DNA from: Deltaproteobacteria bacterium
GTDB lineage: Bacteria > Myxococcota > Myxococcia > SLRQ01
Length of the DNA: 62,814 nucleotides
Assembly (NCBI GenBank): GCA_029210625.1
Contig: JARGFU010000001.1
Location: forward strand, 6,992 to 69,805
Reading direction: 5' to 3'
In this document: one piece after another, positions 1-62,814 of the stretch
Position numbering within the stretch: position 1 is the first letter of the stretch
Layout: the number at the start of each line of letters is the position of its first letter
Notes under the pieces: model-generated
The model's database searches: none
The model's input: only the letters and a program-made list of their open reading frames with translations
Told to the model about the DNA's origin: nothing
Position numbers and translations under genes: made by a program

Positions 1-278
1 GCTACTCGGTCCGCCTCCTCGAGAAGGAGGGCGGCCGCAGCGGCCCCTGGCACGCGGACGGTTGACACCCCGGCCTCCCTCGGCGGAAGCGCGCGAAGGC
101 GGCGCCCAGCCGGCGCAGCGTGCGGTCCCGTGTGCCCCAGGCTCGAGCTGGGGGGGTCCGCGGGGGGGAGTGGAGCTCCCCCCCGCTAGTACGACATGCT
201 CAAGGCCGTCGATCGCGGCATGAGCTACTCGGTCCGCCTCCTCGAGAAGGAGGGCGGCCGCAGCGGCCCCTGGCACGC
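1..278 (+). repeat. Perfect 55-bp direct repeat (copies 1..55 and 224..278); each copy encodes the C-terminus of a small ORF (...[19 protein letters not shown])
   Basis: Both copies read gctactcggtccgcctcctcgagaaggagggcggccgcagcggcccctggcacgc with 55/55 identity by direct comparison; copy 1 is cut by the window edge. Confidence 0.85.
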
Positions 279-288
279 CGGTCAGTAA
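196..288 (+). CDS. Small ORF (30 aa, [30 protein letters not shown]); a tandem paralog is partially present at 1..64
   Basis: ATG at 196 and TAA at 286. C-terminal 19 aa are identical to the upstream partial ORF ending at 64 (TGA 62-64). The 3' end overlaps convergently with the stop of the 282..2852 gene. A short ORF at high GC is weak evidence on its own. Confidence 0.25.
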
Positions 289-2852
289 ACCAGGTCGATG
301 GTGCGGCGCTCGCCCGCGTCCAGCGAGATCAGCTGCAGGTAGGGCAGCCCGCCCTCCAGGTGGGTCGGCCCGGCGAGGAGCAGGGCGGGCCCGGGAGCGA
401 GGCCCTCCAGCGCGTAGCGGCCCTCTCCCCCGGCCAGGTCCACCTCGACCAGCCGGGCCCCTCGCAGGTAGGGCCGGGTCGCCTCGACCCCGCTCTCGAA
501 GAAGCGGACCAGCCCCTCCCAGCCCTCCTCCCGCGCGGTGTTGGCGAGCTGCGCGCCGACGACGAGGACGATGAAGCTCCGCTGCCCGGGATCGGTGAGG
601 ACGCCGCCCTCGATCCGGGCGTCCGCCGGCGTGCCCACGTCGAGCTCGAGGGTCTCCCCCGCCCGCAGCTCTCCGACCCGGGAGACCCCGAGCATCTTCT
701 CTCCGGGGCGGTCGGCCGTGACGAAGGCCTGGTAGCGCCCCGGCGGCAGGACCTGGCTCCGGTAGCGGCCCCAGGCGTCGGCCGGCACCGTCGAGCGGGC
801 CGACCCCCACACCGAGGCCTCCCCGAAGCGCTCGAGCTGGAGGATGGCGTGCGGCCTCCCGAAGGCTCGCCCCTCGATGACGCCGCCGGCCTGCAGGGTC
901 AGCCGGATCCGGTCCGTCTCCGGCCCGATGGCGGGGCAGTCGTCCTGGGAGCTCGCCACGTAGCCCGGGTGCTCGGCCCACACGCAGCGTGAGCCCTCGC
1001 CCGGGCGGATCCGGACCTCGCCGGCCGCGTCGGTGGTGTGCCACCCCCCCGCGATCACGAGCGCCCCCTCCACGCCCTCCCCCTCGGGGTCGACCACCTC
1101 GACGGTGACCTCGGGGCCCGGACCGAGGCGCACCTCTCCGAGCTCCACCGGCCCCGGGCAGCCGCCCTCCAGCGAGCGGGTGAGGGTCGCGTGGCCCGGG
1201 CCCTGGAAGCGCACCTCCCTCCTCTCGAAGAGGAGCTCGGCCCGGAAGCGACCGTCGGCCCGCTTCTCCAGGGTCCCCTCCACGAGCTCGACCCCGCCGA
1301 GCGGGAGCCCGGCCGTCGAGACGAGCCTCCCCTCGATCACGCAGAGGGTCTCCAGCTCGATCTCCACTCCGTCGGAGGGCACGCTCAGCGAGCTGAACCC
1401 CGACCCGTACCCGAAGGCCGTGACCGAGGCGATGGCCGGCCCGGGCGGCAGGGCGGTGAAGACGAAGCGGCCCTCCTCGTCGGTGATCGCTCGCACCTCG
1501 GCGAATTCGTTGCTCTCGACCCCGGTCTCCCCCCGCAGGGTCTGGCCGTGGACCGTGACCTCGGCGCCGGCGACGGGCCGGCGATCGTCCGAGGCCAGGG
1601 CCACCCCCTCGAGGCGCCCGGTGGGGCGTGCCCGGATCAGCTCGACCACCGAGCGCTCGCCGGAGACGATCTCGACCCGGCGGGGCTCCCCCGCCGCGAG
1701 GCCGGGCGCCGTCAGGCGAAGCTCCACCACGCCGGGAGCGAGGTCGTCGATCCGCGCCGCCCCCTCGGCGTCGAGGGCCACGCTGCGCAGCGGGGCGCCG
1801 GGGACCTCCGGCTGGAGGGACACCCTCCCCCCGGGGATCGGCGACCCGTCCTCGAAGCGCGCCGACACCACGAGCTCACCCGCCCGCTCCAGGGTGATCT
1901 CGAGGAGGGGCGGCAGGGGCTCCCACCGGCCTTCGAAGCTGCCGTGGCCGGCGTGGCGCACGGTCAGCTCTCCGCTCCGGCTGGCCCCCGAGAGCCAGCA
2001 GACGCCCTCGGCGTCGGTGTGGTGGTCCTCGTCCACCCGCCAGCCGCCGCGCAACATCACCCGGGCTCCGGCGATGGGCTCTCCCCCGGCGTCCCTCACC
2101 CGGACCTCGGTCCGCGGACGCGGCTCGAGCACCAGCAGCACCGAGGCCTCGACCGGAGCTCCCTCCGGGGCGGGAGGGATCGCGGCCCGGGTGGCGGCAG
2201 CCGACCCCTCGTCGCGGCGGGCCATCACCTCCACCTCGCCCACCGGCAGCCCCTCGAAGGTGAAGGAGCCGTCGGCCGCCGAGACCGTCTCGAGCCCCTC
2301 CAAGCGCGGCGTGATCCACACCGGCACCTCGGCGGCCGGCCGCTGCCCGGCGTCGATCACCCGGCCCCTCAGCCGACCCCTCGGCCAGAGGTACAGCTCC
2401 TCGGTCCAGGGCTCGCCCGGCTCGACCCTGGGCTGGCTGCGCTCGTCGAGGGGGGTCGCCGCCGAGGCCAGGTCCCCCCACTCGGCCTGGAGCCGGTGGG
2501 GAAGCGAGACGTCGATCGGGAGGGAGAGTCGCCCGTCGGCCTCACTCACCCCCACCGGCTCGCCGTCCAGGAGGAGGGTCGCTCCCCCGGCCGGCTCGCC
2601 GCTCGGGTGGCGAACCCTCACCGTGAGCGTGGGCCGGAAGTCCGGCGCCTCGGGCGCGTCGGCGCTCGCCACCGGGACCCTTTCGCCCAGCACCGCGGCC
2701 CGCCGCTCGGCGCGGGCCCGCTTCAGGCGGAGCGTCGCCGCGTTCGGGCTGGTCATCGACTCCGGCAGGAAGGAGATCACCAGGCCGGCGCCGGCCAGGA
2801 AGATCCCGACCCCGAGGACGACCGCGATCAGGACCGTAGTGCGCCACGCCAC
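282..2852 (-). CDS. Membrane-anchored protein built of multiple carboxypeptidase-regulatory-like (CarbopepD_reg) beta-sandwich repeats
   Basis: 856-aa ORF with an N-terminal TM helix ([23 protein letters not shown]). It contains repeated motifs of the type [12 protein letters not shown] and [13 protein letters not shown]. Codon usage is GC3-rich and consistent with a real gene. Confidence 0.7.
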
Positions 2853-2900
2853 CGCCCGAGGGTAGCGGGTTTCACCGGCGCCTGGCGAATGGCCGGAGCG

Positions 2901-3236
2901 TCAGGCCGCCGGGGCGAGCTCGACCACGCCGGCGGCGCGGTGCCGCACGAGGGCGATGAAGCCCTCCCAGGTCTCGGGGCGCATGGTCAGGGTGCTGAAC
3001 TCGCGGCCGCTGCTCTTGCCGGCGAAGACGACCTCGCCGCGGATCCACTCGGAGGTGCCGTCGGGGAAGCGCAGGATCCCCACCAGGCGCTGGGCGGGCG
3101 CGAGCTGCAGGTCCCAGATCTTCAGGGTGTCGAGGTCGATCGCCTCGACCTCGCGCTCGAGGGTCTCGCTCTCTCCGGCGAGGGTCAGCGAGATGCGCTC
3201 GGCCTGCTTCTTCCCCGGCTTCGTGATGGCGTCCAT
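2901..3236 (-). CDS. Hypothetical protein (~111 aa, starts MDAITKPGKK)
   Basis: In-frame ATG at 3234-3236 inside the 2901..3332 ORF. Strong GC3 bias throughout. No family recognised. Confidence 0.5.
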   Translation of the reverse strand: MDAITKPGKKQAERISLTLAGESETLEREVEAIDLDTLKIWDLQLAPAQRLVGILRFPDGTSEWIRGEVVFAGKSSGREFSTLTMRPETWEGFIALVRHRAAGVVELAPAA

Positions 3237-3468
3237 GGTTGGGTGGAATACGCCCGGCCCCCGTGGATGCCTGTGACTGCGGTCACCCGGCCATCGCTTT
3301 TTCAGCCATCCCCCGATCATGGCGGCGATCATCCTCCCTCGCGGAGGGCGCGCCAGTTTTTGGCGTGATGGGGATCACGGTGAGCCGCGAGCTGTGAGCT
3401 GTGAGCTACGAGCTGTCGGGCCGAGTGGCGCTTCGCAGCCTGGTTGGCAGTTGATATGGAGGCGCCTC

Positions 3469-5022
3469 ATGAAGGTCTTCGTTCGTGTCGGCGCTCTCTC
3501 CGTCTCCCTCCTCCTCGCCGGGCCGGTGCTGGCCGAGGGGGCGCTCTCAGGGAGGGTGGTCGACGCGCTCTCGGGCCGGGCGCTCTCGGGCGTCGAGGTG
3601 ACCCTCGAGGACACGGGGGCCCGGGCCCTCACCGCCACCGACGGGCGCTACCGCCTCGACGCCCGCGAGTCCCTCGCGCGGACCCTCTCGCTGGCGGCGA
3701 GCGGCTACTGGCCGGCGCGCTTCGTCGATCAGCGGGTCGAGCGGGAGGCCACCCTGCGCCTCCTGCCGCGCCGGATCGACGAGGCCGCCCTGCGCGCCTG
3801 CACCGCCGACCTCGGCCGCTGCTTCGGCGTGCCCACCCACCGGCCCGAGGCCGCGGCCGTCCCGGGCCTGCCGCAGCGGCTGCCGGTCGCAGTGGTCCTC
3901 CCGAACGGCCTCACCGCGCCGCCCGAGCTGCCCGCCACGGTGAAGGTCGCCCGCCGCTTCGCCTCCTCCTGCTCGGGCAACCCCATCGTGCAGATCGACG
4001 AGGTCGCCTTCGAAGACTACGTCGCCGGGGTGGTGCCCGCCGAGATCGGCGTCTTCAAGAGCACCCCCGGCGGCCCCGAGTCGGCCCGGGCCAGCTTCGA
4101 GACCTTCGCGGTCCTCGCCCGCACCTACGCGCTCTGGTGGTGGTTGCAGAGCGGCGGCGCCAGCGCCCAGTACCACCTCGACGACACCGCCTGTAACCAG
4201 CGCTACGAGGACTACCGCGACGCCTGGATCACCTCGGTGGTCGACTCCACCGCCGGGAAGGTCCTGGTGAGCGCCGCCGATCCCACCGTGATCGACAAGT
4301 ACGAGTACGCGGCCTCCTGCGGCCGGCACGGCACCCGCCCCGAGTACCAGACCGAGCTGGTGCCCGATCAGACCGGCACGGTGGGCTGCACCAACGGCGG
4401 CTGGTGCGGCCACGACAACTGCGCGGCCCACGAGGACAACCCCTCCCTGCCCGCGGGCAACCGCTGCCTGGTGCGCGGCACCTGCCAGTGGGGCTCGCTG
4501 GAGTGGTCCTTCGTCGGGCGGGACTACGGCTGGATCCTGGGCCACTACGAGCCGAACCTGACGCTGGTCACCCTCGGCGGCGATCCCACCGCGAACCTGG
4601 TGGGCTTCGTCCGGGAGCTCGACGTCTACACGGGCCCCGACATCGCCGACGCCGCGGTGAGCCTCGACTCGGGCGAGAGCACGATCACCGACGTCACCGG
4701 CTTCTACCGGATCGTCGGCCTGCCGCTCGGCACCTACCAGATCACCGCCAGCGCGACCGGCTACCAGAGCGGCAGCCGGGAGAAGGTCCTCGACGGGCCC
4801 GGTGACTTCTGGGGCTCGCTGGCCCTCCTGCCCGAGGGCCACGACGGCGGCACCGATCCCACCGACGGTGGCGGGAGCGACGGGGGCACCTCCGACGCGG
4901 GGGGAGGCGGCGGCGACGCCCCGCAGGGCGGCTGCGGCTGCGCCAGCCAGGCGCCCGCCCCGGCCGGGAACCTGCTGCTCGCCCTCGCGCTCTTCGGCCT
5001 CGCGCTGCGGCGCCGGAGGTGA
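3469..5022 (+). CDS. Secreted SpoIID/LytB-domain protein flanked by CarbopepD_reg-like domains, with a MYXO-CTERM sorting tail
   Basis: ATG at 3469 with a GGAGG ribosome-binding site 9 nt upstream. Signal peptide MKVFVRVGALSVSLLLAGPVLAEG. SpoIID core motifs are present (FEDYVAGVVPAEIG, LARTYALWW, HLDDTACNQRY). C-terminus reads GGCGCASQAPAPAGNLLLALALFGLALRRRR. Confidence 0.8.
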   Translation: MKVFVRVGALSVSLLLAGPVLAEGALSGRVVDALSGRALSGVEVTLEDTGARALTATDGRYRLDARESLARTLSLAASGYWPARFVDQRVEREATLRLLPRRIDEAALRACTADLGRCFGVPTHRPEAAAVPGLPQRLPVAVVLPNGLTAPPELPATVKVARRFASSCSGNPIVQIDEVAFEDYVAGVVPAEIGVFKSTPGGPESARASFETFAVLARTYALWWWLQSGGASAQYHLDDTACNQRYEDYRDAWITSVVDSTAGKVLVSAADPTVIDKYEYAASCGRHGTRPEYQTELVPDQTGTVGCTNGGWCGHDNCAAHEDNPSLPAGNRCLVRGTCQWGSLEWSFVGRDYGWILGHYEPNLTLVTLGGDPTANLVGFVRELDVYTGPDIADAAVSLDSGESTITDVTGFYRIVGLPLGTYQITASATGYQSGSREKVLDGPGDFWGSLALLPEGHDGGTDPTDGGGSDGGTSDAGGGGGDAPQGGCGCASQAPAPAGNLLLALALFGLALRRRR

Positions 5023-5076
5023 CTCCTCCCCACGCCGCCTTTGCCTGAGACGGGATCGCGGACGTAGATTGCGCCC

Positions 5077-7677
5077 ATGAAGCGGATTCTGGGAGGGATC
5101 GTCTGCCTTCTGCTGCCTGCGCTCGCGCTGGCGCAGGGCAGCGAGGTGCACGAGCAGCCGGACATTCTCCTGGGCGAGGTGACGCTCCCCCTCATCGAGC
5201 GCTCCGAGACCCTGGAGGACCTCCCCCTGGGCGCGTCGCTCTTCGAGGGTACGCTCGGCGGCGCGACCCGCCTCTTCCTGGCGGGCGGCGTCGAGCCGGG
5301 GGGAGTCGGGGAGCGCGCCATCCGCGTCTGGGAGCCGGCGGAGCGGCGCTGGGCGGCGACGGGCCTCTATCTCCCGGGAGAGCTGGTCCCCCGGTCGCCG
5401 GTGAGCGTCACCTGGATCGACCACAGCGCGGGGAGCTTCCTCTCCCTGGGCACCTCGAACCTCCGGGTCGACCCGAGGCCGGCCGCCTTCCTCGACGACC
5501 GGGAGCTCTCCTTCGACACCACCGGTAGCTGCAGCGACCTCGCCGCCGAGACCTCCGCCGCCGGCACCCCCCTGCGGCTGGGCAGCTCCCACTTCTTCAC
5601 CAAGCCGGCCGGGGCCCTGGGCACCCCGGACACCCTGGCCGTCTTCCTCTACCTGGTGGATCCGGACTTCGAGTCCGCCGAGGGCCGCTTCTACAGCGTC
5701 GCGCAGCCCAAGATCGCCACCGGCGCGCCCGACACCATCTGCTTCCAGCGGATCCTCGATCGGATCTCGATCCCCGAGGACCGGGTCTTCGCCTCGGTGC
5801 TCTTCGATCCGACCGCCCGGCAGGGCGAGGGCGCCCTCCTCTTCGCCGGCGGCCAGGGGGTCAGCCAGTCCAGGAACACCACCGCCGTGGCCTACGATCT
5901 CCAGGGCGTGGCCGAGGAGCTCATCGGCTCGGGCTCGAACCAGTCTCCCGAGGCGATGATCCCCCTCGCCGACGGCAGCGGCGTCCTCCTCCTCGTCGAC
6001 GAGGATCCCACCCAGAGGGAGGACGTCCCCGGCCTCGTCGAGGCCCGCTACGACCAGACGAGCGGGCGCTACGAGCTGACCCCCCGGGCCGCGCCGGTCG
6101 GGGTCGGCGGCCAGCCCCCGGCCGGCGTCTACGCCGATGGCTTCGATGCCGGCATGTGGCGCCTGGCCCGGGAGCCCTCCGACGGGACCCTCGTCCTCTA
6201 CGCCCACACCAGCCCGGCCAGCGCCCAGGCCGGTGGCCACGACGTCGACGGCGCCTCCGGGACCCAGAGCGACTACGTCACCCTGCGCGAGGGGACCCTC
6301 GCGCTCTTCGGCCAGACCGAGCACTTCGTGATCTGGCCCCGGCAGTACGGCACCGAGTTCACCTTCCTGCTCACCCTCGACGGCGAGCCCACGGGGCGCT
6401 GGGGGATCGACTACCGCTCGCGGGACGACGGCGTGAACTCCACCCTGGAGTTCGGAAAGATGGACTCCCAGACGCGGGATGACGGCCTCTTCGTCCTCTC
6501 CCTCGAGGGCTACGATCCCGAGGAGTCCTACTTCACCCTCATCGTGCTCGACGGCGGCAACAAGTACCCGGTCCTCGATCTCGACCTGCTGACGACGGTG
6601 CGGGAGCGGGAGAGCGTCTACCGGGGCTTCGGCTGCCAGAGCGGCGGGGGCAGCGGCGGGCTCGCGCTCGTCCTGCTCGCCCTGCTCCTCGCCGGCGCGC
6701 GCCGCCGCCAGGCGCCGGCCCTGCTGCTGGCCGGGCTCCTCCTCTCGGCCTCGCTCCCGGCCCGGGCCGAGGAGGCCCGGGAGGGGCGGCCCCGCCTCGC
6801 CTTCCTCGGGGTGACCCCCGGCGCGGGCGTCGACGCCCTCACCGCCGAGGCCATCAGCGACTACATCCAGACCCTCACCGCCGAGACCCAGGGCTACGAC
6901 GTCATCCGCCTCACCGAGGTGAAGGAGATGCTCGGCTTCGAGGCGCAGAAGCAGCTCCTGGGCTGCGACGAGAGCGGCTGCCTGGCCGACATCGCCGGCG
7001 CCCTCGACGTCGACCGCCTCCTGCGGGCCTCGGTCTCGCGCATCGGCTCGTCGATGATGATCCAGCTGACCCTCCTCGACGGCCGGGAGGCCACCCAGAT
7101 CCGGGCCTCGGGGATGCGCCTGGAGGAGGCCGAGGACGCCGAGCCGGTCCTCGACGTGCTGCCCGAGATCCTCGACGAGGTCTTCCAGGCCGACGAGCGC
7201 TTCGAGGGCAAGCGGGTGAAGGCCCGCAGCCGGCTCGGCAAGAAGCGCGGCTCCCGGGGCTACGTCCCCGAGCACCGCTGGTCTCTCGGCGCGGGCGTCG
7301 ACATCGACGTCGCGAACGGCGGCGGCACGCTGCTGGGCCTCCACGTCGGCTACCGCAGCCGCGTCTTCGGCTTCGGCCTCTCGGTGATGCCGCGCATGGG
7401 GGTGAGCCCCATCGAGGCCTTCACGGTGCCGGTGGGCCTGCGCGCCGAGGTGCGCCTGCGCCTCTTCAAGGCCGGGCCGGTCCACCCCAACCTGGTCCTG
7501 GGCACCACCATGTTCCCCACCGACGCGCTGCTGGCCCGCGCCGGCGTCCACGTCGACGTCGATCTCCACCGCTTCCTGCGCGCCTACGTCGCCCTCGCCG
7601 CCGAGGCGCTCACCGGCAACCAGCCCTTCCACCAGGGCTACGCCGTCCTCTCCGTCGGCGCCGCCTTCGTTCCCTAG
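5077..7677 (+). CDS. Secreted protein with an internal MYXO-CTERM-like segment (around aa 515-545), followed in frame by a second signal-peptide-like segment and a C-terminal domain
   Basis: Signal peptide MKRILGGIVCLLLPALALAQG. An internal RGFGCQSGGGSGGLALVLLALLLAGARRRQ is immediately followed by APALLLAGLLLSASLPARAEE, with no stop and no ATG/GTG/TTG between them (see findings). Confidence 0.6.
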   Translation: MKRILGGIVCLLLPALALAQGSEVHEQPDILLGEVTLPLIERSETLEDLPLGASLFEGTLGGATRLFLAGGVEPGGVGERAIRVWEPAERRWAATGLYLPGELVPRSPVSVTWIDHSAGSFLSLGTSNLRVDPRPAAFLDDRELSFDTTGSCSDLAAETSAAGTPLRLGSSHFFTKPAGALGTPDTLAVFLYLVDPDFESAEGRFYSVAQPKIATGAPDTICFQRILDRISIPEDRVFASVLFDPTARQGEGALLFAGGQGVSQSRNTTAVAYDLQGVAEELIGSGSNQSPEAMIPLADGSGVLLLVDEDPTQREDVPGLVEARYDQTSGRYELTPRAAPVGVGGQPPAGVYADGFDAGMWRLAREPSDGTLVLYAHTSPASAQAGGHDVDGASGTQSDYVTLREGTLALFGQTEHFVIWPRQYGTEFTFLLTLDGEPTGRWGIDYRSRDDGVNSTLEFGKMDSQTRDDGLFVLSLEGYDPEESYFTLIVLDGGNKYPVLDLDLLTTVRERESVYRGFGCQSGGGSGGLALVLLALLLAGARRRQAPALLLAGLLLSASLPARAEEAREGRPRLAFLGVTPGAGVDALTAEAISDYIQTLTAETQGYDVIRLTEVKEMLGFEAQKQLLGCDESGCLADIAGALDVDRLLRASVSRIGSSMMIQLTLLDGREATQIRASGMRLEEAEDAEPVLDVLPEILDEVFQADERFEGKRVKARSRLGKKRGSRGYVPEHRWSLGAGVDIDVANGGGTLLGLHVGYRSRVFGFGLSVMPRMGVSPIEAFTVPVGLRAEVRLRLFKAGPVHPNLVLGTTMFPTDALLARAGVHVDVDLHRFLRAYVALAAEALTGNQPFHQGYAVLSVGAAFVP

Positions 7678-9125
7678 ACAATCGACGCGGCCCGCGCCTC
7701 GACCCGGGCGATGACCGCCTCGAAGGCCCGGCTGATCCGGGTCTGGTCGCGGATCATCGCCACCTTCGGCCAGGTCACCCGCTCCCCCTCCAGGATGAAC
7801 TTCTCGAAGTCGGCCAGGCTGGGGTTGGCGACGATCTTCCGCAGCATCGCCGGATCCACCCGGGGGTGGATGTTGATGTCCCCCACGTAGGGCTGGGCCA
7901 TCAGGTCGTGCAGCCGGCCCAGCCGCCGGCGGACGCGCTCGTTCTCGATGTAGCGGCTGGAGGCGCCGAGGATCGAGGCCAGGTGGGAGGTGGTCAGCTC
8001 GCTGGCGAGCGCCAGCCCGGCCTGGGCCAGGCTCTCCTGCTCGCTCTTGCCGGCGAAGAGGTACACGTGGGCGTTGGTCTGGCTGACGATGAAGTGGTTC
8101 ACGTTGTGCAGCCGCCCGACGCGAGCCATGGGCACGTCGCCGCCCACGCTGCCGTCGATCCACCGCTCCCGGGGCAGGTAGGGCACGGGCTCGCCCTCGG
8201 GACCCCGCGTCATCAGCATGGCGGGCTCGAAGAGGAAGGGCATGGCGCAGGAGACGGCCGCCGAGTAGGTGACCAGCAGGTCGGGCGCCGTCAGGTGGTT
8301 GAGGATCCGCGGCTTCTGCCGGCTGCGGGTCGGCGCGACCGAGATGTTCAGGACCCGGCCGGTCTTCGCGAAGGCCTCCGCGAAGGTGTAGTCGCCGCCC
8401 ATGTTCGTGCGGATGTGTTCGAGGAGCTGCTCGTGCCCGAAGAGCGACTTGTCCCGGGCGATCTGGCGCAGGCCCTTGAAGCGGACCGCCACCCGGTGGA
8501 CCTCCTCCGGGTGGGCGAACATCCGCGCGTTCTCCTCGTCGGTCCGGGTGCAGACCCCGGCGGCGACGATCGCCCCCATGCTCGAGCCCGAGATGATCGA
8601 GGGCAGGAGCCCCCGCAGGAAGAGGGCCTTCACCACCCCCAGGTGGTAGATGCCCAGGGTCGCGCCGCCAGAGAGCATCAGGGCCGAGCGGCCGAACTTG
8701 TGCTGGGCCTGGAAGAGGCGCTCGAGCTTGGCCTCGTCGGGCAGGCCGGTCCTCTTCTCGTCGGCCAGCCAGTTCAGCGCCCGGACGGCCAGCTCGAGGA
8801 AGCGCCGGGGCAGGTGCTTGGTCTCACCGCTGTAGGTCTCGCAGTAGAGGCGCGGGTTCAAGAGGTCGTGGTGGTGCTGGGTCAGCGCCTCCTCGAGGAG
8901 CTCGACCAGCGCCGGCGCGTCCTCCCGCGCGAGGCAGGACTCGAAGCGCGCGACGTCCTCCCGGATCACCTCGTGGTCGTAGTAGTTCGAGCGCTCGTCC
9001 TCGAGCCACGCGTCGTTGTGCTCGAGGGCGTCGAGGGTCTCCGCGGCGGCGAGCCAGTCCTCGTAGGTGAGCGCGGACTCCATCGCCCGCCGCGCCGCCC
9101 GCCGCTGCTTTCGTTCCGAGAACAT
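7674..9125 (-). CDS. Patatin-like phospholipase (DUF3336 N-terminal region plus patatin domain)
   Basis: Oxyanion and nucleophile motifs are present (GGATLGIYHLGV, ISGSSMGAIVAAG, GxSxG type). A downstream DG catalytic-dyad region is also visible. Confidence 0.8.
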   Translation of the reverse strand: MFSERKQRRAARRAMESALTYEDWLAAAETLDALEHNDAWLEDERSNYYDHEVIREDVARFESCLAREDAPALVELLEEALTQHHHDLLNPRLYCETYSGETKHLPRRFLELAVRALNWLADEKRTGLPDEAKLERLFQAQHKFGRSALMLSGGATLGIYHLGVVKALFLRGLLPSIISGSSMGAIVAAGVCTRTDEENARMFAHPEEVHRVAVRFKGLRQIARDKSLFGHEQLLEHIRTNMGGDYTFAEAFAKTGRVLNISVAPTRSRQKPRILNHLTAPDLLVTYSAAVSCAMPFLFEPAMLMTRGPEGEPVPYLPRERWIDGSVGGDVPMARVGRLHNVNHFIVSQTNAHVYLFAGKSEQESLAQAGLALASELTTSHLASILGASSRYIENERVRRRLGRLHDLMAQPYVGDINIHPRVDPAMLRKIVANPSLADFEKFILEGERVTWPKVAMIRDQTRISRAFEAVIARVEARAASIV

Positions 9126-9131
9126 CGCTGC

Positions 9132-10355
9132 TCAATAGCGCGAGACGCAGGTGCCCAGGGGGTCCTCGGCGAGCACGCCGGAGGAGAGGCGCACCTCGGC
9201 GCTGGTGGCGCACTCGGCCATCGCCGCGCCGGCGGTGTTGGTGCGCAGATCCCCGTCCGAGACGGTCAGGCTCGAGCCCTCGCGGGCGAGGATGCCGAGG
9301 CCCGCGTTGCGCTGCAGGCTGGCGCCGGCGACGCCGAGGGTGGAGGCGCCCCAGGCCTCGATGCCGTGGGAGCCGTTGTCCTCCAGGGCGAGGCCGTCCG
9401 CGCTGCCCGAGGTGCCGATCATCTGCAGGCCTCCGCCGTGGGCCTGCCGCACCGCCACGTCCTCCAGGGTCACGCCGGCGCCGTGGAAGAAGAGGCCCAT
9501 CCCGAGATCCCCCACCGAGTCGCCGGCTACCGTCTGGATCGTGACCCGCCGCAGGGTGGTCTCGCCCCGGAGCACCTGCACGCCCACGCCGGCGACGTTG
9601 CTGACCCGCAGGTCCTCGATCAGGGCCGGCACCAGCAGGTCGTTGGCCACGACCCCGCCGGCGGGCATCGGCCCCTCGAGGACGACGTTCTTCAGGGTGC
9701 CCGCCCCGCCCACCAGGCCCACCCCGGCCTGGGTCACGTTGCGCACGTCGAGGTCGTCGAGCTCCACCCGTCCGTCGGGGCGGGTGAGCAGCCCGTACTC
9801 GGCCTCGCGCGCCCGAAGCCGCAGGCCCGTGAGCGTACCGCCGGCGACGAAGTAGGCCGCCGAGGAGACCCGCTCGGCCATCGCGTCGGTGACCGTGGCC
9901 TCGCCGGCGATGAGGCGCAGCGCGGCCTCCGCGTCGTGCACGAAGAGCTGGGAGAAGGTGGCGTCGCCGGCCTCGATCCGGAAGGCCGCCCGCCCGCCGC
10001 TCACCTCGACCCGCTCGACGATGAGCGAGCCGAGGGAGACGACCGTGTGCTGCCGGTCGGCCCCCTGCAGCTTCAGGTCGCGCAGGATCACCTGCACCCC
10101 CGCGGGCACGACGAGCACGGGGCCGTCCGCCGGCGCCACCACGGTGGTCAGGGCGACGCCCGCCCCCTGGAAGAGGGTGTCCCCCTCGACGACCAGCGGC
10201 CCCTGCACCGTGCCCGCCGGGAGGTTGGCCTCGACGATCGGAGGGTCCGCGTCGGGCTCCGAGGGCTTGCTCGCGCAGCCCGAGCCGCCTCCGGCGCAGC
10301 TCGCCAGGACGAGGGCCGCCAGCAGGCCGCCGCCGGTCGCTCGCCAGGCGTTCAC
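9132..10355 (-). CDS. Lipoprotein with right-handed parallel beta-helix repeats
   Basis: Lipobox LVLASCAGG. Repetitive V/G-rich beta-helix-type segments throughout the sequence. Confidence 0.65.
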   Translation of the reverse strand: MNAWRATGGGLLAALVLASCAGGGSGCASKPSEPDADPPIVEANLPAGTVQGPLVVEGDTLFQGAGVALTTVVAPADGPVLVVPAGVQVILRDLKLQGADRQHTVVSLGSLIVERVEVSGGRAAFRIEAGDATFSQLFVHDAEAALRLIAGEATVTDAMAERVSSAAYFVAGGTLTGLRLRAREAEYGLLTRPDGRVELDDLDVRNVTQAGVGLVGGAGTLKNVVLEGPMPAGGVVANDLLVPALIEDLRVSNVAGVGVQVLRGETTLRRVTIQTVAGDSVGDLGMGLFFHGAGVTLEDVAVRQAHGGGLQMIGTSGSADGLALEDNGSHGIEAWGASTLGVAGASLQRNAGLGILAREGSSLTVSDGDLRTNTAGAAMAECATSAEVRLSSGVLAEDPLGTCVSRY

Positions 10356-10804
10356 GACTCACCTCCGGGCAGGAGCTTCGGCGCCCGGGCCGCCGGCGGG
10401 TCCTCGTCCCGGCCCAGCGCGTGGCGCACCTCGCCGGTGCCGAAGCGCTCGACCAGCTCCTCGACGCTGCAGCCGAGGAGCTCGCGGCCCAGTGCGACGA
10501 AGGCCGCGGCCGGCACGCACAAGAGGCGCTCGCCGACGAAGGCCGAGACGAAGACCGCGCCGCACTCCGGCAGGGGCGCCCGGCGGGTCTCGCAGTGGTA
10601 GACGAGCTTCGGCAGGAGCACCTCGAGCAGCCAGTCGGCGCCGGGCGCCTCCGGGACGATCACCTCGTAGGAGAAGGGCTCCCCCCGCTGGTCGGCCGTG
10701 AGCCTCGCGAAGGCCTCCCGCGCCTCGCCGAGCAGCCGGTTGGCGTCACGGGCCTCCCCCTCCAGGAAGGCCTGCTCCCAGAGAGGTGAGAGGTCGAGGG
10801 GCAC
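10352..10804 (-). CDS. Hypothetical protein (~150 aa), probably starting at GTG 10804
   Basis: GTG with GGGAGA 5 nt upstream, located just after the stop of the M23 peptidase gene. 4-bp overlap with the downstream lipoprotein start. GC3-rich. Confidence 0.4.
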   Translation of the reverse strand: MPLDLSPLWEQAFLEGEARDANRLLGEAREAFARLTADQRGEPFSYEVIVPEAPGADWLLEVLLPKLVYHCETRRAPLPECGAVFVSAFVGERLLCVPAAAFVALGRELLGCSVEELVERFGTGEVRHALGRDEDPPAARAPKLLPGGES

Positions 10805-10814
10805 GGCCGTCTCC

Positions 10815-11873
10815 CTATCCGCCCCAGCCCGAGCCCGGAACGTCGATGGTGAAGGGCGGCGCGCCGAGGGTGACCGCCGGATCGAGGGCCTCACCGTCCC
10901 GCCAGATCTCGAAGTGCAGGTGGGGGCCGGTGGAGCGGCCGGTGCTGCCGACGAAGCCGATGGAGTCGCCGGCCTCGAGGCGCTCACCCTCCCGCACCAT
11001 GATGTGGGCGAGGTGCGAGTAGCGGGTGACCCAGCCGCCGGGGTGCATCACCTCGATGTGCTTGCCGTGGCCGCCCATCCAGCCGGCCCAGACCACCACC
11101 CCGGCCCCGGACGAGACGATCACCTGGCCGTCGTAGCCGTCGAGGTCGATCCCGTAGTGCATCCGCGAGAGCCCGCTCATCGGGTGCACCCGCAAGCCGA
11201 ACTCGGAGTTGACGATCACCGGATCCACCGGCCAGACGAGGCGCTCCACGTCGCGGCCCTGCCGCATGGGCTGCACCTTCGCCCGGGCCCGCTCGATGCG
11301 GTGCTCGAGGTAGGCCAGGCGCGAGCGCACCCGGGTGGCGAGATCCGAGCTGACGAGCCAGGCGCGATCGTCGGCGTCGAGCTCGGTCTCGATCGCGACC
11401 TTGGTCCGCACCAGCTGCACCGCCGGCGTCCGGGCCGGCGGCTGGTCGAGGTAGACGTCCACCGCCTCGAGGAGGGTGGACCAGGCCTGGTGCATCGCCT
11501 GGGGGGGCGCGGTCTTCTTCCCCCGGGTCTTCGCCGCCCGCAGGGAGCCGAGCACGCGCGCGGCCGAGGCCATCGAGTCGTCGATCGTGGCCTCGCCCTG
11601 GCTGCGATCGGGGGCCAGGTGATCCAGCGGGATCACCGGCACCGGCCCGGCCCGCCAGCGCTGGGTGTCGGCGGCGCGCTCGGGGAGCACGCGCCCCTGC
11701 AGCGGGCGGATCTTCACCTTCACCGGCGGCACGGTGAGCCCGTCGATCTTCCGCGCCTCGGGGGCCCTCTTCGCCACCTTCACCTCGGTGCCGGTGGAGG
11801 CGATGGGCCGCGCGATCGGCTTCGACGACGGCGTGCTCGCGCAGGCCATCAGCCCCAGGGCGAGGGTGGGCAC
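10815..11873 (-). CDS. M23-family metallopeptidase lipoprotein
   Basis: Lipobox LGLMACAS. The C-terminal M23 core is present (HYGIDLDG, GWMGGHGKHIEVMH, STGRSTGPHLHFEI). Confidence 0.8.
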   Translation of the reverse strand: MPTLALGLMACASTPSSKPIARPIASTGTEVKVAKRAPEARKIDGLTVPPVKVKIRPLQGRVLPERAADTQRWRAGPVPVIPLDHLAPDRSQGEATIDDSMASAARVLGSLRAAKTRGKKTAPPQAMHQAWSTLLEAVDVYLDQPPARTPAVQLVRTKVAIETELDADDRAWLVSSDLATRVRSRLAYLEHRIERARAKVQPMRQGRDVERLVWPVDPVIVNSEFGLRVHPMSGLSRMHYGIDLDGYDGQVIVSSGAGVVVWAGWMGGHGKHIEVMHPGGWVTRYSHLAHIMVREGERLEAGDSIGFVGSTGRSTGPHLHFEIWRDGEALDPAVTLGAPPFTIDVPGSGWGG

Positions 11874-12255
11874 GAGCGTCGCCAGCGAGGGGCGGCCTGG
11901 AGAGAGGAGAGGGGCCAGGGTGGGGTCCTTCCTAGAACTTCCTGATCTAGTAGCAACCGGGAGCGAGGCCCGGCAAGAAACCTCCCCCCACCTACATGTA
12001 GGTCGAGGTGGGATGCACTGTCGCTTTTTCGGGCACCCCCCGGCGCGCCTGCCCGGAGGGGGCCCGGAGGGCCCTTACTTCGCCACGGAACTCCACGAAG
12101 GGCGTTTCTTTAAGCCATACTGCGCCGACCGGCCGGAGCTCTTTTCGGCCGCGTTGGGTGGAACCATCAAGGGAGCCCTTCGGGAGGGGTGGCTGCGAGG
12201 GCAGCTGTCGCCTTTTCGATCGGTGACCCGTCGTAGAGGGCAGGAGACGAACACC

Positions 12256-15200
12256 ATGAACGTGACGATGCCACGGACGCTTCGCAGCTGGACCACGCCG
12301 CTCATCCTGGGGGCCGTGCTGGCCTCCTTCCTCGGCACCAACGGCTGCTCCTGCGACGGTGACGGCGGCCTCGGCGACGTGAAGCCCGAGATCCTCGCCC
12401 TGCCCAACCCGGTGGTCTTCGATCGCATCTCGGTGAACATCGAGGCCTCGGTGCAGCTCATGCTCAAGAACGACGGCAACGCCGTCCTCGAGATCACCGG
12501 CGAGCCGGTGCTCGCCGAGAACGCCGAGGACGGCGAGACCGAGCTGATCCTGCGGCGGATCATGCTGCCCGTCGACTGCGGCACCGGCGCCGAGCGGGTC
12601 GACGATACGCCGAACACCGTCGATCCCGGCGAGTGCGTCTCGGTGGACGTCGTCTACATCCCCGCCAACCTCGGCCCCGACACCGGCACCATCACCGTGC
12701 AGAGCAACGATCCGGACACCCCCACCCTGGTGGTCCCGATCGACGCCGTCGGCGCCGCCCCCGACATCGAGGTCTGCGTGCTGCCCTCGGCCTGCTCGGC
12801 CGAGAGCGTCTGCTACGAGCCCGGCTCCGGCCCGCTCACCATGGACTTCGGCCTGCTGCAGATCAACGACACCGCGACCTGCCCGGTGAGCATCAACAAC
12901 CGCGGCGAGCTGCCCCTGGCCAACCTCGACTGGTCCTTCAAGAGCGGCAACCGGCGCGGCGACTACAGCCTCGACCCCACCGACCTGGGCTCCGGCGGCG
13001 ACCTCGAGCCGGGCGCGGGCATCATCGTCAACATCGAGTTCTCTCCCCGCTCCGGCGGCCCGAAGGACGCGGTGGTCGAGATCACCTCCACCGACCCCGA
13101 CGAGGCCGCGGTCACCATCCACCTCGACGGCATGGGCGACGGCCCCAAGGTCTGCCCGGATCCCTTCCCGGCCATCGACTTCGGCCAGGTCATCGTCGGC
13201 ACCACCGACAGCATCGACGTGACCCTGGAGAACTGCGGCACCATGCAGCTCTCGATCACGGCGATGGAGGTACAGAACCAGAACGGCACCGGCCCCTCCA
13301 CCGAGTTCGCCCTGGGCGCCGGCGCGCCGGGCGTGCCCATCGACCTGGCCGCGGGCACCTCCGCCGCCGTGCCGGTGGAGTTCACCCCGCCCATCGAGGG
13401 CTACTTCACCGGCCGCCTCTACCTCGAGTCCACCGACCCGGTGGTCCCCTCGGGCTGGGTGAACATCGTCGGTGAGGGCGTGGTCCCGCCCTCCTGCGAG
13501 CTGCAGGCCTCCACCTCCACCGTCTCCTTCGGCACCGCCGCGCCCTCGGGGCTGGGCGGCACCCCCGTCGAGAAGACCCTCGCCCTCTCCAACCCCGGCG
13601 AGCTCGACTGCACCGGCGTCACCGCCAACATCACCGCCGGCGCCGCCGCGACCTTCTCCATCGTCGGGCTGCCCGCGGGCGGCCCGCCCTGGACCCTCAC
13701 CCCGGGCACCGTGGTGATCTTCACCCTCGCCTACGATCCGGCCGACACCACCGGCCCGGACCTCGGCACCGTCAGCTTCGGCGCCAACGAGCTGGCCGCC
13801 CCCCTCGACGTGAACCTCACCGGCACGCCGGTCAGCGCGCCGAGCTGCGACCTGGCCGTGACGCCGGCCACCGGCAACTTCTCCTTCAACGAGTGCGCCC
13901 TGCTCTCCTTCACTCCGCGCGTCGCCCAGTTCGGCGCCGTGAAGATGGGCTCGGACAAGACCCTCCCGGTCTCGCTGGAGAACATCGGCACCCGGATGTG
14001 CACCGTCGCCTCGGCCACCTTCCAGGCGGCCATCCCCTTCTTCCCGCCGGACCCCACCTTCACGCTGCCCAACGGCGGCGTCCCGAGGGTGAACGGCGTC
14101 CCGAGCGCGAACATCGCCCCGGGGCAGGTCGGCACCATCGACGTGCTCTACACGCCGGTCTCCGAGGCCGCCAACTGCGGCGCCCTCTGGGTCCAGACCG
14201 ACAACGTCGGGCAGCCCAGCGAGTGCCTCGGCATCACCCCGGCCGGTGACGGCTGCTACAACATCTCGATGATGGGCCAGGGCGTGCGCTCGGCCATCGA
14301 GGTGATCCCCGGCGACGTGGACTTCGGCGTGATCACCGTCGGCTGCGCCTCCCGCGACACCAACGTCACCGTCTACAACATCGGCCAGGCGCCGATGGTG
14401 CTGAACAACATCTACGTCGACCCGGCCACCGCGCCCTTCAGCATCGTCTCCGCGCCGCCCACGCCCCACACCGTGCCCGGCGGCGGCAGCATCACCATCC
14501 GGATGAAGTACCAGCCGCCCGACACCAACACCCACACCGGCCTGCTGGTGCTCGAGTCCGACGCCCAGAACGGCAACTACTTCACCGTCCCCCTCGAGGG
14601 TAAGGGCACCAACGATCCCCACCAGACCGACACCTTCCAGCAGCTCTCCGAGCCGATGGTCGACGTCCTCTGGGTGATCGACAACTCCTGCTCCATGAGC
14701 GAGGAGCAGAGCGCCATCGCCAACAACGGCAACTTCTTCCTCAGCCACGCGCTCTCGCTCTCCACCGACTTCCAGATCGGCGTGACCTCCACCGACATGG
14801 AGGATCCGAACCACGCCGGCCACCTGCTCGGCAACCCGAAGATCATCACCCGGACCACCCCGAACGCCGTGAGCGCCTTCGGGAACAACGTGGACCTGGG
14901 CACCGGCGGCTCGGCCACCGAGAAGGGCCTGGACGCCACCCACAGCGCGCTGACCGATCCGCTCATCACCGACCCCGCCGCGAACGGGGGCTTCCTGCGC
15001 GACGACGCCAAGCTGGTGGTCATCGCGGTCAGCGACGAGGCCGACCAGAGCACGCCGCCGGTCGACTTCTACGTGGACTTCCTGAAGAACATCAAAGGCT
15101 ACCGGAACACGGACCTGATGAGCTTCTCGGCCATCGTCGGCTACGACGAGCAGACCAACCAGCCCAGCCAGTGCACCTCCGCCAACGGCGACGCCGCCTC

Positions 15201-15501
15201 CGGGCCGCGCTACGTCGAGGTGGCGACCCGCACCGGCGGCCTGAAGCGCTCGATCTGCTCCAGCAACTGGGGCCAGATCGCCGACGACCTCGGCCTCGAC
15301 GCCTTCGGCGCCCGCACCGAGTTCTTCCTCACCCGCGAGCCGATCCCCTCCACCATCGTGGTGAAGGTCAACGGCGTGACCGTGCAGTCGGCGGGCAACT
15401 GGAGCTACGACGGCAGCACCAACTCGGTCGTCTTCGATCCGGCCGCGGTGCCGGCGCAGGGTGCCACGATCGTCGTCGACTACGATACGATCTGCCGGTA
15501 G
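12256..15501 (+). CDS. Large lipoprotein with multiple Ig-fold repeats of the choice-of-anchor-D/ASH type and a C-terminal von Willebrand factor A domain
   Basis: ATG at 12256 preceded by AGGAG. Lipobox LGTNGCSC. Recurring LENCG/LSNPG/LENIG/VYNIG beta-sandwich signatures. VWA MIDAS motif DNSCSMS (DxSxS). Confidence 0.75.
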   Translation: MNVTMPRTLRSWTTPLILGAVLASFLGTNGCSCDGDGGLGDVKPEILALPNPVVFDRISVNIEASVQLMLKNDGNAVLEITGEPVLAENAEDGETELILRRIMLPVDCGTGAERVDDTPNTVDPGECVSVDVVYIPANLGPDTGTITVQSNDPDTPTLVVPIDAVGAAPDIEVCVLPSACSAESVCYEPGSGPLTMDFGLLQINDTATCPVSINNRGELPLANLDWSFKSGNRRGDYSLDPTDLGSGGDLEPGAGIIVNIEFSPRSGGPKDAVVEITSTDPDEAAVTIHLDGMGDGPKVCPDPFPAIDFGQVIVGTTDSIDVTLENCGTMQLSITAMEVQNQNGTGPSTEFALGAGAPGVPIDLAAGTSAAVPVEFTPPIEGYFTGRLYLESTDPVVPSGWVNIVGEGVVPPSCELQASTSTVSFGTAAPSGLGGTPVEKTLALSNPGELDCTGVTANITAGAAATFSIVGLPAGGPPWTLTPGTVVIFTLAYDPADTTGPDLGTVSFGANELAAPLDVNLTGTPVSAPSCDLAVTPATGNFSFNECALLSFTPRVAQFGAVKMGSDKTLPVSLENIGTRMCTVASATFQAAIPFFPPDPTFTLPNGGVPRVNGVPSANIAPGQVGTIDVLYTPVSEAANCGALWVQTDNVGQPSECLGITPAGDGCYNISMMGQGVRSAIEVIPGDVDFGVITVGCASRDTNVTVYNIGQAPMVLNNIYVDPATAPFSIVSAPPTPHTVPGGGSITIRMKYQPPDTNTHTGLLVLESDAQNGNYFTVPLEGKGTNDPHQTDTFQQLSEPMVDVLWVIDNSCSMSEEQSAIANNGNFFLSHALSLSTDFQIGVTSTDMEDPNHAGHLLGNPKIITRTTPNAVSAFGNNVDLGTGGSATEKGLDATHSALTDPLITDPAANGGFLRDDAKLVVIAVSDEADQSTPPVDFYVDFLKNIKGYRNTDLMSFSAIVGYDEQTNQPSQCTSANGDAASGPRYVEVATRTGGLKRSICSSNWGQIADDLGLDAFGARTEFFLTREPIPSTIVVKVNGVTVQSAGNWSYDGSTNSVVFDPAAVPAQGATIVVDYDTICR

Positions 15502-15523
15502 CAGTCGAGCCAGAGGAACAACC

Positions 15524-15640
15524 GTGTACGTGCACGTGGACGTGTACGTGCACGACCCTTCGTCCCGGGAATCACGTCGCTGATTCCGGGCGCCCTCCGT
15601 ACACGTCCACGTACACGGACTCTCCCGGGAGCGACCCTAC
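15524..15640. repeat. Composite intergenic element: a (GTGNAC)5 array, a nested hairpin, an inverted (GTNCAC)3 array, then GG and the CTCCCGGGAG palindrome
   Basis: Hexamer arrays read directly from the sequence. The 3' half is homologous to the element at 59255..59320. Confidence 0.8.
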
Positions 15641-15957
15641 CCGGGGACCTTGGGGACCTCGTGCTTCAGGTCCGGCTCGTCGTGCACGAAGGTCAGATGG
15701 AGGGAGCCGCGGGTCCTTCCTTCCGCGGGGGCTGGCGCGCTGCCCGGAAGCTCGTGGATCCGGATCCCCTCCTCGCCCAGGCGGGCGATCAGCTCGCCGA
15801 GCCGCTCGAGCGGTAGCTCGTCGAAGCGCAGCGCCAGCGCGATGTTCGAGAAGAGCTGGAAGTCCTCGATGTAGGCGCCGCAGTCCTGCAGCGCCTCCTC
15901 GACCAGCCGGATGGCCCGGGTCCGCTCGACCCGGGTCGCGCCCTCGAGCCTCTTCAC
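15637..15957 (-). CDS. Hypothetical small protein (106 aa)
   Basis: Clean GC3-biased ORF. Convergent with the upstream large lipoprotein gene. Confidence 0.5.
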   Translation of the reverse strand: MKRLEGATRVERTRAIRLVEEALQDCGAYIEDFQLFSNIALALRFDELPLERLGELIARLGEEGIRIHELPGSAPAPAEGRTRGSLHLTFVHDEPDLKHEVPKVPG

Positions 15958-16017
15958 CCGACCATCCTACCCCTGCGCTCCTGCCGGGTGTCGGACCCTC
16001 GTGCTAGCTTCCCGCGC

Positions 16018-17391
16018 ATGGCGAAAAAGGCTCGCGCGATCTTCTCCTGCACCACCTGCGGTCACCAGGAGCCCAAGTGGCTGGGCCGCTGCCCCGAGTG
16101 CGGCGCCTGGGGCGCCCTGGTCGAGGAGATCGCCGTCAGCAGCAGCAGCGAGAAGGCCGCCGCCCGCTCCCCGGGCCAGGGAGGCCGGCCGGTGCCCCTG
16201 CCCGAGGCGGGGGCCGAGGACTTCCAGCGCCGCTCGACGGGCATCACCGAGCTGGACCGGGTGCTCGGCGGGGGCGTGGTCCCCGGCGCCCTCTCCCTCA
16301 TCGGCGGCGATCCGGGCATCGGCAAGTCCACCCTCATGCTGATGGCGGCCGCGCGCCTGGCGAACGAGCACGGGCCGGTGCTCTACGTCTCCGGCGAGGA
16401 GAGCGTCGCGCAGATCCGCCTGCGGGCCGACCGCCTCGGCCTCGAGGCGCCCACCCTCCACCTGCTGGCCGAGACCGACGGCGAGAAGGTCCTGGCGCAG
16501 GCCTCCGCCATGGAGGGCCTCTGCGCGCTGGTCCTCGACTCGATCCAGACCCTGCACCTGCCCGAGATCTCCTCGGCCCCCGGCTCGGTGAGCCAGGTGC
16601 GCGAGCTCACCGGCCTCTTCCTCGGCTGGTCGAAGCGCCGCGGGGTGCCCACCTTCCTGGTCGGCCACGTCACCAAGGACGGCGCCATCGCCGGGCCGCG
16701 GGTCCTCGAGCACATGGTCGACACGGTCCTCTATTTCGAAGGCGACCGGGGACACGCCTACCGGATCCTGCGCGCCCACAAGAACCGCTTCGGCTCGGCC
16801 GCCGAGATCGGCGTCTTCGAGATGCAGCGCTCGGGCCTGGTCGAGGTCCCCGATCCTTCCGCGGTCTTCCTCGCCGGCCGCCCTGAGGACGCCCCGGGCT
16901 CGGTGGTCACCGCCGCCCTCTCGGGCTCGCGGCCGGTGCTGGTCGAGGTGCAGGCCCTCTGCTCCCAGAGCCCCACCGGCGGCTCGGCGAGGCGCACGGC
17001 CATCGGCGTCGAGAACACCCGCCTGGCCCTGCTCGCCGCGGTCCTCGAGCGGAGGTTGGGCCTGACCCTCTACGATCACGACATCTTCGTGAACGTCGCC
17101 GGCGGCCTCTCCCTCGACGAGCCCGCCGCCGACCTGCCGGTGGCCTGCGCCATCGTCTCCAGCCTGCGCGGCGTGCCCCTCGATCCGCGCACCATCCTCT
17201 TCGGGGAGGTCGGCCTCACCGGCGAGGTGCGGGCGGTGGCCCAGACCGAGCTGCGCCTCTCCGAGGCCGCCAAGCTCGGCTTCAAGACCGCGATCCTCCC
17301 GGCCGATACCCTCGCGCGCCTCACCGAGGATCCCCCCCTGGCGGTGCTGGGGGTCCGCAGCCTCGACGAGGCCCTGGACGCGGCGCTCTAG
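16018..17391 (+). CDS. radA: DNA repair protein RadA/Sms
   Basis: N-terminal zinc ribbon CTTCGHQEPKWLGRCPECGAW. Walker A GGDPGIGKSTL. KNRFG motif. Lon-like C-terminal domain. Confidence 0.9.
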   Translation: MAKKARAIFSCTTCGHQEPKWLGRCPECGAWGALVEEIAVSSSSEKAAARSPGQGGRPVPLPEAGAEDFQRRSTGITELDRVLGGGVVPGALSLIGGDPGIGKSTLMLMAAARLANEHGPVLYVSGEESVAQIRLRADRLGLEAPTLHLLAETDGEKVLAQASAMEGLCALVLDSIQTLHLPEISSAPGSVSQVRELTGLFLGWSKRRGVPTFLVGHVTKDGAIAGPRVLEHMVDTVLYFEGDRGHAYRILRAHKNRFGSAAEIGVFEMQRSGLVEVPDPSAVFLAGRPEDAPGSVVTAALSGSRPVLVEVQALCSQSPTGGSARRTAIGVENTRLALLAAVLERRLGLTLYDHDIFVNVAGGLSLDEPAADLPVACAIVSSLRGVPLDPRTILFGEVGLTGEVRAVAQTELRLSEAAKLGFKTAILPADTLARLTEDPPLAVLGVRSLDEALDAAL

Positions 17392-17418
17392 GAAGATCGG
17401 GTACATTGTAGGCCACCC

Positions 17419-17907
17419 ATGGCCGACGCCCCCGAGAAGACCCCACCCGGAGACCACGACCCCGAGGCGAGCGAGGCCTCCCCCGAGGCCGAGGAGGGAC
17501 GCTCCCCCTCGGGCGCGGACAAGCGCCAGCACCCCCGGGCCAGGCTCTCGCTGCTGGTGCAGTACCGCTTCGCCAGCTTCGACGAGTTCCTCGGCGAGTA
17601 CGCCTCCGACCTCTCCCTGGGCGGGATGTTCATCCGCACCGACGAGCCGAGGCCCTCGGGCTCGATGATCTACCTGCAGTTCTCGCTCAAGGACGGCAGC
17701 ACCCTCATCGAGGGGCTCGGCCGGGTCTGCCACGTGACCGAGCCCGGCGGGGAGCGGCCGGCCGGGATGGGGATCGAGTTCGTGAACTTCGACGAGGCCT
17801 CGCGAGAGCTCATCGAGGGGATCGTCGAGGGGCACCTCTTGGACGGGGGCGAGCCTGAGATCGGTGACGGGGACGGGGACGGGGACGGGGACGGCGCTGG
17901 CCGCTGA
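17419..17907 (+). CDS. PilZ-domain protein with a C-terminal (GD)n tail
   Basis: PilZ motifs are present (QHPRARLSL as RxxxR; DLSLGGMFIRT as DxSxGG). C-terminus ends GDGDGDGDGDGAGR. Confidence 0.7.
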   Translation: MADAPEKTPPGDHDPEASEASPEAEEGRSPSGADKRQHPRARLSLLVQYRFASFDEFLGEYASDLSLGGMFIRTDEPRPSGSMIYLQFSLKDGSTLIEGLGRVCHVTEPGGERPAGMGIEFVNFDEASRELIEGIVEGHLLDGGEPEIGDGDGDGDGDGAGR

Positions 17908-17971
17908 CGGGCGACCGCTTTCCGGTTAGCCTGCCCTCCCTCGTTTCCACCCCACGAGAGAGGAGACTCTC

Positions 17972-19453
17972 ATGGCATCACCCCACGTCGTCGCCATCGA
18001 TCAGGGCACCACCGGCAGCACGGTGCTGGTCCTCGACAAGAAGCTCGAGGTCCGGGGCCGGGCGAACTACGAGTTCCCCCAGCACTTCCCGGGCCCCGGC
18101 CAGGTCGAGCACGACCTCGGCGAGATCTGGAAGAGCGTGCAGCAGGCCCTGAAGAAGGCCCTCGGCCAGGCCGGCGTGAAGGGCAGCGACATCGCGGCCA
18201 TCGGCATCACCAACCAGCGGGAGACCACCTGCCTCTGGCACCGCGGCACCGGCGAGCCGCTGCACCGGGCCATCGTCTGGCAGGACCGCCGCACCGCCGA
18301 GCGCTGCGGGCAGCTGCGCAAGGAGGGCCTCTCGAAGAAGGTGCAGAAGACCACCGGGCTGGTCCTCGACCCCTACTTCAGCGGCACCAAGCTCGAGTGG
18401 CTGCTGAAGAACGTGAAGGGCGCGAAGGCCGCGGCCCGCAAGGGTGACCTGGCCTTCGGCACGATCGACACCTTCCTCGTCTGGAAGCTCACCGGCGGCG
18501 CGGCGCACGTCACGGACGTCACCAACGCCTCGCGCACCCTGCTGATGAACCTCAAGCGCCGCAAGTGGGACCCGGGCATGCTCGAGCTCCTCGGCGTGCC
18601 CGAGGCCGTGCTCCCCGAGATCCGCCCCTCGGCCCAGATCTACGGGACGACCTCCGGCCTGAAGGTGCTGCCCGACGGCATCCCGGTGGCGGGCATGGCC
18701 GGCGACCAGCAGGCCGCCCTCTTCGGCCAGGCCTGCTTCGGCGAGGGCGAGGCGAAGTGCACCTACGGCACCGGCGCCTTCCTCCTGATGAACGTCGGCG
18801 AGAAGGCGGTCTACTCGAAGAACGGCCTGCTCTCCACGGTCGCCTGGGAGGTGGACGGCAAGGCCGCCTACGCCCTCGAGGGCTCGGTCTTCATCGCCGG
18901 CGCGGCGGTGCAGTGGCTGCGGGACGGCCTGAAGTTCTTCAAGTCGGCCCCCGAGATCGAGGCCCTGGCCCGCAGCGTCCCCGACGCGAACGGCGTGGTC
19001 TTCGTCCCGGCGCTCGCCGGCCTCGGCGCCCCCCACTGGCGCCCCGAGGCGCGGGGGCTCCTCTGCGGCCTCGAGCGCAGCACCACCCGCGCTCACCTGG
19101 CCCGGGCGGCCCTCGAGGGCATCGCCCTCTCGGTCCACGACCTCGCCGCCGCCATGCAGAAGGACGCGGGGGGCAAGATGCCCCGCTTCAAGGTCGACGG
19201 CGGCGCCTGCCAGAACGACCTCCTGATGCAGTTCCAGGCCGATCTGTTGAACGTGCCGGTGGTGCGCCCGGAGATGATCGAGACCACGGCGCTCGGCGCC
19301 GCCTTCCTGGCCGGCCTCTCGACCGGCGTGTGGGGCAGCACCGCTGCCATCAAGCGCGCCTGGAAGAGCGACCGCACCTTCAAGCCCGCCATGCGGGCGT
19401 CCGTGCGCGAGGCTCACCTCGCCCGGTGGCGCTCGGCGGTGGAGAGAGCATGA
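17972..19453 (+). CDS. glpK: Glycerol kinase
   Basis: FGGY kinase motifs (AIDQGTTGS, GITNQRETT, WQDRRT, FGTIDT). Length is full. Confidence 0.9.
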   Translation: MASPHVVAIDQGTTGSTVLVLDKKLEVRGRANYEFPQHFPGPGQVEHDLGEIWKSVQQALKKALGQAGVKGSDIAAIGITNQRETTCLWHRGTGEPLHRAIVWQDRRTAERCGQLRKEGLSKKVQKTTGLVLDPYFSGTKLEWLLKNVKGAKAAARKGDLAFGTIDTFLVWKLTGGAAHVTDVTNASRTLLMNLKRRKWDPGMLELLGVPEAVLPEIRPSAQIYGTTSGLKVLPDGIPVAGMAGDQQAALFGQACFGEGEAKCTYGTGAFLLMNVGEKAVYSKNGLLSTVAWEVDGKAAYALEGSVFIAGAAVQWLRDGLKFFKSAPEIEALARSVPDANGVVFVPALAGLGAPHWRPEARGLLCGLERSTTRAHLARAALEGIALSVHDLAAAMQKDAGGKMPRFKVDGGACQNDLLMQFQADLLNVPVVRPEMIETTALGAAFLAGLSTGVWGSTAAIKRAWKSDRTFKPAMRASVREAHLARWRSAVERA

Positions 19454-19761
19454 GCGACGCGAAGCAAAAAAGCCCCAAGGGCGTGCAGCTCCAGATCAAG
19501 GTCGACGAGGACGTCGCGCAGGGCATCTACGCCAACATGGCGATGGTGCACCACACCGACGCCGAGTTCACCATCGACTTCGTCTACGTGCAGCCCCAGG
19601 CCCCCCAGGCCAAGGTGCGCAGCCGGGTGGTGACCTCTCCGAGGCACCTCAAGCGGCTGATCTCGGCGCTGCAGGACAACCTCAACAAGTACGAGGCGAA
19701 GTTCGGCGAGGTGGACATGGCGGCCGCGCCACCGCCGGTGGCGAGCCCCTTCAAGCACTGA
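19450..19761 (+). CDS. DUF3467-family small protein
   Basis: ATG at 19450 overlaps the glpK stop. Contains GIYANMAMVHHTDAEFTIDF. Confidence 0.65.
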   Translation: MSDAKQKSPKGVQLQIKVDEDVAQGIYANMAMVHHTDAEFTIDFVYVQPQAPQAKVRSRVVTSPRHLKRLISALQDNLNKYEAKFGEVDMAAAPPPVASPFKH

Positions 19762-19762
19762 G

Positions 19763-19828
19763 TCGAGCTGCGAGCTGTGAGCTGTGAGCCAGGTTGCTCA
19801 TTGCTCACAGCTCATAGCTGACAGCTAC
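19763..19828. terminator. Imperfect long hairpin built on (GAGCTGT) repeats between convergent genes; candidate bidirectional terminator
   Basis: gagctgtgagctgtgagc, then a loop, then gctcacagctcatagctgacagct. Stem is at least 11 bp. The same 18-mer occurs at 3389..3406. Confidence 0.45.
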
Positions 19829-21894
19829 TAGCGGCGTCGCCGCCGGAAGAGCAGGCCGACGATCGCCAGCAGCGCGAGCTCGGCCGGAGCGCCACCGCGC
19901 CCGCTCTGCCCGCAGAAGCAACCGAAGGTGCCGTCCTCCTCGCCGCTGCCGCCGCCGCCACCGTCGGAGGTGGTGCCGCCGTCGCTCACGCCGCCGTCGA
20001 AGCCGCCGCCGCCGTCGGGCAGGCCACCACCGTCGGTGACCCCGCCGTCGGTCGCGCCGCCGTCGCAGGCGTCGCCGACGCCGTTCAGGTTCGAGTCGGC
20101 CTGGGAGGGGTTCGCGACCAGCGGGCAGTTGTCCATGCCGTCGGAGACGCCGTCGGAGTCGGTGTCCACCCAGCAGATGCCCCGGGCGTCCACGCAGCAG
20201 CCCTTGCTGCTGTCACAGCTGGCGGCCGCCGCGCAGGTGACGCCAGCGCAGGGATCCACGCCCGGGACGCAGGCGCAGTTGGTGCCGCCGGTGCAGGCGT
20301 TGCCGGTGCCCAGGTCCAGGCAGGCCGCGCCGCTGCACTCCGCCGAGGTCAGGCAGGAGCAGGAGCACCAGACGGAGGTGCCGTCGTTGATGCAGACGTC
20401 GTTGTCGGCCGTGCAGGCCGCGCCGTTGTTGGAGCAGTCGTTGCCCAGGCCGTTGCAGGTCGCGGCCTCGCAGAGGCCGCTCTGCGGGTTGCAGCTCTGG
20501 CCGGCCGGGCAGGTCACGTTGTCGCAGGGGCCGGGCTGGGTGGTGTTGGTGACGCAGGCGCAGTTGCCTCCGCCGGCGCAGGCGGCCCCGGTGTTCAGAT
20601 CGAGGCAGCTCCCGTTGGCGCCGCAGACGAGGTCGTCGGCGCAGCGGCAGGAGCAGTAGACCGAGGTGCCGGTGTCCAGGCAGAGGTCGTTGTCGACGGT
20701 GCAGAGGGCGCCGTTGTTCGCGCAGTCGTTGCCCAGGCCGTCGCAGCTCGCCGCCTCGCACTGGGAGGTGGCGGGGTTGCAGGACTCGCCCGGGTTGCAG
20801 ACCACGCCCGCGCAGGGATCGTCGCAGACGTAGGAGGCCGGGCAGGGGCCGTTGGTGCCCGCGTCGTCGTTGAGGCAGAGGTAGAAGGTCTGGCCCTGGG
20901 TGTCGGGCACCTCGAAGCAGGTGCTGTTGCCGGGGCAGGAGGTCTGGCCGCAGGTCTGGGTGCAGACGCCGCCGGCGCCGAAGCTCACGCACATCCCGGA
21001 GGCGCCGCAGTCGATGTTCTCGGTGCAGGTCTCGCAGATCAGGCAGGTGGCCGAGCGCTGGCAGATGTTCCCCACGCAGGTGTAGCCCGCGGTGCAGTCG
21101 GCGTCGCTGCTGCAGGGCGGCGGGACGCAGTCACCGGTGGTGGTGTTGCAGATGAGGGGCGCCTCGCAGTCGGTGTTGTCGAGGCAGGGCGCGGGCACGC
21201 ACTGGCTGTTCTGGCAGACCTCGTCCGGTGCGCAGTCGGCGGCCGTCGAGCAGTTGCAGCTACCCGGGTAGAGGTAGCAGACCCCCGCCTCGTCGTCCTG
21301 GTGCAGGTCCCGCTCGACGATCCCGCCGCTGTAGGAGGGGTACATCGTCACGCCGTTGATCATCGAGTGATCGAGGCCCAGGAAGTGCCCCATCTCGTGG
21401 ACCGCGATGCTCATCAGGTCGGCCTGCCCCCAGTTGGAGGGCGCGCCGTTCACGAAGGTGAAGCCCACCCCGTTGAAGACGATGTCAGCGCTGCTGATGG
21501 TGCAGTTGTTGGTGTAGGCGGCGATGGGCGTGACGCCGATCGTCGAGTTCACGTCCCCCAGGGAGGAGGGCCAGCCGGACTCGATGAAGCCCAGGGTCCA
21601 GGTCGAGTCGCTGCTGTTCTCGGGGCGGGCCGTCGTCGTGCCCTGGTAGGTCACGGCGAAGTCGGAGCAGCAGGGCGACGACCAGACCTGCCAGGAGGAC
21701 TGGAAGACGCTGAGCACCGTGCTCTGGCTCAGCTGTGAGTAGCCGCTGCTGTTGAGGTGCCAGGGCACCGGCCGCTGGCTGGCGGTCCAGCGGGCGCCAC
21801 CGCAGCTGTTGAACATCGTGTTGTAGGCGAGCGCCGGGCGGGCGAGTCCGAGGGCCGCGGCGAGGACGAGGAGCGTGGTCAGCCGCTTCATCAC
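19828..21894 (-). CDS. Secreted zinc metalloprotease (metzincin HExxHxxGxxH) with multiple Cys-rich repeats and a MYXO-CTERM tail
   Basis: Signal peptide. Zinc site HEMGHFLGLDHS. Many CxxxxC repeats. Terminal GCFCGQSGRGGAPAELALLAIVGLLFRRRRR. The ATG start is probably at 21892. Confidence 0.8.
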   Translation of the reverse strand: MMKRLTTLLVLAAALGLARPALAYNTMFNSCGGARWTASQRPVPWHLNSSGYSQLSQSTVLSVFQSSWQVWSSPCCSDFAVTYQGTTTARPENSSDSTWTLGFIESGWPSSLGDVNSTIGVTPIAAYTNNCTISSADIVFNGVGFTFVNGAPSNWGQADLMSIAVHEMGHFLGLDHSMINGVTMYPSYSGGIVERDLHQDDEAGVCYLYPGSCNCSTAADCAPDEVCQNSQCVPAPCLDNTDCEAPLICNTTTGDCVPPPCSSDADCTAGYTCVGNICQRSATCLICETCTENIDCGASGMCVSFGAGGVCTQTCGQTSCPGNSTCFEVPDTQGQTFYLCLNDDAGTNGPCPASYVCDDPCAGVVCNPGESCNPATSQCEAASCDGLGNDCANNGALCTVDNDLCLDTGTSVYCSCRCADDLVCGANGSCLDLNTGAACAGGGNCACVTNTTQPGPCDNVTCPAGQSCNPQSGLCEAATCNGLGNDCSNNGAACTADNDVCINDGTSVWCSCSCLTSAECSGAACLDLGTGNACTGGTNCACVPGVDPCAGVTCAAAASCDSSKGCCVDARGICWVDTDSDGVSDGMDNCPLVANPSQADSNLNGVGDACDGGATDGGVTDGGGLPDGGGGFDGGVSDGGTTSDGGGGGSGEEDGTFGCFCGQSGRGGAPAELALLAIVGLLFRRRRR

Positions 21895-22466
21895 TCGACC
21901 TCGGCCTGCACCTTGCCCTGCACGGCCGCCTCGAGCGCGCCGAGGGTCGTGGTGGGCTCGGGGCGCACGGCGCGGTGGGCGCCGTCGAGGAGCAGCAGCC
22001 CCTCCTGGCTGCGGTGCAGGAGGAGGTCACCGTCGGCGGCGGTGCCGACCACGGCGAGCTTCGACTGGGCGAGGGCCGTCAGGAAGACAACGCCCTTGCC
22101 GGGCTCGCGGTCGGCCAGGAAGACCACCACCCGCTCGCCGTCCTCGAAGGCGGCGTCGCCGGGGATCTTCAGGGTCTTGCCGTCCAAGGTGCCGCCCATC
22201 TGGCGGATGACGACCCGCTCCCCCTTCTTCTTCGCCCCCTTCAGGGCCCGCTCCACCACCAGGGTGGTGTGGGTGTAGGGCCGGCCGCCCTCGCCCCGAA
22301 CGACCTCCTGCGACTGCACCTTGGCCAGCACGACCAGGTCGCTCTTCTCGGCCTGGGCGGCGTCATCGAGGTGGAGCGCCACGGTGGCCCGGGCGGGCGT
22401 TGCGAGGGAGGCGAGACCACAGAGCGCGGTCCCGAGGAGAGCGAGGAACAGGCGTCGGGAAGTCAT
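21891..22466 (-). CDS. Secreted hypothetical protein (191 aa) overlapping the downstream metzincin start (TGATG junction)
   Basis: Internal ATG at 22464-22466 gives signal peptide MTSRRLFLALLGTALCGLASLATPARA. The ORF sequence upstream of this ATG reads as noise. Confidence 0.6.
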   Translation of the reverse strand: MTSRRLFLALLGTALCGLASLATPARATVALHLDDAAQAEKSDLVVLAKVQSQEVVRGEGGRPYTHTTLVVERALKGAKKKGERVVIRQMGGTLDGKTLKIPGDAAFEDGERVVVFLADREPGKGVVFLTALAQSKLAVVGTAADGDLLLHRSQEGLLLLDGAHRAVRPEPTTTLGALEAAVQGKVQAEVE

Positions 22467-22587
22467 CCGGGGATTGTATCGCGTGCGGACCGGCTCCGGG
22501 TCCAGGGGTCCGGCGGGCGGGCCGGGCCTTACCTTCCGGCGCCCCGGATCTTCACCCTGAGCCCGGTTTTTCAGGGTCCTGGCGATC

Positions 22588-22603
22588 TGGCACCCGCCTT
22601 GCT
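22588..22603 (+). promoter_or_regulatory. Canonical sigma-54 (-24/-12) promoter TGGCAC-N5-TTGCT
   Basis: ctGGCACccgccTTGCTc, about 65 nt upstream of the ATG at 22670. Confidence 0.5.
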
Positions 22604-22669
22604 CTGGCCCACGTCCGCCGCGACGGCTCGCGGCGATGACCACCCACCCCAAGACGAAAGGAGAAGCTC

Positions 22670-22855
22670 ATGTCCCAGCCGCAGCTCGAGGTCTGGTCCA
22701 TCCGGGACGCGGAGGGCGAGCGCAAGGCCTACTGGAAGCACGTCGGCCGCGCCTTCCTGAACCGTGACGGCAGCATCAACGTGCTGCTCGACGCCCTGCC
22801 TCTCGGAGCGAAGCTCCAGATCCGCGAGGCCAAGAACCCCGAGAAGGCGGACTAG
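22670..22855 (+). CDS. Small hypothetical protein (61 aa)
   Basis: AAAGGAGAAG ribosome-binding site. GC3-rich. Located downstream of the sigma-54 promoter. Confidence 0.5.
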
Positions 22856-22895
22856 GAGTCCGCCCCCTCGAACCCCCGAACGAAAGGAACGATCC

Positions 22896-23255
22896 ATGAT
22901 CCGAAGCATCCGCCTCCTCCACGCCTCCCTCCTCGCCCTCGTCCTCGGCGTCGGCCTGGCCCTCACCCTGCCCGCCACCGCGGCGCCGTCCGCCGGCCAG
23001 AGCGCCGTGCAGACCACCAAGGCCAAGCCGGTCCTCACCGGCAAGATCAACCTCAACACCGCCTCCGAGGCCGAGCTGCAGCTGCTGCCCGGCATCGGGC
23101 CGGCGAAGGCCAAGCGCATCGTCGGGGTCCGCACCGTGAAGCCCTACGGCCGGCCGGCCGATCTGGTGAAGGTGAAGGGGATCGGCCCGAAGACGGTGCA
23201 GAAGCTGATGCCCTACCTCGCCGTCAGCGGCCCGAGCACCCTGAAGCGCGACTAG
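22896..23255 (+). CDS. ComEA-like helix-hairpin-helix DNA-binding protein, secreted
   Basis: Signal peptide. Contains [26 protein letters not shown] and a second HhH motif [12 protein letters not shown]. Confidence 0.75.
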
Positions 23256-23262
23256 GCAGGTC

Positions 23263-23306
23263 CTGAACCCCTGGACCGGAGCGGGGTGCTCTCCCCCCGT
23301 TGCCCC
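23263..23306 (+). terminator. 14-bp perfect-stem hairpin downstream of the ComEA-like gene
   Basis: ggaccggagcgggg-tgctctccccccgtt-gccccgctccggtcc. Confidence 0.45.
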
Positions 23307-23319
23307 GCTCCGGTCCTTG

Positions 23320-23575
23320 CTGTAGGTAGCGCCCAACCGAATAGAACCGATGGTCGCGTACCCGCTCCTCCCGAGACGAGGAGGGGGACGCCGCCAGGCT
23401 CGATGCTGGGGCCTGGTGAGGGAAGCCGGTCGAACGCCGGCGCGGTCCCGCCACTGTAGCCCTCTGATACCCGCTCCATTCGAGCCACTCGTGTCCTTGC
23501 ACGCGGGGAAGGCGGAGCGGGCGCTTCATCCGGAGGGGAGCCAGGAGACCTGATCCTCGGTCAGCCACGCAGCAC
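23320..23575 (+). ncRNA. Cobalamin (AdoCbl) riboswitch
   Basis: Conserved core GGGAAGCCGGTcgaAcgCCGGCGCGGTCCCGCCACTGTAgcc. B12-box-like GAGCCAGGAGACCTG at 23538..23552. Sits in the leader of a TonB-dependent receptor. Confidence 0.8.
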
Positions 23576-23592
23576 TCTTCGACGGAAAGAGG

Positions 23593-25599
23593 TTGGCTCC
23601 CTTGTCTGTACCCCGCCAACCTGCGCTCCTTCCCGGACGCAGGTCTTTTTGTTCGCCCTCCCGAGCCCGGCCCCACGCCGGCGCGCTCGGCGTCGCGCTC
23701 GCCCTGCTCGGCCTCCTGCCGGCCGGGCTGCGGGCCCAGGAGGACGACGCGCCGGTGGTGGACGAGGTGCCCGAGACCGTGGTGCGCGCCCGCGCGCCGG
23801 GCGAGGCCGAGGCGAAGGCCCCCACCGCGGCGCACTACGCGGTCTCCCTGCGCGAGCGCAGCGAGGTCGACGCCGATCTCGGCGCGGCCCTCGAGGGGCT
23901 GCCGCCGGTGGGGCTGCACCGCTACGGCGGGGGGCTGACCACCTTCTCCCTGCGCGGCAGCGCCTCGCACCAGACCCGGGTCGAGATCGGGGGCGTCCCC
24001 CTCACCCCCCTCGGCGGCGGCTCGGTGGATCTCTCGGGCCTCGACCCCGCCCTCTTCTCCCGGGCCGAGGTGATCGCCGGCCCCCAGGGCGCCGCCTTCG
24101 GCACCGGCGCCCTCGGCGGCGTGCTCTCCCTCTCGCCCTGGCCCGAGGCCCGGGGCGGGCCCCGCACCGAGCTCGAGCTGAAGACCGGCAACCACCACCG
24201 CGCCTCCCTCGCCCTGCGCCAGGCCCTCGGCGAGGGCGGGCGCCTTGCGCTCACCGCCGGGCACGAGGGGGGCGACTTCCTCTTCGAGCGCGATCTCACG
24301 CCCAACCTCCCGGACGATCCCTGGATCACCGAGCGCCGCGTCAACAACGCCCGCCGGGAGGGGAGCGTGCTGCTCACCGCGCGGCGGCGGCTGGCGGGCG
24401 GCAAGGCCCAGCTCATCGCCCTGGGGACGCAGCGCCGGCTCGAGCTGCCCGGGCCGGTGGGCTTCCCCACCCCGGGCGCGGGGGCCGAGAGCCGCCGGGC
24501 GCTCCTGGGCGCCTTCTTCGAGGGGCGCTCGCGGGGCGCGGGGAGCCTGCGGCCGAGGGTGCGGCTCCACGTTCGCCAGGAGCACCTCGAGCTCTGGCCG
24601 GGCTCGACGCCCCTGCCGGGCGCCGCCGCCCCCCAGCGCTCCGAGCTGCGCGAGGGCGGCGCGCTCACCGAGGCCGAGCTGCTCCTCGGCGCGCACCTCC
24701 TCACCCTGGGGGGCGCCCTCGAGGGCAGCCAGCTCGCCGGTGAGCTGCGGGCCGGGCGGGTGGTCGGCGCGCTCCACCTGCGCGATCGCGTCTACCTCCT
24801 CGAGGGCCGCCTCCTCCTCTCGGGCGCGGCGCGGCTGGACCTCCCCGGCGATCAGCCCCTCCAGCCCTCCGCAGCCCTGGGGGTCACCTGGACGCTCCAC
24901 GAGTCCCTCGAGCTCCAGGCCAACCTCGGGCGCAGCGTGCGGCTCCCGACCCTGACCGAGCTGCACCGCGAGGGCCCGCTGACCGCCGCCAACCCCGGGC
25001 TCGTGCCCGAGTCGGCCGTCGCCGGGGACCTGGGCCTGCGGCTCTCGCTCTTCCGCCGGCGAGTGGAGCTCGGGCTCTCGGGCTTCCTCTCCCGCTACGC
25101 CGACCTGATCACCTACGAGCTCTACCCGCCGCTCAAGATGCGCGCGACCAACCTGCGCGCCGCCCTCGTCGCCGGCGTGGAGAGCCGCCTGGTGCTCGCC
25201 CCGGGGGGCGGCTTCTCGGCCGAGCTCTCCCACGCCCTCACCCACTCCCGGGTGCTGGGCGACGATCCCAACGAGCGCGGCAAGCCCCTGCCCTACCGCC
25301 CGGCGCAGAGGGGCCACCTGCGCCTCGCCCTCGAGCGCGGCCCCCTCACCGGCCACCTCGGGGTCGAGGCCCGCAGCCAGCTGCGCCGCAACCGGGCCGG
25401 CACCAAGACCCTCCCGGCGCGGGCGCTCCTCTCGGCCGGCCTGCGCGGCCGCCTGGGTCCCGGCTGCTCCCTCGCCCTCCAGCTCGACAACCTCCTCGAC
25501 GACCGCCGGCAGGAAGACGTCCACGGCTACCCCCTGCCCGGCCGCACCCTCCTCACCTCTCTGCGTTGCGCCTTCGGCGCGAAAGGAAACGATCGATGA
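23593..25599 (+). CDS. TonB-dependent outer-membrane receptor (BtuB-like, riboswitch-controlled)
   Basis: Signal peptide. TonB-box region and plug domain are present (RYGGGLTTFSLRGSASHQTRVEIGGVPL). Long beta-barrel region. No ATG in the leader; start is probably TTG at 23593 or 23602. Confidence 0.8.
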   Translation: MAPLSVPRQPALLPGRRSFCSPSRARPHAGALGVALALLGLLPAGLRAQEDDAPVVDEVPETVVRARAPGEAEAKAPTAAHYAVSLRERSEVDADLGAALEGLPPVGLHRYGGGLTTFSLRGSASHQTRVEIGGVPLTPLGGGSVDLSGLDPALFSRAEVIAGPQGAAFGTGALGGVLSLSPWPEARGGPRTELELKTGNHHRASLALRQALGEGGRLALTAGHEGGDFLFERDLTPNLPDDPWITERRVNNARREGSVLLTARRRLAGGKAQLIALGTQRRLELPGPVGFPTPGAGAESRRALLGAFFEGRSRGAGSLRPRVRLHVRQEHLELWPGSTPLPGAAAPQRSELREGGALTEAELLLGAHLLTLGGALEGSQLAGELRAGRVVGALHLRDRVYLLEGRLLLSGAARLDLPGDQPLQPSAALGVTWTLHESLELQANLGRSVRLPTLTELHREGPLTAANPGLVPESAVAGDLGLRLSLFRRRVELGLSGFLSRYADLITYELYPPLKMRATNLRAALVAGVESRLVLAPGGGFSAELSHALTHSRVLGDDPNERGKPLPYRPAQRGHLRLALERGPLTGHLGVEARSQLRRNRAGTKTLPARALLSAGLRGRLGPGCSLALQLDNLLDDRRQEDVHGYPLPGRTLLTSLRCAFGAKGNDR

Positions 25600-26768
25600 T
25601 CTTCAGGCTCTCCCGGACCTCCGGGCTCCTCCTCCTCCCCCTCCTCCTCCCCCTCCTCCTCTCCCTCGCCTGCGGCGAGCCCACCGACGGCGGAGACGAC
25701 GGCGGCGGCACCGACGGGGGCGGCGGCGCGCCGGCCTTCGCCGTCGATCGCACCCTCTCGCTGGGCAGCTGCCTCAACGCGGGCGCGGTGACCGTCGAGG
25801 GCGGCAAGGCCTACGTGGCCTGCGGCGGGGACTTCACCGGCAACGGCGAGGTGGCCGTGGTCGATCTCGCCACCTGGACCATCGAGCAGCACATCGCCGT
25901 GGGCGGCGCGCCCGGCTCGATCACCGTCTCCGGTGACCGGATCTACCTCGGTGACATGCTCGACGGCCGGGTGCTGGTGGCCGGCACCGACGGCAGCGTC
26001 ATCCACGGCGCCGCCGACGCCGTGGTGATCTGCCCCTCGGACTTCGTCAACAACGTCTTCCAGTTCGTCCCCGACGTGGTGAAGATCGGAGACGTGCTCT
26101 ACGCCAGCTGCTTCGCCACCGACGAGGTGATCGCCTTCCAGCCCTCTGCCGGTGCGGATCCCGGCGACGGAACCCTCAACGCGACGATCCTCGGCCGGGT
26201 GACGGCCGGCGACGGCATCTCGGCCCTCGAGCCCTGGCACGCCAACGACCTGGTCGGCCTCGAGAACCTCTCCGGCGCGGCCTCCCACATCGGCACCGAT
26301 CCCCTCGGCGCCTCCACCAACTACTGGACCTGCGGCGATGTCCCCAACGATCTGAGGATCGAGGACGGCCTGGCCCACGTGGTGAACTCCGGCTCGAACA
26401 CCCTCCAGGTGATCGACCTCTCCGCCGTCTCCACCACCGCCGAGGTGCACCTGGGCGACGGCGCCAGCCCCTGGTCCCTGGCCCTCCTCGCCGACGGCCG
26501 CACCGCGGTCACCCTCCAGGGCACCGACGAGGTCGCCATCGTCGACACCGACCCCGCGACCCCGGCGAGCGAGGCGGTGCAGCAGACCGTGGCGATGCCC
26601 TCCGGCGCCGCGCTCGAGCCCTTCACCGGCATGACGCCCCTGGCCCACCCGCAGGGCATCGCGGTCACCGGCGCCGATCGCCTGGTGGTCTCGCTGACCA
26701 ACTTCGACGCGAACTTCGCCATCGCCGCGCCCGGGATGCTGGTCGAGCTGGTGGAGAGCACCCCCTGA
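25596..26768 (+). CDS. Surface/periplasmic lipoprotein, predicted beta-propeller (YVTN/NHL-like repeats)
   Basis: ATG at 25596 (ATGA overlap with the upstream receptor gene). AAAGGAAAC ribosome-binding site. Lipobox LLSLACG. Repeated G..V.V.D blade-like segments. Confidence 0.65.
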   Translation: MIFRLSRTSGLLLLPLLLPLLLSLACGEPTDGGDDGGGTDGGGGAPAFAVDRTLSLGSCLNAGAVTVEGGKAYVACGGDFTGNGEVAVVDLATWTIEQHIAVGGAPGSITVSGDRIYLGDMLDGRVLVAGTDGSVIHGAADAVVICPSDFVNNVFQFVPDVVKIGDVLYASCFATDEVIAFQPSAGADPGDGTLNATILGRVTAGDGISALEPWHANDLVGLENLSGAASHIGTDPLGASTNYWTCGDVPNDLRIEDGLAHVVNSGSNTLQVIDLSAVSTTAEVHLGDGASPWSLALLADGRTAVTLQGTDEVAIVDTDPATPASEAVQQTVAMPSGAALEPFTGMTPLAHPQGIAVTGADRLVVSLTNFDANFAIAAPGMLVELVESTP

Positions 26769-26938
26769 AGGATCGACGCGCCAGCCGGCGAGGGCCCCTG
26801 CGGGCCCTGCTGATCCTGACCCTCGCCGCGGGCCTCGCGCCCGCGGCCGGGGCCGCGCCGCGGGAGCCCTCCCGCCTGGGGCCGCCCCCCCCCGAGGTCC
26901 CGCACCGGATCGTCACCATCGCCCCGAGCCTCACCGAG

Positions 26939-27679
26939 GTGCTCATCGCCCTGGGCGCGGCCGATCGCATCGTGGGGGTGAGCCGCTACGACGAGTTCCC
27001 CGAGGTGGCGAAGGTCACCCGCATCGGCGGCTACGTGGACCCGGACCTCGAGACCATCCTCGGGCTGCGGCCCGATCTGGTGGTCGCCGAGCCGAGCCCG
27101 GGCAACGAGCGGGTGGTGCGCAAGCTCGCCTCCCTGGGGATCCCGGTCCGGGTGGTCCACGGGGCCTCGCTGGCCGAGCTGCGGCTGCAGGTCGAGGCCC
27201 TGGCCCGGGACCTGGGCCGCCCCGAGGCGGGCGTCCGCCTCCTCGAGACCCTGGAGGAGCGCCGGCTGCGGGTTCAGCTGGCCCTGGCCGGCGCCGCGCC
27301 CCGCCGCGCGCTGCTGGTGGTGGGGCACGAGCCCCTGGTGGTGGCCGCCCCCGGCTCGCTGGCCCACGAGCTCCTCGAGCTCTCGGGCGCGACGAACGTC
27401 GTCCCCCCGAGCGCCTCGCCCTATCCGGTCTACGCCCTCGAGGCCGCCATCGCCGCCGAGCCGGAGGTGGTCCTCGACTTCTCGGGCCGCCCCCTCTCCG
27501 AGCGCCCCGCCTCCCTCGCCACCCTCGGCGCGGTGAAGGCCGGGCGCTGGGTGCAGCTGGCCGACACCTCGCTCCTGCGGCCCGGGCCGGAGGTGATGCA
27601 CGCGGTCGAGGTGATGGCCCGCCGCCTCCACCCCGGCCGCTTCCCCCGGCCGCGCGCCCCGGAGGGCGAGCAGCCTTGA
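26939..27679 (+). CDS. Periplasmic substrate-binding protein of an ABC importer, BtuF/FhuD class; true start upstream at about 26771
   Basis: PBP class-III motifs (RIVTIAPSLTEVLIALGAADRIVGV). In the same frame upstream there is a Tat-like signal (RRASRRGPLRALLILTLAAGLAPAAG) with no ATG/GTG; CTG at 26765 is possible. Confidence 0.7.
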   Translation: MLIALGAADRIVGVSRYDEFPEVAKVTRIGGYVDPDLETILGLRPDLVVAEPSPGNERVVRKLASLGIPVRVVHGASLAELRLQVEALARDLGRPEAGVRLLETLEERRLRVQLALAGAAPRRALLVVGHEPLVVAAPGSLAHELLELSGATNVVPPSASPYPVYALEAAIAAEPEVVLDFSGRPLSERPASLATLGAVKAGRWVQLADTSLLRPGPEVMHAVEVMARRLHPGRFPRPRAPEGEQP

Positions 27680-28743
27680 GCACCCACGACACGGCCGCCG
27701 GACCCTCGGCCCCCGGCGCCCGCCTCACGGCCGGCCGCTTCCTGGGCTGGATGATCCTGCTCCTCGCGCTCCTCCTCGGGGCGATGATCCTGGCGCTCCT
27801 CCTGGGCAGCACCGAGCTCTCCCTGGGCGCGGCCCTGGAGGGGGCGGGCCCGGCCCGGGTGGTGCTCCTCGAGGTGCGCCTGCCCAGGGTGCTCCTCGGC
27901 GCGCTGGTGGGCGCGGGGCTGGGCGCCTCGGGCGCGGCCCTCCAGGCCATCCTGCGAAACCCCCTGGCCGACCCCTTCATCCTCGGCGTGAGCGGCGGCG
28001 CGGCGCTCGGCGGCACCGTGGCCCGGGCGCTGGCCACCGGCCTCTTCGGGGTGGCCGGGGGCACCCTCTGGCTGGGCCTGGGCTCCCACCTGGCCGCCAC
28101 CGCCGGCGCCCTCGGGGCGGTGGCCCTCACCTTCGGCATCGCCCGCGGCGCCGGCGGCGCCCGCCCCTACGCCCTGCTGCTGGCCGGGGTCGTCCTCAAC
28201 GCCTTCGCCTCGGCCCTGATCCTCTTCCTGCGGGCGGCGGTAGCCCAGGACAAGGCGCAGGAGCTGCTCTACTGGCTCATCGGCAGCCTGGGCTACCCGA
28301 CCCCCCTCGAGCTCGCCTCGGTGGCCGTGCTGGTGATCTGCGGCGGCGTCCTCCTCTCCCTCCTCGGCGGCACCCTGAACGTGCTCGCCCTCCAGGATCG
28401 CGGGGCGGCGGTGCTGGGCATCGACGCCGAGCGGATGCGCCTGCTGGTGATCGTCCTGACCTCGGTGATCGTCGGCACCACCGTCTCGCTCGCCGGCCTG
28501 GTGGGCTTCGTGGGCCTGATGGTGCCCCACTTCCTGCGCCTGCTGACCGGCCCCGACCACCGCCTGCTCCTCCCGGCGAGCCTCCTGGGCGGCGGCGCCT
28601 TCCTGGTGCTGGCCGATCTCTCCGCTCGCCTGCTATTTCGCTTCCTGGGCACCGAGCCCCCGGTGGGGGTGGTCACCGCCTTCCTCGGGGGGCCCTTCTT
28701 CCTCTGGCTCATGCGCCGACGCGGTGGGAGCACCCTCACATGA
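27676..28743 (+). CDS. ABC importer permease, FecCD/BtuC family
   Basis: FecCD signature (LAGVVLNAFASALILFL and related). 9-10 TM helices. ATGA overlap with the upstream gene. Confidence 0.85.
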   Translation: MSTHDTAAGPSAPGARLTAGRFLGWMILLLALLLGAMILALLLGSTELSLGAALEGAGPARVVLLEVRLPRVLLGALVGAGLGASGAALQAILRNPLADPFILGVSGGAALGGTVARALATGLFGVAGGTLWLGLGSHLAATAGALGAVALTFGIARGAGGARPYALLLAGVVLNAFASALILFLRAAVAQDKAQELLYWLIGSLGYPTPLELASVAVLVICGGVLLSLLGGTLNVLALQDRGAAVLGIDAERMRLLVIVLTSVIVGTTVSLAGLVGFVGLMVPHFLRLLTGPDHRLLLPASLLGGGAFLVLADLSARLLFRFLGTEPPVGVVTAFLGGPFFLWLMRRRGGSTLT

Positions 28744-29948
28744 CGAAGCGAAACGCCCTCTGGATGGCCCTCTTGCTCCTCGCCCTGGGAGGCCTGGCCG
28801 CCCTCGCGCGCCTCTCCGGCGAGGCGCCGCCCACCCCGGCCGGTGACGACGGGCAGACCCGGACCGACGCCGGCGCCGAGGCCTCACCACAGGCGGTGGT
28901 GGACCCCTCCCGCGAGTCCCTCCAGAGCCTGCGCAACAACCCGCCCCGGCGGATCGACGCCCACACCCACGTGGCGCCCGGCGATCTCGATGCGTTCATG
29001 AAGATCATGGAGGCCGCGGGCATCGACGGGATCGTGAACTTCTCGGGCGGCTTCCCGGGCGGCGGGCTGGAGCAGCAGCTCGAGGCCGCGGCGCGCTACC
29101 CCCACCGGGTCGCGGTGATGATGAACCTCGACTGGCGCAGCTTCGGCCGGCCCGGCTGGGTCGAGGCCCAGGTCGCGGCCCTGGAGCAGGGCAAGGCCCT
29201 GGGCGCCGCCGGCCTGAAGATCAGCAAGGCCCTGGGTCTGGGCGTGCGGCACCCCGACGGCAAGCTGCTCGCGGTCGACGATCCCCTCCTCGATCCGATC
29301 TTCGAGGCCTGCGGCCGGCTGGGCCTCCCGGTGGCGATCCACACCGGAGACCCCCGCGCCTTCTTCGACGCCCCCACCCCCGAGAACGAGCGCTACCTCG
29401 AGCTGCAGAAGAACCCGGGCTGGTCCTTCCACGGCAAGGACTTCCCGGAGTGGCGGGCGCTGCGCGAGGCCTTCCTCGCCCGCATCGGCCGCCACCCGAA
29501 GACCACCTTCATCGGCGTGCACTTCGGCAACTCCCCGGAGGACCCGCGCTGGGTGGCCGACGTGATGGACCAGTTCCCCAACCTCTACATCGACACCGCC
29601 GCCCGCCTGCCCGAGGTGCTGCGGCAGGAGGACCCCGTGCGCTGGCGCGAGACCCGGCGGGTCTTCGATCGCCACACCGAGCGGGTGCTCTTCGGCAGCG
29701 ACTCGATGCAGATGGGGGGCGAGCTGATCCTGGGCGCGCCCGGCGCCCGCAAGATGCACCGCACCGACGCCGCGGTCTTCTTCCGCACCCACTGGCGCCT
29801 CTTCCAGACCTCCGACTTCGACGTCCCCTCGCCCTCCCCGATCCAGGGCAAGTGGCCCCTGCGAAGCCTGGGGCTGAAGCGCAACCACCTCGAGCCCTTC
29901 TACCATGGCACCGCCGAGCGCCTCTTCCCCCAGCTCGCCACCCCCTGA
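28740..29948 (+). CDS. Exported metal-dependent amidohydrolase (Amidohydro_2-like TIM barrel) inserted inside the B12-transport operon
   Basis: N-terminal signal or anchor (LWMALLLLALGGLAALA). Metal ligands IDAHTHV, VAIHTGDP, GVHFGNS, LFGSDS. Confidence 0.75.
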   Translation: MTKRNALWMALLLLALGGLAALARLSGEAPPTPAGDDGQTRTDAGAEASPQAVVDPSRESLQSLRNNPPRRIDAHTHVAPGDLDAFMKIMEAAGIDGIVNFSGGFPGGGLEQQLEAAARYPHRVAVMMNLDWRSFGRPGWVEAQVAALEQGKALGAAGLKISKALGLGVRHPDGKLLAVDDPLLDPIFEACGRLGLPVAIHTGDPRAFFDAPTPENERYLELQKNPGWSFHGKDFPEWRALREAFLARIGRHPKTTFIGVHFGNSPEDPRWVADVMDQFPNLYIDTAARLPEVLRQEDPVRWRETRRVFDRHTERVLFGSDSMQMGGELILGAPGARKMHRTDAAVFFRTHWRLFQTSDFDVPSPSPIQGKWPLRSLGLKRNHLEPFYHGTAERLFPQLATP

Positions 29949-30777
29949 GCTGGCGCGGATCGAGGGGCTCGCCTTCGCCTACCCCGGCGGGCGCACCCTC
30001 TTCGCGGACCTCACGCTCGAGGTCCGGGGCGGCGAGCTCCTCGGCGTCCTCGGCCCCAACGGCGCGGGCAAGAGCACCCTCCTCTCGCTCCTCTGTGGCC
30101 TGGCGCGGCCGGCGGCCGGCCGCCTCTTCCTCGGCGGGGATCCCCTCGAGGGGCTCTCGCGCCGGGAGCTGGCTCGCCGGATCGCCCTGGTCCCCCAGGA
30201 CGTGGGCGCGGCCTTCCCCTTCACCGTCCTCCAGACGGTCCTCCTCGGGCGCACCCCCCACCTCGGTCCCCTGGGCATCGAGCGAGCCGAGGACCTCGAG
30301 CGGGCCGAGGCGGTCCTCGAGGAGACCGGCCTCTCGGCGCTGCGCGACCGCCCCATCGACGCCCTCTCGGGGGGCGAGCGGCAGCGGGTGCTGATCGCGC
30401 GGGCGCTCTGCCAGGACACCCCCCTGCTCGCCTGCGACGAGCCCACCTCGCACCTGGACATCCACCACCAGGTGAAGACCTACGACCTCTTCCATCGCCT
30501 GACCCGCGATCCGGCGCGGGGCGCCCTCTGCGTCCTGCACGACCTCAACCTCGCGGCGGCCTACTGCGACCGCATCCTCCTCCTCGACGCCGAGGGGAGG
30601 CAGGCCGCCCTCGGCCCCACCGAGGAGGTGCTCTCCTACGCCCTGCTCAAGGAGGTCTACCGCACCGAGATCTGGGTGGGCGTGAACGAGCTCACCGGCG
30701 CCCTGACCCTGGCCCCGGTCGCCGGGCATGATCGGGCGCCGCCGCCGGTTGGAGGTGGCCGGGTGGGGGATCGATGA
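29905..30777 (+). CDS. ABC transporter ATP-binding protein (BtuD/FecE class)
   Basis: Walker A GPNGAGKST. ABC signature LSGGERQRV. Walker B LLACDEPTSHLD. Confidence 0.85.
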   Translation: MAPPSASSPSSPPPELARIEGLAFAYPGGRTLFADLTLEVRGGELLGVLGPNGAGKSTLLSLLCGLARPAAGRLFLGGDPLEGLSRRELARRIALVPQDVGAAFPFTVLQTVLLGRTPHLGPLGIERAEDLERAEAVLEETGLSALRDRPIDALSGGERQRVLIARALCQDTPLLACDEPTSHLDIHHQVKTYDLFHRLTRDPARGALCVLHDLNLAAAYCDRILLLDAEGRQAALGPTEEVLSYALLKEVYRTEIWVGVNELTGALTLAPVAGHDRAPPPVGGGRVGDR

Positions 30778-30800
30778 AATAGGCTCCTTGAGTAGAGGCG

Positions 30801-32078
30801 ATGAGAGAGCGAGGCACAGCCCGTGAGGGAGTCGAGCGAGGACGAGGCCGGACCCGGCTCGGGCGACCTCTGCTCGTCGCCGCCCTGCTCCACCTCCTGC
30901 TCCTCCTGATCCCCCTCGACGCCGGCCTCGACCGGCGCGCCCCGCCCCGCCGGGTGCAGATCGAGCTGCGGGCCCCCGAGCCCCCCGAGCCCCTCCCGGA
31001 GCTCACCGCGCCGGCCGAGCCCATGCTCCCGCCGGCCCCGGCAGCCCCCGAGGTGGCGGCGCCCGCGCCCCGCTCCCCCCGCCCTGCCCGCGCACGGCCG
31101 GCCGCGGCGGGGGTCACCCTGGCCCCCGAGCCCGCCGAGAGCGCGGCCCCGGACGAGCTCGCCGTGGCCCCCGAGCCCGCCCCGCCCGTGGTGGAGCGAC
31201 TGGGCCCCGCGCGCGGCGACGGCCCGATCGACCTGCTCCCCGGCCCCCTCCTCGCTCGCCTCGCCGGCCGGGTCGAGGAGCCCGCCCCGCCGGGGGAGGC
31301 CGCCCGGATCAAGAAGCGGGTCCACACCTACGTGCGGGAGCTGCAGGCCCGCGACCGGGTGCAGATCGGCCTCATCGACCCCTACTTCCGCACCCTGGGT
31401 GAGACCTTCCGGGCGAGCTTCGAGCCGGACTGGTCGGTCTACGATCGCCGCTCCGGCGAGAAGGGGCTGGGCGGCGCCCTGCGCGCCTGGCTGCAGGACT
31501 ACCGCGAGACCGCGGATCGCTACGCCCTCTCCGGCTCCCCCTACCGTGAGGGCGAGCGGGACAGCGCCCTGATGCGCGGCGGCCCCGGCGCGCCGCCCGA
31601 CACGACCCTCTCTGGCGCCCGCCCGCTGGGGGGGATGGGCGACATGGCGGCCCTGCGCGATCTCTGGAGCGACGTGGTCCACGGCCGCGCCGGCGGCGTC
31701 GAGCTGCTGGCGCTGGTGCGGGTGAGCCAGGCCCCGGACGGCGCGCTGCTGCGGGTGGAGATCGAGACCCCCTCGGGCCGGCCGGCCTACGATCGCCTGG
31801 CCCTCTCCTCGGTGAAGACGGCGCTGGCCGAGCCGCTGCGCCCGCCGCGGATGGGCGAGGGCCTCGGGCTCACCGGCGAGTCCATCGAGAGCCTCTGGGC
31901 GTTCCGCACCCGCTTCACCGTCACGCCGCCGGCCTGGACCGTCGCCCCGATGGCGGGCATCGGCGGGATCGGCGGGGTGCAGGGCTGCGACCTGAACGCC
32001 AACGGCGGCGTCGAGCGCTGCTTCGCGCCCCTCTCCCGCCAGGCCTTCCCGCACCTCGAGCTCGTTGCGGTCTACTGA
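30801..32078 (+). CDS. TonB-family energy transducer (putative): TM anchor, Pro-rich spacer and C-terminal domain
   Basis: N-terminal TM helix LLVAALLHLLLLLIPL. Long P/A/E-rich linker. C-terminal ~90-aa mixed alpha/beta region. Lies in a TonB-dependent transport context. Confidence 0.5.
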   Translation: MRERGTAREGVERGRGRTRLGRPLLVAALLHLLLLLIPLDAGLDRRAPPRRVQIELRAPEPPEPLPELTAPAEPMLPPAPAAPEVAAPAPRSPRPARARPAAAGVTLAPEPAESAAPDELAVAPEPAPPVVERLGPARGDGPIDLLPGPLLARLAGRVEEPAPPGEAARIKKRVHTYVRELQARDRVQIGLIDPYFRTLGETFRASFEPDWSVYDRRSGEKGLGGALRAWLQDYRETADRYALSGSPYREGERDSALMRGGPGAPPDTTLSGARPLGGMGDMAALRDLWSDVVHGRAGGVELLALVRVSQAPDGALLRVEIETPSGRPAYDRLALSSVKTALAEPLRPPRMGEGLGLTGESIESLWAFRTRFTVTPPAWTVAPMAGIGGIGGVQGCDLNANGGVERCFAPLSRQAFPHLELVAVY

Positions 32079-32204
32079 CTATCGGGGGGAGTTCCACTCC
32101 CCCCGGACCCCCCAGCTCGAGACGGGGGTACCAAAGGGCCGCTGCGCTGCGCCGGCTGCGCGCCGCCTCCGCGCGCTTCTGCCCGAGCTTGCGTTGGCCG
32201 CCCT

Positions 32205-33062
32205 CTAGGGCTCGCGCCCGGGGCAGCTCTCGCCGAAGCGGCGGAAGTCGCCGTGGGTGAAGGCCCACTCGGGGGTCTTCAGCTCGCCGCTCTTCTGCAC
32301 CGGGAACCAGGGGGAGTCGCCGGAGGGGCCGCGGACCACGTGGATCTCCTGGGCCGGCATGTAGGACTGGGCCAGGGCGAAGCGGCGCTCGCCGCCGGGC
32401 CCCTCGATCAGGTCCACCACCACCATGGCGTGGCCCGGGTGGCCGCCGCGGATGAGGACGTCGCCCGGCGCGATGGCGTCGCCCGCGACCGGCTGGAGCT
32501 CCTTCTCGAAGGAGGCCGAGCCGGCGTAGAGGAAGACCCGCTGCAGGTAGCCGCGGAAGGTGGCCTCGCCCGCGTCGGGCTTCGCCGTGCGCTTCCACTT
32601 CACCTGCGAGCCCTTCACCTCGGGGCGCATCCCGGCCCGCCACTCCGACCAGCGCGCGGCGTCGCCGCTGGTGAAGCGGAAGCAGATCTGATCGGCCCGG
32701 CCGGTCTGCCGCAGGTACTCGGCGCGCAGGCGCATCACGGCGTCGGCGCACTGCTGCAGGTCGCGGCTCCCGACGTCCACCGCCAGCACCCGCCACTGCA
32801 CGTCCTGCCGCCCCTTGGGGCTTCCGTCGTGGAGCATCACCTTCGCCCCGGCGGGGCGGGTCGGCAGCCCCCGGAGGAAGGCGCCGAAGCTACCGGGCGC
32901 GACCGGCACCCGCGTGAAGCCCGCGGGCAGCGGCAACGCCTCGGCGAGGGTGCCCTCGACCGCACCGCTGACGAAGGGCCGCTCGTCGGCGGCGAGGCTG
33001 CCCGCCGGCAGGAGCAGGAGCAGGAGCACCGCCCCCGGGGCGAGACGGCGCGGGAGGATCAT
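32205..33062 (-). CDS. Secreted DUF4846-family protein
   Basis: Signal peptide. DUF4846-like core (GDVLIRGGHPGHAMVVVD). Confidence 0.65.
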   Translation of the reverse strand: MILPRRLAPGAVLLLLLLPAGSLAADERPFVSGAVEGTLAEALPLPAGFTRVPVAPGSFGAFLRGLPTRPAGAKVMLHDGSPKGRQDVQWRVLAVDVGSRDLQQCADAVMRLRAEYLRQTGRADQICFRFTSGDAARWSEWRAGMRPEVKGSQVKWKRTAKPDAGEATFRGYLQRVFLYAGSASFEKELQPVAGDAIAPGDVLIRGGHPGHAMVVVDLIEGPGGERRFALAQSYMPAQEIHVVRGPSGDSPWFPVQKSGELKTPEWAFTHGDFRRFGESCPGREP

Positions 33063-33643
33063 TCCTCGTCCTGCTCCGCTTTGAGCTTGAGCATCTTCTT
33101 CTTGTAGAGCTTGCGCTTGAGCGGCGAGATCCGCTCGACCAGCAGGTTGCCGGTGAGGTGATCGTGCTCGTGCTGCAGGGCGATCGCGTAGAGCCCCTCG
33201 GCGTCCACCTCGAAGGGCTCGCCGTGGGCGTCGAGGGCCCGCACCTTCACCCGGGCGGCCCGCTTCATCTCGACCGTCAGGTCGGGCAGGGAGAGGCAGC
33301 CCTCCTCGAAGGTGACCTCGCCCTCCATCTCCACGAACTCGGGGTTCACGAAGACCAGGGGCCCGGTGCGCGGCGCGCCCTCACCCTCCGGCTCCTCCTC
33401 GAGCTCCTCCTCGCCCTCCCCCTCGTAGTCGTCGAGGGGCACTTGCGGCACGTCGACCACGAAGATCTGCTTGGAGATCCCGATCTGCGGCGCGGCCAGG
33501 CCGAGGCCGTCGGCGTCGTACATGGTCTCGATCATGTCCTCGAGCAGGGCGTCGAAGTCCTCGCCGAACTCGGAGGGGTCCACGGCTTCGGCTTCCCGGG
33601 TGAGGACCGGGTCGGGCCAGATGACGATCTCGCGCAGGGCCAT
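33059..33643 (-). CDS. def: Peptide deformylase
   Basis: All three signature motifs are present: GLGLAAPQIG, EGCLSLP, QHEHDHL. Confidence 0.9.
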   Translation of the reverse strand: MALREIVIWPDPVLTREAEAVDPSEFGEDFDALLEDMIETMYDADGLGLAAPQIGISKQIFVVDVPQVPLDDYEGEGEEELEEEPEGEGAPRTGPLVFVNPEFVEMEGEVTFEEGCLSLPDLTVEMKRAARVKVRALDAHGEPFEVDAEGLYAIALQHEHDHLTGNLLVERISPLKRKLYKKKMLKLKAEQDEE

Positions 33644-33853
33644 GGGCGGCGGTGCTCCGACAGGAAAAAAGGTGGAGCGAGACTATAGAGCGCCATCCGG
33701 TCCTGGGCCACCGCTGGGCCCCCTGGCTGGGGGCCTCGAGGAGAGGAGAGGTGGGGCGGGCGGGTCGGGAGAAACCGGGGAACCGGCATGGGGGGGAGGA
33801 ACCGTTCCGACCCGCCGCCCCTGTTTGACCGGTCAACCTCCGACCCCGGGCAC

Positions 33854-34615
33854 CTATTCCTCGGGCTGGGCCTTTTCGGTCGGCCCCTCGTCGAGGCCGT
33901 AGACCGCCAGGTACTGGTAGGGCAGCAGCTCCTGGTCCAGCGTCAGCCGGGTGTAGCCGGCCTCGCGCATCTCCCCGTCGATCACCTCCGGGGCCAGGCG
34001 GCGGCTCTCGGGCGGTCCCACCGGGATCTCCCCCATCTTGAAGTCGACGATCGCGATCCGGCCGCCGGGCTTGAGGCTGGACTGGAGGCGGCGGAAGTAG
34101 GCCGGACGCGCCTCGATGTGGTGGTAGGTGTCCACCATCAGGATCAGGTCCACCGGCTCGGGGAGCAGGGGGCTCTCGAAGGTGCCGAGGATCGAGAAGA
34201 GGTTGGCGAGGCCCTCCTTGCGGGCGCGCTCGTTGAGGAAGCGCACCATGTCGGGCTCGACGTCCACTCCCCAGACCCGGCCGCCGGAGGCGAGGCGGGC
34301 CATGCGCACCGGGAAGTAGCCGGTGGCGGAGCCGATGTCGGCGGCCACGGCCGTCTCGGAGATCGCCAGGGCGGCGAGGACCTCGTCCGGCCGCTGCCAG
34401 GCGTCGCGCTCGGGGTTCTCGAAGGTCTTCGCCCAGGCGTCGGCGTCGTCGAAGCGATGGTGACCGCTGCCGTGCGGCTTGTGGTCGGCGTCGCCGTCGA
34501 CCTCGGCGTGGCTGGCGTGGGCGGCGTGCCCGCCGTGCCCGGCCTCCTGAGCGTGGGCGCACGCCGCGCCGAATAGGAGGAGGAGGAGAGCGGAGAGGGT
34601 CGCGCTGATCTTCAT
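33854..34615 (-). CDS. Secreted class I SAM-dependent methyltransferase with a His-rich N-terminal region
   Basis: Signal peptide. His-rich segment HGGHAAHASHAEVDGDADHKPHGSGHH. SAM-binding motif I VADIGSATGYF. Confidence 0.7.
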   Translation of the reverse strand: MKISATLSALLLLLFGAACAHAQEAGHGGHAAHASHAEVDGDADHKPHGSGHHRFDDADAWAKTFENPERDAWQRPDEVLAALAISETAVAADIGSATGYFPVRMARLASGGRVWGVDVEPDMVRFLNERARKEGLANLFSILGTFESPLLPEPVDLILMVDTYHHIEARPAYFRRLQSSLKPGGRIAIVDFKMGEIPVGPPESRRLAPEVIDGEMREAGYTRLTLDQELLPYQYLAVYGLDEGPTEKAQPEE

Positions 34616-34677
34616 GGCGGGGGAGATAACGCCCGGCGGGGCTCCCCGGCAAGCGGGGCCTACGTTATGCCTCGACC

Positions 34678-35346
34678 ATGTCCGAGATCAGCACCCACGT
34701 GGACCAGCGCCACTTCGACTACCTCGCCGCCCGCACCACGCGCGACGACGACTTCCTCGTCGCGCTCAAGGCGGCCGCCCGCGAGGCCGGCCTGCCCGCC
34801 ATCTGGATCTCGCCGGAGCAGGCGAGCTTCATGCAGATCCTCCTGCGCTCGGCGCGCGCCCGGGAGGTGGTGGAGGTCGGCACCCTCGCCGGCTACTCCG
34901 CCATCACGATGGCCCGGGCGCTGCCGCCGGACGGCCGCCTGCGCACCCTGGAGCTGATGCCCGCCCACGCGGCCTTCGCCCGGGAGTGGGTCTCCCGCTC
35001 GGACGTGGCCGACCGCATCGAGGTGCTCGAGGGCGGTGGCGCCGAGCTCCTGCCCACCTTCGCGAGCGGCACCGTGGACGCGATCTTCCTCGACGCCGAC
35101 AAGGCCGGCTACGCCGGCTACCTCGAGGAGGCGCGGCGCCTGCTGAAGCCCGGGGGCCTGCTCCTCTGCGACAACGCCTTCGCCTTCGGCGACCTCTTCA
35201 GCGAGGGGGAGGTCTCGGAGGGGGTGGCGGCCATCCGCGCCTTCAACGATCTGCTCGCCGCCGACCCCGACTTCCACGGCGTGATCGTCCCCATCGGCGA
35301 CGGCCTCTGGGTCGGCGTGCGCGAGGGAGAGGAGGCCCCCCGGTGA
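34678..35346 (+). CDS. O-methyltransferase family 3 (caffeoyl-CoA OMT-like)
   Basis: EVGTLAGYSAITMA, DAIFLDADK and GGLLLCDNAF motifs. Confidence 0.85.
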   Translation: MSEISTHVDQRHFDYLAARTTRDDDFLVALKAAAREAGLPAIWISPEQASFMQILLRSARAREVVEVGTLAGYSAITMARALPPDGRLRTLELMPAHAAFAREWVSRSDVADRIEVLEGGGAELLPTFASGTVDAIFLDADKAGYAGYLEEARRLLKPGGLLLCDNAFAFGDLFSEGEVSEGVAAIRAFNDLLAADPDFHGVIVPIGDGLWVGVREGEEAPR

Positions 35347-35714
35347 AGACCGTCCTCCGCCTCCTGCCCGCCTTCCTCTGCTGCCTGCTGATGGGCGCTC
35401 ACTTCCTGCGCCTGGGCATGCTCTGGGCGGTGATCGCCTGCTGCGTCTTCCCCTTCGTGCTCTTCCTGCGGCACCCGGCGGTGCGCTGGGCCGTGGTGGC
35501 CGCCCTCACCCTGGGCTTCGTCTCCTGGATCCTCACCACCCTCCAGCTGGTGATGGTCCGGATGCAGACCGAGGCGCCCTTCGTGCGGCTGGCGATCATC
35601 CTCGGCGCGGTCGCCCTCTTCCACCTCGTCGCCGCCGCCCTCCTCTTCGGGGAGCGGATGCGCGGCTACTTCCACCCCTCGCCCGGGGAGCCCGCCTCGC
35701 CCTCCTCCGCCTGA
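35343..35714 (+). CDS. Small 3-4 TM membrane protein, GTG start overlapping the upstream stop (GTGA)
   Basis: Hydrophobic helices throughout. GC3-rich. Confidence 0.45.
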   Translation: MKTVLRLLPAFLCCLLMGAHFLRLGMLWAVIACCVFPFVLFLRHPAVRWAVVAALTLGFVSWILTTLQLVMVRMQTEAPFVRLAIILGAVALFHLVAAALLFGERMRGYFHPSPGEPASPSSA

Positions 35715-36310
35715 GGCAGGGAGAGCTCGAAGGCGCAGCGCGCCCCTCCGGTGGAGAGCAGGGTGGGCCGCTCGAGGCGCACCGGCCCCCGGCCGAAGAA
35801 GGCGTCGTCCGCGGCGCAGAAGACCGGCGAGAGCTCGGGCACGCCGAGCTCGGCGCAGAGCTCGACGAAGCGGCAGGCGGTGATCCCGAAGGCGATCCGG
35901 TCGGCCTCGACCCGCTCCACCTCCAGCCTCGCGTTGGGGAAGCCCGCGCCGACCTGCTCGAGGAGCGCGCGCCGCTCCTGCTCATTCAATGCTCGCCAGC
36001 GCCCGGGCTCCAGGCCCGCGGTGCGGCGCTCGAGGAAGGCCTCTCCGGCGGCGACCACGATCGCGCGGGTCAGCCGCAGGGCCTCCTCCTCGCCGACCCG
36101 CCCCCGCAGGAAGCGGTAGACCCGCAGGGCCGGGCCGAGCTGGGCCCGGGTGTCGCGCTCGGCCGCCGTGTCGGCCGGCGGCAGGCCCCGCAGGGGATCG
36201 CGCGTCAGCTGCGATCGTCCCAGCCAGAGGAGCGCCCGTCCCCGGCCCACCTCCCGGGCCAGGCCCCGGATGGCCGCGCGCTTCACGGCGAGATCGGTGG
36301 CGAGGTCCAT
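35666..36310 (-). CDS. Hypothetical protein, possibly from the L-2-amino-thiazoline-4-carboxylate hydrolase-like family
   Basis: FVELCAELGVPELSPVFCAADDAFF resembles the conserved core of that family. Assignment is tentative. Confidence 0.45.
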   Translation of the reverse strand: MDLATDLAVKRAAIRGLAREVGRGRALLWLGRSQLTRDPLRGLPPADTAAERDTRAQLGPALRVYRFLRGRVGEEEALRLTRAIVVAAGEAFLERRTAGLEPGRWRALNEQERRALLEQVGAGFPNARLEVERVEADRIAFGITACRFVELCAELGVPELSPVFCAADDAFFGRGPVRLERPTLLSTGGARCAFELSLPQAEEGEAGSPGEGWK

Positions 36311-36313
36311 GGG

Positions 36314-37753
36314 CTAGGGCTGGGGCAGCGGCACGAGGGCCAGGAGGAGATCGCTGGTGGTGAACCAGAGCAGGCGCGGCATCGGGCGCCGCCCGCGCTG
36401 CAGGGAGAAGCGCACCTCGACCTCACCCTTCTCCCCCGGCGACAGGCGGGTGGTCGTGGGCGGTCCCGGCTTCTTCGCCGGGCGCTCGCCCGGGGCGGGC
36501 GCGGCGGCAGGCGCGGCGGCGGCCTCGGCGGCGGCCCCTGCTTCCGGCTCGGGCAGCGGGCGAGGCAGGGGCCGGAGGCTGGCCGAGCGGGTCCTGCCGT
36601 CCTCGAGCGCGACCCAGGGCAGCCCCAGCTTCCCGAGGCCGTCGTAGGAGCCGTCGGGCACCCAGGCCGCCTCACCCCGGTTCTCCACCTCGAGGGTGAT
36701 CGTGCAGTCCCGGTCGCAGTCGATCCCCGAGGGGCAGCGGCCTCGATCGGGGACCTCGCAGCGCCAGCGCTCCACCCGCAGGGCGAAGGCCGGGTCGGGC
36801 GCCACCCACTCGCCGGTGGCGGGCAGGCGGCGCAGCAGCTCGACGACGTGCGCGCTGGCCGCGAGGTCCCAGCGGGTGAGCCAGTGCTCGAGGCGCCGGG
36901 TGCGGGGCCGCACCTCGGGGTGATCCCAGCCCCGGTAGGCCGCCAGCGACCAGAGGGGCCGGTGCACCTCGCCGAGGGCCTCCCGGGGCAGCCCGAAGTC
37001 CACGTCGGGCCCCTCGGTGCGATCCCGCCCCTCCAGCCAGCCCAGGGCCGTGTCGACCTGGCTCGCCGCGGCCTGCGCCCGGCGCTCGACCTCGGCCGCG
37101 GGGACCACCGCGCACTCCAGCCGGCCGTGGGGGGCGTGGACCTTCAGGGGGAGGGCGCCGTCGAAGACCGGCTCCCGCCGCACCATCAGCTCCCGGTCGG
37201 TGAGGTCCCGATCCCAGATCTCCAGGTGGAGGCTCTCCCCTTTCTTCAGGCGGACGCCGGGGATGGTGAAGATCCGGGTCGCCGTCTTGCTGCTGCGGAT
37301 CGCCCGGGGCGTGGTGCCGAGGCGGAGCTCCACCAGGATCTCGGGGTTGCCGAACCAGTCGAAGCGGTGCTTGGGGTCGAGGCCCACCGCCCGGCAGGCC
37401 ACCAGCGCCCCCTCCAGCGGCCCCCCGGGCTGCGGCGCCGCTTGGGCCAGGTCCCACAGCTCGGCGGCGGCCCGCGCGTCGGGCCCGGCGCGATCGCCCT
37501 CTTGCAGGTGGCGGGGGTGGATCACCTCGCCGAGGGGCACTTGCTCGGGCGCGGGGAGGCGCACCGAGCGCGGCAGGGAGGGCTCCCGCTTCGGCGCCAC
37601 GTCCTCGTAGGCGAGGACCTCGTCCCGGGGGGAGGGGATCTCCGGCGGCGGCGGCGGCGCGGCCAGGGGCGCCTGACGGGAGCCGCAGGCCACCCCGCCG
37701 AGCAGCGCTCCCGCGAAGAGCGCGAGGAGGACCCTGGCAGCGGGGGTCCTCAC
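36314..37753 (-). CDS. Hypothetical lipoprotein (~479 aa), GTG start in a GTGA overlap with the upstream gene stop
   Basis: GTG at 37751-37753. Signal and lipobox LLALFAGALLGGVACGS. The ORF sequence upstream of this start reads as antisense noise. Confidence 0.55.
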   Translation of the reverse strand: MRTPAARVLLALFAGALLGGVACGSRQAPLAAPPPPPEIPSPRDEVLAYEDVAPKREPSLPRSVRLPAPEQVPLGEVIHPRHLQEGDRAGPDARAAAELWDLAQAAPQPGGPLEGALVACRAVGLDPKHRFDWFGNPEILVELRLGTTPRAIRSSKTATRIFTIPGVRLKKGESLHLEIWDRDLTDRELMVRREPVFDGALPLKVHAPHGRLECAVVPAAEVERRAQAAASQVDTALGWLEGRDRTEGPDVDFGLPREALGEVHRPLWSLAAYRGWDHPEVRPRTRRLEHWLTRWDLAASAHVVELLRRLPATGEWVAPDPAFALRVERWRCEVPDRGRCPSGIDCDRDCTITLEVENRGEAAWVPDGSYDGLGKLGLPWVALEDGRTRSASLRPLPRPLPEPEAGAAAEAAAAPAAAPAPGERPAKKPGPPTTTRLSPGEKGEVEVRFSLQRGRRPMPRLLWFTTSDLLLALVPLPQP

Positions 37754-38472
37754 CCCACGGCTTCCCCCGGGCCCCCGCCCACGGGCTGCCGCCCGTAGAA
37801 GATGCTCATCACCCAGAGGGAGGTGGCCGTGAGGATGTGCCAGTAGGCGTGGCCCTGGAAGACGTGATCGGTGGGGTCGCAGTAGACCCGCGAGAGGTCG
37901 AGGGCCGAGAAGGTCGCGCCGGCGCCCAGGAGGATCAGGCCGACGACGAAGAGGCCCAGCGCGGTGGCCGGCAGCTTCTTCACCCGCAGGTAGACCTCCT
38001 GCCCGACGATCACGAGGATCAGGACGAAGACCAGCATCTGGATCGGCAGCTCGAGGGCGAAGCCCACGGGCACGAGCGCGCTCATCCCGATCACGCCCCC
38101 GAGGTACCAGCGCATCCCCCGCTGGCTGCTCACCGCGCCGAGGCGGCGCAGGTTGAGCACGAGGGGGAGGAAGGCGAAGAGGAACATCGCGACGAAGTCG
38201 AAGAACTGGAAGAAGAAGGTGTAGGAGGCGTGGAAGATCCCCGAGAGGAGCCCCACGACGATCGCCACCGGCCCGAAGGCCCGCAGCAGGGGATCCGGGT
38301 GCCGCCGCAGGCTGTAGGTCATCCAGAGGCCGAAGAGGACGTAGGCGAGGTTCGACCAGGTACCCGCCGGGTTCACCACCCACGCGCAGAGGTTCTCCTC
38401 GCACCAGTCGATGTTCGGCGGCGTCCAGTCGGCCCAGGGGCAGCCTTCGGGCAGGGGGGGGACGGTCATCAT
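37750..38472 (-). CDS. Ceramidase/CREST-family 7-TM putative hydrolase
   Basis: ATGATG start with AGGAGC upstream. IDWCEENLCAWVVNPAGTWSNLAY resembles the alkaline-ceramidase signature. A conserved HAYWH is also present. Confidence 0.65.
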   Translation of the reverse strand: MMTVPPLPEGCPWADWTPPNIDWCEENLCAWVVNPAGTWSNLAYVLFGLWMTYSLRRHPDPLLRAFGPVAIVVGLLSGIFHASYTFFFQFFDFVAMFLFAFLPLVLNLRRLGAVSSQRGMRWYLGGVIGMSALVPVGFALELPIQMLVFVLILVIVGQEVYLRVKKLPATALGLFVVGLILLGAGATFSALDLSRVYCDPTDHVFQGHAYWHILTATSLWVMSIFYGRQPVGGGPGEAVG

Positions 38473-38652
38473 GGTGGAGCTCCTCGTGCGGTCGGCGGCG
38501 CATTCGCCTGCCCGCGGCATCCTACCTTCTTCGCGACGCACGGGGGGTCTTCGCGCGCGCCCCCATCGATCCGCTATGATTCCGGGTGTTCCCTCCGGCA
38601 GCCTCGCCCCACCTCGCGAGAGGCTCTTCCGGAGGGAGAGGAGGAGCGCACC

Positions 38653-40452
38653 ATGCGAGCGAAGATCGGCCTCGTCACCCTGCTGCTGATGGTCCTGGGT
38701 GGCTGCACCTGCGGCACCAAGGTGGATGACACGGTCACCGGCGTCCGGGTGACCGTCGACTACGAGCAGGCCCTGGGCCTCGATCAGCTGCGCTTCCTCG
38801 GTGAGCTCGAGAGTAGCCCCGGCGTCGCGGCCTTCCCCTCCGGCGTCTTCCCCGAGGATCCCACGCCCCTCGAGGCGGGCAGCGACAGCGTCGTGATCCT
38901 GGTAGACGAGGCCCTCGCCGGCGAGAACCTCATCATCACGGTCGAGGGGCTCTCCGGCGGCTCGGTCGTCGCGAGCGCCTCGACCACGGTCCCCCTGGTC
39001 CAGTCCGTGATCCGCGAGGCCAGCGTCAGCCTCACGGCGACGGCCAGCTGCGGCGACGGCACCTGCGACGCGGCCAGCGAGGACACCTGCTCCTGCCCCG
39101 CCGACTGCGGCGGCCCCGGGACCTGCGGCGACGACCTCTGCTGCGCCGGTGAGGGCGAGACCGCCACCACCTGCCCCGCCGACTGCGCCCCCCCCTCCTG
39201 CGGGGACAGCATCTGTGGCGTGGGCGAGGACCCCTGCTCCTGCCCGGGCGACTGCATCATCGACTCCTGCAGCGACGGCTGCTGCTCGGGGGCCGAGACC
39301 CTCGCGAGCTGCCCCGCCGACTGCTCGGTCTGCGGCGACGGCTCCTGCACCGGCAGCGAGGACGCCACCTCCTGCCCCGCCGACTGCGGCGGGGCGAACT
39401 GCGGCGACGGCACCTGCGACCCCACCGAGACCTTCGCCTCCTGCCCCGCCGACTGCTCGACCTGCAACACCGACGGCGCCTGCGACCCCACCGAGACCTT
39501 CGCCTCCTGCCCCGCCGACTGCTCGACCTGCGACGCCGACGGCACCTGCGACCCCACCGAGGACTTCGCCTCGTGCCCGGCCGACTGCGCCACCTGCAAC
39601 ACCGACGGCACCTGCGACCCCACCGAGACCTTCGCCTCCTGCCCCGCCGACTGCTCGACCTGCAACACCGACGGCGCCTGCGACCCCACCGAGACCTTCG
39701 CCTCCTGCCCCGCCGACTGCTCGACCTGCGACGCCGACGGCACCTGCGACCCCACCGAGACCTTCGCCTCGTGCCCGGCCGACTGCGCCACCTGCAACAC
39801 CGACGGCGCCTGCGACCCCACCGAGACCTCCCTCTCCTGCCCGACCGACTGCGTCTGCAACGCGGACGGCACCTGCGACGCCGGCGAGGACGCCACCAAC
39901 TGCGCCGCCGACTGCGCGGTCTGCACCAGCTGCGCCGGGGGGACATGCTCCGAGACCTGCGCCGCGAGCTGCAACCCCTCCTGCTCGAGCGGCTGCACCT
40001 GCGACTACGACTGCACCAGCCAGAACAACTGCAGCCCCTTCTGCCTCGACGGCGCCGACTGCACGATGAACTGCTCGGGCACCGCGGGCAACTGCTCCCC
40101 CGAGTGCTTCGGCAGCTCCACCTGCGCCGTCCTCTGCGAGAACTCCGGCAACACCTGCAACCTCGAGTGCCGGGACAGCGCCACCTGCAGCTCCACCTGC
40201 ACCGGCCCGACCAGCTGCGATGCGCACTGCCACGATCAGGCCACCTGCGACTACGACTGCGCGAACATCACCACCGGCAGCTGCACCGGCGTCCGCTGCG
40301 AGAGCGACGGCGGCTGCCTGCTCAACTGCGGGAGCGTGCCGACCACCAACTGCAGCTTCGACCGCTGCCGGGACAGCCAGGGCAACAACTTCACTCCGGT
40401 GGACTGCTACGGCGACGGCACGCTCTTCGCCTGCAACCGCGCCTGCCCCTGA
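38653..40452 (+). CDS. Lipoprotein made of tandem Cys-rich repeats (SCPADCSTCNTDGACDPTETFA type)
   Basis: ATG at 38653. Lipobox LMVLGGCTCG. About 7 near-identical 20-aa repeats, then further Cys-rich modules to the C-terminus. Confidence 0.75.
   Translation: MRAKIGLVTLLLMVLGGCTCGTKVDDTVTGVRVTVDYEQALGLDQLRFLGELESSPGVAAFPSGVFPEDPTPLEAGSDSVVILVDEALAGENLIITVEGLSGGSVVASASTTVPLVQSVIREASVSLTATASCGDGTCDAASEDTCSCPADCGGPGTCGDDLCCAGEGETATTCPADCAPPSCGDSICGVGEDPCSCPGDCIIDSCSDGCCSGAETLASCPADCSVCGDGSCTGSEDATSCPADCGGANCGDGTCDPTETFASCPADCSTCNTDGACDPTETFASCPADCSTCDADGTCDPTEDFASCPADCATCNTDGTCDPTETFASCPADCSTCNTDGACDPTETFASCPADCSTCDADGTCDPTETFASCPADCATCNTDGACDPTETSLSCPTDCVCNADGTCDAGEDATNCAADCAVCTSCAGGTCSETCAASCNPSCSSGCTCDYDCTSQNNCSPFCLDGADCTMNCSGTAGNCSPECFGSSTCAVLCENSGNTCNLECRDSATCSSTCTGPTSCDAHCHDQATCDYDCANITTGSCTGVRCESDGGCLLNCGSVPTTNCSFDRCRDSQGNNFTPVDCYGDGTLFACNRACP
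39410..39850 (+). repeat. ~60-bp near-perfect tandem repeat, about 7 copies, inside the CDS
   Basis: Period 60 nt (tgcgaccccaccgagaccttcgcctcctgccccgccgactgctcgacctgcaacaccgacggcgcc). Not a CRISPR array: no unique spacers, and it is coding. Confidence 0.85.
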
Positions 40453-40522
40453 TCCGGAGTCGGCCTGCGGCGCCCCCCGCCGACCCCGAGGGGTGAGCGG
40501 GGGTCCGCGGCGCGCGGCGACC

Positions 40523-42586
40523 TCAGCCCCGCCGGCGGCGGGTGCGCAGGGCCAGCAGGCCACCGATCAGCGCGAGGCCGAGGAGGCCGGGCCGGCCCTC
40601 GCCGGTGCTGCCGCAGTCGCAGCCCTCGCCCTCCTCGGGCGGCTCGGCGCCGCAGTCGCTGTCATGCTCCTCGCAGCCCGCGGGGCAGCAGCCGTCGTCC
40701 GGGACGCAGGCGGTGATGGCGCTGCGCGTGCAGAGCAGATCGCAGCTCGCGGCCGAGCCGAAGGCCGCGTCGGCGGTGCAGGCGTCGCCGTCGTCACAGG
40801 ACGCCGGGCAGTCCCCGTCGCAGGTCTCGCCGCCCTCGACGATCCCGTTGCCGCAGGTCTGCGCCGCGCAGTCGCTGTCGTTGGCTGAGGTGCACCCCGG
40901 CGCGCAGCAGCCGTCCCCCGAGGTGCAGGCGCCGATGGCGTCGTTCCGGCAGGCGAGATCGCAGGTCTCGGAGGAGCCGGTCATGGCGTCGGTGGTGCAG
41001 ACGTCGCCGTCGTCGCAGGTCGCCGGGCAGTCCCCGTCGCAGGTCTCGCCGGCCTCGACCACCCCGTTGCCGCAGGTGGCGGGCGAGGCGCAGTCCGAGT
41101 CGCCCGCTGCCGCGCAGCCGCCGGGGCAGCAGCCGTCGCCTCCGATGCAGGCGCTGATCCGGGCGTTGACGCAGACCAGGTCACAGGTGGAGAACTCACC
41201 GGTCTGGCTGTCGATGGTGCAGGCGTCCGCGTCGTCGCAGGTCGTGGGGCAGTTCCCGTCGCAGATCTCGCTCCCCTCGACGACCCCGTTGCCGCAGACC
41301 GGCGCGCTGCCGCAGTCGTCGTCGTTCTGCCAGGTGCAGCCGGGCGCACAGCAGCCGTCGCCGTTGGTGCACGCCGTGATCGAGGCGTGGGTGCAGGCCA
41401 TGTCACAGGTGGAGGGATCGCCCGCCTGCTGGTCGGTGGTGCAGGCGTCGCCGTCGTCGCAGGTCGAAGGGCAGATGGCGAGCGGATCGCAGGTCTCCCC
41501 GGCCGCGGTGTTCAGGGTGCCGTCGTCGCAGGCCACGAAGGTGCAGTCGGCGTCACAGGTGGCGGTCTGGCCGCCCTCGTCGCAGTCCTCGCCGGCGTCG
41601 ACGAAGCCGTTGCCGCAGCCCCCACTGGCGCAGTCGGAGTCGTTGCCCGGGTTGCAGCCCGGGGCGCAGCAGCCGTCGCCGCCGGTGCAGGTCGTGATCG
41701 GGGCGTTGGTGCAGGCCAGGTCACAGGTGGCCGCGCTGCCGGTCTGGCTGTCGCTGGTGCAGACGTTGCCGTCGTCGCAGGTGCCCGGGCAGCTCGAGAT
41801 GGGATCGCAGGTCTCCCCGGCCGTGGTGTTCAGGGTGCCGTCGTCGCAGACCACGGCGGTGCAGTCGGCGTCGCAGGTGGCCGACTCGCCCCCGTCGTCG
41901 CAGGCCTCCGTCCCCTCGACGCTGCCGTTGCCGCAGACCGCCGTGGAGCAGTCCGGATCGGCGCCGTCGTAGACGTCGTCCCCGTCGTTGTCGAGGCCCT
42001 CGGTGAGGCCAGCGAAGTCCTCGCTCCCGTCGAGGTTGCAGGGATCGGTGGGGATCGAGGGGTGACCGGTGCCGGGGCTGGCGTAGTAGGGCGGTGAGAT
42101 CTCCTCCCCCACGGGGGTGTAGTTGACCGGGTTGGCGTCCTGGTGGCAGCTGGCGCAGACGGTGGTCCCCTTGCGGTAGTGGTGCTGACGCAGCCCGGCT
42201 CCGCGGCCCCCGTAGGAGGGGAAGTCCGGGTTGGAGGAGGTGTTGTCCTCCTCCCGCCCGTGGCAGCCCACGCAGGCGATGGCCAGCAGCCCCGCGCCGC
42301 CGTTCGAGCTGTTCAGCAGCACCGGGAAGCGACTCGGCCCGTGGCAGGTGTCGCAGTCACCACCGAGCATGTCCGCGCGGTGGATCACATGATTGTTGCC
42401 CCAGCTCTGCCCGTCGGTGCTGGAGGTGTAGCTGTTGGAGCGGAAGTCACCATGGCAGGCACGGCAGTTGGTGGCGTCCTTGTTCTGGCTGTACCGGTCG
42501 TAGGCGCGCGCCTCACCGGGCCCGAACGATAGGAACAAGGCGATCGCGATCAGGGCAGAGACCTTCCAGAGCGACTTCGCGTTCAT
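40523..42586 (-). CDS. Secreted tetra-heme c-type cytochrome domain fused to Myxococcus cysteine-rich repeats, with a MYXO-CTERM tail
   Basis: Signal peptide. Four CxxCH motifs (CRACH, CDTCH, CVGCH, CASCH) in the first ~180 aa. About 6 repeats of the CGNGxVExGExCD...CDDGDxCTxD...GDGCCAPGC type. Terminal [33 protein letters not shown]. Confidence 0.8.
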
Positions 42587-42646
42587 GGTTCCCCTCCTCC
42601 AGGGAGTCTAGATCATCCAGCACCTGCTCTCGTAGAGTCCCCGGCG

Positions 42647-44383
<1,737 letters not shown>

Positions 44384-44395
44384 GAGGACGATTCC

Positions 44396-44872
44396 ATGAT
44401 CACCAGGGAAGAGCTGGCGAGCGCCCCCTTCTTCGGCGCCCTCGACGAGCAGGAGCAAGCCCTGCTCGCGGGCGTCGCCCGCCGCGGCAGCGCGGCGGCG
44501 GGGGAGGCGATCTTCAAGGCCGGCGAGCGGAGCCGGACCCTCTACGTCGTGATCGACGGCCTGGTCTCCCTCCGGCAGAAGGCCCGGGTCGGCAAGGCGG
44601 AGACCACCATGGCCGCGGGGAGGCCCGGCGAGGTCATCGGCGTCTCGGCGATGCTGGAGGGCGAGGGCGTCCACTCGGTCAGCGGCGTCTGCCTGGAGGC
44701 GACCGAGTTCATCGAGCTCGACGTCCCCGACCTGATGAAGGCCCTGGAGGCCGAGCCCGCGGTGGGCCTGCGCATCCTGCGGCGCCTCACCCTCCTGCTG
44801 GCCGAGCGGCTGGCGGCGGCGCGGGCGCAGCTCGGAAGCCAGACCCGCGAGGGCCTGATCTCCCACGGCTGA
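44396..44872 (+). CDS. Cyclic-nucleotide-binding domain protein
   Basis: cNMP-binding beta-roll pattern (FKAGERSRTLYVVIDGLVSL ... GEVIGVSAML). Confidence 0.7.
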   Translation: MITREELASAPFFGALDEQEQALLAGVARRGSAAAGEAIFKAGERSRTLYVVIDGLVSLRQKARVGKAETTMAAGRPGEVIGVSAMLEGEGVHSVSGVCLEATEFIELDVPDLMKALEAEPAVGLRILRRLTLLLAERLAAARAQLGSQTREGLISHG

Positions 44873-44884
44873 GGTGGACGGCCC

Positions 44885-45535
44885 CTAGGGGCAGTTCACG
44901 TCGTTGTAGGTGTTGAAGGGCTCGCCGCCGGGGGCGGACGCCTCCTCCCCGATCCGGCCGGTGGGGCAGGTGCCGCCGGTCGTGCCGTCCTCGGTGGAGA
45001 TGAACCAGGTGTCCACGTTCGAGTCGTCGTCGAGGTTCCCCGCGGCCACGGCGGTGAAGCCGCAGACGGGGCAGAGCCCCTCGTCCTGGACGCCCGGCAG
45101 GGTCGTCATGGTCCCCACCGGCGACTGCCAGGTCACCGAGGGCATGCTGCCCCAGCCGGGGTTCGGGTTGGCCGTGGCGAACTTGAAGGTGTCCACCGAG
45201 ACGTACTCGGCGTTGCTGGCCGCGACCTCGGAGCCCACGGGATCGGTGCGATCGACCGAGTTCGCGGCGGTCCCCGAGTAGAAGGCGAAGCGGTTCGGCC
45301 GCTCGGGGCTGAAGCCCACGATCAGGATCTTGGAGGTGTACTCGTCGAACTCGGTGTAATAGGCCTTCTCGGCCGAGAAGAGCGCCTTGAGGTTGCTCTT
45401 GGCCTCGGACTGTCGGGCCTTGGCCTGGAACCGAACGAAGTTCGGGATCGCGATGGCGGCGAGGAGGCCGATGATGGCCACCACGATCATGAGCTCGATG
45501 AGGGTGAATCCACTCCCCGGGAACTTCCGACCCAT
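44885..45535 (-). CDS. pilA: Type IVa major pilin PilA
   Basis: Prepilin leader ending G|[24 protein letters not shown]. Strongly similar to M. xanthus PilA across its whole length, including the C-terminal Cys pairs. ATG at 45535; the GTG at 45547 is the alternative start. Confidence 0.85.
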
Positions 45536-45607
45536 CTTCCCTTGCACTTCCCCAGGCTAACGGATGAGGCCGAGGATTCGCAACTTAGGCAGGTTCTGGC
45601 TTGCGCG

Positions 45608-46057
45608 ATGGCCCCTTTTGACGGCACGCTCGGGGAGCCAAGGGGGAAGAGCTTGACGACTCTCAACCAGACTCGGGCCAAGCCGCGGAGCCTGGTGGTC
45701 GACGACTGCCGGACGATCCTCGCGCTGGTCTCTCACCTCCTCAAGGACGCGGGCTACGAGGTCACCACCTGCGAGAACCCGATCCTGGTCCCGGCGCTCA
45801 TCTTCCGGGAGAAGATCGATCTGGTGCTCCTCGACGTGAGGATGCCCGGACTCACCGGGGAGTGGGTGGCCGAGACCGTCGCGGACAAGAACCGCAGCGG
45901 CGCCGCGCGGATCCTCTTCTACTCCTCCGAGCCCGAGGAGCACCTGAAGCACCTGGTCGAGTCGACCGGGGCGGCGGGCTACGTCCAGAAGTCGGCGGAC
46001 GACAGCACCCTCCTCCACACGATCTCCCGGATGCTCAATCAGCGAGGCGATGCATGA
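45608..46057 (+). CDS. Stand-alone CheY-like response regulator receiver
   Basis: LVVDDCRTIL. The phosphoacceptor Asp is in IDLVLLDVRMPGLTG. Overlaps the next gene (ATGA). Confidence 0.7.
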   Translation: MAPFDGTLGEPRGKSLTTLNQTRAKPRSLVVDDCRTILALVSHLLKDAGYEVTTCENPILVPALIFREKIDLVLLDVRMPGLTGEWVAETVADKNRSGAARILFYSSEPEEHLKHLVESTGAAGYVQKSADDSTLLHTISRMLNQRGDA

Positions 46058-46905
46058 ACCACGACGACGGAGCCCCGAGCTTCCTGGATCCCGAGAGCAG
46101 CCTGGTCCCCCTGAGCCAGCTCATGCGCACCCTCGAGCGAGATCTCGTCCGCACCGAGCGGACCCTGGACGTGTTGACCCTGGTGGTCCTCGAGTTCGAC
46201 GGCTGCCCCTCGCGCCCGCAAGAGCTCCCCGTCGAGGTGTGGGGCGAGGCGGTCCGGCGCCTCGCCGGCCGGATCGAGACCTGCATCCGGGCCAGCGATC
46301 AGGCCTTCGGCGGCCACTCCGGGCGCTTCGGGCTGGTCCTCCCGGGCACGCCCAAGGACGAGGCCCTCAGGGTCGCCGAGCGCCTGCGGCCCCGCGTGCC
46401 GGAGCTCTTCACCGATCTCCCCGGCGAGGCCGCCGACTGGACCGTGAGCTTCGGCCTGGCCGCCTACCCCGGAGACGCCAAAGAGGCGGGGGCCCTGTGG
46501 GAGAGCGCCGTCGAGGCCCTCGACGCGGCGCGGGAGAGCGGGGGTAACCGCAGCTGGCTCCACCAGGACGACCGGCGGAGCGCCCGCCGGGTCCCGGTGG
46601 ACCTCGGCGCCATGGTCCATCCCCTCGGCAGGGACCCCGTCGAGGCGAGGGTCGTGAACCTGAGCGAGGTGGGCCTGGCCCTCGAGACCACCGTGACGCT
46701 CCCGCGGGGCAACCTCCTCGAGATCCGCTTCGAGGACGGCGAGGGGGGAGAGCTCGCCGCCTGCGCCCGGGTCGCCTGGAGCCGGGACACCGCCTCCGGA
46801 GGCCAGCACCTCGGGGTCCGCTTCATCGAGACCAGCTCGGCGCACCGCTTCCGGCTCCAGCGCCTGCTGGAGCGGGCCCGCGCGGCCGCCACCGAGAGCG
46901 AGTGA
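46054..46905 (+). CDS. Degenerate GGDEF-like domain fused to a C-terminal PilZ domain (candidate c-di-GMP effector)
   Basis: GGDEF-like region carries GGHSGRF in place of GGEEF. PilZ motifs RRSARRVPV and NLSEVGLAL (D/NxSxxG). Confidence 0.65.
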   Translation: MNHDDGAPSFLDPESSLVPLSQLMRTLERDLVRTERTLDVLTLVVLEFDGCPSRPQELPVEVWGEAVRRLAGRIETCIRASDQAFGGHSGRFGLVLPGTPKDEALRVAERLRPRVPELFTDLPGEAADWTVSFGLAAYPGDAKEAGALWESAVEALDAARESGGNRSWLHQDDRRSARRVPVDLGAMVHPLGRDPVEARVVNLSEVGLALETTVTLPRGNLLEIRFEDGEGGELAACARVAWSRDTASGGQHLGVRFIETSSAHRFRLQRLLERARAAATESE

Positions 46906-46912
46906 GGCCCCT

Positions 46913-47491
46913 TCAGGGCTGGATCGCCTCCCGCCGGTAGGGCACGTCGCACTCCTCGCAGCCGATGAGCTTGGAGTGCATCCAGCAGCCGACGCAGAAG
47001 CCGAGGGTCGCCTCCAGCCAGGTCAGCACGAAGCAGATCGCCACCACCGAGATCAGCCAGACGGTGGCGAAGTCGAGGAGGCGCATCGTCAGGCAGACCA
47101 CCCCGAGGGAGCCCCCGAGGATCCAGGCGAAGCGCTTGGGGGCCGCGGGCTTCCAGGTCGGCCGGAAGCGGAAGGTCGCCACCGTCCCGACGATGCCCGT
47201 GGGAGGGAAGGGCGTCAGGCCGAAGGCGGCCGCCGTGAACATGTCGAAGATCACGTAGGGGCCCACGTAGATCACCGGGTCGAGCTCGGGGGCGAAGATC
47301 AACAGCCCGATGGTCGTGGCCGAGAGGGCGTTGAGCAGCCCGGCCCGGGCCCGGGTGGCGGTCTCGTTGACCCGGGCCACACTTGATCCGGGCAGCTCCT
47401 GACCCTGTCGCCACCAGGGCCGGCTCAGGAAGGTATGGAACTCGGGATGGTCGTGCATGGAAAGGTCCGGTTGGGGTACGGTTTCCATCAT
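46913..47491 (-). CDS. DUF4395-family membrane protein
   Basis: 4 TM helices and C-terminal GFCVGCWMHSKLIGCEEC. Confidence 0.6.
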   Translation of the reverse strand: MMETVPQPDLSMHDHPEFHTFLSRPWWRQGQELPGSSVARVNETATRARAGLLNALSATTIGLLIFAPELDPVIYVGPYVIFDMFTAAAFGLTPFPPTGIVGTVATFRFRPTWKPAAPKRFAWILGGSLGVVCLTMRLLDFATVWLISVVAICFVLTWLEATLGFCVGCWMHSKLIGCEECDVPYRREAIQP

Positions 47492-47570
47492 GCCCTCCTT
47501 TCGGCGGTCTTGTCCGCCCCGAGGTCGCCCGTGAATCCTTTTGTTTCAGCCGAGGCACCCAAGAGAAGCG

Positions 47571-48476
47571 ATGCCCGGTAGACACGTACTCCTCGTCGAC
47601 GACTCGGCCAGTGTGCGGGCCGTGCTCCGTCTGGAGCTCGAGACCCTGGGCTTCTTCGTCACCGAGGCCATCGAGGTGGAGGCGGCCCGGGAGGCCCTGG
47701 CCGCCAACGACGACATCGACGCGGTCCTCCTCGACTGGCACCTGCCGGGGACCAGCGGCATCGACCTCCTGCGGGAGTGGATGGCCCACCCCCGCTACCG
47801 TTGGATCCCGGTGCTGATGATCACCTCCGACGAGGACCCGGCCCGGATCCGGGAGGCCCTCTCCGCCGGCGCCGTCGACTTCCTCCACAAGCCGCCGGAC
47901 ACCCTCGAGCTCCACGCCCGCCTCTCCTCGGCCCTGCGGATCAAGGCGCTCCACGACGAGCTGCGGACCCTGGCGATGCACGACTCGCTCACCGGGCTGC
48001 TGAACCGCCGGGCGCTCGACTACCGGCTCGAGGACGAGATCTCCCGGGCGATCCGCTACGAGCGCGACCTCTCGGTGGCCCTGATCGACGTCGACCACTT
48101 CAAGCAGGTCAACGACACCCACTCTCACTCGGTCGGCGACCGCGCCCTCGTCCACGTGGGCTCCCTGCTCACTCAGGGCCTGCGGCGGGCCGACACCGTC
48201 GCCCGCTGGGGTGGCGAGGAGTTCATCGTCGTCCTCCCCGAGACCGGCCTGGAGGACGCCGTCCACGCCGTCGACCGTATGCGCCAGGCCCTGGTCGAGG
48301 CGCCCTGCATCTGTGGGGGCAAGGAGCTGCCCCTCACCTGGAGCGCCGGCGTCGCCTCGCTCTCCAGCCTCGAGGACAAGCACCCCTCCACCCTCGTCGA
48401 CGCCGCCGATCAGGCCCTCTACCGGGCCAAGGCCGCCGGGCGGAACCAGGTCGTGGGCGGCCGCGCCGAGGACTGA
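47571..48476 (+). CDS. Response-regulator diguanylate cyclase (REC plus GGDEF with intact GGEEF)
   Basis: VLLVDDSASVR. Asp in LLDWHLPG. RWGGEEF active site. RxxD I-site region. Confidence 0.85.
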   Translation: MPGRHVLLVDDSASVRAVLRLELETLGFFVTEAIEVEAAREALAANDDIDAVLLDWHLPGTSGIDLLREWMAHPRYRWIPVLMITSDEDPARIREALSAGAVDFLHKPPDTLELHARLSSALRIKALHDELRTLAMHDSLTGLLNRRALDYRLEDEISRAIRYERDLSVALIDVDHFKQVNDTHSHSVGDRALVHVGSLLTQGLRRADTVARWGGEEFIVVLPETGLEDAVHAVDRMRQALVEAPCICGGKELPLTWSAGVASLSSLEDKHPSTLVDAADQALYRAKAAGRNQVVGGRAED

Positions 48477-49396
48477 AGCCCGGGGCGCCGCATAGGCAGG
48501 AGCGTGAGGGCCAGGAGGTAGAGGCGATAGGGGCGCCCCTCGACGTCGATGGTCCCCTTCCCGCGGCCGGTGCAGAGCCGCCAGGCGAGCTTCTGGGAGA
48601 GGGCGACCAGGAGGCCCGAGCCGCTCCCGGAGAGCTCGAGGGTGCTGCCGATGATCACCATCGCGATCCCGAAGAGGGCCGTCGCGCCGTAGCCCACCGC
48701 GAGATCGAGGCGGCAGAGCTTCAGGTCCGCCTCGGTGCGGCCCTTCTCCCGGATCCAGTAGCCGTAGCAGAGGATGGTCACCGTCCCCCCGACCCCGCCC
48801 AGCAGCGCCACCGTCCAGGCGAGGCCCCCGTCGTCGAAGCGAGGGATCGAGGGCAGGAGGAGCCCCTCGAGCACCTCGCCGGTCCCCGGCCAGAGGCGCC
48901 CGGCGGTGAAGAGGACGATCACGAACATCACCCCGATGGTCACGCCCATCACCTTCTCGAAGAGGGCGAAGCCGCCTCGCCACACCAGCAGCAGGCCGAG
49001 GAGGCTGGAGGCGACGCCGAAGACCACCTTGCCGGCGGCCGCGCTCTCGAAGACCGGGAAGAGCGCGTGGAGGGTCACCCCGCAGGCGCTCATCAGGGCC
49101 GAGCCGACGAAGAAGGACCAGAGCAGCAGGTAGGCCAGGAAGACCCAGCCCACCCCGCGGCCGAAGCGGGTGATGGCGCCCTCGAGGGCCGTCTCTCCGG
49201 TGGCGAGCTGCCAGCGGGCGAGGCCCTCGTTGAGGACGAACTTCAGGGCGGCGCCCACCACCACCGCCCAGAGGATGGCCGTGCCCAGCTCGCTGCCGGT
49301 GAAGCTCGCCGTGGCGAGATCTCCGGCGCCCACCCCGGTCGCCGCGACCAGCAGCCCGGGGCCGATGAGGGTCAGGATTCCCAGCTTCTCTCTCAT
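48419..49396 (-). CDS. Nramp-related (COG1914-like) divalent-cation transporter, apparently truncated (~325 aa, 7-8 TM)
   Basis: ATG at 49394-49396. GPGLLVAATGVGAGDLATASFTGSELGTAILWA matches the Nramp TM1 region but lacks DPGN. The 3' end runs 58 bp into the convergent GGDEF gene and the final ~45 aa are low-complexity. Confidence 0.5.
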   Translation of the reverse strand: MREKLGILTLIGPGLLVAATGVGAGDLATASFTGSELGTAILWAVVVGAALKFVLNEGLARWQLATGETALEGAITRFGRGVGWVFLAYLLLWSFFVGSALMSACGVTLHALFPVFESAAAGKVVFGVASSLLGLLLVWRGGFALFEKVMGVTIGVMFVIVLFTAGRLWPGTGEVLEGLLLPSIPRFDDGGLAWTVALLGGVGGTVTILCYGYWIREKGRTEADLKLCRLDLAVGYGATALFGIAMVIIGSTLELSGSGSGLLVALSQKLAWRLCTGRGKGTIDVEGRPYRLYLLALTLLPMRRPGLQSSARPPTTWFRPAALAR

Positions 49397-49464
49397 GTCG
49401 TCCTCCCGCGATCCGGTTTCGCTGGTACCTGCGGGCGCCCCCCTGGAAACCCGTAGCGCTTTCT

Positions 49465-51553
49465 TCAGCGCCGGCGGCGCAGGCCACGGACGAGGAGGAG
49501 GAGGAGGAAGGAGGAGGCCCCCACGCCGGTCCAGATCCCCAGGCGGCTGCGGGGAGCGCGGCGGCGCTGAGCGACGACCACGACGTCGGTGCCCTCGACC
49601 GGGACGAAGGCCGCCAACCAGGCGCCTCCGAAGGCGGGGTCGGCGTCGGCGGCGGGATCCCGGTAGCGCTCGTCGACGCCGAGGCCGGGGGCGCCCTCCC
49701 ACCGCGCCGGGTGGGCCAGGGGCTGATCGTCCAGCCCGAAGGCCGGGTGGAAGAGCAGCACCCAGTCCGGCGGCTCGGCCGGCTCGTCGCCCACCTGGGT
49801 GGGGTCGACCCGGACGATGACGCCCGTCGCCGAGTCGCTCGGCTCGGTCTGCGGCAGGCGCAGGCCCTGGCTGGCGAGGACCCCGGCCACGATGACGCCG
49901 ACCGGCACGCCCTCGTGGAGGACGGCCCGGGCGATCCCGAGCTTGTACTGACGCGAGGTCAGGCCATAGAGCACCTTCGAGGCGTAGGCGCAGGCCCCGT
50001 CGCCCCGGGGCTGGCAGAGGCAGCGAGAGGTGGGCGCCGAGGCGCAGGCCAGCGCGCCGAGGACGTAGTCCCGCCGGCTGAAGTCCCAGCCCTCGTGGGC
50101 CTCGAGGCGGTGGGGCCAGCGCGCGACCAGGGCCCCCTTGCGGTCCACCAGCCACCAGCTCTCGAAGGGGGACTCTCCGTCGAGGTCGTTGAGGCGAGCG
50201 CCGGCGATCACCGTCAGGCGCTGGACCTCCTCGAGGTCTCCCGCGGCGAGCGCCGCGCCCAGCCCGGGCGTCCCGGCCGCGGCGTCGGCGGCGCTGGCGA
50301 ACTGCAGCAGGCGGATCCGCACGGTGTCCGCCTGGTGGCGGGCGAGGTCGAGCTGGATGTGCGCCGGCTCCCTCGCGAGCTCGAGGACCTGGAGCGTCAC
50401 CAGCACCGCCGCGAGGGTGAGGAAGGCCAGGGCCAGCGCGCTCGCCGTCGCCAGCAGGGGGTTGCGGCGGCGCCAGGCCGCCAGGCGCTCGCGGGAGGAC
50501 CAGAGGCGAGCGTGCGGCTGCGCGCCCTCGAGCCAGCGCTCGAGATCGTCGGCGAGGTCCTCGGCCGTGGGGTAGCGATCCTCGGGCGCGTGGGCGAGGG
50601 CCTTCAGGCAGATGGCCTCGAGGTCGGCGTCGACCCCGGGGTGCGCCTCGCAGGGCGAGGCGGGCCCGCTCTGCGCGAACCTTCTCCAGGGTCTCCCGGC
50701 GGCTCTCGCCCAGGTGGGGCGGGCGGCCGCAGAGCGCGTGGTAGAGGACCGCACCGAGCCCGTGGACGTCCGAGAGGCTGGTCTCCTCCCGCTCGGGGTC
50801 CGCCTGCTCGGGGGACATCCAGGCCGCCGTGCCCACCACCCCTCCGCTCGTGGCGCGCGACTCCAGGGGCTGCTCCTCGCCGCTCACCCGCTTGGCCAGG
50901 CCGAAGTCGGTGACGTAGGGCCGGCCGGCGGGCCCCAGGAGGATGTTGTCCGGCTTCAGGTCGCGGTGGAGGAGGCCGCGCTGGTGCGCGTGGTGGACCG
51001 CCCGCGCGACGTCCCGGACGACGGCCACCCGCTCACGGACCTCGCCCTCCTCGGGCTGCTGCCAGTCGCCCAGCGTCCCCCCGTCGATGAGGTCCATCGT
51101 GAAGTAGGGGCGGTCCTCGTGCAGGGCGACCTCGTGGACCCGGATGATGTTCGGGTGCTGGAGCCGGGCCATGTTCTCGGCCTCGGCGAAGAAGCGCTCC
51201 TCGGCGACCCGGAGCACGTGGGGCAGGCTGATCTTCAGGGCCACGAAGCGATCGAGGCTCTTCTGTCGCGCCCGGTAGACCACGCCCATCCCGCCGTGGC
51301 CGAGGTACTCGATGCCCTCGTAGTCCCCGAAGTCGGGGAGGGTCAGGGGCACCTCCTCGGGTACCCAGGCCGGCAGCTCGAGGAAGGCCTCGGCCGTCGC
51401 CTCCCCGTGGCTGACGAGGAGGGCCTCGACCTCGGCGGCGAGCTCGCCCTCGTCCCGGCGCAGGGCCGCGAGGGCCTCGGCCCGCTCGGGCGGCTCGAGC
51501 TCGAGCAGCCCGGCGAAGCGATCGCAGACCTCCTGCCAGCGCTCGGGGCTCAT
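49465..51553 (-). CDS. Hanks-type Ser/Thr protein kinase with TM helix and periplasmic sensor domain; apparent +1 frameshift near 50630-50760
   Basis: Kinase domain in one frame from ATG 51551-51553 (GHGGMGVVYRA, HRDLKPDNILL, DFGLAK, SPEQ). The conserved PEDRYPTAEDLADDLERWL tail, the TM helix and the sensor domain are in a second frame (track ORF 49465..50754). The junction lies in a ccccgggg run. Confidence 0.7.
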
Positions 51554-52128
51554 GGCGTCCCCTTGAGCTGGCGGTGGAGCCAGGCCCGGGCGACCTGCCA
51601 GTCCTCCTCGCAGGAGGAGACCGAGACCTCGAGGGCCTCGGCGATCTCGCTCCACTTCAGACCGCCGAAGAAGCGCAGGGTGACCACCTCGTGCTGACGC
51701 GGGCTCAGGGCCTTCAGGGTGTCCATCGCCTCAGCCAGATCGAAGACCGAGAAGCGCAGGCTGCTCTCCAGGGCCTGCAGCACTCCGTCGAAGGGGACCC
51801 GATCCCGGGCGTCGGGGCGCTTGCCCGCCGCTCGCTTGCGGGCGTGATCGATGAGGATCTGCCGCATGGCCCGGGCCTGGGTGGCGAAGAAGTAGGCGCG
51901 ATCGATCACCGGCAGGGGCGCCTTCACGAAGACCCGCAGGTAGGCCTCGTGCACCAGGGCCGTGGGCTGGAGGGTGTGCCCCTCCCGCTCCCGGCGCATG
52001 AGGTTGCCCGCCATCCGCTTCAGCTCGTCCGAGACCAGCGCGAAGAGCTCGCCCTTCGCCTTCTGGTCGCCGCCGCGGATGGCCGCCAGCAAGCGCTCGA
52101 TCTCGCCTCGTCTGCTGCTCTCCCCCAT
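51550..52128 (-). CDS. ECF sigma factor of the kinase-associated type (TIGR02999/Sig70_X6-like)
   Basis: EGHTLQPTALVHEAYLRV and LIDHARKR motifs. Stop overlaps the kinase ATG (ATGA). Confidence 0.85.
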   Translation of the reverse strand: MGESSRRGEIERLLAAIRGGDQKAKGELFALVSDELKRMAGNLMRREREGHTLQPTALVHEAYLRVFVKAPLPVIDRAYFFATQARAMRQILIDHARKRAAGKRPDARDRVPFDGVLQALESSLRFSVFDLAEAMDTLKALSPRQHEVVTLRFFGGLKWSEIAEALEVSVSSCEEDWQVARAWLHRQLKGTP

Positions 52129-52197
52129 CGCCCGCCCCCCCCGATTACCCCGTCGGGGGCGGGAGCGGTAGCCCGGCCTCGGCGCCGGCGCGCCGGA

Positions 52198-53277
52198 TCA
52201 GGCGACGACACGCAGGGGCCTCCCGGCGCGGCTCGGTCGCGCCCGCCAGCAGCCGGGGTCGGCGTGGTAGGGGCTGCCGTGGGCGGCCTGGGAGAGGCAG
52301 CGCAGGCCGCCGCCGCAGACCCTGGCGTGGAGGCAGCCCTCGCAGCCCTCGGCGTTGCGCTCCGGCTCCCGCAGCTCCCGCAGGAGCGGGCTCTGGTAGT
52401 AGAGCTCCGTCATGCTCCGGGAGCGCAGGTTCCCCACCGGCAGGGGCATCCGGCGGCAGGGGACGAGGGTGCCGTCGGGCAGCACGGTCAGCAGGCTCTT
52501 GCCCGCCGTGCAGCGGTAGGGACGCTCGCCGCCCTCCAGGAACTGCAGCGTGCGGTGCATGGCGATCTCGGGCGGGAAGATCAGCCAGCTCTTTCGCATG
52601 AGCTCCTGCGTTCGCCGCATCGATCGGAGGAAGCGGCGGGTCTCCTCGGGGGCGGGGCTGCGGAGCCCGCCGACGCTTCCCTGCCCCTCGGGGATGAGCC
52701 GGTCGGCCCAGACCCGATCGACCCCCAGCCGCTGCCCCAGCCGCGCGACCTTCCGGAACTCCCCCAGGTTCCCCGAGTGGGCGGTGAAGGAGAGGAAGAC
52801 CCGGATCCCGTGTCCGAGCAGGTGGCGGATGCCCCCGACGCTCTGCGCGTGACTCCCCTTGCCCCGGATCTCGTCGTGGACCTTCCGGCTCCCCTCGATG
52901 CTCACCTGCACGAAGCTCGGCCGGAGGGCCCGGAGGCGCGCTGCCCGCTCCTCGTCGATGAGGGTGTCGTTGGTGAGGAGAGCCCAGGAGTGCCGGTGGC
53001 GGTGACGGGCCAGCTCCTCGCAGAGCTCGAGGAGATCCTTGCGGGCGAAGGGCTCGCCGCCGGTGAGGGTGACGTGGCCTCGCAGCTCCGGCTGCCCGCG
53101 CTCCTCTCCGTAGCGGGTGAGCAGCTCGTGGTACTGCTCCAGGATCCGCAGCAGGTCCCGGTAGGGGAGCTCCTCGCCGCGGTAGCCCTCCTGGTAGCAG
53201 TGGTGGCAGCGCAGGTTGCAGCGCTCGGTGAGGTGCCACTGGAGGAGGAGGCCGGACTTGTAGTCGTGGTTGCACAT
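52198..53277 (-). CDS. Radical SAM/SPASM-domain enzyme (peptide-modifying maturase class)
   Basis: ATG at 53275-53277. CNLRCHHC (CxxxCxxC) inside LLLQWHLTERCNLRCHHCY. C-terminal 7-Cys SPASM cluster (CTAG...CRRM...CEGCLHARVCGGGLRC). TGATG coupling to the upstream gene. Confidence 0.85.
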   Translation of the reverse strand: MCNHDYKSGLLLQWHLTERCNLRCHHCYQEGYRGEELPYRDLLRILEQYHELLTRYGEERGQPELRGHVTLTGGEPFARKDLLELCEELARHRHRHSWALLTNDTLIDEERAARLRALRPSFVQVSIEGSRKVHDEIRGKGSHAQSVGGIRHLLGHGIRVFLSFTAHSGNLGEFRKVARLGQRLGVDRVWADRLIPEGQGSVGGLRSPAPEETRRFLRSMRRTQELMRKSWLIFPPEIAMHRTLQFLEGGERPYRCTAGKSLLTVLPDGTLVPCRRMPLPVGNLRSRSMTELYYQSPLLRELREPERNAEGCEGCLHARVCGGGLRCLSQAAHGSPYHADPGCWRARPSRAGRPLRVVA

Positions 53278-53771
53278 CAGCCGCACCCCCCACAGCCGCC
53301 GCAGCCGCCGCAGCCCCCGCCGCAGCCACCTCCGCAGCCCCCACCCCCGTTCACGCTGACGGCGAAGGCCGCCTGCACCGAGGCGCCCACCGCGAGGAGG
53401 CCGACCCCGTGGACCGCCACCGCCAGCGCCGGATCGACGCCCGCGCTCGCCCAGTCGATGGAGGAGCTGGCGCTCATCCAGCGTAGCTCCTCCCTCAGGT
53501 GCTTCAGCAGCCGGCGGCCCAGGGTGGTCGCCTTCCCGGAGGTGGGCCGCAGGATCCCGGCGAAGAGGTAGGCGGTCCCCGCCAGGAGGAAGGGGAGGAT
53601 GCCCATCGGCCGGTCGAGCGTCAGGCCGAGGAGCGCCTTGATCGACCCGAGGAGCAGGCAGACCGTCATCGGCAGGTAGGTGATCCAGGCCGCCCGCTGC
53701 TCGTCCGCCGCGCTCTGCAGCAGCCGGCGCTCCACGAGGTCCTCGCGGACCCTCGAGAGGGTGTCCTCCAC
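53277..53771 (-). CDS. Membrane protein segment (3 TM) ending in a pure Gly/Cys tail NGGGGCGGGCGGGCGGCGGCGGCG; in frame with the 53856..54149 ORF across a TAG
   Basis: Read from GTG at 53771 to TGA at 53277-53279. TM helices ITYLPMTVCLLLGSIKALLGL, ILPFLLAGTAYLFAGIL, ALAVAVHGVGLLAVGASVQAAFAV. Tail is 23 residues of G/C only. Confidence 0.6.
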   Translation of the reverse strand: MEDTLSRVREDLVERRLLQSAADEQRAAWITYLPMTVCLLLGSIKALLGLTLDRPMGILPFLLAGTAYLFAGILRPTSGKATTLGRRLLKHLREELRWMSASSSIDWASAGVDPALAVAVHGVGLLAVGASVQAAFAVSVNGGGGCGGGCGGGCGGCGGCGGCG

Positions 53772-53855
53772 CCGCAGCTCGAGGTGGGCGCTCGAGAGCA
53801 GGGCGCCGGGCCCCTCGATCCCGTCCTCGATGAGGTCGACCAGGTCCTGCTCGAT

Positions 53856-54149
53856 CTAGGGGGAGGGGCGCGGCCCGCCGGGGATCACCCGGGTCTGCTC
53901 GCCGTCCTCGCTGATCTCGAGCTGACCCCGCTCGACCATCCGGTAGAAGACGGCGCGGACCACCGCCTGCCACCCACCCCCCAGGTAGGCGATCGCCTCG
54001 GCGCTCAGCCCCTCGGCCGGGGGCAGCGGCAGGTCCTCGGTGCCGTCCCACCAGTGGAGGATCCGGTTGATCCCCAGCGCGAGGGCCACCAGGCCCAGGT
54101 AGACGAGGAGGAAGGTCGGTCCCGGTATCGAACGAATGAGCTCCAGCAT
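53856..54149 (-). CDS. N-terminal part (1 TM) of the same reading frame, ending at an in-frame TAG (53856-53858)
   Basis: ATG at 54147-54149 with AAAGGAGAG 6 nt upstream. MLELIRSIPGPTFLLVYLGLVALALGINRIL. Same frame as the 53277..53771 segment. Confidence 0.5.
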   Translation of the reverse strand: MLELIRSIPGPTFLLVYLGLVALALGINRILHWWDGTEDLPLPPAEGLSAEAIAYLGGGWQAVVRAVFYRMVERGQLEISEDGEQTRVIPGGPRPSP

Positions 54150-54211
54150 CGTGGTCTCTCCTTTCGAAGAGACCTGCGCGAGCTCTCCCGGAAATCCGTA
54201 GGAAGAAGCGG

Positions 54212-54238
54212 TTGACAACTTGGCCATGTTGCCACATG
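54212..54238. promoter_or_regulatory. Operator/promoter TTGACAACTTGGCCATGTTGCCACATG in the divergent region (candidate ArsR/SmtB site)
   Basis: Imperfect palindrome CAACTTGGCCATGTTG embedded between -35-like TTGACA and -10-like hexamers. A near-identical copy lies at 54592..54618. Confidence 0.55.
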
Positions 54239-54265
54239 AATCGTGCGTCTCACTCCGGAGAAGCC

Positions 54266-54562
54266 ATGCCCTGTTCCGACGACAAGGTCTTCAAGCAGCA
54301 AGCGCGGGTGCTCAAGGCCCTCGCCAACGCCTCGCGCCTGAAGATCGTCGACCGGCTCTCCCGGGGGGAGTGCTCGGTCGGAGAGCTCACCGAGCTGGTC
54401 GGCTCGGACCGCTCCACCGTCTCCAAGCACCTCGCGGTGCTGCGCAGTCACGGGATCGTCGAGGACCGCCGGGAGGGCAACGTCGTCTACTACTCGCTCC
54501 TGACGCCCTGCGTGATGAACTTCTTCTCCTGTGCCACCCAGGTCCTCGAGGAGCGCAGCTGA
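54266..54562 (+). CDS. ArsR/SmtB-family metalloregulator
   Basis: HTH region LKALANASRLKIVDRL...ECSVGELTELVGSDRSTVSKHL. Carries Cys residues N-terminally (MPCSDD) and C-terminally (CVMNFFSC). Confidence 0.85.
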   Translation: MPCSDDKVFKQQARVLKALANASRLKIVDRLSRGECSVGELTELVGSDRSTVSKHLAVLRSHGIVEDRREGNVVYYSLLTPCVMNFFSCATQVLEERS

Positions 54563-54591
54563 TGGTCCCCGCGGTTTTTTTTGAGCCAATA

Positions 54592-54618
54592 TTGCCAACT
54601 TGGCCATATTGCCATGCA
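54592..54618. promoter_or_regulatory. Second operator copy TTGCCAACTTGGCCATATTGCCATGCA, upstream of the permease gene
   Basis: 20/23 positions match the 54212 site, with the same TTGNCA...TTGCCA framing. Confidence 0.55.
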
Positions 54619-55811
54619 CTTCCGGCGAGGGCCTCCCGGTGAAGGAGCGAAGCAAGCTGCTGCTCATGCTGGCGGTCTTCGCCGCCTGCTGGTTCCTGCC
54701 GGTGGACAGCGAGCGCTTCCTGTCGGCGGTCGGCGAGGGCCTGAAGCTCACCCGGTGGTACGCCCGGGAGCACGTGCTGCTCTGCCTGGTGCCGGCCTTC
54801 TTCATCGCCGGCGCCATCAGCGTCTTCGTCAGCCAGGGCTCGGTGATGAGGTACCTCGGCCCGGCCGCGAGGAAGCTCGTCGCCTACCCGGTGGCCGCGG
54901 TCTCCGGCACCATCCTGGCGGTCTGCTCCTGCACGGTGCTGCCCCTCTTCGCGAGCATCCACCAGCGCGGCGCCGGCCTCGGCCCGGCCACCGCCTTCCT
55001 CTACTCCGGGCCGGCCATCAACGTGCTGGCGATCATCCTCACGGCGCGAGTGCTGGGCCTCGAGCTGGGCATCGCCCGCGCGGTCGGGGCGATCACCTTC
55101 TCGGTGATCATCGGCCTGCTCATGCACCTCTTCTTCCGCAAGGAGGAGGCCGCCCGTCAGGCCGAGGGCATGGTCCTGATGCCGGTCGAGGAGCGGGGCC
55201 GGACGCTCTGGCAGGAGGGCGTCTACTTCGCCGCCCTGGTCGGCATCCTGGTCTTCGCCAACTGGGGCGCTCCGGCCGAGAAGGACACGGGCGTCTGGAC
55301 CAGCGTCCACTCGGTGAAGTGGATCGTCACCGGCGGGTTCGCCCTCGTCCTCGTCTTCTCCCTCTGGCGTTGGTTCGAGCGGGACGAGCTTGGCGACTGG
55401 ACCGAGTCGAGCTGGACCTTCGCCAAGCAGATCATGCCGCTGCTCCTGGCTGGCGTGCTCGTCGCGGGCTTCCTGCTCGGTGGCCCCGATGGCGGCCGCG
55501 GCGTGATCCCCGACGAGTGGGTCGCCTCGATGGTGGGCGGCAACTCGCTGGGCGCCAACCTCTTCGCTTCGGTGGCGGGCGCCCTGATGTACTTCGCCAC
55601 CCTCACCGAGGTGCCCATCCTGGAGGGGCTCCGCAGCTCGGGCATGGGGAAGGGACCCGCGCTGGCGCTGCTGCTCGCGGGTCCGGCGCTCTCCCTGCCC
55701 AACATGCTCGTCATCCGAAGCGTGATGGGCACCCGGAAGACCCTGGTGTTCATCGGGCTGGTGATCGTGCTCTCAACCCTCGCAGGTCTGCTCTACGGAG
55801 CGCTGTTCTAG
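54600..55811 (+). CDS. COG0701/DUF318-type permease (the two-CPxC-motif permease commonly found in ArsR-linked clusters)
   Basis: 8-10 TM helices. AVCSCTVLPLF motif. Start uncertain: TTG 54600, GTG 54639 or ATG 54666. Confidence 0.8.
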   Translation: MAILPCTSGEGLPVKERSKLLLMLAVFAACWFLPVDSERFLSAVGEGLKLTRWYAREHVLLCLVPAFFIAGAISVFVSQGSVMRYLGPAARKLVAYPVAAVSGTILAVCSCTVLPLFASIHQRGAGLGPATAFLYSGPAINVLAIILTARVLGLELGIARAVGAITFSVIIGLLMHLFFRKEEAARQAEGMVLMPVEERGRTLWQEGVYFAALVGILVFANWGAPAEKDTGVWTSVHSVKWIVTGGFALVLVFSLWRWFERDELGDWTESSWTFAKQIMPLLLAGVLVAGFLLGGPDGGRGVIPDEWVASMVGGNSLGANLFASVAGALMYFATLTEVPILEGLRSSGMGKGPALALLLAGPALSLPNMLVIRSVMGTRKTLVFIGLVIVLSTLAGLLYGALF

Positions 55812-55820
55812 GAGGTCGTG

Positions 55821-56069
55821 ATGAAGGTCGAGATCCTGGGAACCGGATGTGCCAAGTGCCAGAAGCTCTACCGGCTGGTGGAGCAGGCCGTCGCCGACAC
55901 CGGCTCGGACGCCGAGGTGGTGAAGGTCGAGAAGATGGACGAGATCATGAGCTACGGCGTGCCCTTCACGCCGGCCCTGGTCATCGACGGTACCGTGAAG
56001 TCGGTGGGCAACCTCCCGAAGCCCGCCCAGCTCGAGGCCTGGCTCCGGGAAGGCGCGGGCCAGCGCTGA
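55821..56069 (+). CDS. Thioredoxin-fold redox-active disulfide protein 2-like small protein (CxxC)
   Basis: ATG with GGAGG 6 nt upstream. MKVEILGTGCAKCQKL. Confidence 0.85.
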   Translation: MKVEILGTGCAKCQKLYRLVEQAVADTGSDAEVVKVEKMDEIMSYGVPFTPALVIDGTVKSVGNLPKPAQLEAWLREGAGQR

Positions 56070-56076
56070 AGCGCCG

Positions 56077-56784
56077 ATGCTTGACGAGCTGGTTCAGAAC
56101 GCGGGTCAGTACATCGACACGAACCCGTGGCTCGCCATCGCGGCGGTCTTCGTCGGCGGCCTGCTGACGGCCTCGAACCCCTGCGTCCTCGCCATGATCC
56201 CGCTGACGATGAGCTTCGTGGCCGGCCGGCGGGAGGAGAGGCCCGGGGTGCTCCGCGCGCTCGGCTTCTCCTCCGTCTTCGTCCTGGGGCTCTCCCTCAC
56301 CTTCACCGCGCTGGGCATGGTCGCCGCGCTCGCCGGCCAGCTCTACGGCGACGTCTCCAGCGCCTGGAACTGGGTGGTCGCCGCCGTCTGCGGGGTGATG
56401 GGGCTCCACCTGATGGGCGTGGTGACCGTGCCCATCCCCTCGCTGGCCGGCCGGATCCAGCCGAGGACCCGCGGCCTGCTCGGCGCGCTGATCCTCGGCC
56501 TGCTCTTCGGGCTGGTCTCCGCGCCCTGCGCGGCGCCGATCCTCGTCGTCCTGCTCACCTACCTGGCCGGCTCGGGCGCCTCGGTGGCGTACGGCGGCCT
56601 GCTGCTGCTCGTCTACGCCCTCGGCCACAGTCTGCTGATCCTCATCGCCGGCACCTCCATGGGCGCCGCGCGCACCCTCATCGAGAACAAGAAGATGACC
56701 GGGACCCTGGCCATCCTGCGCAAGGGCGCGGGCGTCGTGATCGTCCTGGTCGGGCTCTACTTCGGCTATCGAGGTCTGTCATGA
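56077..56784 (+). CDS. CcdA/DsbD-family transmembrane thiol-disulfide electron transporter
   Basis: Two conserved TM Cys residues (TASNPCVLAMIP and VSAPCAAPIL). 6 TM helices. Confidence 0.85.
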   Translation: MLDELVQNAGQYIDTNPWLAIAAVFVGGLLTASNPCVLAMIPLTMSFVAGRREERPGVLRALGFSSVFVLGLSLTFTALGMVAALAGQLYGDVSSAWNWVVAAVCGVMGLHLMGVVTVPIPSLAGRIQPRTRGLLGALILGLLFGLVSAPCAAPILVVLLTYLAGSGASVAYGGLLLLVYALGHSLLILIAGTSMGAARTLIENKKMTGTLAILRKGAGVVIVLVGLYFGYRGLS

Positions 56785-57197
56785 GATTCACCGCTCCCCT
56801 CCTCGCCCTCCTCGCCCTCACCGCCGCCTGTAACGAGCCGGTGTCTCTCTCCCGACCCGCCGCGCCGGCTGAGACCGCCGCGCCGGCCGAGGCCGCGACC
56901 CCCCGCCAGGTGGTCAAGCGGGTCGTCTTCGTCGGCAAGCAGGGCGCCTGCGACTGCACGAAGGCCAAGGTCGAGGCGAGCTGGGCGGCCCTGCAGCAGA
57001 CGCTGGGCACCCCGGCGAAGCTGCCGGTGGAGAAGCTGCAGATCGACGTCGACGGCCCGCAGGTCGCCTTCTACCAGCAGCAGAAGCCGATCCTCGCGCT
57101 CCCCGCGATCTACCTCATCGACGAGACCGCCACCGTCGTCGAGTTGCTGCAGGGCGAGGTCACTGCCGACCAGCTCACCGCCGCCCTGAAGCACTGA
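56781..57197 (+). CDS. Lipoprotein with a CxC motif (ACDCTK), ATGA-coupled to ccdA
   Basis: Lipobox LLALTAAC. 138 aa. Confidence 0.55.
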   Translation: MRFTAPLLALLALTAACNEPVSLSRPAAPAETAAPAEAATPRQVVKRVVFVGKQGACDCTKAKVEASWAALQQTLGTPAKLPVEKLQIDVDGPQVAFYQQQKPILALPAIYLIDETATVVELLQGEVTADQLTAALKH

Positions 57198-57204
57198 GGG
57201 GGGG

Positions 57205-57322
57205 CGAACCCTCCGGGTTCGGGCGCCTTTTTGGCGCTGCAAAAACGCGCGTGCGGCCAACGGCGAACCCTTCGGGTTCGGGCGCCTTTTGGGCTGTGCC
57301 AAAAACGCGCGTGCTGCCAACG
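57205..57322. repeat. Two tandem ~59-bp repeats, each with a CGAACCC-loop-GGGTTCG hairpin followed by GGCGCC-TTTT(T)-GGCGC
   Basis: Units 57205..57262 and 57263..57322 are about 90% identical. Hairpin plus T-run resembles an intrinsic terminator for the upstream + operon. Confidence 0.7.
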
Positions 57323-57398
57323 GGTAATCGGCCCCTTCCGCCCGAACAGGACGCCCGCCTGCGCCCGCCGTGCGGAGGTAGGGCCGCCCTAAGGTAGA

Positions 57399-57432
57399 AC
57401 GCCCGCCCGATCGAGGTAGATCGGGCGGGCGT
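57399..57432 (-). terminator. 14-bp perfect-stem hairpin immediately 3' of tRNA-Lys on the minus strand
   Basis: acgcccgcccgatc-gaggta-gatcgggcgggcgt. No U-tract. Confidence 0.5.
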
Positions 57433-57436
57433 CCTG

Positions 57437-57509
57437 TGAGGGCGGAAGGAATCGAACCTTCAACCTATGGATTAAGAGTCCATTGCTCTGCCAATTGAGC
57501 TACGCCCCC
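57437..57509 (-). tRNA. tRNA-Lys (anticodon CTT)
   Basis: Manually folded cloverleaf. Anticodon loop CTCTTAA. T-loop GGTTCGATTCC. No encoded CCA. Confidence 0.85.
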
Positions 57510-57528
57510 GTATGGGGATGATCTGGAG

Positions 57529-57602
57529 GGTGACCAGAGGGGATTGAACCCTCAACCTCCGGAGCCACAGTCCGGCGCTCTGCCAATTGAGCTATGGTCA
57601 CC
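57529..57602 (-). tRNA. tRNA-His (anticodon GTG) with encoded G-1
   Basis: Loop CTGTGGC. Extra 5' G pairs with the discriminator C, as is typical of tRNA-His. Confidence 0.85.
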
Positions 57603-57635
57603 ATAGCTTCGTATTCGTCTTTTTGGTGGCGCCAG

Positions 57636-57709
57636 TACGCCAGGAGGGACTCGAACCCCCGACCAGCGGCTTAGAAGGCCGCTGCTCTATCCACCTGAGC
57701 TACTGGCGC
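57636..57709 (-). tRNA. tRNA-Arg (anticodon TCT)
   Basis: Loop CTTCTAA. Cloverleaf folds with one G-U pair in the acceptor stem. Confidence 0.85.
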
Positions 57710-57728
57710 ATCCTATTCGTTTTTCTTG

Positions 57729-57802
<74 letters not shown>

Positions 57803-57866
57803 CTGACAGGAAGCGTGGATTTATTCCAAGGCCCCCACGAAAGCAAGTAGGTCGATCGCCACTTTT

Positions 57867-58496
57867 CTAGAGGAGGGTCTCCAGCAGGGGCAGCAGGGCC
57901 CGCAGGGCCTTCCCCCGGTGACTGATGGCGTCCTTCTCCTCCGCGGAGAGCTCACCGTGGGTCCGGACGCGATCCTGGCCCGGCTCGTGGGAGACGAAGA
58001 GAGGATCGTAGCCAAAGCCGCCGCTCCCCTTCGGGCCGTGATCGATCCTGCCCAGGCAACGCTCCTCCAGGTGCCAGACGCGGCCGTCGGGCGCGACGAG
58101 GCAGAGCGCGCAGACGAAGGCGGCGCCGCGATCCTCGTCGGCGACGTCCACCAGTTCGTCCAGGAGCTTGCGGTTGTTAGCCTCGTCCCGCTCGGGGCCG
58201 ATCTCCCCGGCGTAGCGGGCCGAGTAGATCCCCGGCGCTCCGTCCAGGGCATCGACGCAGAGGCCCGAGTCGTCGGCCAGCACCCACTCCCCGAGCACCT
58301 CGCTGATGGTGCGGGCCTTCTTCTCGGCGTTGCCGGCGAAGGTGGGCGCGTCCTCGACGATCTCGGGCAGGCGCTTGCCCTCGGGGTCGAGGTCGTCGAG
58401 GGACTGCAGCTCGAGCCGCTCCCCGAAGCGCTCCCGCGCCATCCGGGAGAGCTCCTCTAGCTTGTGGGCGCTGCGGGTCGCGACGACCAGCCTCAC
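57867..58496 (-). CDS. rdgB: dITP/XTP pyrophosphatase (Ham1/RdgB)
   Basis: Ham1 motifs ([17 protein letters not shown]). 4-bp overlap with the upstream rph gene. Confidence 0.9.
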
Positions 58497-59236
58497 GCGC
58501 GGTCTCCGGCGAGGGCCTGCTCGATGGCCGCCCGCTGCTTCTGGGCCAGCGAGGCGATCCCCGCGAGGGCCAGATCGAGGAGGGAGTCGAGCTGGGCGCG
58601 GCTGAAGGTCCGGCCCTCGGCGGTGCCCTGCACCTCGATGAGCTGGCCGCTGGCGGTGCCCACGACGTTCATGTCCACCTCGGCGTTGGCGTCCTCGGCG
58701 TAGTCGAGGTCGAGGCGGGGCTCGTCGCCGATCAGGCCGACGCTCACCGCGGCCACCGGCTCGCAGAGGGCGGCCTCCGGGATCGTCCCGTCGGCGATGA
58801 GGCGCGAAAGCGCGATGGCGGTGGCCACGTAGGCCCCGGTGATCGAGGCGGTGCGGGTGCCGCCGTCGGCCTGGATGACGTCGCAGTCGAGGGTCAGCGA
58901 GCGCTCGCCGAAGGCCTCGAGGTTCACCGCCTGCCGCAGGCTGCGGCCGATGAGGCGCTGGATCTCCTGGGTGCGCCCCTTCTGCTTCCCCTTCGCGGCC
59001 TCGCGATCGGAGCGGGTGTGGGTGGCGCGGGGCAGCATCCCGTACTCGGCGGTCACCCAGCCGGCGCCGGAGCCGGCCCGGAAGGGCGGCACCCGATCAC
59101 CGTAGGAGGCGGTGCAGATGACCTTGGTGTGCCCGCAGGAGATCAGGCACGACCCCTCCGCGTGGCGGGTGTAGTTCGGGGTGATGACGACCTCTCGGAG
59201 GTCGGCGGAGCCTCTACCGTTTCGCTCGACGATCAT
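58493..59236 (-). CDS. rph: Ribonuclease PH
   Basis: ATG at 59234-59236 (the ORF extension upstream of it is spurious). [27 protein letters not shown]. Confidence 0.9.
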
Positions 59237-59254
59237 GGGCGGGCAACCTACTGC

Positions 59255-59320
59255 AAACCAGCCGCCCCCGTACACGTCCACGTCCACGTGCACGTCCACG
59301 GCCTCTCCCGGGAGAGCCCT
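59255..59320. repeat. (GTNCAC)5 hexamer array + GG + CTCTCCCGGGAGAG palindrome; second copy of the 15524..15640 element family
   Basis: cgtacacgtccacgtccacgtgcacgtccacggcctctcccgggagagccctgcgcccc, aligned by eye to 15597..15640. Confidence 0.8.
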
Positions 59321-59331
59321 GCGCCCCGGCC

Positions 59332-60174
59332 CTACTCGTCCCGCTGCTCGAGGATCTTCGCGAACTTCAGGATGGCGCCGAGGATGCCCGTCGCGGAGCG
59401 GCTCTGCAGGCCGGCGTCGCCCAGCTCCTTCCCCTCCTTCGGGTGAGAGAGGAAGCCCAGCTCGACCAGCACGGCCGGCATCTTCGCCCCGTTGAGCACC
59501 GCGAAGGGCGCTTGCCGCACCCCACGATCGGGGAAGCCGGTGGCCTCGACCAGGGCCTCCTGCACGATGTGAGCGAGGCGGGAGGAGTCCTGGTGCGCGG
59601 CGCTCACCTGCAGATCGTAGAGGATCGCGTCGAGGGGGTTGGCCGAGGCCATCTCGTCCTGCGAGAGGGGCTCGCCGTTCTCGTACTCGGCCAGGCGGCG
59701 GGCCGCCTCGTCGGTGGAGTCGGCGGAGAGGAAGAAGGTCTCCGCGCCTCGCACCTTCCGGCCCTCGGGACCGTAGGGCATCGAGTTGCAGTGGATCGAG
59801 ATGAAGAGGTCGGCCTCGGCGTCGTTCGCCTTCTGCACGCGGTCGCGCAGCTCGACGTCCTCGTCCCCGGGCCGGGTCTCGATCACCTGATAGCCGCTGG
59901 CGAGCAGCCGGATCTTGAGCGCCTGCACCACGCTGGCGGCGATGTCCTTCTCGATGAGGTCGCCGCGGACCGCGCCGAACTTCGCGCCGCCGTGGCCGGC
60001 GTCGAGGGCGACCAGCAGCCTGCGCTTCGGCTCCGCCTCCGGAATCGTCGTGGAGCCACCCTCGCCCGGCGCCGGCAGGGTCACCACCGCGACCTCCTCG
60101 GCCGCCACCGGGGCGGACGAGAGCAAGAGCAGCGTTGCGCCGACGAGGCCGGCGGCTCGGGCGAGGGGCTTCAC
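59332..60174 (-). CDS. N-acetylmuramoyl-L-alanine amidase (Amidase_3, AmiC-like), secreted
   Basis: Signal peptide. Amidase_3 zinc-ligand region (VALDAGHGG and ISIHCNS). GTG start. Confidence 0.8.
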
Positions 60175-60237
60175 GTTCGAGAAGCTATCGCGCCGGACGG
60201 TTACGTCAAATTTCGGGCTGCGGGTGCGCTGGGGGCT

Positions 60238-61281
60238 TTAACCCAGCACCCGGACCCGGGGCTTGCCCTCGACGATCCGCCCGATCTCGGCGGCCACCGG
60301 GGTCTTCGCCTCTTCAAGGGCGAGGAGCAGCTTGTCCGCCACCCGGGGGGAGGCCGAGATGAGCAGGCCGCCGGAGGTCTGGGCGTCGGCCAGGAGGATC
60401 CGCTCGAGCTCGGGCAGCTTGCCGAAGCGCACCTTCGGGGCGACGGCCTCGAGGTTGGCCTTCGAGCCTCCGGGGATCTCGCCGCCCTCGGCGTGCCTTC
60501 GGGCGGCGGAGAGGATCGGGATCCTGGCGTGCTCGAGCTCGGCGCCCACGCCGGAGGCCTCGAGCATCTCCAGGAGGTGGCCGAGGAGGCCGAAGCCGGT
60601 GACGTCGGTCAGCGCCCGCACGCCACGCGGGAAGCGCCGCACGACCTCGCTCGCGCCGCGGTTGAGGGTGCGCATCACCCGGCTGACCTCGCGGATCTCC
60701 TTGGGGCTCGCCCGCCCGGCCTTGATGGCGGTGGCGAGGATGCCGCTGCCCAGGGGCTTGGTGAGGATCAGGCGGTCGCCCGGCCGCGCGCCGGCGTTGG
60801 TGAGCAGCCGCTTCGGGTGCACCTTCCCCACCACCGCCAGGCCGTACTTCGGCTCGCGGTCGTCGATGGAGTGGCCGCCCATCAGCGGCACCCCGGCCTC
60901 CTTCGCCACCGACGAGCCGCCCGCCAGGATGCGGCTGGCGATCTTCAGGTCGAGGGTGCGGGGGAAGGCCAGGAGGTTGAGCGCCATGATCGGATCGGCG
61001 CCCATGGCGTAGACGTCCGAGAGCGCGTTGGCCGCGGCGATCGCGCCGAACTGGAAGGCATCGTCGACGATCGGGGTGAAGAAGTCGGTGGTGAAGACCA
61101 GCGCGGTGCGAGGATCGAGCAGGTACACCCCGGCGTCATCCCGCGTGTCGGTCCCCACCAGGACGCGCGGGTCGGTGATCGGCGGCAGTGAGCGCAGCAC
61201 CTGCGCCAGCTCCTTCGGGCGGAGCTTGCAGGCTCAACCAGCGCCGTGGCTGTACTGCGTGAGTCTCTCGTTGGAGGGCAT
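60238..61281 (-). CDS. selD: Selenide, water dikinase (selenophosphate synthetase) encoded as a selenoprotein: in-frame TGA (Sec) at 61234..61236
   Basis: Translating through the UGA gives MPSNERLTQYSHGAG-U-ACKLRPKELAQVLRSLPP, the canonical SelD N-terminus. Hairpin agctcc-gcccgaa-ggagct lies 9 nt downstream of the UGA. Body motifs TTDFFTPIVDDAFQFGAIAAANALSDVYAMG. The track ORF 60238..61200 is the UGA-truncated version. Confidence 0.85.
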
Positions 61282-61361
61282 GGACACAGTCATACTCCCG
61301 AATCGCTCCGGGCGCAGGTGGTCAGCGCCGGGCGATGCCGCCTATCCTCTTGCGAGGCCTC

Positions 61362-62814
61362 ATGCGCACTGCTCCCGGAGAAGGAAGCCGCCTGGGCGGC
61401 TATCACCTCGAGACCCACCTGGCTCGCGGCGGCATGGCGGACATCTACGTGGCCCGCTCGCCTCACGGGCACCAGGTGGCCCTCAAGTGCATCCGGCCCA
61501 CCTTCGCCCAGGACCAGACCTTCGTGGATCTCTTCCTGCGCGAGGCGCAGCTCTCGATGGTCCTCGAGCACGGGAACATCGCCCGGGTCTTCGACTTCGG
61601 CGAGGAGGACGGCCACTACTTCATGGTGATGGAGTACGTGCGGGGGCCGGCCCTCTTCGATCTGCTGCAGGCCCTGAAGGTCCGGCGCCGCCCCTTCCCG
61701 ATCGAGGTCGCCGCTCACGTCCTGGCCGAGACCGCGGCGGGCCTCGCTCACGCCCACGGACGGGTGGACGAGGCGGGGCGCCTCTTGCCGGTCGTGCACC
61801 GCGACATCAGCCCCCAGAACGTGCTGGTCGCCCTCGACGGAACGGTGAAGGTCGTGGACTTCGGCATCGCGAAGGCCCGCGACTCCCAGAACCTCACCCG
61901 CCCCGGCGTCGCCCGGGGCAAGTACCTCTACTTCTCGCCGGAGCAGGTGAAGCAGCAGCCCCTCGACGGCAAGAGCGACGTCTACGCCTGCGGGGTGGTC
62001 CTCTACGAGCTGCTCGCCGGTCGCCGCCCCTTCGAGGGCGAGCTCATCGAGGTGCTCGGCAAGATCGTCCGCGGCGACTTCCCCCCGCTCGCGGAGCTGA
62101 AGCCCGAGCTGCCCCGCGCGCTGGTCGAGCTGGTGGGGGCCTCCCTCGCCCAGGAGCCCGGGGCGCGCCCGAGCGCCGCCGCCATGGAGGCCACCCTGCG
62201 AGGCTGGCTGCGCGGGGAGGCCCACGCCCTCTCGCCGGCCCAGGCCACCCGGGCCCTGGTGGAGGAATGCTGGGACGAGGACGAGGAGCGGACGATCTCG
62301 GGCGAGCCCACCCACGGCGACGCGGAGCCCCCGGCGGCGACCGGCCGGGCCGGCGCCTCGCGGCTCGCGCTCGCCCTGGGCGCGGTGGTGGCGCTGGGGC
62401 TCGGCGCGGCCCTCCTCCTGGGCCGGAGCGAGGCGCCGCCGCCGGCCACCCGGATCGAGTCGAACCCCACCGGCGCCCGGATCTCCTTCCCGGACCTCGG
62501 CCTCGAGGGCACCGCCCCCTTCGAGACCAGCCGCCTCGAGCCGGGTCACCCCTACCGGGTCGAGGCCACGCTCGAGGGCCACGAGCCCGGCCGGCGGATC
62601 GTGGTGGGCGGCGACCGCCTGCGCTTCGTCCTCGCCCCCCGCCCGAAGGCCCCCGTGCTCCTGCCTCCGGAGCCCACCACCGACGAGGCGGATCCGGTCG
62701 AGGGGGAGCAGATCTACGCCCGCGTGCAGCCCAGCATCGCCCACGCCCTCGGCAACGCCGCGGGGCTGGGCAACGACGCGCCGGTGGGCACCGGCCGGGC
62801 CGGTCCCTGGCCCC
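61362..62814 (+). CDS. Hanks-type Ser/Thr protein kinase with TM helix and PEGA-like extracellular domain (3' partial; continues past the window end)
   Basis: Not in the ORF track because no stop is reached. Hand translation gives HRDISPQNVLV, DFGIAKA, SPEQ, the TM helix LALALGAVVALGLGAALLL and IESNPTGARISFPDLGLEG. Alternative ATG at 61335. Confidence 0.8.
   Translation, partial: MRTAPGEGSRLGGYHLETHLARGGMADIYVARSPHGHQVALKCIRPTFAQDQTFVDLFLREAQLSMVLEHGNIARVFDFGEEDGHYFMVMEYVRGPALFDLLQALKVRRRPFPIEVAAHVLAETAAGLAHAHGRVDEAGRLLPVVHRDISPQNVLVALDGTVKVVDFGIAKARDSQNLTRPGVARGKYLYFSPEQVKQQPLDGKSDVYACGVVLYELLAGRRPFEGELIEVLGKIVRGDFPPLAELKPELPRALVELVGASLAQEPGARPSAAAMEATLRGWLRGEAHALSPAQATRALVEECWDEDEERTISGEPTHGDAEPPAATGRAGASRLALALGAVVALGLGAALLLGRSEAPPPATRIESNPTGARISFPDLGLEGTAPFETSRLEPGHPYRVEATLEGHEPGRRIVVGGDRLRFVLAPRPKAPVLLPPEPTTDEADPVEGEQIYARVQPSIAHALGNAAGLGNDAPVGTGRAGPWP

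Follow-up and report, generated by a model that had tools for sequence, protein, structure and literature searches.

The selD locus and its reading frame

The investigated window comprises a whole stretch of 62.8 kb of DNA and originates from the metagenome-assembled genome (MAG) of an uncultured Myxococcota-like bacterium with a G+C content of 72%. Its minus strand contains a gene for the selenophosphate synthetase SelD with an in-frame TGA close to the 5' end, which is flanked by a divergently oriented kinase gene. The features that define this locus are:

60238..61281, minus strand: selD coding sequence, 347 codons including the one for selenocysteine (Sec), followed by the stop codon TAA (60240..60238)
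61279..61281, minus strand: probable start codon ATG of selD, based on a homologous ATG in the closest relative L081
61234..61236, minus strand: UGA within the frame, decoded as selenocysteine (residue 16) and aligned with Cys17, the catalytic cysteine of SelD from E. coli
61225..61227, minus strand: codon of the conserved active-site Lys (motif U-A-C-K, equivalent to Lys20 of E. coli), assigned by alignment
61282..61361: intergenic spacer of about 80 bp that separates selD (minus) from the divergent Ser/Thr protein kinase gene (plus, from about 61362)

On the minus strand, the reading frame proceeds from the ATG at 61281..61279 through 15 codons (MPSNERLTQYSHGAG) to the TGA at 61236..61234, which is followed by 331 open codons up to the TAA. 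The encoded product is full-length, as it matches the NCBIfam model TIGR00476 with residues 4-343 (388.7 bits at a cutoff of 125). It scores 382.2 bits against NF002098 (cutoff 299) and aligns end to end with E. coli SelD (3u0o, residues 4-325, 3.4e-81). Judged by this family relationship, the gene is a full-length selenophosphate synthetase, for which ATP-dependent synthesis of selenophosphate is predicted. The assigned start is shared with L081, whose protein begins with MPSRDRL and whose frame contains no start further upstream, and a second in-frame ATG (61293..61291) has no counterpart in relatives. The sequence GGGAG at 61299..61295 provides a weak and distant candidate for a Shine-Dalgarno element, and a scan for promoters and terminators found neither a sigma-70-like promoter nor a terminator in the selD region. 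The divergent neighbour was assigned as kinase by Pfam PF00069, and the same arrangement of both genes is found in L082-L084. As claimed in the earlier note, which was prepared from the sequence alone, the conventional open reading frame starts late: the list of reading frames contains a protein of 320 amino acids from GTG 61200 that excludes the catalytic loop.

Conservation of the in-frame UGA

The UGA is located in the glycine-rich N-terminal loop SHGAG-U-ACK, which aligns with the sequence SHGAGCGCK of 3u0o. At the same codon, TGA is found in all of the eight nearest lineages (L081-L092, 8/8). It is equally present in 120/120 metagenome loci, each of them a selD gene, among the matches listed for the pattern H-G-A-G-TGA-A-C-K, which retrieved at least 120 matches and of which TGA and K are both part. 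The aligned codon is TGC or TGT in 77 Cys-type loci, which belong to a contrast set obtained by scanning contigs with the U to C version of the protein and the search peptide HGAGCACK, a procedure that returns Cys-type loci only. The active-site Lys is invariant in both sets, in case of the Sec set as part of the search pattern. Conservation extends to positions preceding the UGA, all of which are located outside this pattern, with R(-10) found in 111, L(-9) in 120, T(-8) in 113 and S(-5) in 106 of the 120 matches listed. At the same time, TGA is used as an ordinary stop codon, terminating 24 of the 49 stop-terminated coding-like segments of the window. The closest proteins in a collection of 5.8 billion are truncated at the N-terminus and cover 88-92% of the sequence, and the contigs encoding them are those of L081-L092, where TGA occupies this codon throughout. 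The alignment of the UGA with a cysteine, its conservation in orthologues and the coding conservation on both sides thus argue strongly for selD being a selenoprotein gene.

Two hairpins downstream of the UGA

The mRNA region following the UGA contains two adjacent hairpins, termed HP1 and HP2, and it can adopt an alternative fold that excludes the second of them:

61208..61226, minus strand: HP1, proximal hairpin, AGCUCC (61226..61221), loop GCCCGAA (61220..61214), GGAGCU (61213..61208)
61191..61207, minus strand: HP2, distal hairpin fitting the bSECIS consensus, GGCGCAG, loop GUG, CUGCGCU
61199..61233, minus strand: alternative fold excluding HP2, GCCUGC (61233..61228) paired with GCAGGU (61204..61199) around HP1

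The stem AGCUCC/GGAGCU with its loop GCCCGAA had already been described in the earlier note and is present in the sequence and in its minimum-free-energy fold, although it starts at the eighth nucleotide after the UGA, behind a spacer of 7 nt, and not 9 nt after it as stated there. HP1 contains 6 bp with a stability of -9.1 kcal/mol and a 7-nt loop at a distance of 13 nt from the UGA. At a G+C content of 72%, the local fold of the window is not unusual (z = -0.62, 47/200 shuffled sequences fold as well), and its significance derives exclusively from the comparison with other genes. In this comparison, where the Sec and Cys sets are different collections from different clades that contain related sequences so that p-values overstate independence, the 48 nt after the codon fold more stably by 3.5-4.8 kcal/mol in the 122 Sec-type genes than in their 79 Cys-type counterparts (p = 5e-8), with differences in the regions of HP1 (-8.0 vs -4.6 kcal/mol, p = 5e-9) and HP2 (p = 7e-7), whereas there is none in the control region +1..+20. 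The region of HP1 folds with -5 kcal/mol or better in 80% of Sec-type compared to 41% of Cys-type genes, the inner pairs of the hairpin covary (GC/CG/AU) and it occurs in two registers across Sec-type genes.

HP2 directly adjoins HP1, falls within the interval named in the earlier note and consists of 7 bp with a stability of -9.6 kcal/mol, with its loop, for which GGUGC is an alternative, located 33 nt after the UGA. In the summary of the bSECIS model by Zhang and Gladyshev given in PMC13188914 (Fig. 2 legend), the rules for such elements include a loop of 3-9 nt, an upper stem of 4-16 bp, a G among the first two loop nucleotides, a minimum free energy of at most -7.5 kcal/mol and a spacing between UGA and loop of 16-37 nt. 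When these rules are coded directly, no hairpin of the window other than HP2 complies with all four, and the loop of HP2 (G33-G34-U35-G36-C37) fits the common pattern N1-G-[G/U]-N-N2 listed in the same text. By these rules, a passing hairpin is found in 93/121 Sec-type but only in 6/79 Cys-type genes, and in 77 of the 93 the best one is located at a spacing of 32-33, corresponding to the position of HP2. HP1 complies with respect to loop, stem, loop G and free energy and fails in its spacing of 13 nt, a marginal and convention-dependent failure as the value increases to 16 if the UGA is included. The way of counting applied here, which yields 13 nt for HP1, gives 18 for fdhF.

The pairing in HP2 is maintained by compensatory changes (GCG..CGC, GCU..AGC, GCC..GGC and ACG..CGU). 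Among genes encoding the identical peptide AQVLR, all six pairs (6/6) are kept in 46/49 Sec-type vs 1/7 Cys-type sequences (Fisher p = 1.7e-5), and the Ala codon pairs through its third base with the first base of the codon at +40..+42, which encodes the 14th residue after Sec, as G-C in 51, C-G in 10 and U-A in 8 cases. The covariation of the tandem structure amounts to 0.209 compared to 0.128 +/- 0.007 in shuffled alignments, none of which (0/500) reaches the former value, and to at most 0.096 if the pairing partners are slid. RNAalifold predicted the tandem fold on a hand-picked alignment of 15 sequences and no single consensus structure for all 111 Sec-type sequences, and about one third of the Sec-type lineages are devoid of HP2. 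The Rfam SECIS families, whose models were built on other selenoprotein genes, gave no match at gathering thresholds, nor at E <= 10 on a region of 151 nt.

Probable identity of the SelB-binding element

Adjacent unpaired G and U bases in the apical loop are conserved determinants of SelB binding (PMC8704476). Such a pair is present in the loop of HP2 (G34-U35) but not in HP1. These two bases belong to a Val codon whose conservation extends to Cys-type genes, and the pair is in itself thus not specific for Sec. From the described sequence features, HP2 is more likely than HP1 to be the SelB-binding element.

The assignment of this role to HP1, with HP2 as an incidental structure, appears unlikely in light of the properties of both hairpins. 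It would be in line with the stability of HP1, the G at the first position of its loop, the enrichment in Sec-type genes and the covariation of its inner pairs. Moreover, in lineages that do not contain HP2 (of the ACKIGPGDLAKAL... types), a hairpin at the position of HP1 with a GG-rich loop and a spacing of 16-17 nt is the sole candidate. However, a ribosome with the UGA in its A site covers the mRNA including the eighth nucleotide downstream, and the 5' arm of HP1, which begins at this nucleotide, would thus reside within the covered stretch. A G next to a U is missing from the loop, which most relatives form by a Pro codon (CCN) without any G. The outer four base pairs largely result from conserved K-L...E-L codons and are about equally pairable in Cys-type genes. 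Finally, its distance of 13 nt places the loop outside the bSECIS consensus of 16-37 nt (PMC13188914). The proposal of the earlier note that this hairpin constitutes a SECIS at the usual site is thus borne out with respect to its existence and its association with Sec-type genes, but not with respect to the consensus spacing or to the loop, which in most relatives contains neither G nor G-U.

It is even less probable that the SECIS consists of one long interrupted stem, where positions +1..+6 pair with +30..+35 around HP1 and where HP2 remains unformed. This fold is isoenergetic with the tandem arrangement in the window (-20.2 vs -20.3 kcal/mol), it is the minimum-free-energy structure for the window and several relatives and it resembles the full SECIS of fdhF, which extends over 40 nt and whose lower helix includes the region of the UGA. 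Although 84.7% of the cells in this lower helix are paired, its columns hardly vary and their pairing is thus uninformative. Where position 6/30 varies, it contains C-C and C-U mismatches instead of compensatory changes, and the variation at +30 follows +40, its partner in HP2, rather than +6. The covariation is correspondingly weak (0.116 vs 0.088 in shuffles), compared to the values of 0.209 and 0.128 obtained for the tandem structure.

An origin of the TGA from an error in sequencing or assembly, with TGC or TGT as true codon, or its presence in a pseudogene is effectively refuted. While the sequence of one MAG by itself does not exclude an error, and the metagenome relative L208 looks frameshifted, this explanation, which the earlier note had raised as a counter-argument to its own proposal, is ruled against by the same TGA in eight independent nearest lineages and in 120/120 of the pattern matches listed. 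It is equally at odds with the Sec-specific consensus hairpin in 77% of Sec-type vs 8% of Cys-type genes and with the 331 intact codons downstream of the UGA, whose GC3 amounts to 0.96.

Similarly remote are decoding of the UGA independent of the Sec machinery, by a reassigned code or near-cognate read-through, in a window where about half of the coding-like segments end in TGA and where two further TGA junctions within a frame merely mark the borders of genes, and a truncated SelD initiated at GTG 61200, which opens the longest conventional frame but is a conserved Val codon in the loop of HP2, would yield a product whose catalytic loop is devoid of both Sec/Cys and Lys and would leave the conservation of the upstream peptide RLTxxSHGAG unaccounted for.

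Sec machinery and further selenoprotein candidates

The window contains no tRNA-Sec detectable in a tRNA scan and no SelA or SelB detectable by tblastn with the E. coli proteins as queries, which agrees with the expectation of the earlier note that selA, selB and selC are located outside of it. Across the loci of related genes, the same tblastn queries matched only three Cys-type actinobacterial loci. A tRNA-SeC was found beside a Sec-type selD only in L171 among 120 scanned loci (L081-L203 minus three duplicates, with L204-L212 left out), illustrating that the machinery is rarely adjacent, and the neighbouring ORFs of L171 contain neither SelA nor SelB by NCBIfam.

A screen of the window for coding segments of the same frame joined by TGA, which misses short N-terminal parts, pointed to 2901..2903 and 9132..9134, both of which were rejected as ordinary gene boundaries. 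A thioredoxin-like gene at 55812..56069 was likewise dismissed as its motif CAKC is the Cys form.

Relation to known systems

Sec-containing SelD is the second most widespread family of prokaryotic selenoproteins and has long been known. Examples are the proteins from Anaeromyxobacter dehalogenans, Geobacter and Desulfovibrio (PMC1794560, Table 2) and that from Aquifex aeolicus (PDB 2yye/2zod). The protein described here shares with them the family TIGR00476, the site of Sec within the glycine-rich loop near the N-terminus and the peculiarity that an enzyme producing the selenium donor for Sec itself contains this residue. There is no fundamental difference, except that the current copy stems from an uncultured MAG of high G+C content, whose relatedness to Myxococcota fits the known Sec-rich Deltaproteobacteria. 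The active site of SelD from E. coli (3u0o) is conserved in it, including the motif SHGAG-[C/U]-x-CK, whereas the E. coli protein contains Cys17, encoded by UGC, and does not require a SECIS at the position that is occupied by UGA in our case.

The upper stem-loop of the SECIS in E. coli fdhF (GGUUGCA-GGUC-UGCACC, sequence verified) resembles HP2 (GGCGCA-GGUGC-UGCGCU) in its core ...GCA GGU N (C)UGC..., the small apical loop with its neighbouring G and U, the G+C-rich stem of 6-7 bp and the location in the coding region on the 3' side of the UGA. In contrast to fdhF, HP1 and HP2 are both perfect helices without the bulged U, the distance between UGA and loop is 33 nt for HP2 instead of 18 nt, and the gap between UGA and HP2 is filled by HP1, whereas fdhF contains a continuous lower helix. 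In the bSECIS model of Zhang and Gladyshev (PMC13188914), no second conserved hairpin is described between UGA and SECIS.

Proposed mechanism of recoding

Taken together, we assign a probability of about 0.85 to the reading that selD encodes a Sec-containing SelD, whose UGA is recoded with the help of downstream hairpins, with HP2 as the likeliest SelB-binding element. This reading retains the central claim of the earlier note, that selD encodes a selenoprotein with Sec at the universal Sec/Cys position, based on the alignment with Cys17, the TGA in close relatives, the upstream conservation, the normal use of TGA as stop codon and the Sec-specific structure downstream. In the corresponding mechanism, translation would start at ATG 61281, and SelB in complex with GTP and Sec-tRNA(Sec) would insert Sec at the UGA 61236..61234 into the glycine-rich loop SHGAG-U-ACK. 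Recoding would be directed by the two adjacent hairpins of the mRNA just downstream, with HP2, whose 7-bp stem carries a G-U apical loop at a distance of 33 nt from the UGA, as likeliest SECIS, and HP1 as a conserved Sec-associated accessory helix. With the UGA in the A site, HP1 would have to unwind at least in part.

As a tentative and rather doubtful generalization, most selD genes with the motif HGAG-U-ACK, the present one among them, might employ a bipartite signal, where a proximal helix serves as spacer or in pausing and positioning and the distal G-U hairpin acts as SECIS, with a switch in position where the distal hairpin is missing. In such an arrangement, HP1 may stack on HP2, whose loop with the G-U at an invariant Val codon is located 33 nt from the UGA. 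If true, such a bipartite recoding signal would have no explicit earlier description.

Implications

The Sec-containing SelD of this study is an ordinary member of a known family and leaves the current understanding of selenoprotein biology unchanged. It implies that the source bacterium possesses the Sec-decoding trait, and further selenoproteins are predicted elsewhere in its genome. A consensus hairpin at +27..+43, as defined by the bSECIS rules, is found in 77% of Sec-type vs 8% of Cys-type genes and thus provides a discriminator within the family. The covariation of synonymous sites with neighbouring codons offers a view on a SECIS that evolves under coding constraint. The main yield is a corrected annotation. 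The SelD product of the source MAG is missing from the protein collection, where the best match shows 75% identity, while RadA (P0125) is present with 100% identity, and selD was thus probably mis-called or dropped.

Identity and reading frame of selD

On the minus strand, the reading frame of selD opens with an ATG (61281..61279), codes for MPSNERLTQYSHGAG and reaches a TGA at 61236..61234, beyond which it proceeds uninterrupted for 331 further codons (ACKLRPKELAQVLRSLPP...) to a TAA at 60240..60238. The conventional ORF list contains only the 320-aa portion from GTG 61200 and, as proposed in the earlier note, thus starts too late. With its UGA filled, the protein scores 388.7 bits against the NCBIfam model TIGR00476 (selD, cutoff 125) and 382 bits against NF002098 (cutoff 299), and it aligns over residues 4-325 with E. 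coli SelD (PDB 3u0o, 3.4e-81), placing the UGA at the catalytic Cys17 and the subsequent A-C-K at the equivalent G-C-K, including Lys20. The described in-frame UGA at the Sec/Cys site of SelD is thus confirmed and its interpretation as a selenocysteine codon supported, with the gene behaving as a SelD-family member and as a Sec-UGA gene in each testable respect.

Among prokaryotic selenoprotein families, SelD is described as the second most widespread, and the Sec of its N-terminal loop as the catalytic residue (PMC13188914). As early as 2006, a survey found 38 SelDs that contain Sec, named SelD as a selenoprotein of Anaeromyxobacter dehalogenans and of further Deltaproteobacteria, and noted a Sec-containing SelD in all Sec-decoding organisms without FdhA (PMC1794560). 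The investigated gene thus belongs to a well-known kind, and the value of its assignment lies in the correction of an annotation and in recognising a Sec user in an uncultured, Myxococcota-like bacterium. A collection of 5.8 billion proteins contains no SelD of this MAG (best match 75% identical), which suggests that annotation of the genome probably omitted the gene, or flagged it as a pseudogene, on account of the internal UGA.

Conservation of the UGA codon

The nearest proteins in the same collection, at 75% to about 60% identity, are 306-327 aa long and nearly all cover only 88-92% of the query, a pattern left by gene callers that begin past an in-frame stop. In all eight nearest lineages whose contigs were fetched (L081-L092), the homologous codon is TGA, preceded by SHGAG and by a start codon 11-20 codons upstream. 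A metagenome scan with the pattern CAYGGNGCNGGNTGAGCNTGYAAR returned at least 120 matches, and in all 120 matches listed the pattern is followed by a selD reading frame. Among these 120, residues outside the pattern (counted from Sec) are conserved as R(-10) in 111, L(-9) in 120, T(-8) in 113 and S(-5) in 106. This conservation at the protein level shows that the region preceding the UGA is translated in frame with the one following it. A sequencing error at the TGA, a pseudogene, and translation from a start downstream of the UGA are each very unlikely. A reassigned genetic code reading UGA is excluded, since, of the 49 coding-like segments of the window that end at a stop codon, 24 do so at a TGA, and since the only two other sites in the window with coding segments on either side of a TGA, both selenoprotein-like in their long same-frame segments, are ordinary gene boundaries.

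Other TGA junctions in the window
2901-2903, minus strand: boundary between a small protein and a CarboxypepD_reg repeat protein
9132-9134, minus strand: boundary between a beta-helix protein and a DUF3336/patatin phospholipase

Two of the homologous loci deviate from the common pattern. In L208 (minus strand, from index 790), the frame of a Sec-type selD, defined by a TGA at the codon of Cys17, breaks 15 codons past the UGA (ACKIGQGTWQKLFPD*), so that this locus represents either a pseudogene with a frameshift or a misassembly. In the close Sec-type relative L089 (about 9974-9985), U-A-S-K replaces U-A-C-K, with the second loop cysteine (the position of E. coli Cys19) changed to serine and the UGA and both hairpins described below retained.

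Two hairpins following the UGA

Inspection of all folds identified two adjacent hairpins downstream of the UGA, the first of which (HP1) had been named in the earlier note as a SECIS-like element.

Hairpins following the UGA (+n, nucleotide n after the UGA on the selD mRNA)
61226..61208 (+8..+26), minus strand: HP1, AGCUCC / GCCCGAA / GGAGCU, -9.1 kcal/mol
61207..61191 (+27..+43), minus strand: HP2, GGCGCAG / GUG / CUGCGCU, -9.6 kcal/mol

HP1 exists with the described stem and loop, although it begins at the 8th nucleotide after a spacer of 7 nt, rather than 9 nt after the UGA. A 66-nt fold of the window alone is no more stable than its shuffles (z = -0.62), as expected at 72% G+C. The comparison of genes is more informative. 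As contrast set, we used Cys-type genes (TGC or TGT at the codon of Cys17) from a reference-genome scan with the query protein (U replaced by C) and the pattern HGAGCACK, which yielded 80 loci, all of the Cys-type (TGC 67, TGT 10) and, having been selected by this pattern, uninformative on the frequency of Sec. Both sets originate from different collections and contain sequences related by descent, and the p-values, all of which ignore kinship, therefore cannot be read as if the events were independent. Over the 48 nt that follow the Sec codon, 122 distinct Sec-type genes fold on average 3.5 kcal/mol more stably than 79 Cys-type genes do over the equivalent stretch, a gap that amounts to 4.8 kcal/mol after adjustment for G+C (Mann-Whitney p = 5e-8, kinship ignored). 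The difference is found in the regions of HP1 (mean -8.0 vs -4.6 kcal/mol; p = 5e-9, kinship ignored) and HP2 (-7.7 vs -3.7 kcal/mol; p = 7e-7, kinship ignored), and it is absent in the control region +1..+20.

Covariation of the paired regions

When 111 distinct Sec-type sequences are aligned without gaps, 77.9% of the cells are paired under the tandem structure of HP1 and HP2, whose covariation score is 0.209, compared to 0.128 +/- 0.007 in column shuffles (0 of 500 reaching the observed value) and at most 0.096 if partners are slid by 1-3 columns. In HP2, the third base of an Ala codon (+30) and the first base (+40) of the codon of the 14th residue after Sec vary in concert, in the combinations GCG...CGC (Arg), GCU...AGC (Ser) and GCC...GGC (Gly), with 51 G-C, 10 C-G, 8 U-A and 9 unpaired cases, and ACG (Thr) pairs with CGU. 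In genes with the fixed peptide AQVLR, all six inner pairs are kept in 46 of 49 Sec-type but only 1 of 7 Cys-type genes (Fisher p = 1.7e-5, kinship ignored). The former use GCG for Ala in 47, CUG or UUG for Leu in 48 and CGC or CGU for Arg in all 49 cases, whereas the Cys-type genes that do not keep the six pairs carry GCC, CUC or CGG. This synonymous-site pattern reflects selection on RNA structure. In HP1, the inner pairs covary (GC/CG/AU; AUC...GAU vs CUC...GAG), while the outer pairs are set by conserved K-L...E-L codons and are about equally pairable in Cys-type genes.

An alternative long stem, in which +1..+6 pairs with +30..+35 and encloses HP1, is isoenergetic with the tandem fold in the window (-20.2 vs -20.3 kcal/mol), but it involves nearly invariant columns with weak covariation (0.116 vs 0.088). 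RNAalifold recovers the tandem fold as consensus in a hand-picked subset of 15 sequences and predicts no consensus structure of any kind for all 111 Sec-type sequences; HP1 adopts one of two registers, and HP2 is missing from about one lineage in three.

Assignment of the SECIS element

Bacterial SECIS elements are described by an apical loop of 3-9 nt with a G within its first two positions, usually in the pattern N1-G-[G/U]-N-N2, an upper stem of 4-16 bp, a distance of 16-37 nt between UGA and loop and a minimum free energy no higher than -7.5 kcal/mol (PMC13188914, Fig. 2 legend), the conserved determinants for SelB being an unpaired G and U next to each other in the loop (PMC8704476). When these rules are coded directly and applied to the window and to Sec-type and Cys-type genes, HP2 is the only hairpin in the window to pass (spacing 33, 7 bp, -9.6 kcal/mol), its GUG loop, closed by G33-C37, exactly matching N1-G-U-N-N2. 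HP1 complies with all rules except for its spacing of 13 nt, a marginal shortfall that depends on the counting convention. The proposed SECIS is thus refined, with the consensus element located at 61207..61191, adjoining the hairpin originally named. A passing hairpin is present in 93 of 121 Sec-type and 6 of 79 Cys-type genes, and in 77 of these 93 the best one is found at a spacing of 32-33, the position of HP2. In its core, GCA-GGUN-(C)UGC, HP2 resembles the upper stem-loop of E. coli fdhF (GGUUGCA-GGUC-UGCACC, confirmed in 5419 of 5426 E. coli genomes), although it lacks the bulged U of the fdhF SECIS and is located 15 nt farther from the UGA.

In most relatives, the loop of HP1 is a Pro codon (CCN) containing no G. 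In light of this feature and of the agreement of HP2 with the rules, we consider HP2, with a probability of about 0.6, to be likelier than HP1 to serve as the predicted SelB-binding element. The G-U of HP2 is part of a Val codon whose conservation extends to Cys-type genes; the Sec-specific part of HP2 is the surrounding stem. HP1 would in turn act as a conserved accessory helix, and the mRNA channel of the ribosome would require its partial unwinding once the UGA reaches the A site. In lineages without HP2, the sole candidate is a hairpin at the position of HP1 with a GG-rich loop and a spacing of 16-17, and the position of the SECIS thus appears to vary within the selD family. A conserved bipartite recoding signal of tandem hairpins, with a SECIS whose position switches within the family, is a doubtful extension of these observations.

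Selenocysteine machinery and genomic context

As anticipated in the earlier note, selA, selB and selC are absent from the window, where the tRNA scan finds only tRNA-Lys, tRNA-His, tRNA-Arg and tRNA-Pro, Rfam gives neither a SECIS nor a tRNA-Sec match, Pfam detects no SelA or SelB in 46 coding-like segments, and tblastn with the E. coli SelA and SelB no match. Their absence is unremarkable, since a tRNA-SeC is located near selD in only 1 of 120 Sec-type loci scanned. In this locus (L171), the tRNA-SeC (7351-7446, plus strand, anticodon tca) is divergent from selD at a distance of about 1 kb, and among the neighbouring ORFs is one for a heavy-metal P-type ATPase with an N-terminal domain that gives a weak match to the 'UxxU metal-binding (seleno)protein' model. 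While the machinery is almost never present beside Sec-type selD, selA adjoins selD in three Cys-type actinobacterial, Pseudonocardia-like loci (L045, L055 and L072), the last of which also contains selB. The window contains no formate dehydrogenase, and the thioredoxin-like protein listed below was rejected as a selenoprotein, its CAKC motif being the Cys form.

Other features of the window
16030-17388, plus strand: RadA
17392-17907, plus strand: PilZ-domain protein
23419-23551, plus strand: cobalamin riboswitch (Rfam RF00174, 69.9 bits)
23554-25599, plus strand: TonB-dependent receptor (Plug and beta-barrel), directly downstream of the riboswitch
29878-30777, plus strand: ABC-transporter ATPase, farther downstream
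42533-44383, plus strand: formate-tetrahydrofolate ligase (PF01268, 874 bits), followed by a small cNMP-binding protein
44885-45556, minus strand: type IV pilin PilA
47535-48476, plus strand: response-regulator/GGDEF diguanylate cyclase
54140-56784, plus strand: cluster of ArsR-family regulator, ArsP_1-type permease, small Thioredoxin_3 protein and DsbD-like membrane protein
57436-57802, minus strand: tRNA cluster Pro(tgg)-Arg(tct)-His(gtg)-Lys(ctt), adjoining RNase PH and selD

The neighbourhood of a divergent kinase, selD and RNase PH is shared with three of the fetched loci (L082-L084), and the Pro-Arg-His-Lys tRNA cluster is also found beside Sec-type selD in L085 and L086 and, in expanded form, in L095 and L139. 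In L081, the closest relative, a small gene with a rhodanese domain, which is found in proteins of selenium and sulfur transfer, is located just upstream of selD (4358-4768, minus strand) together with a PilZ-kinase gene; the window yielded no flagged counterpart. The riboswitch, TonB-dependent receptor and ABC ATPase look like a typical B12-uptake locus. PilA, PilZ and GGDEF proteins, with many Ser/Thr kinases in relatives, fit a Myxococcota-like lifestyle. RadA is 100% identical to the NCBI entry 'MAG: DNA repair protein RadA [Deltaproteobacteria bacterium]', and its next named relatives, at 62-64% identity, are from Myxococcales and Myxococcaceae.
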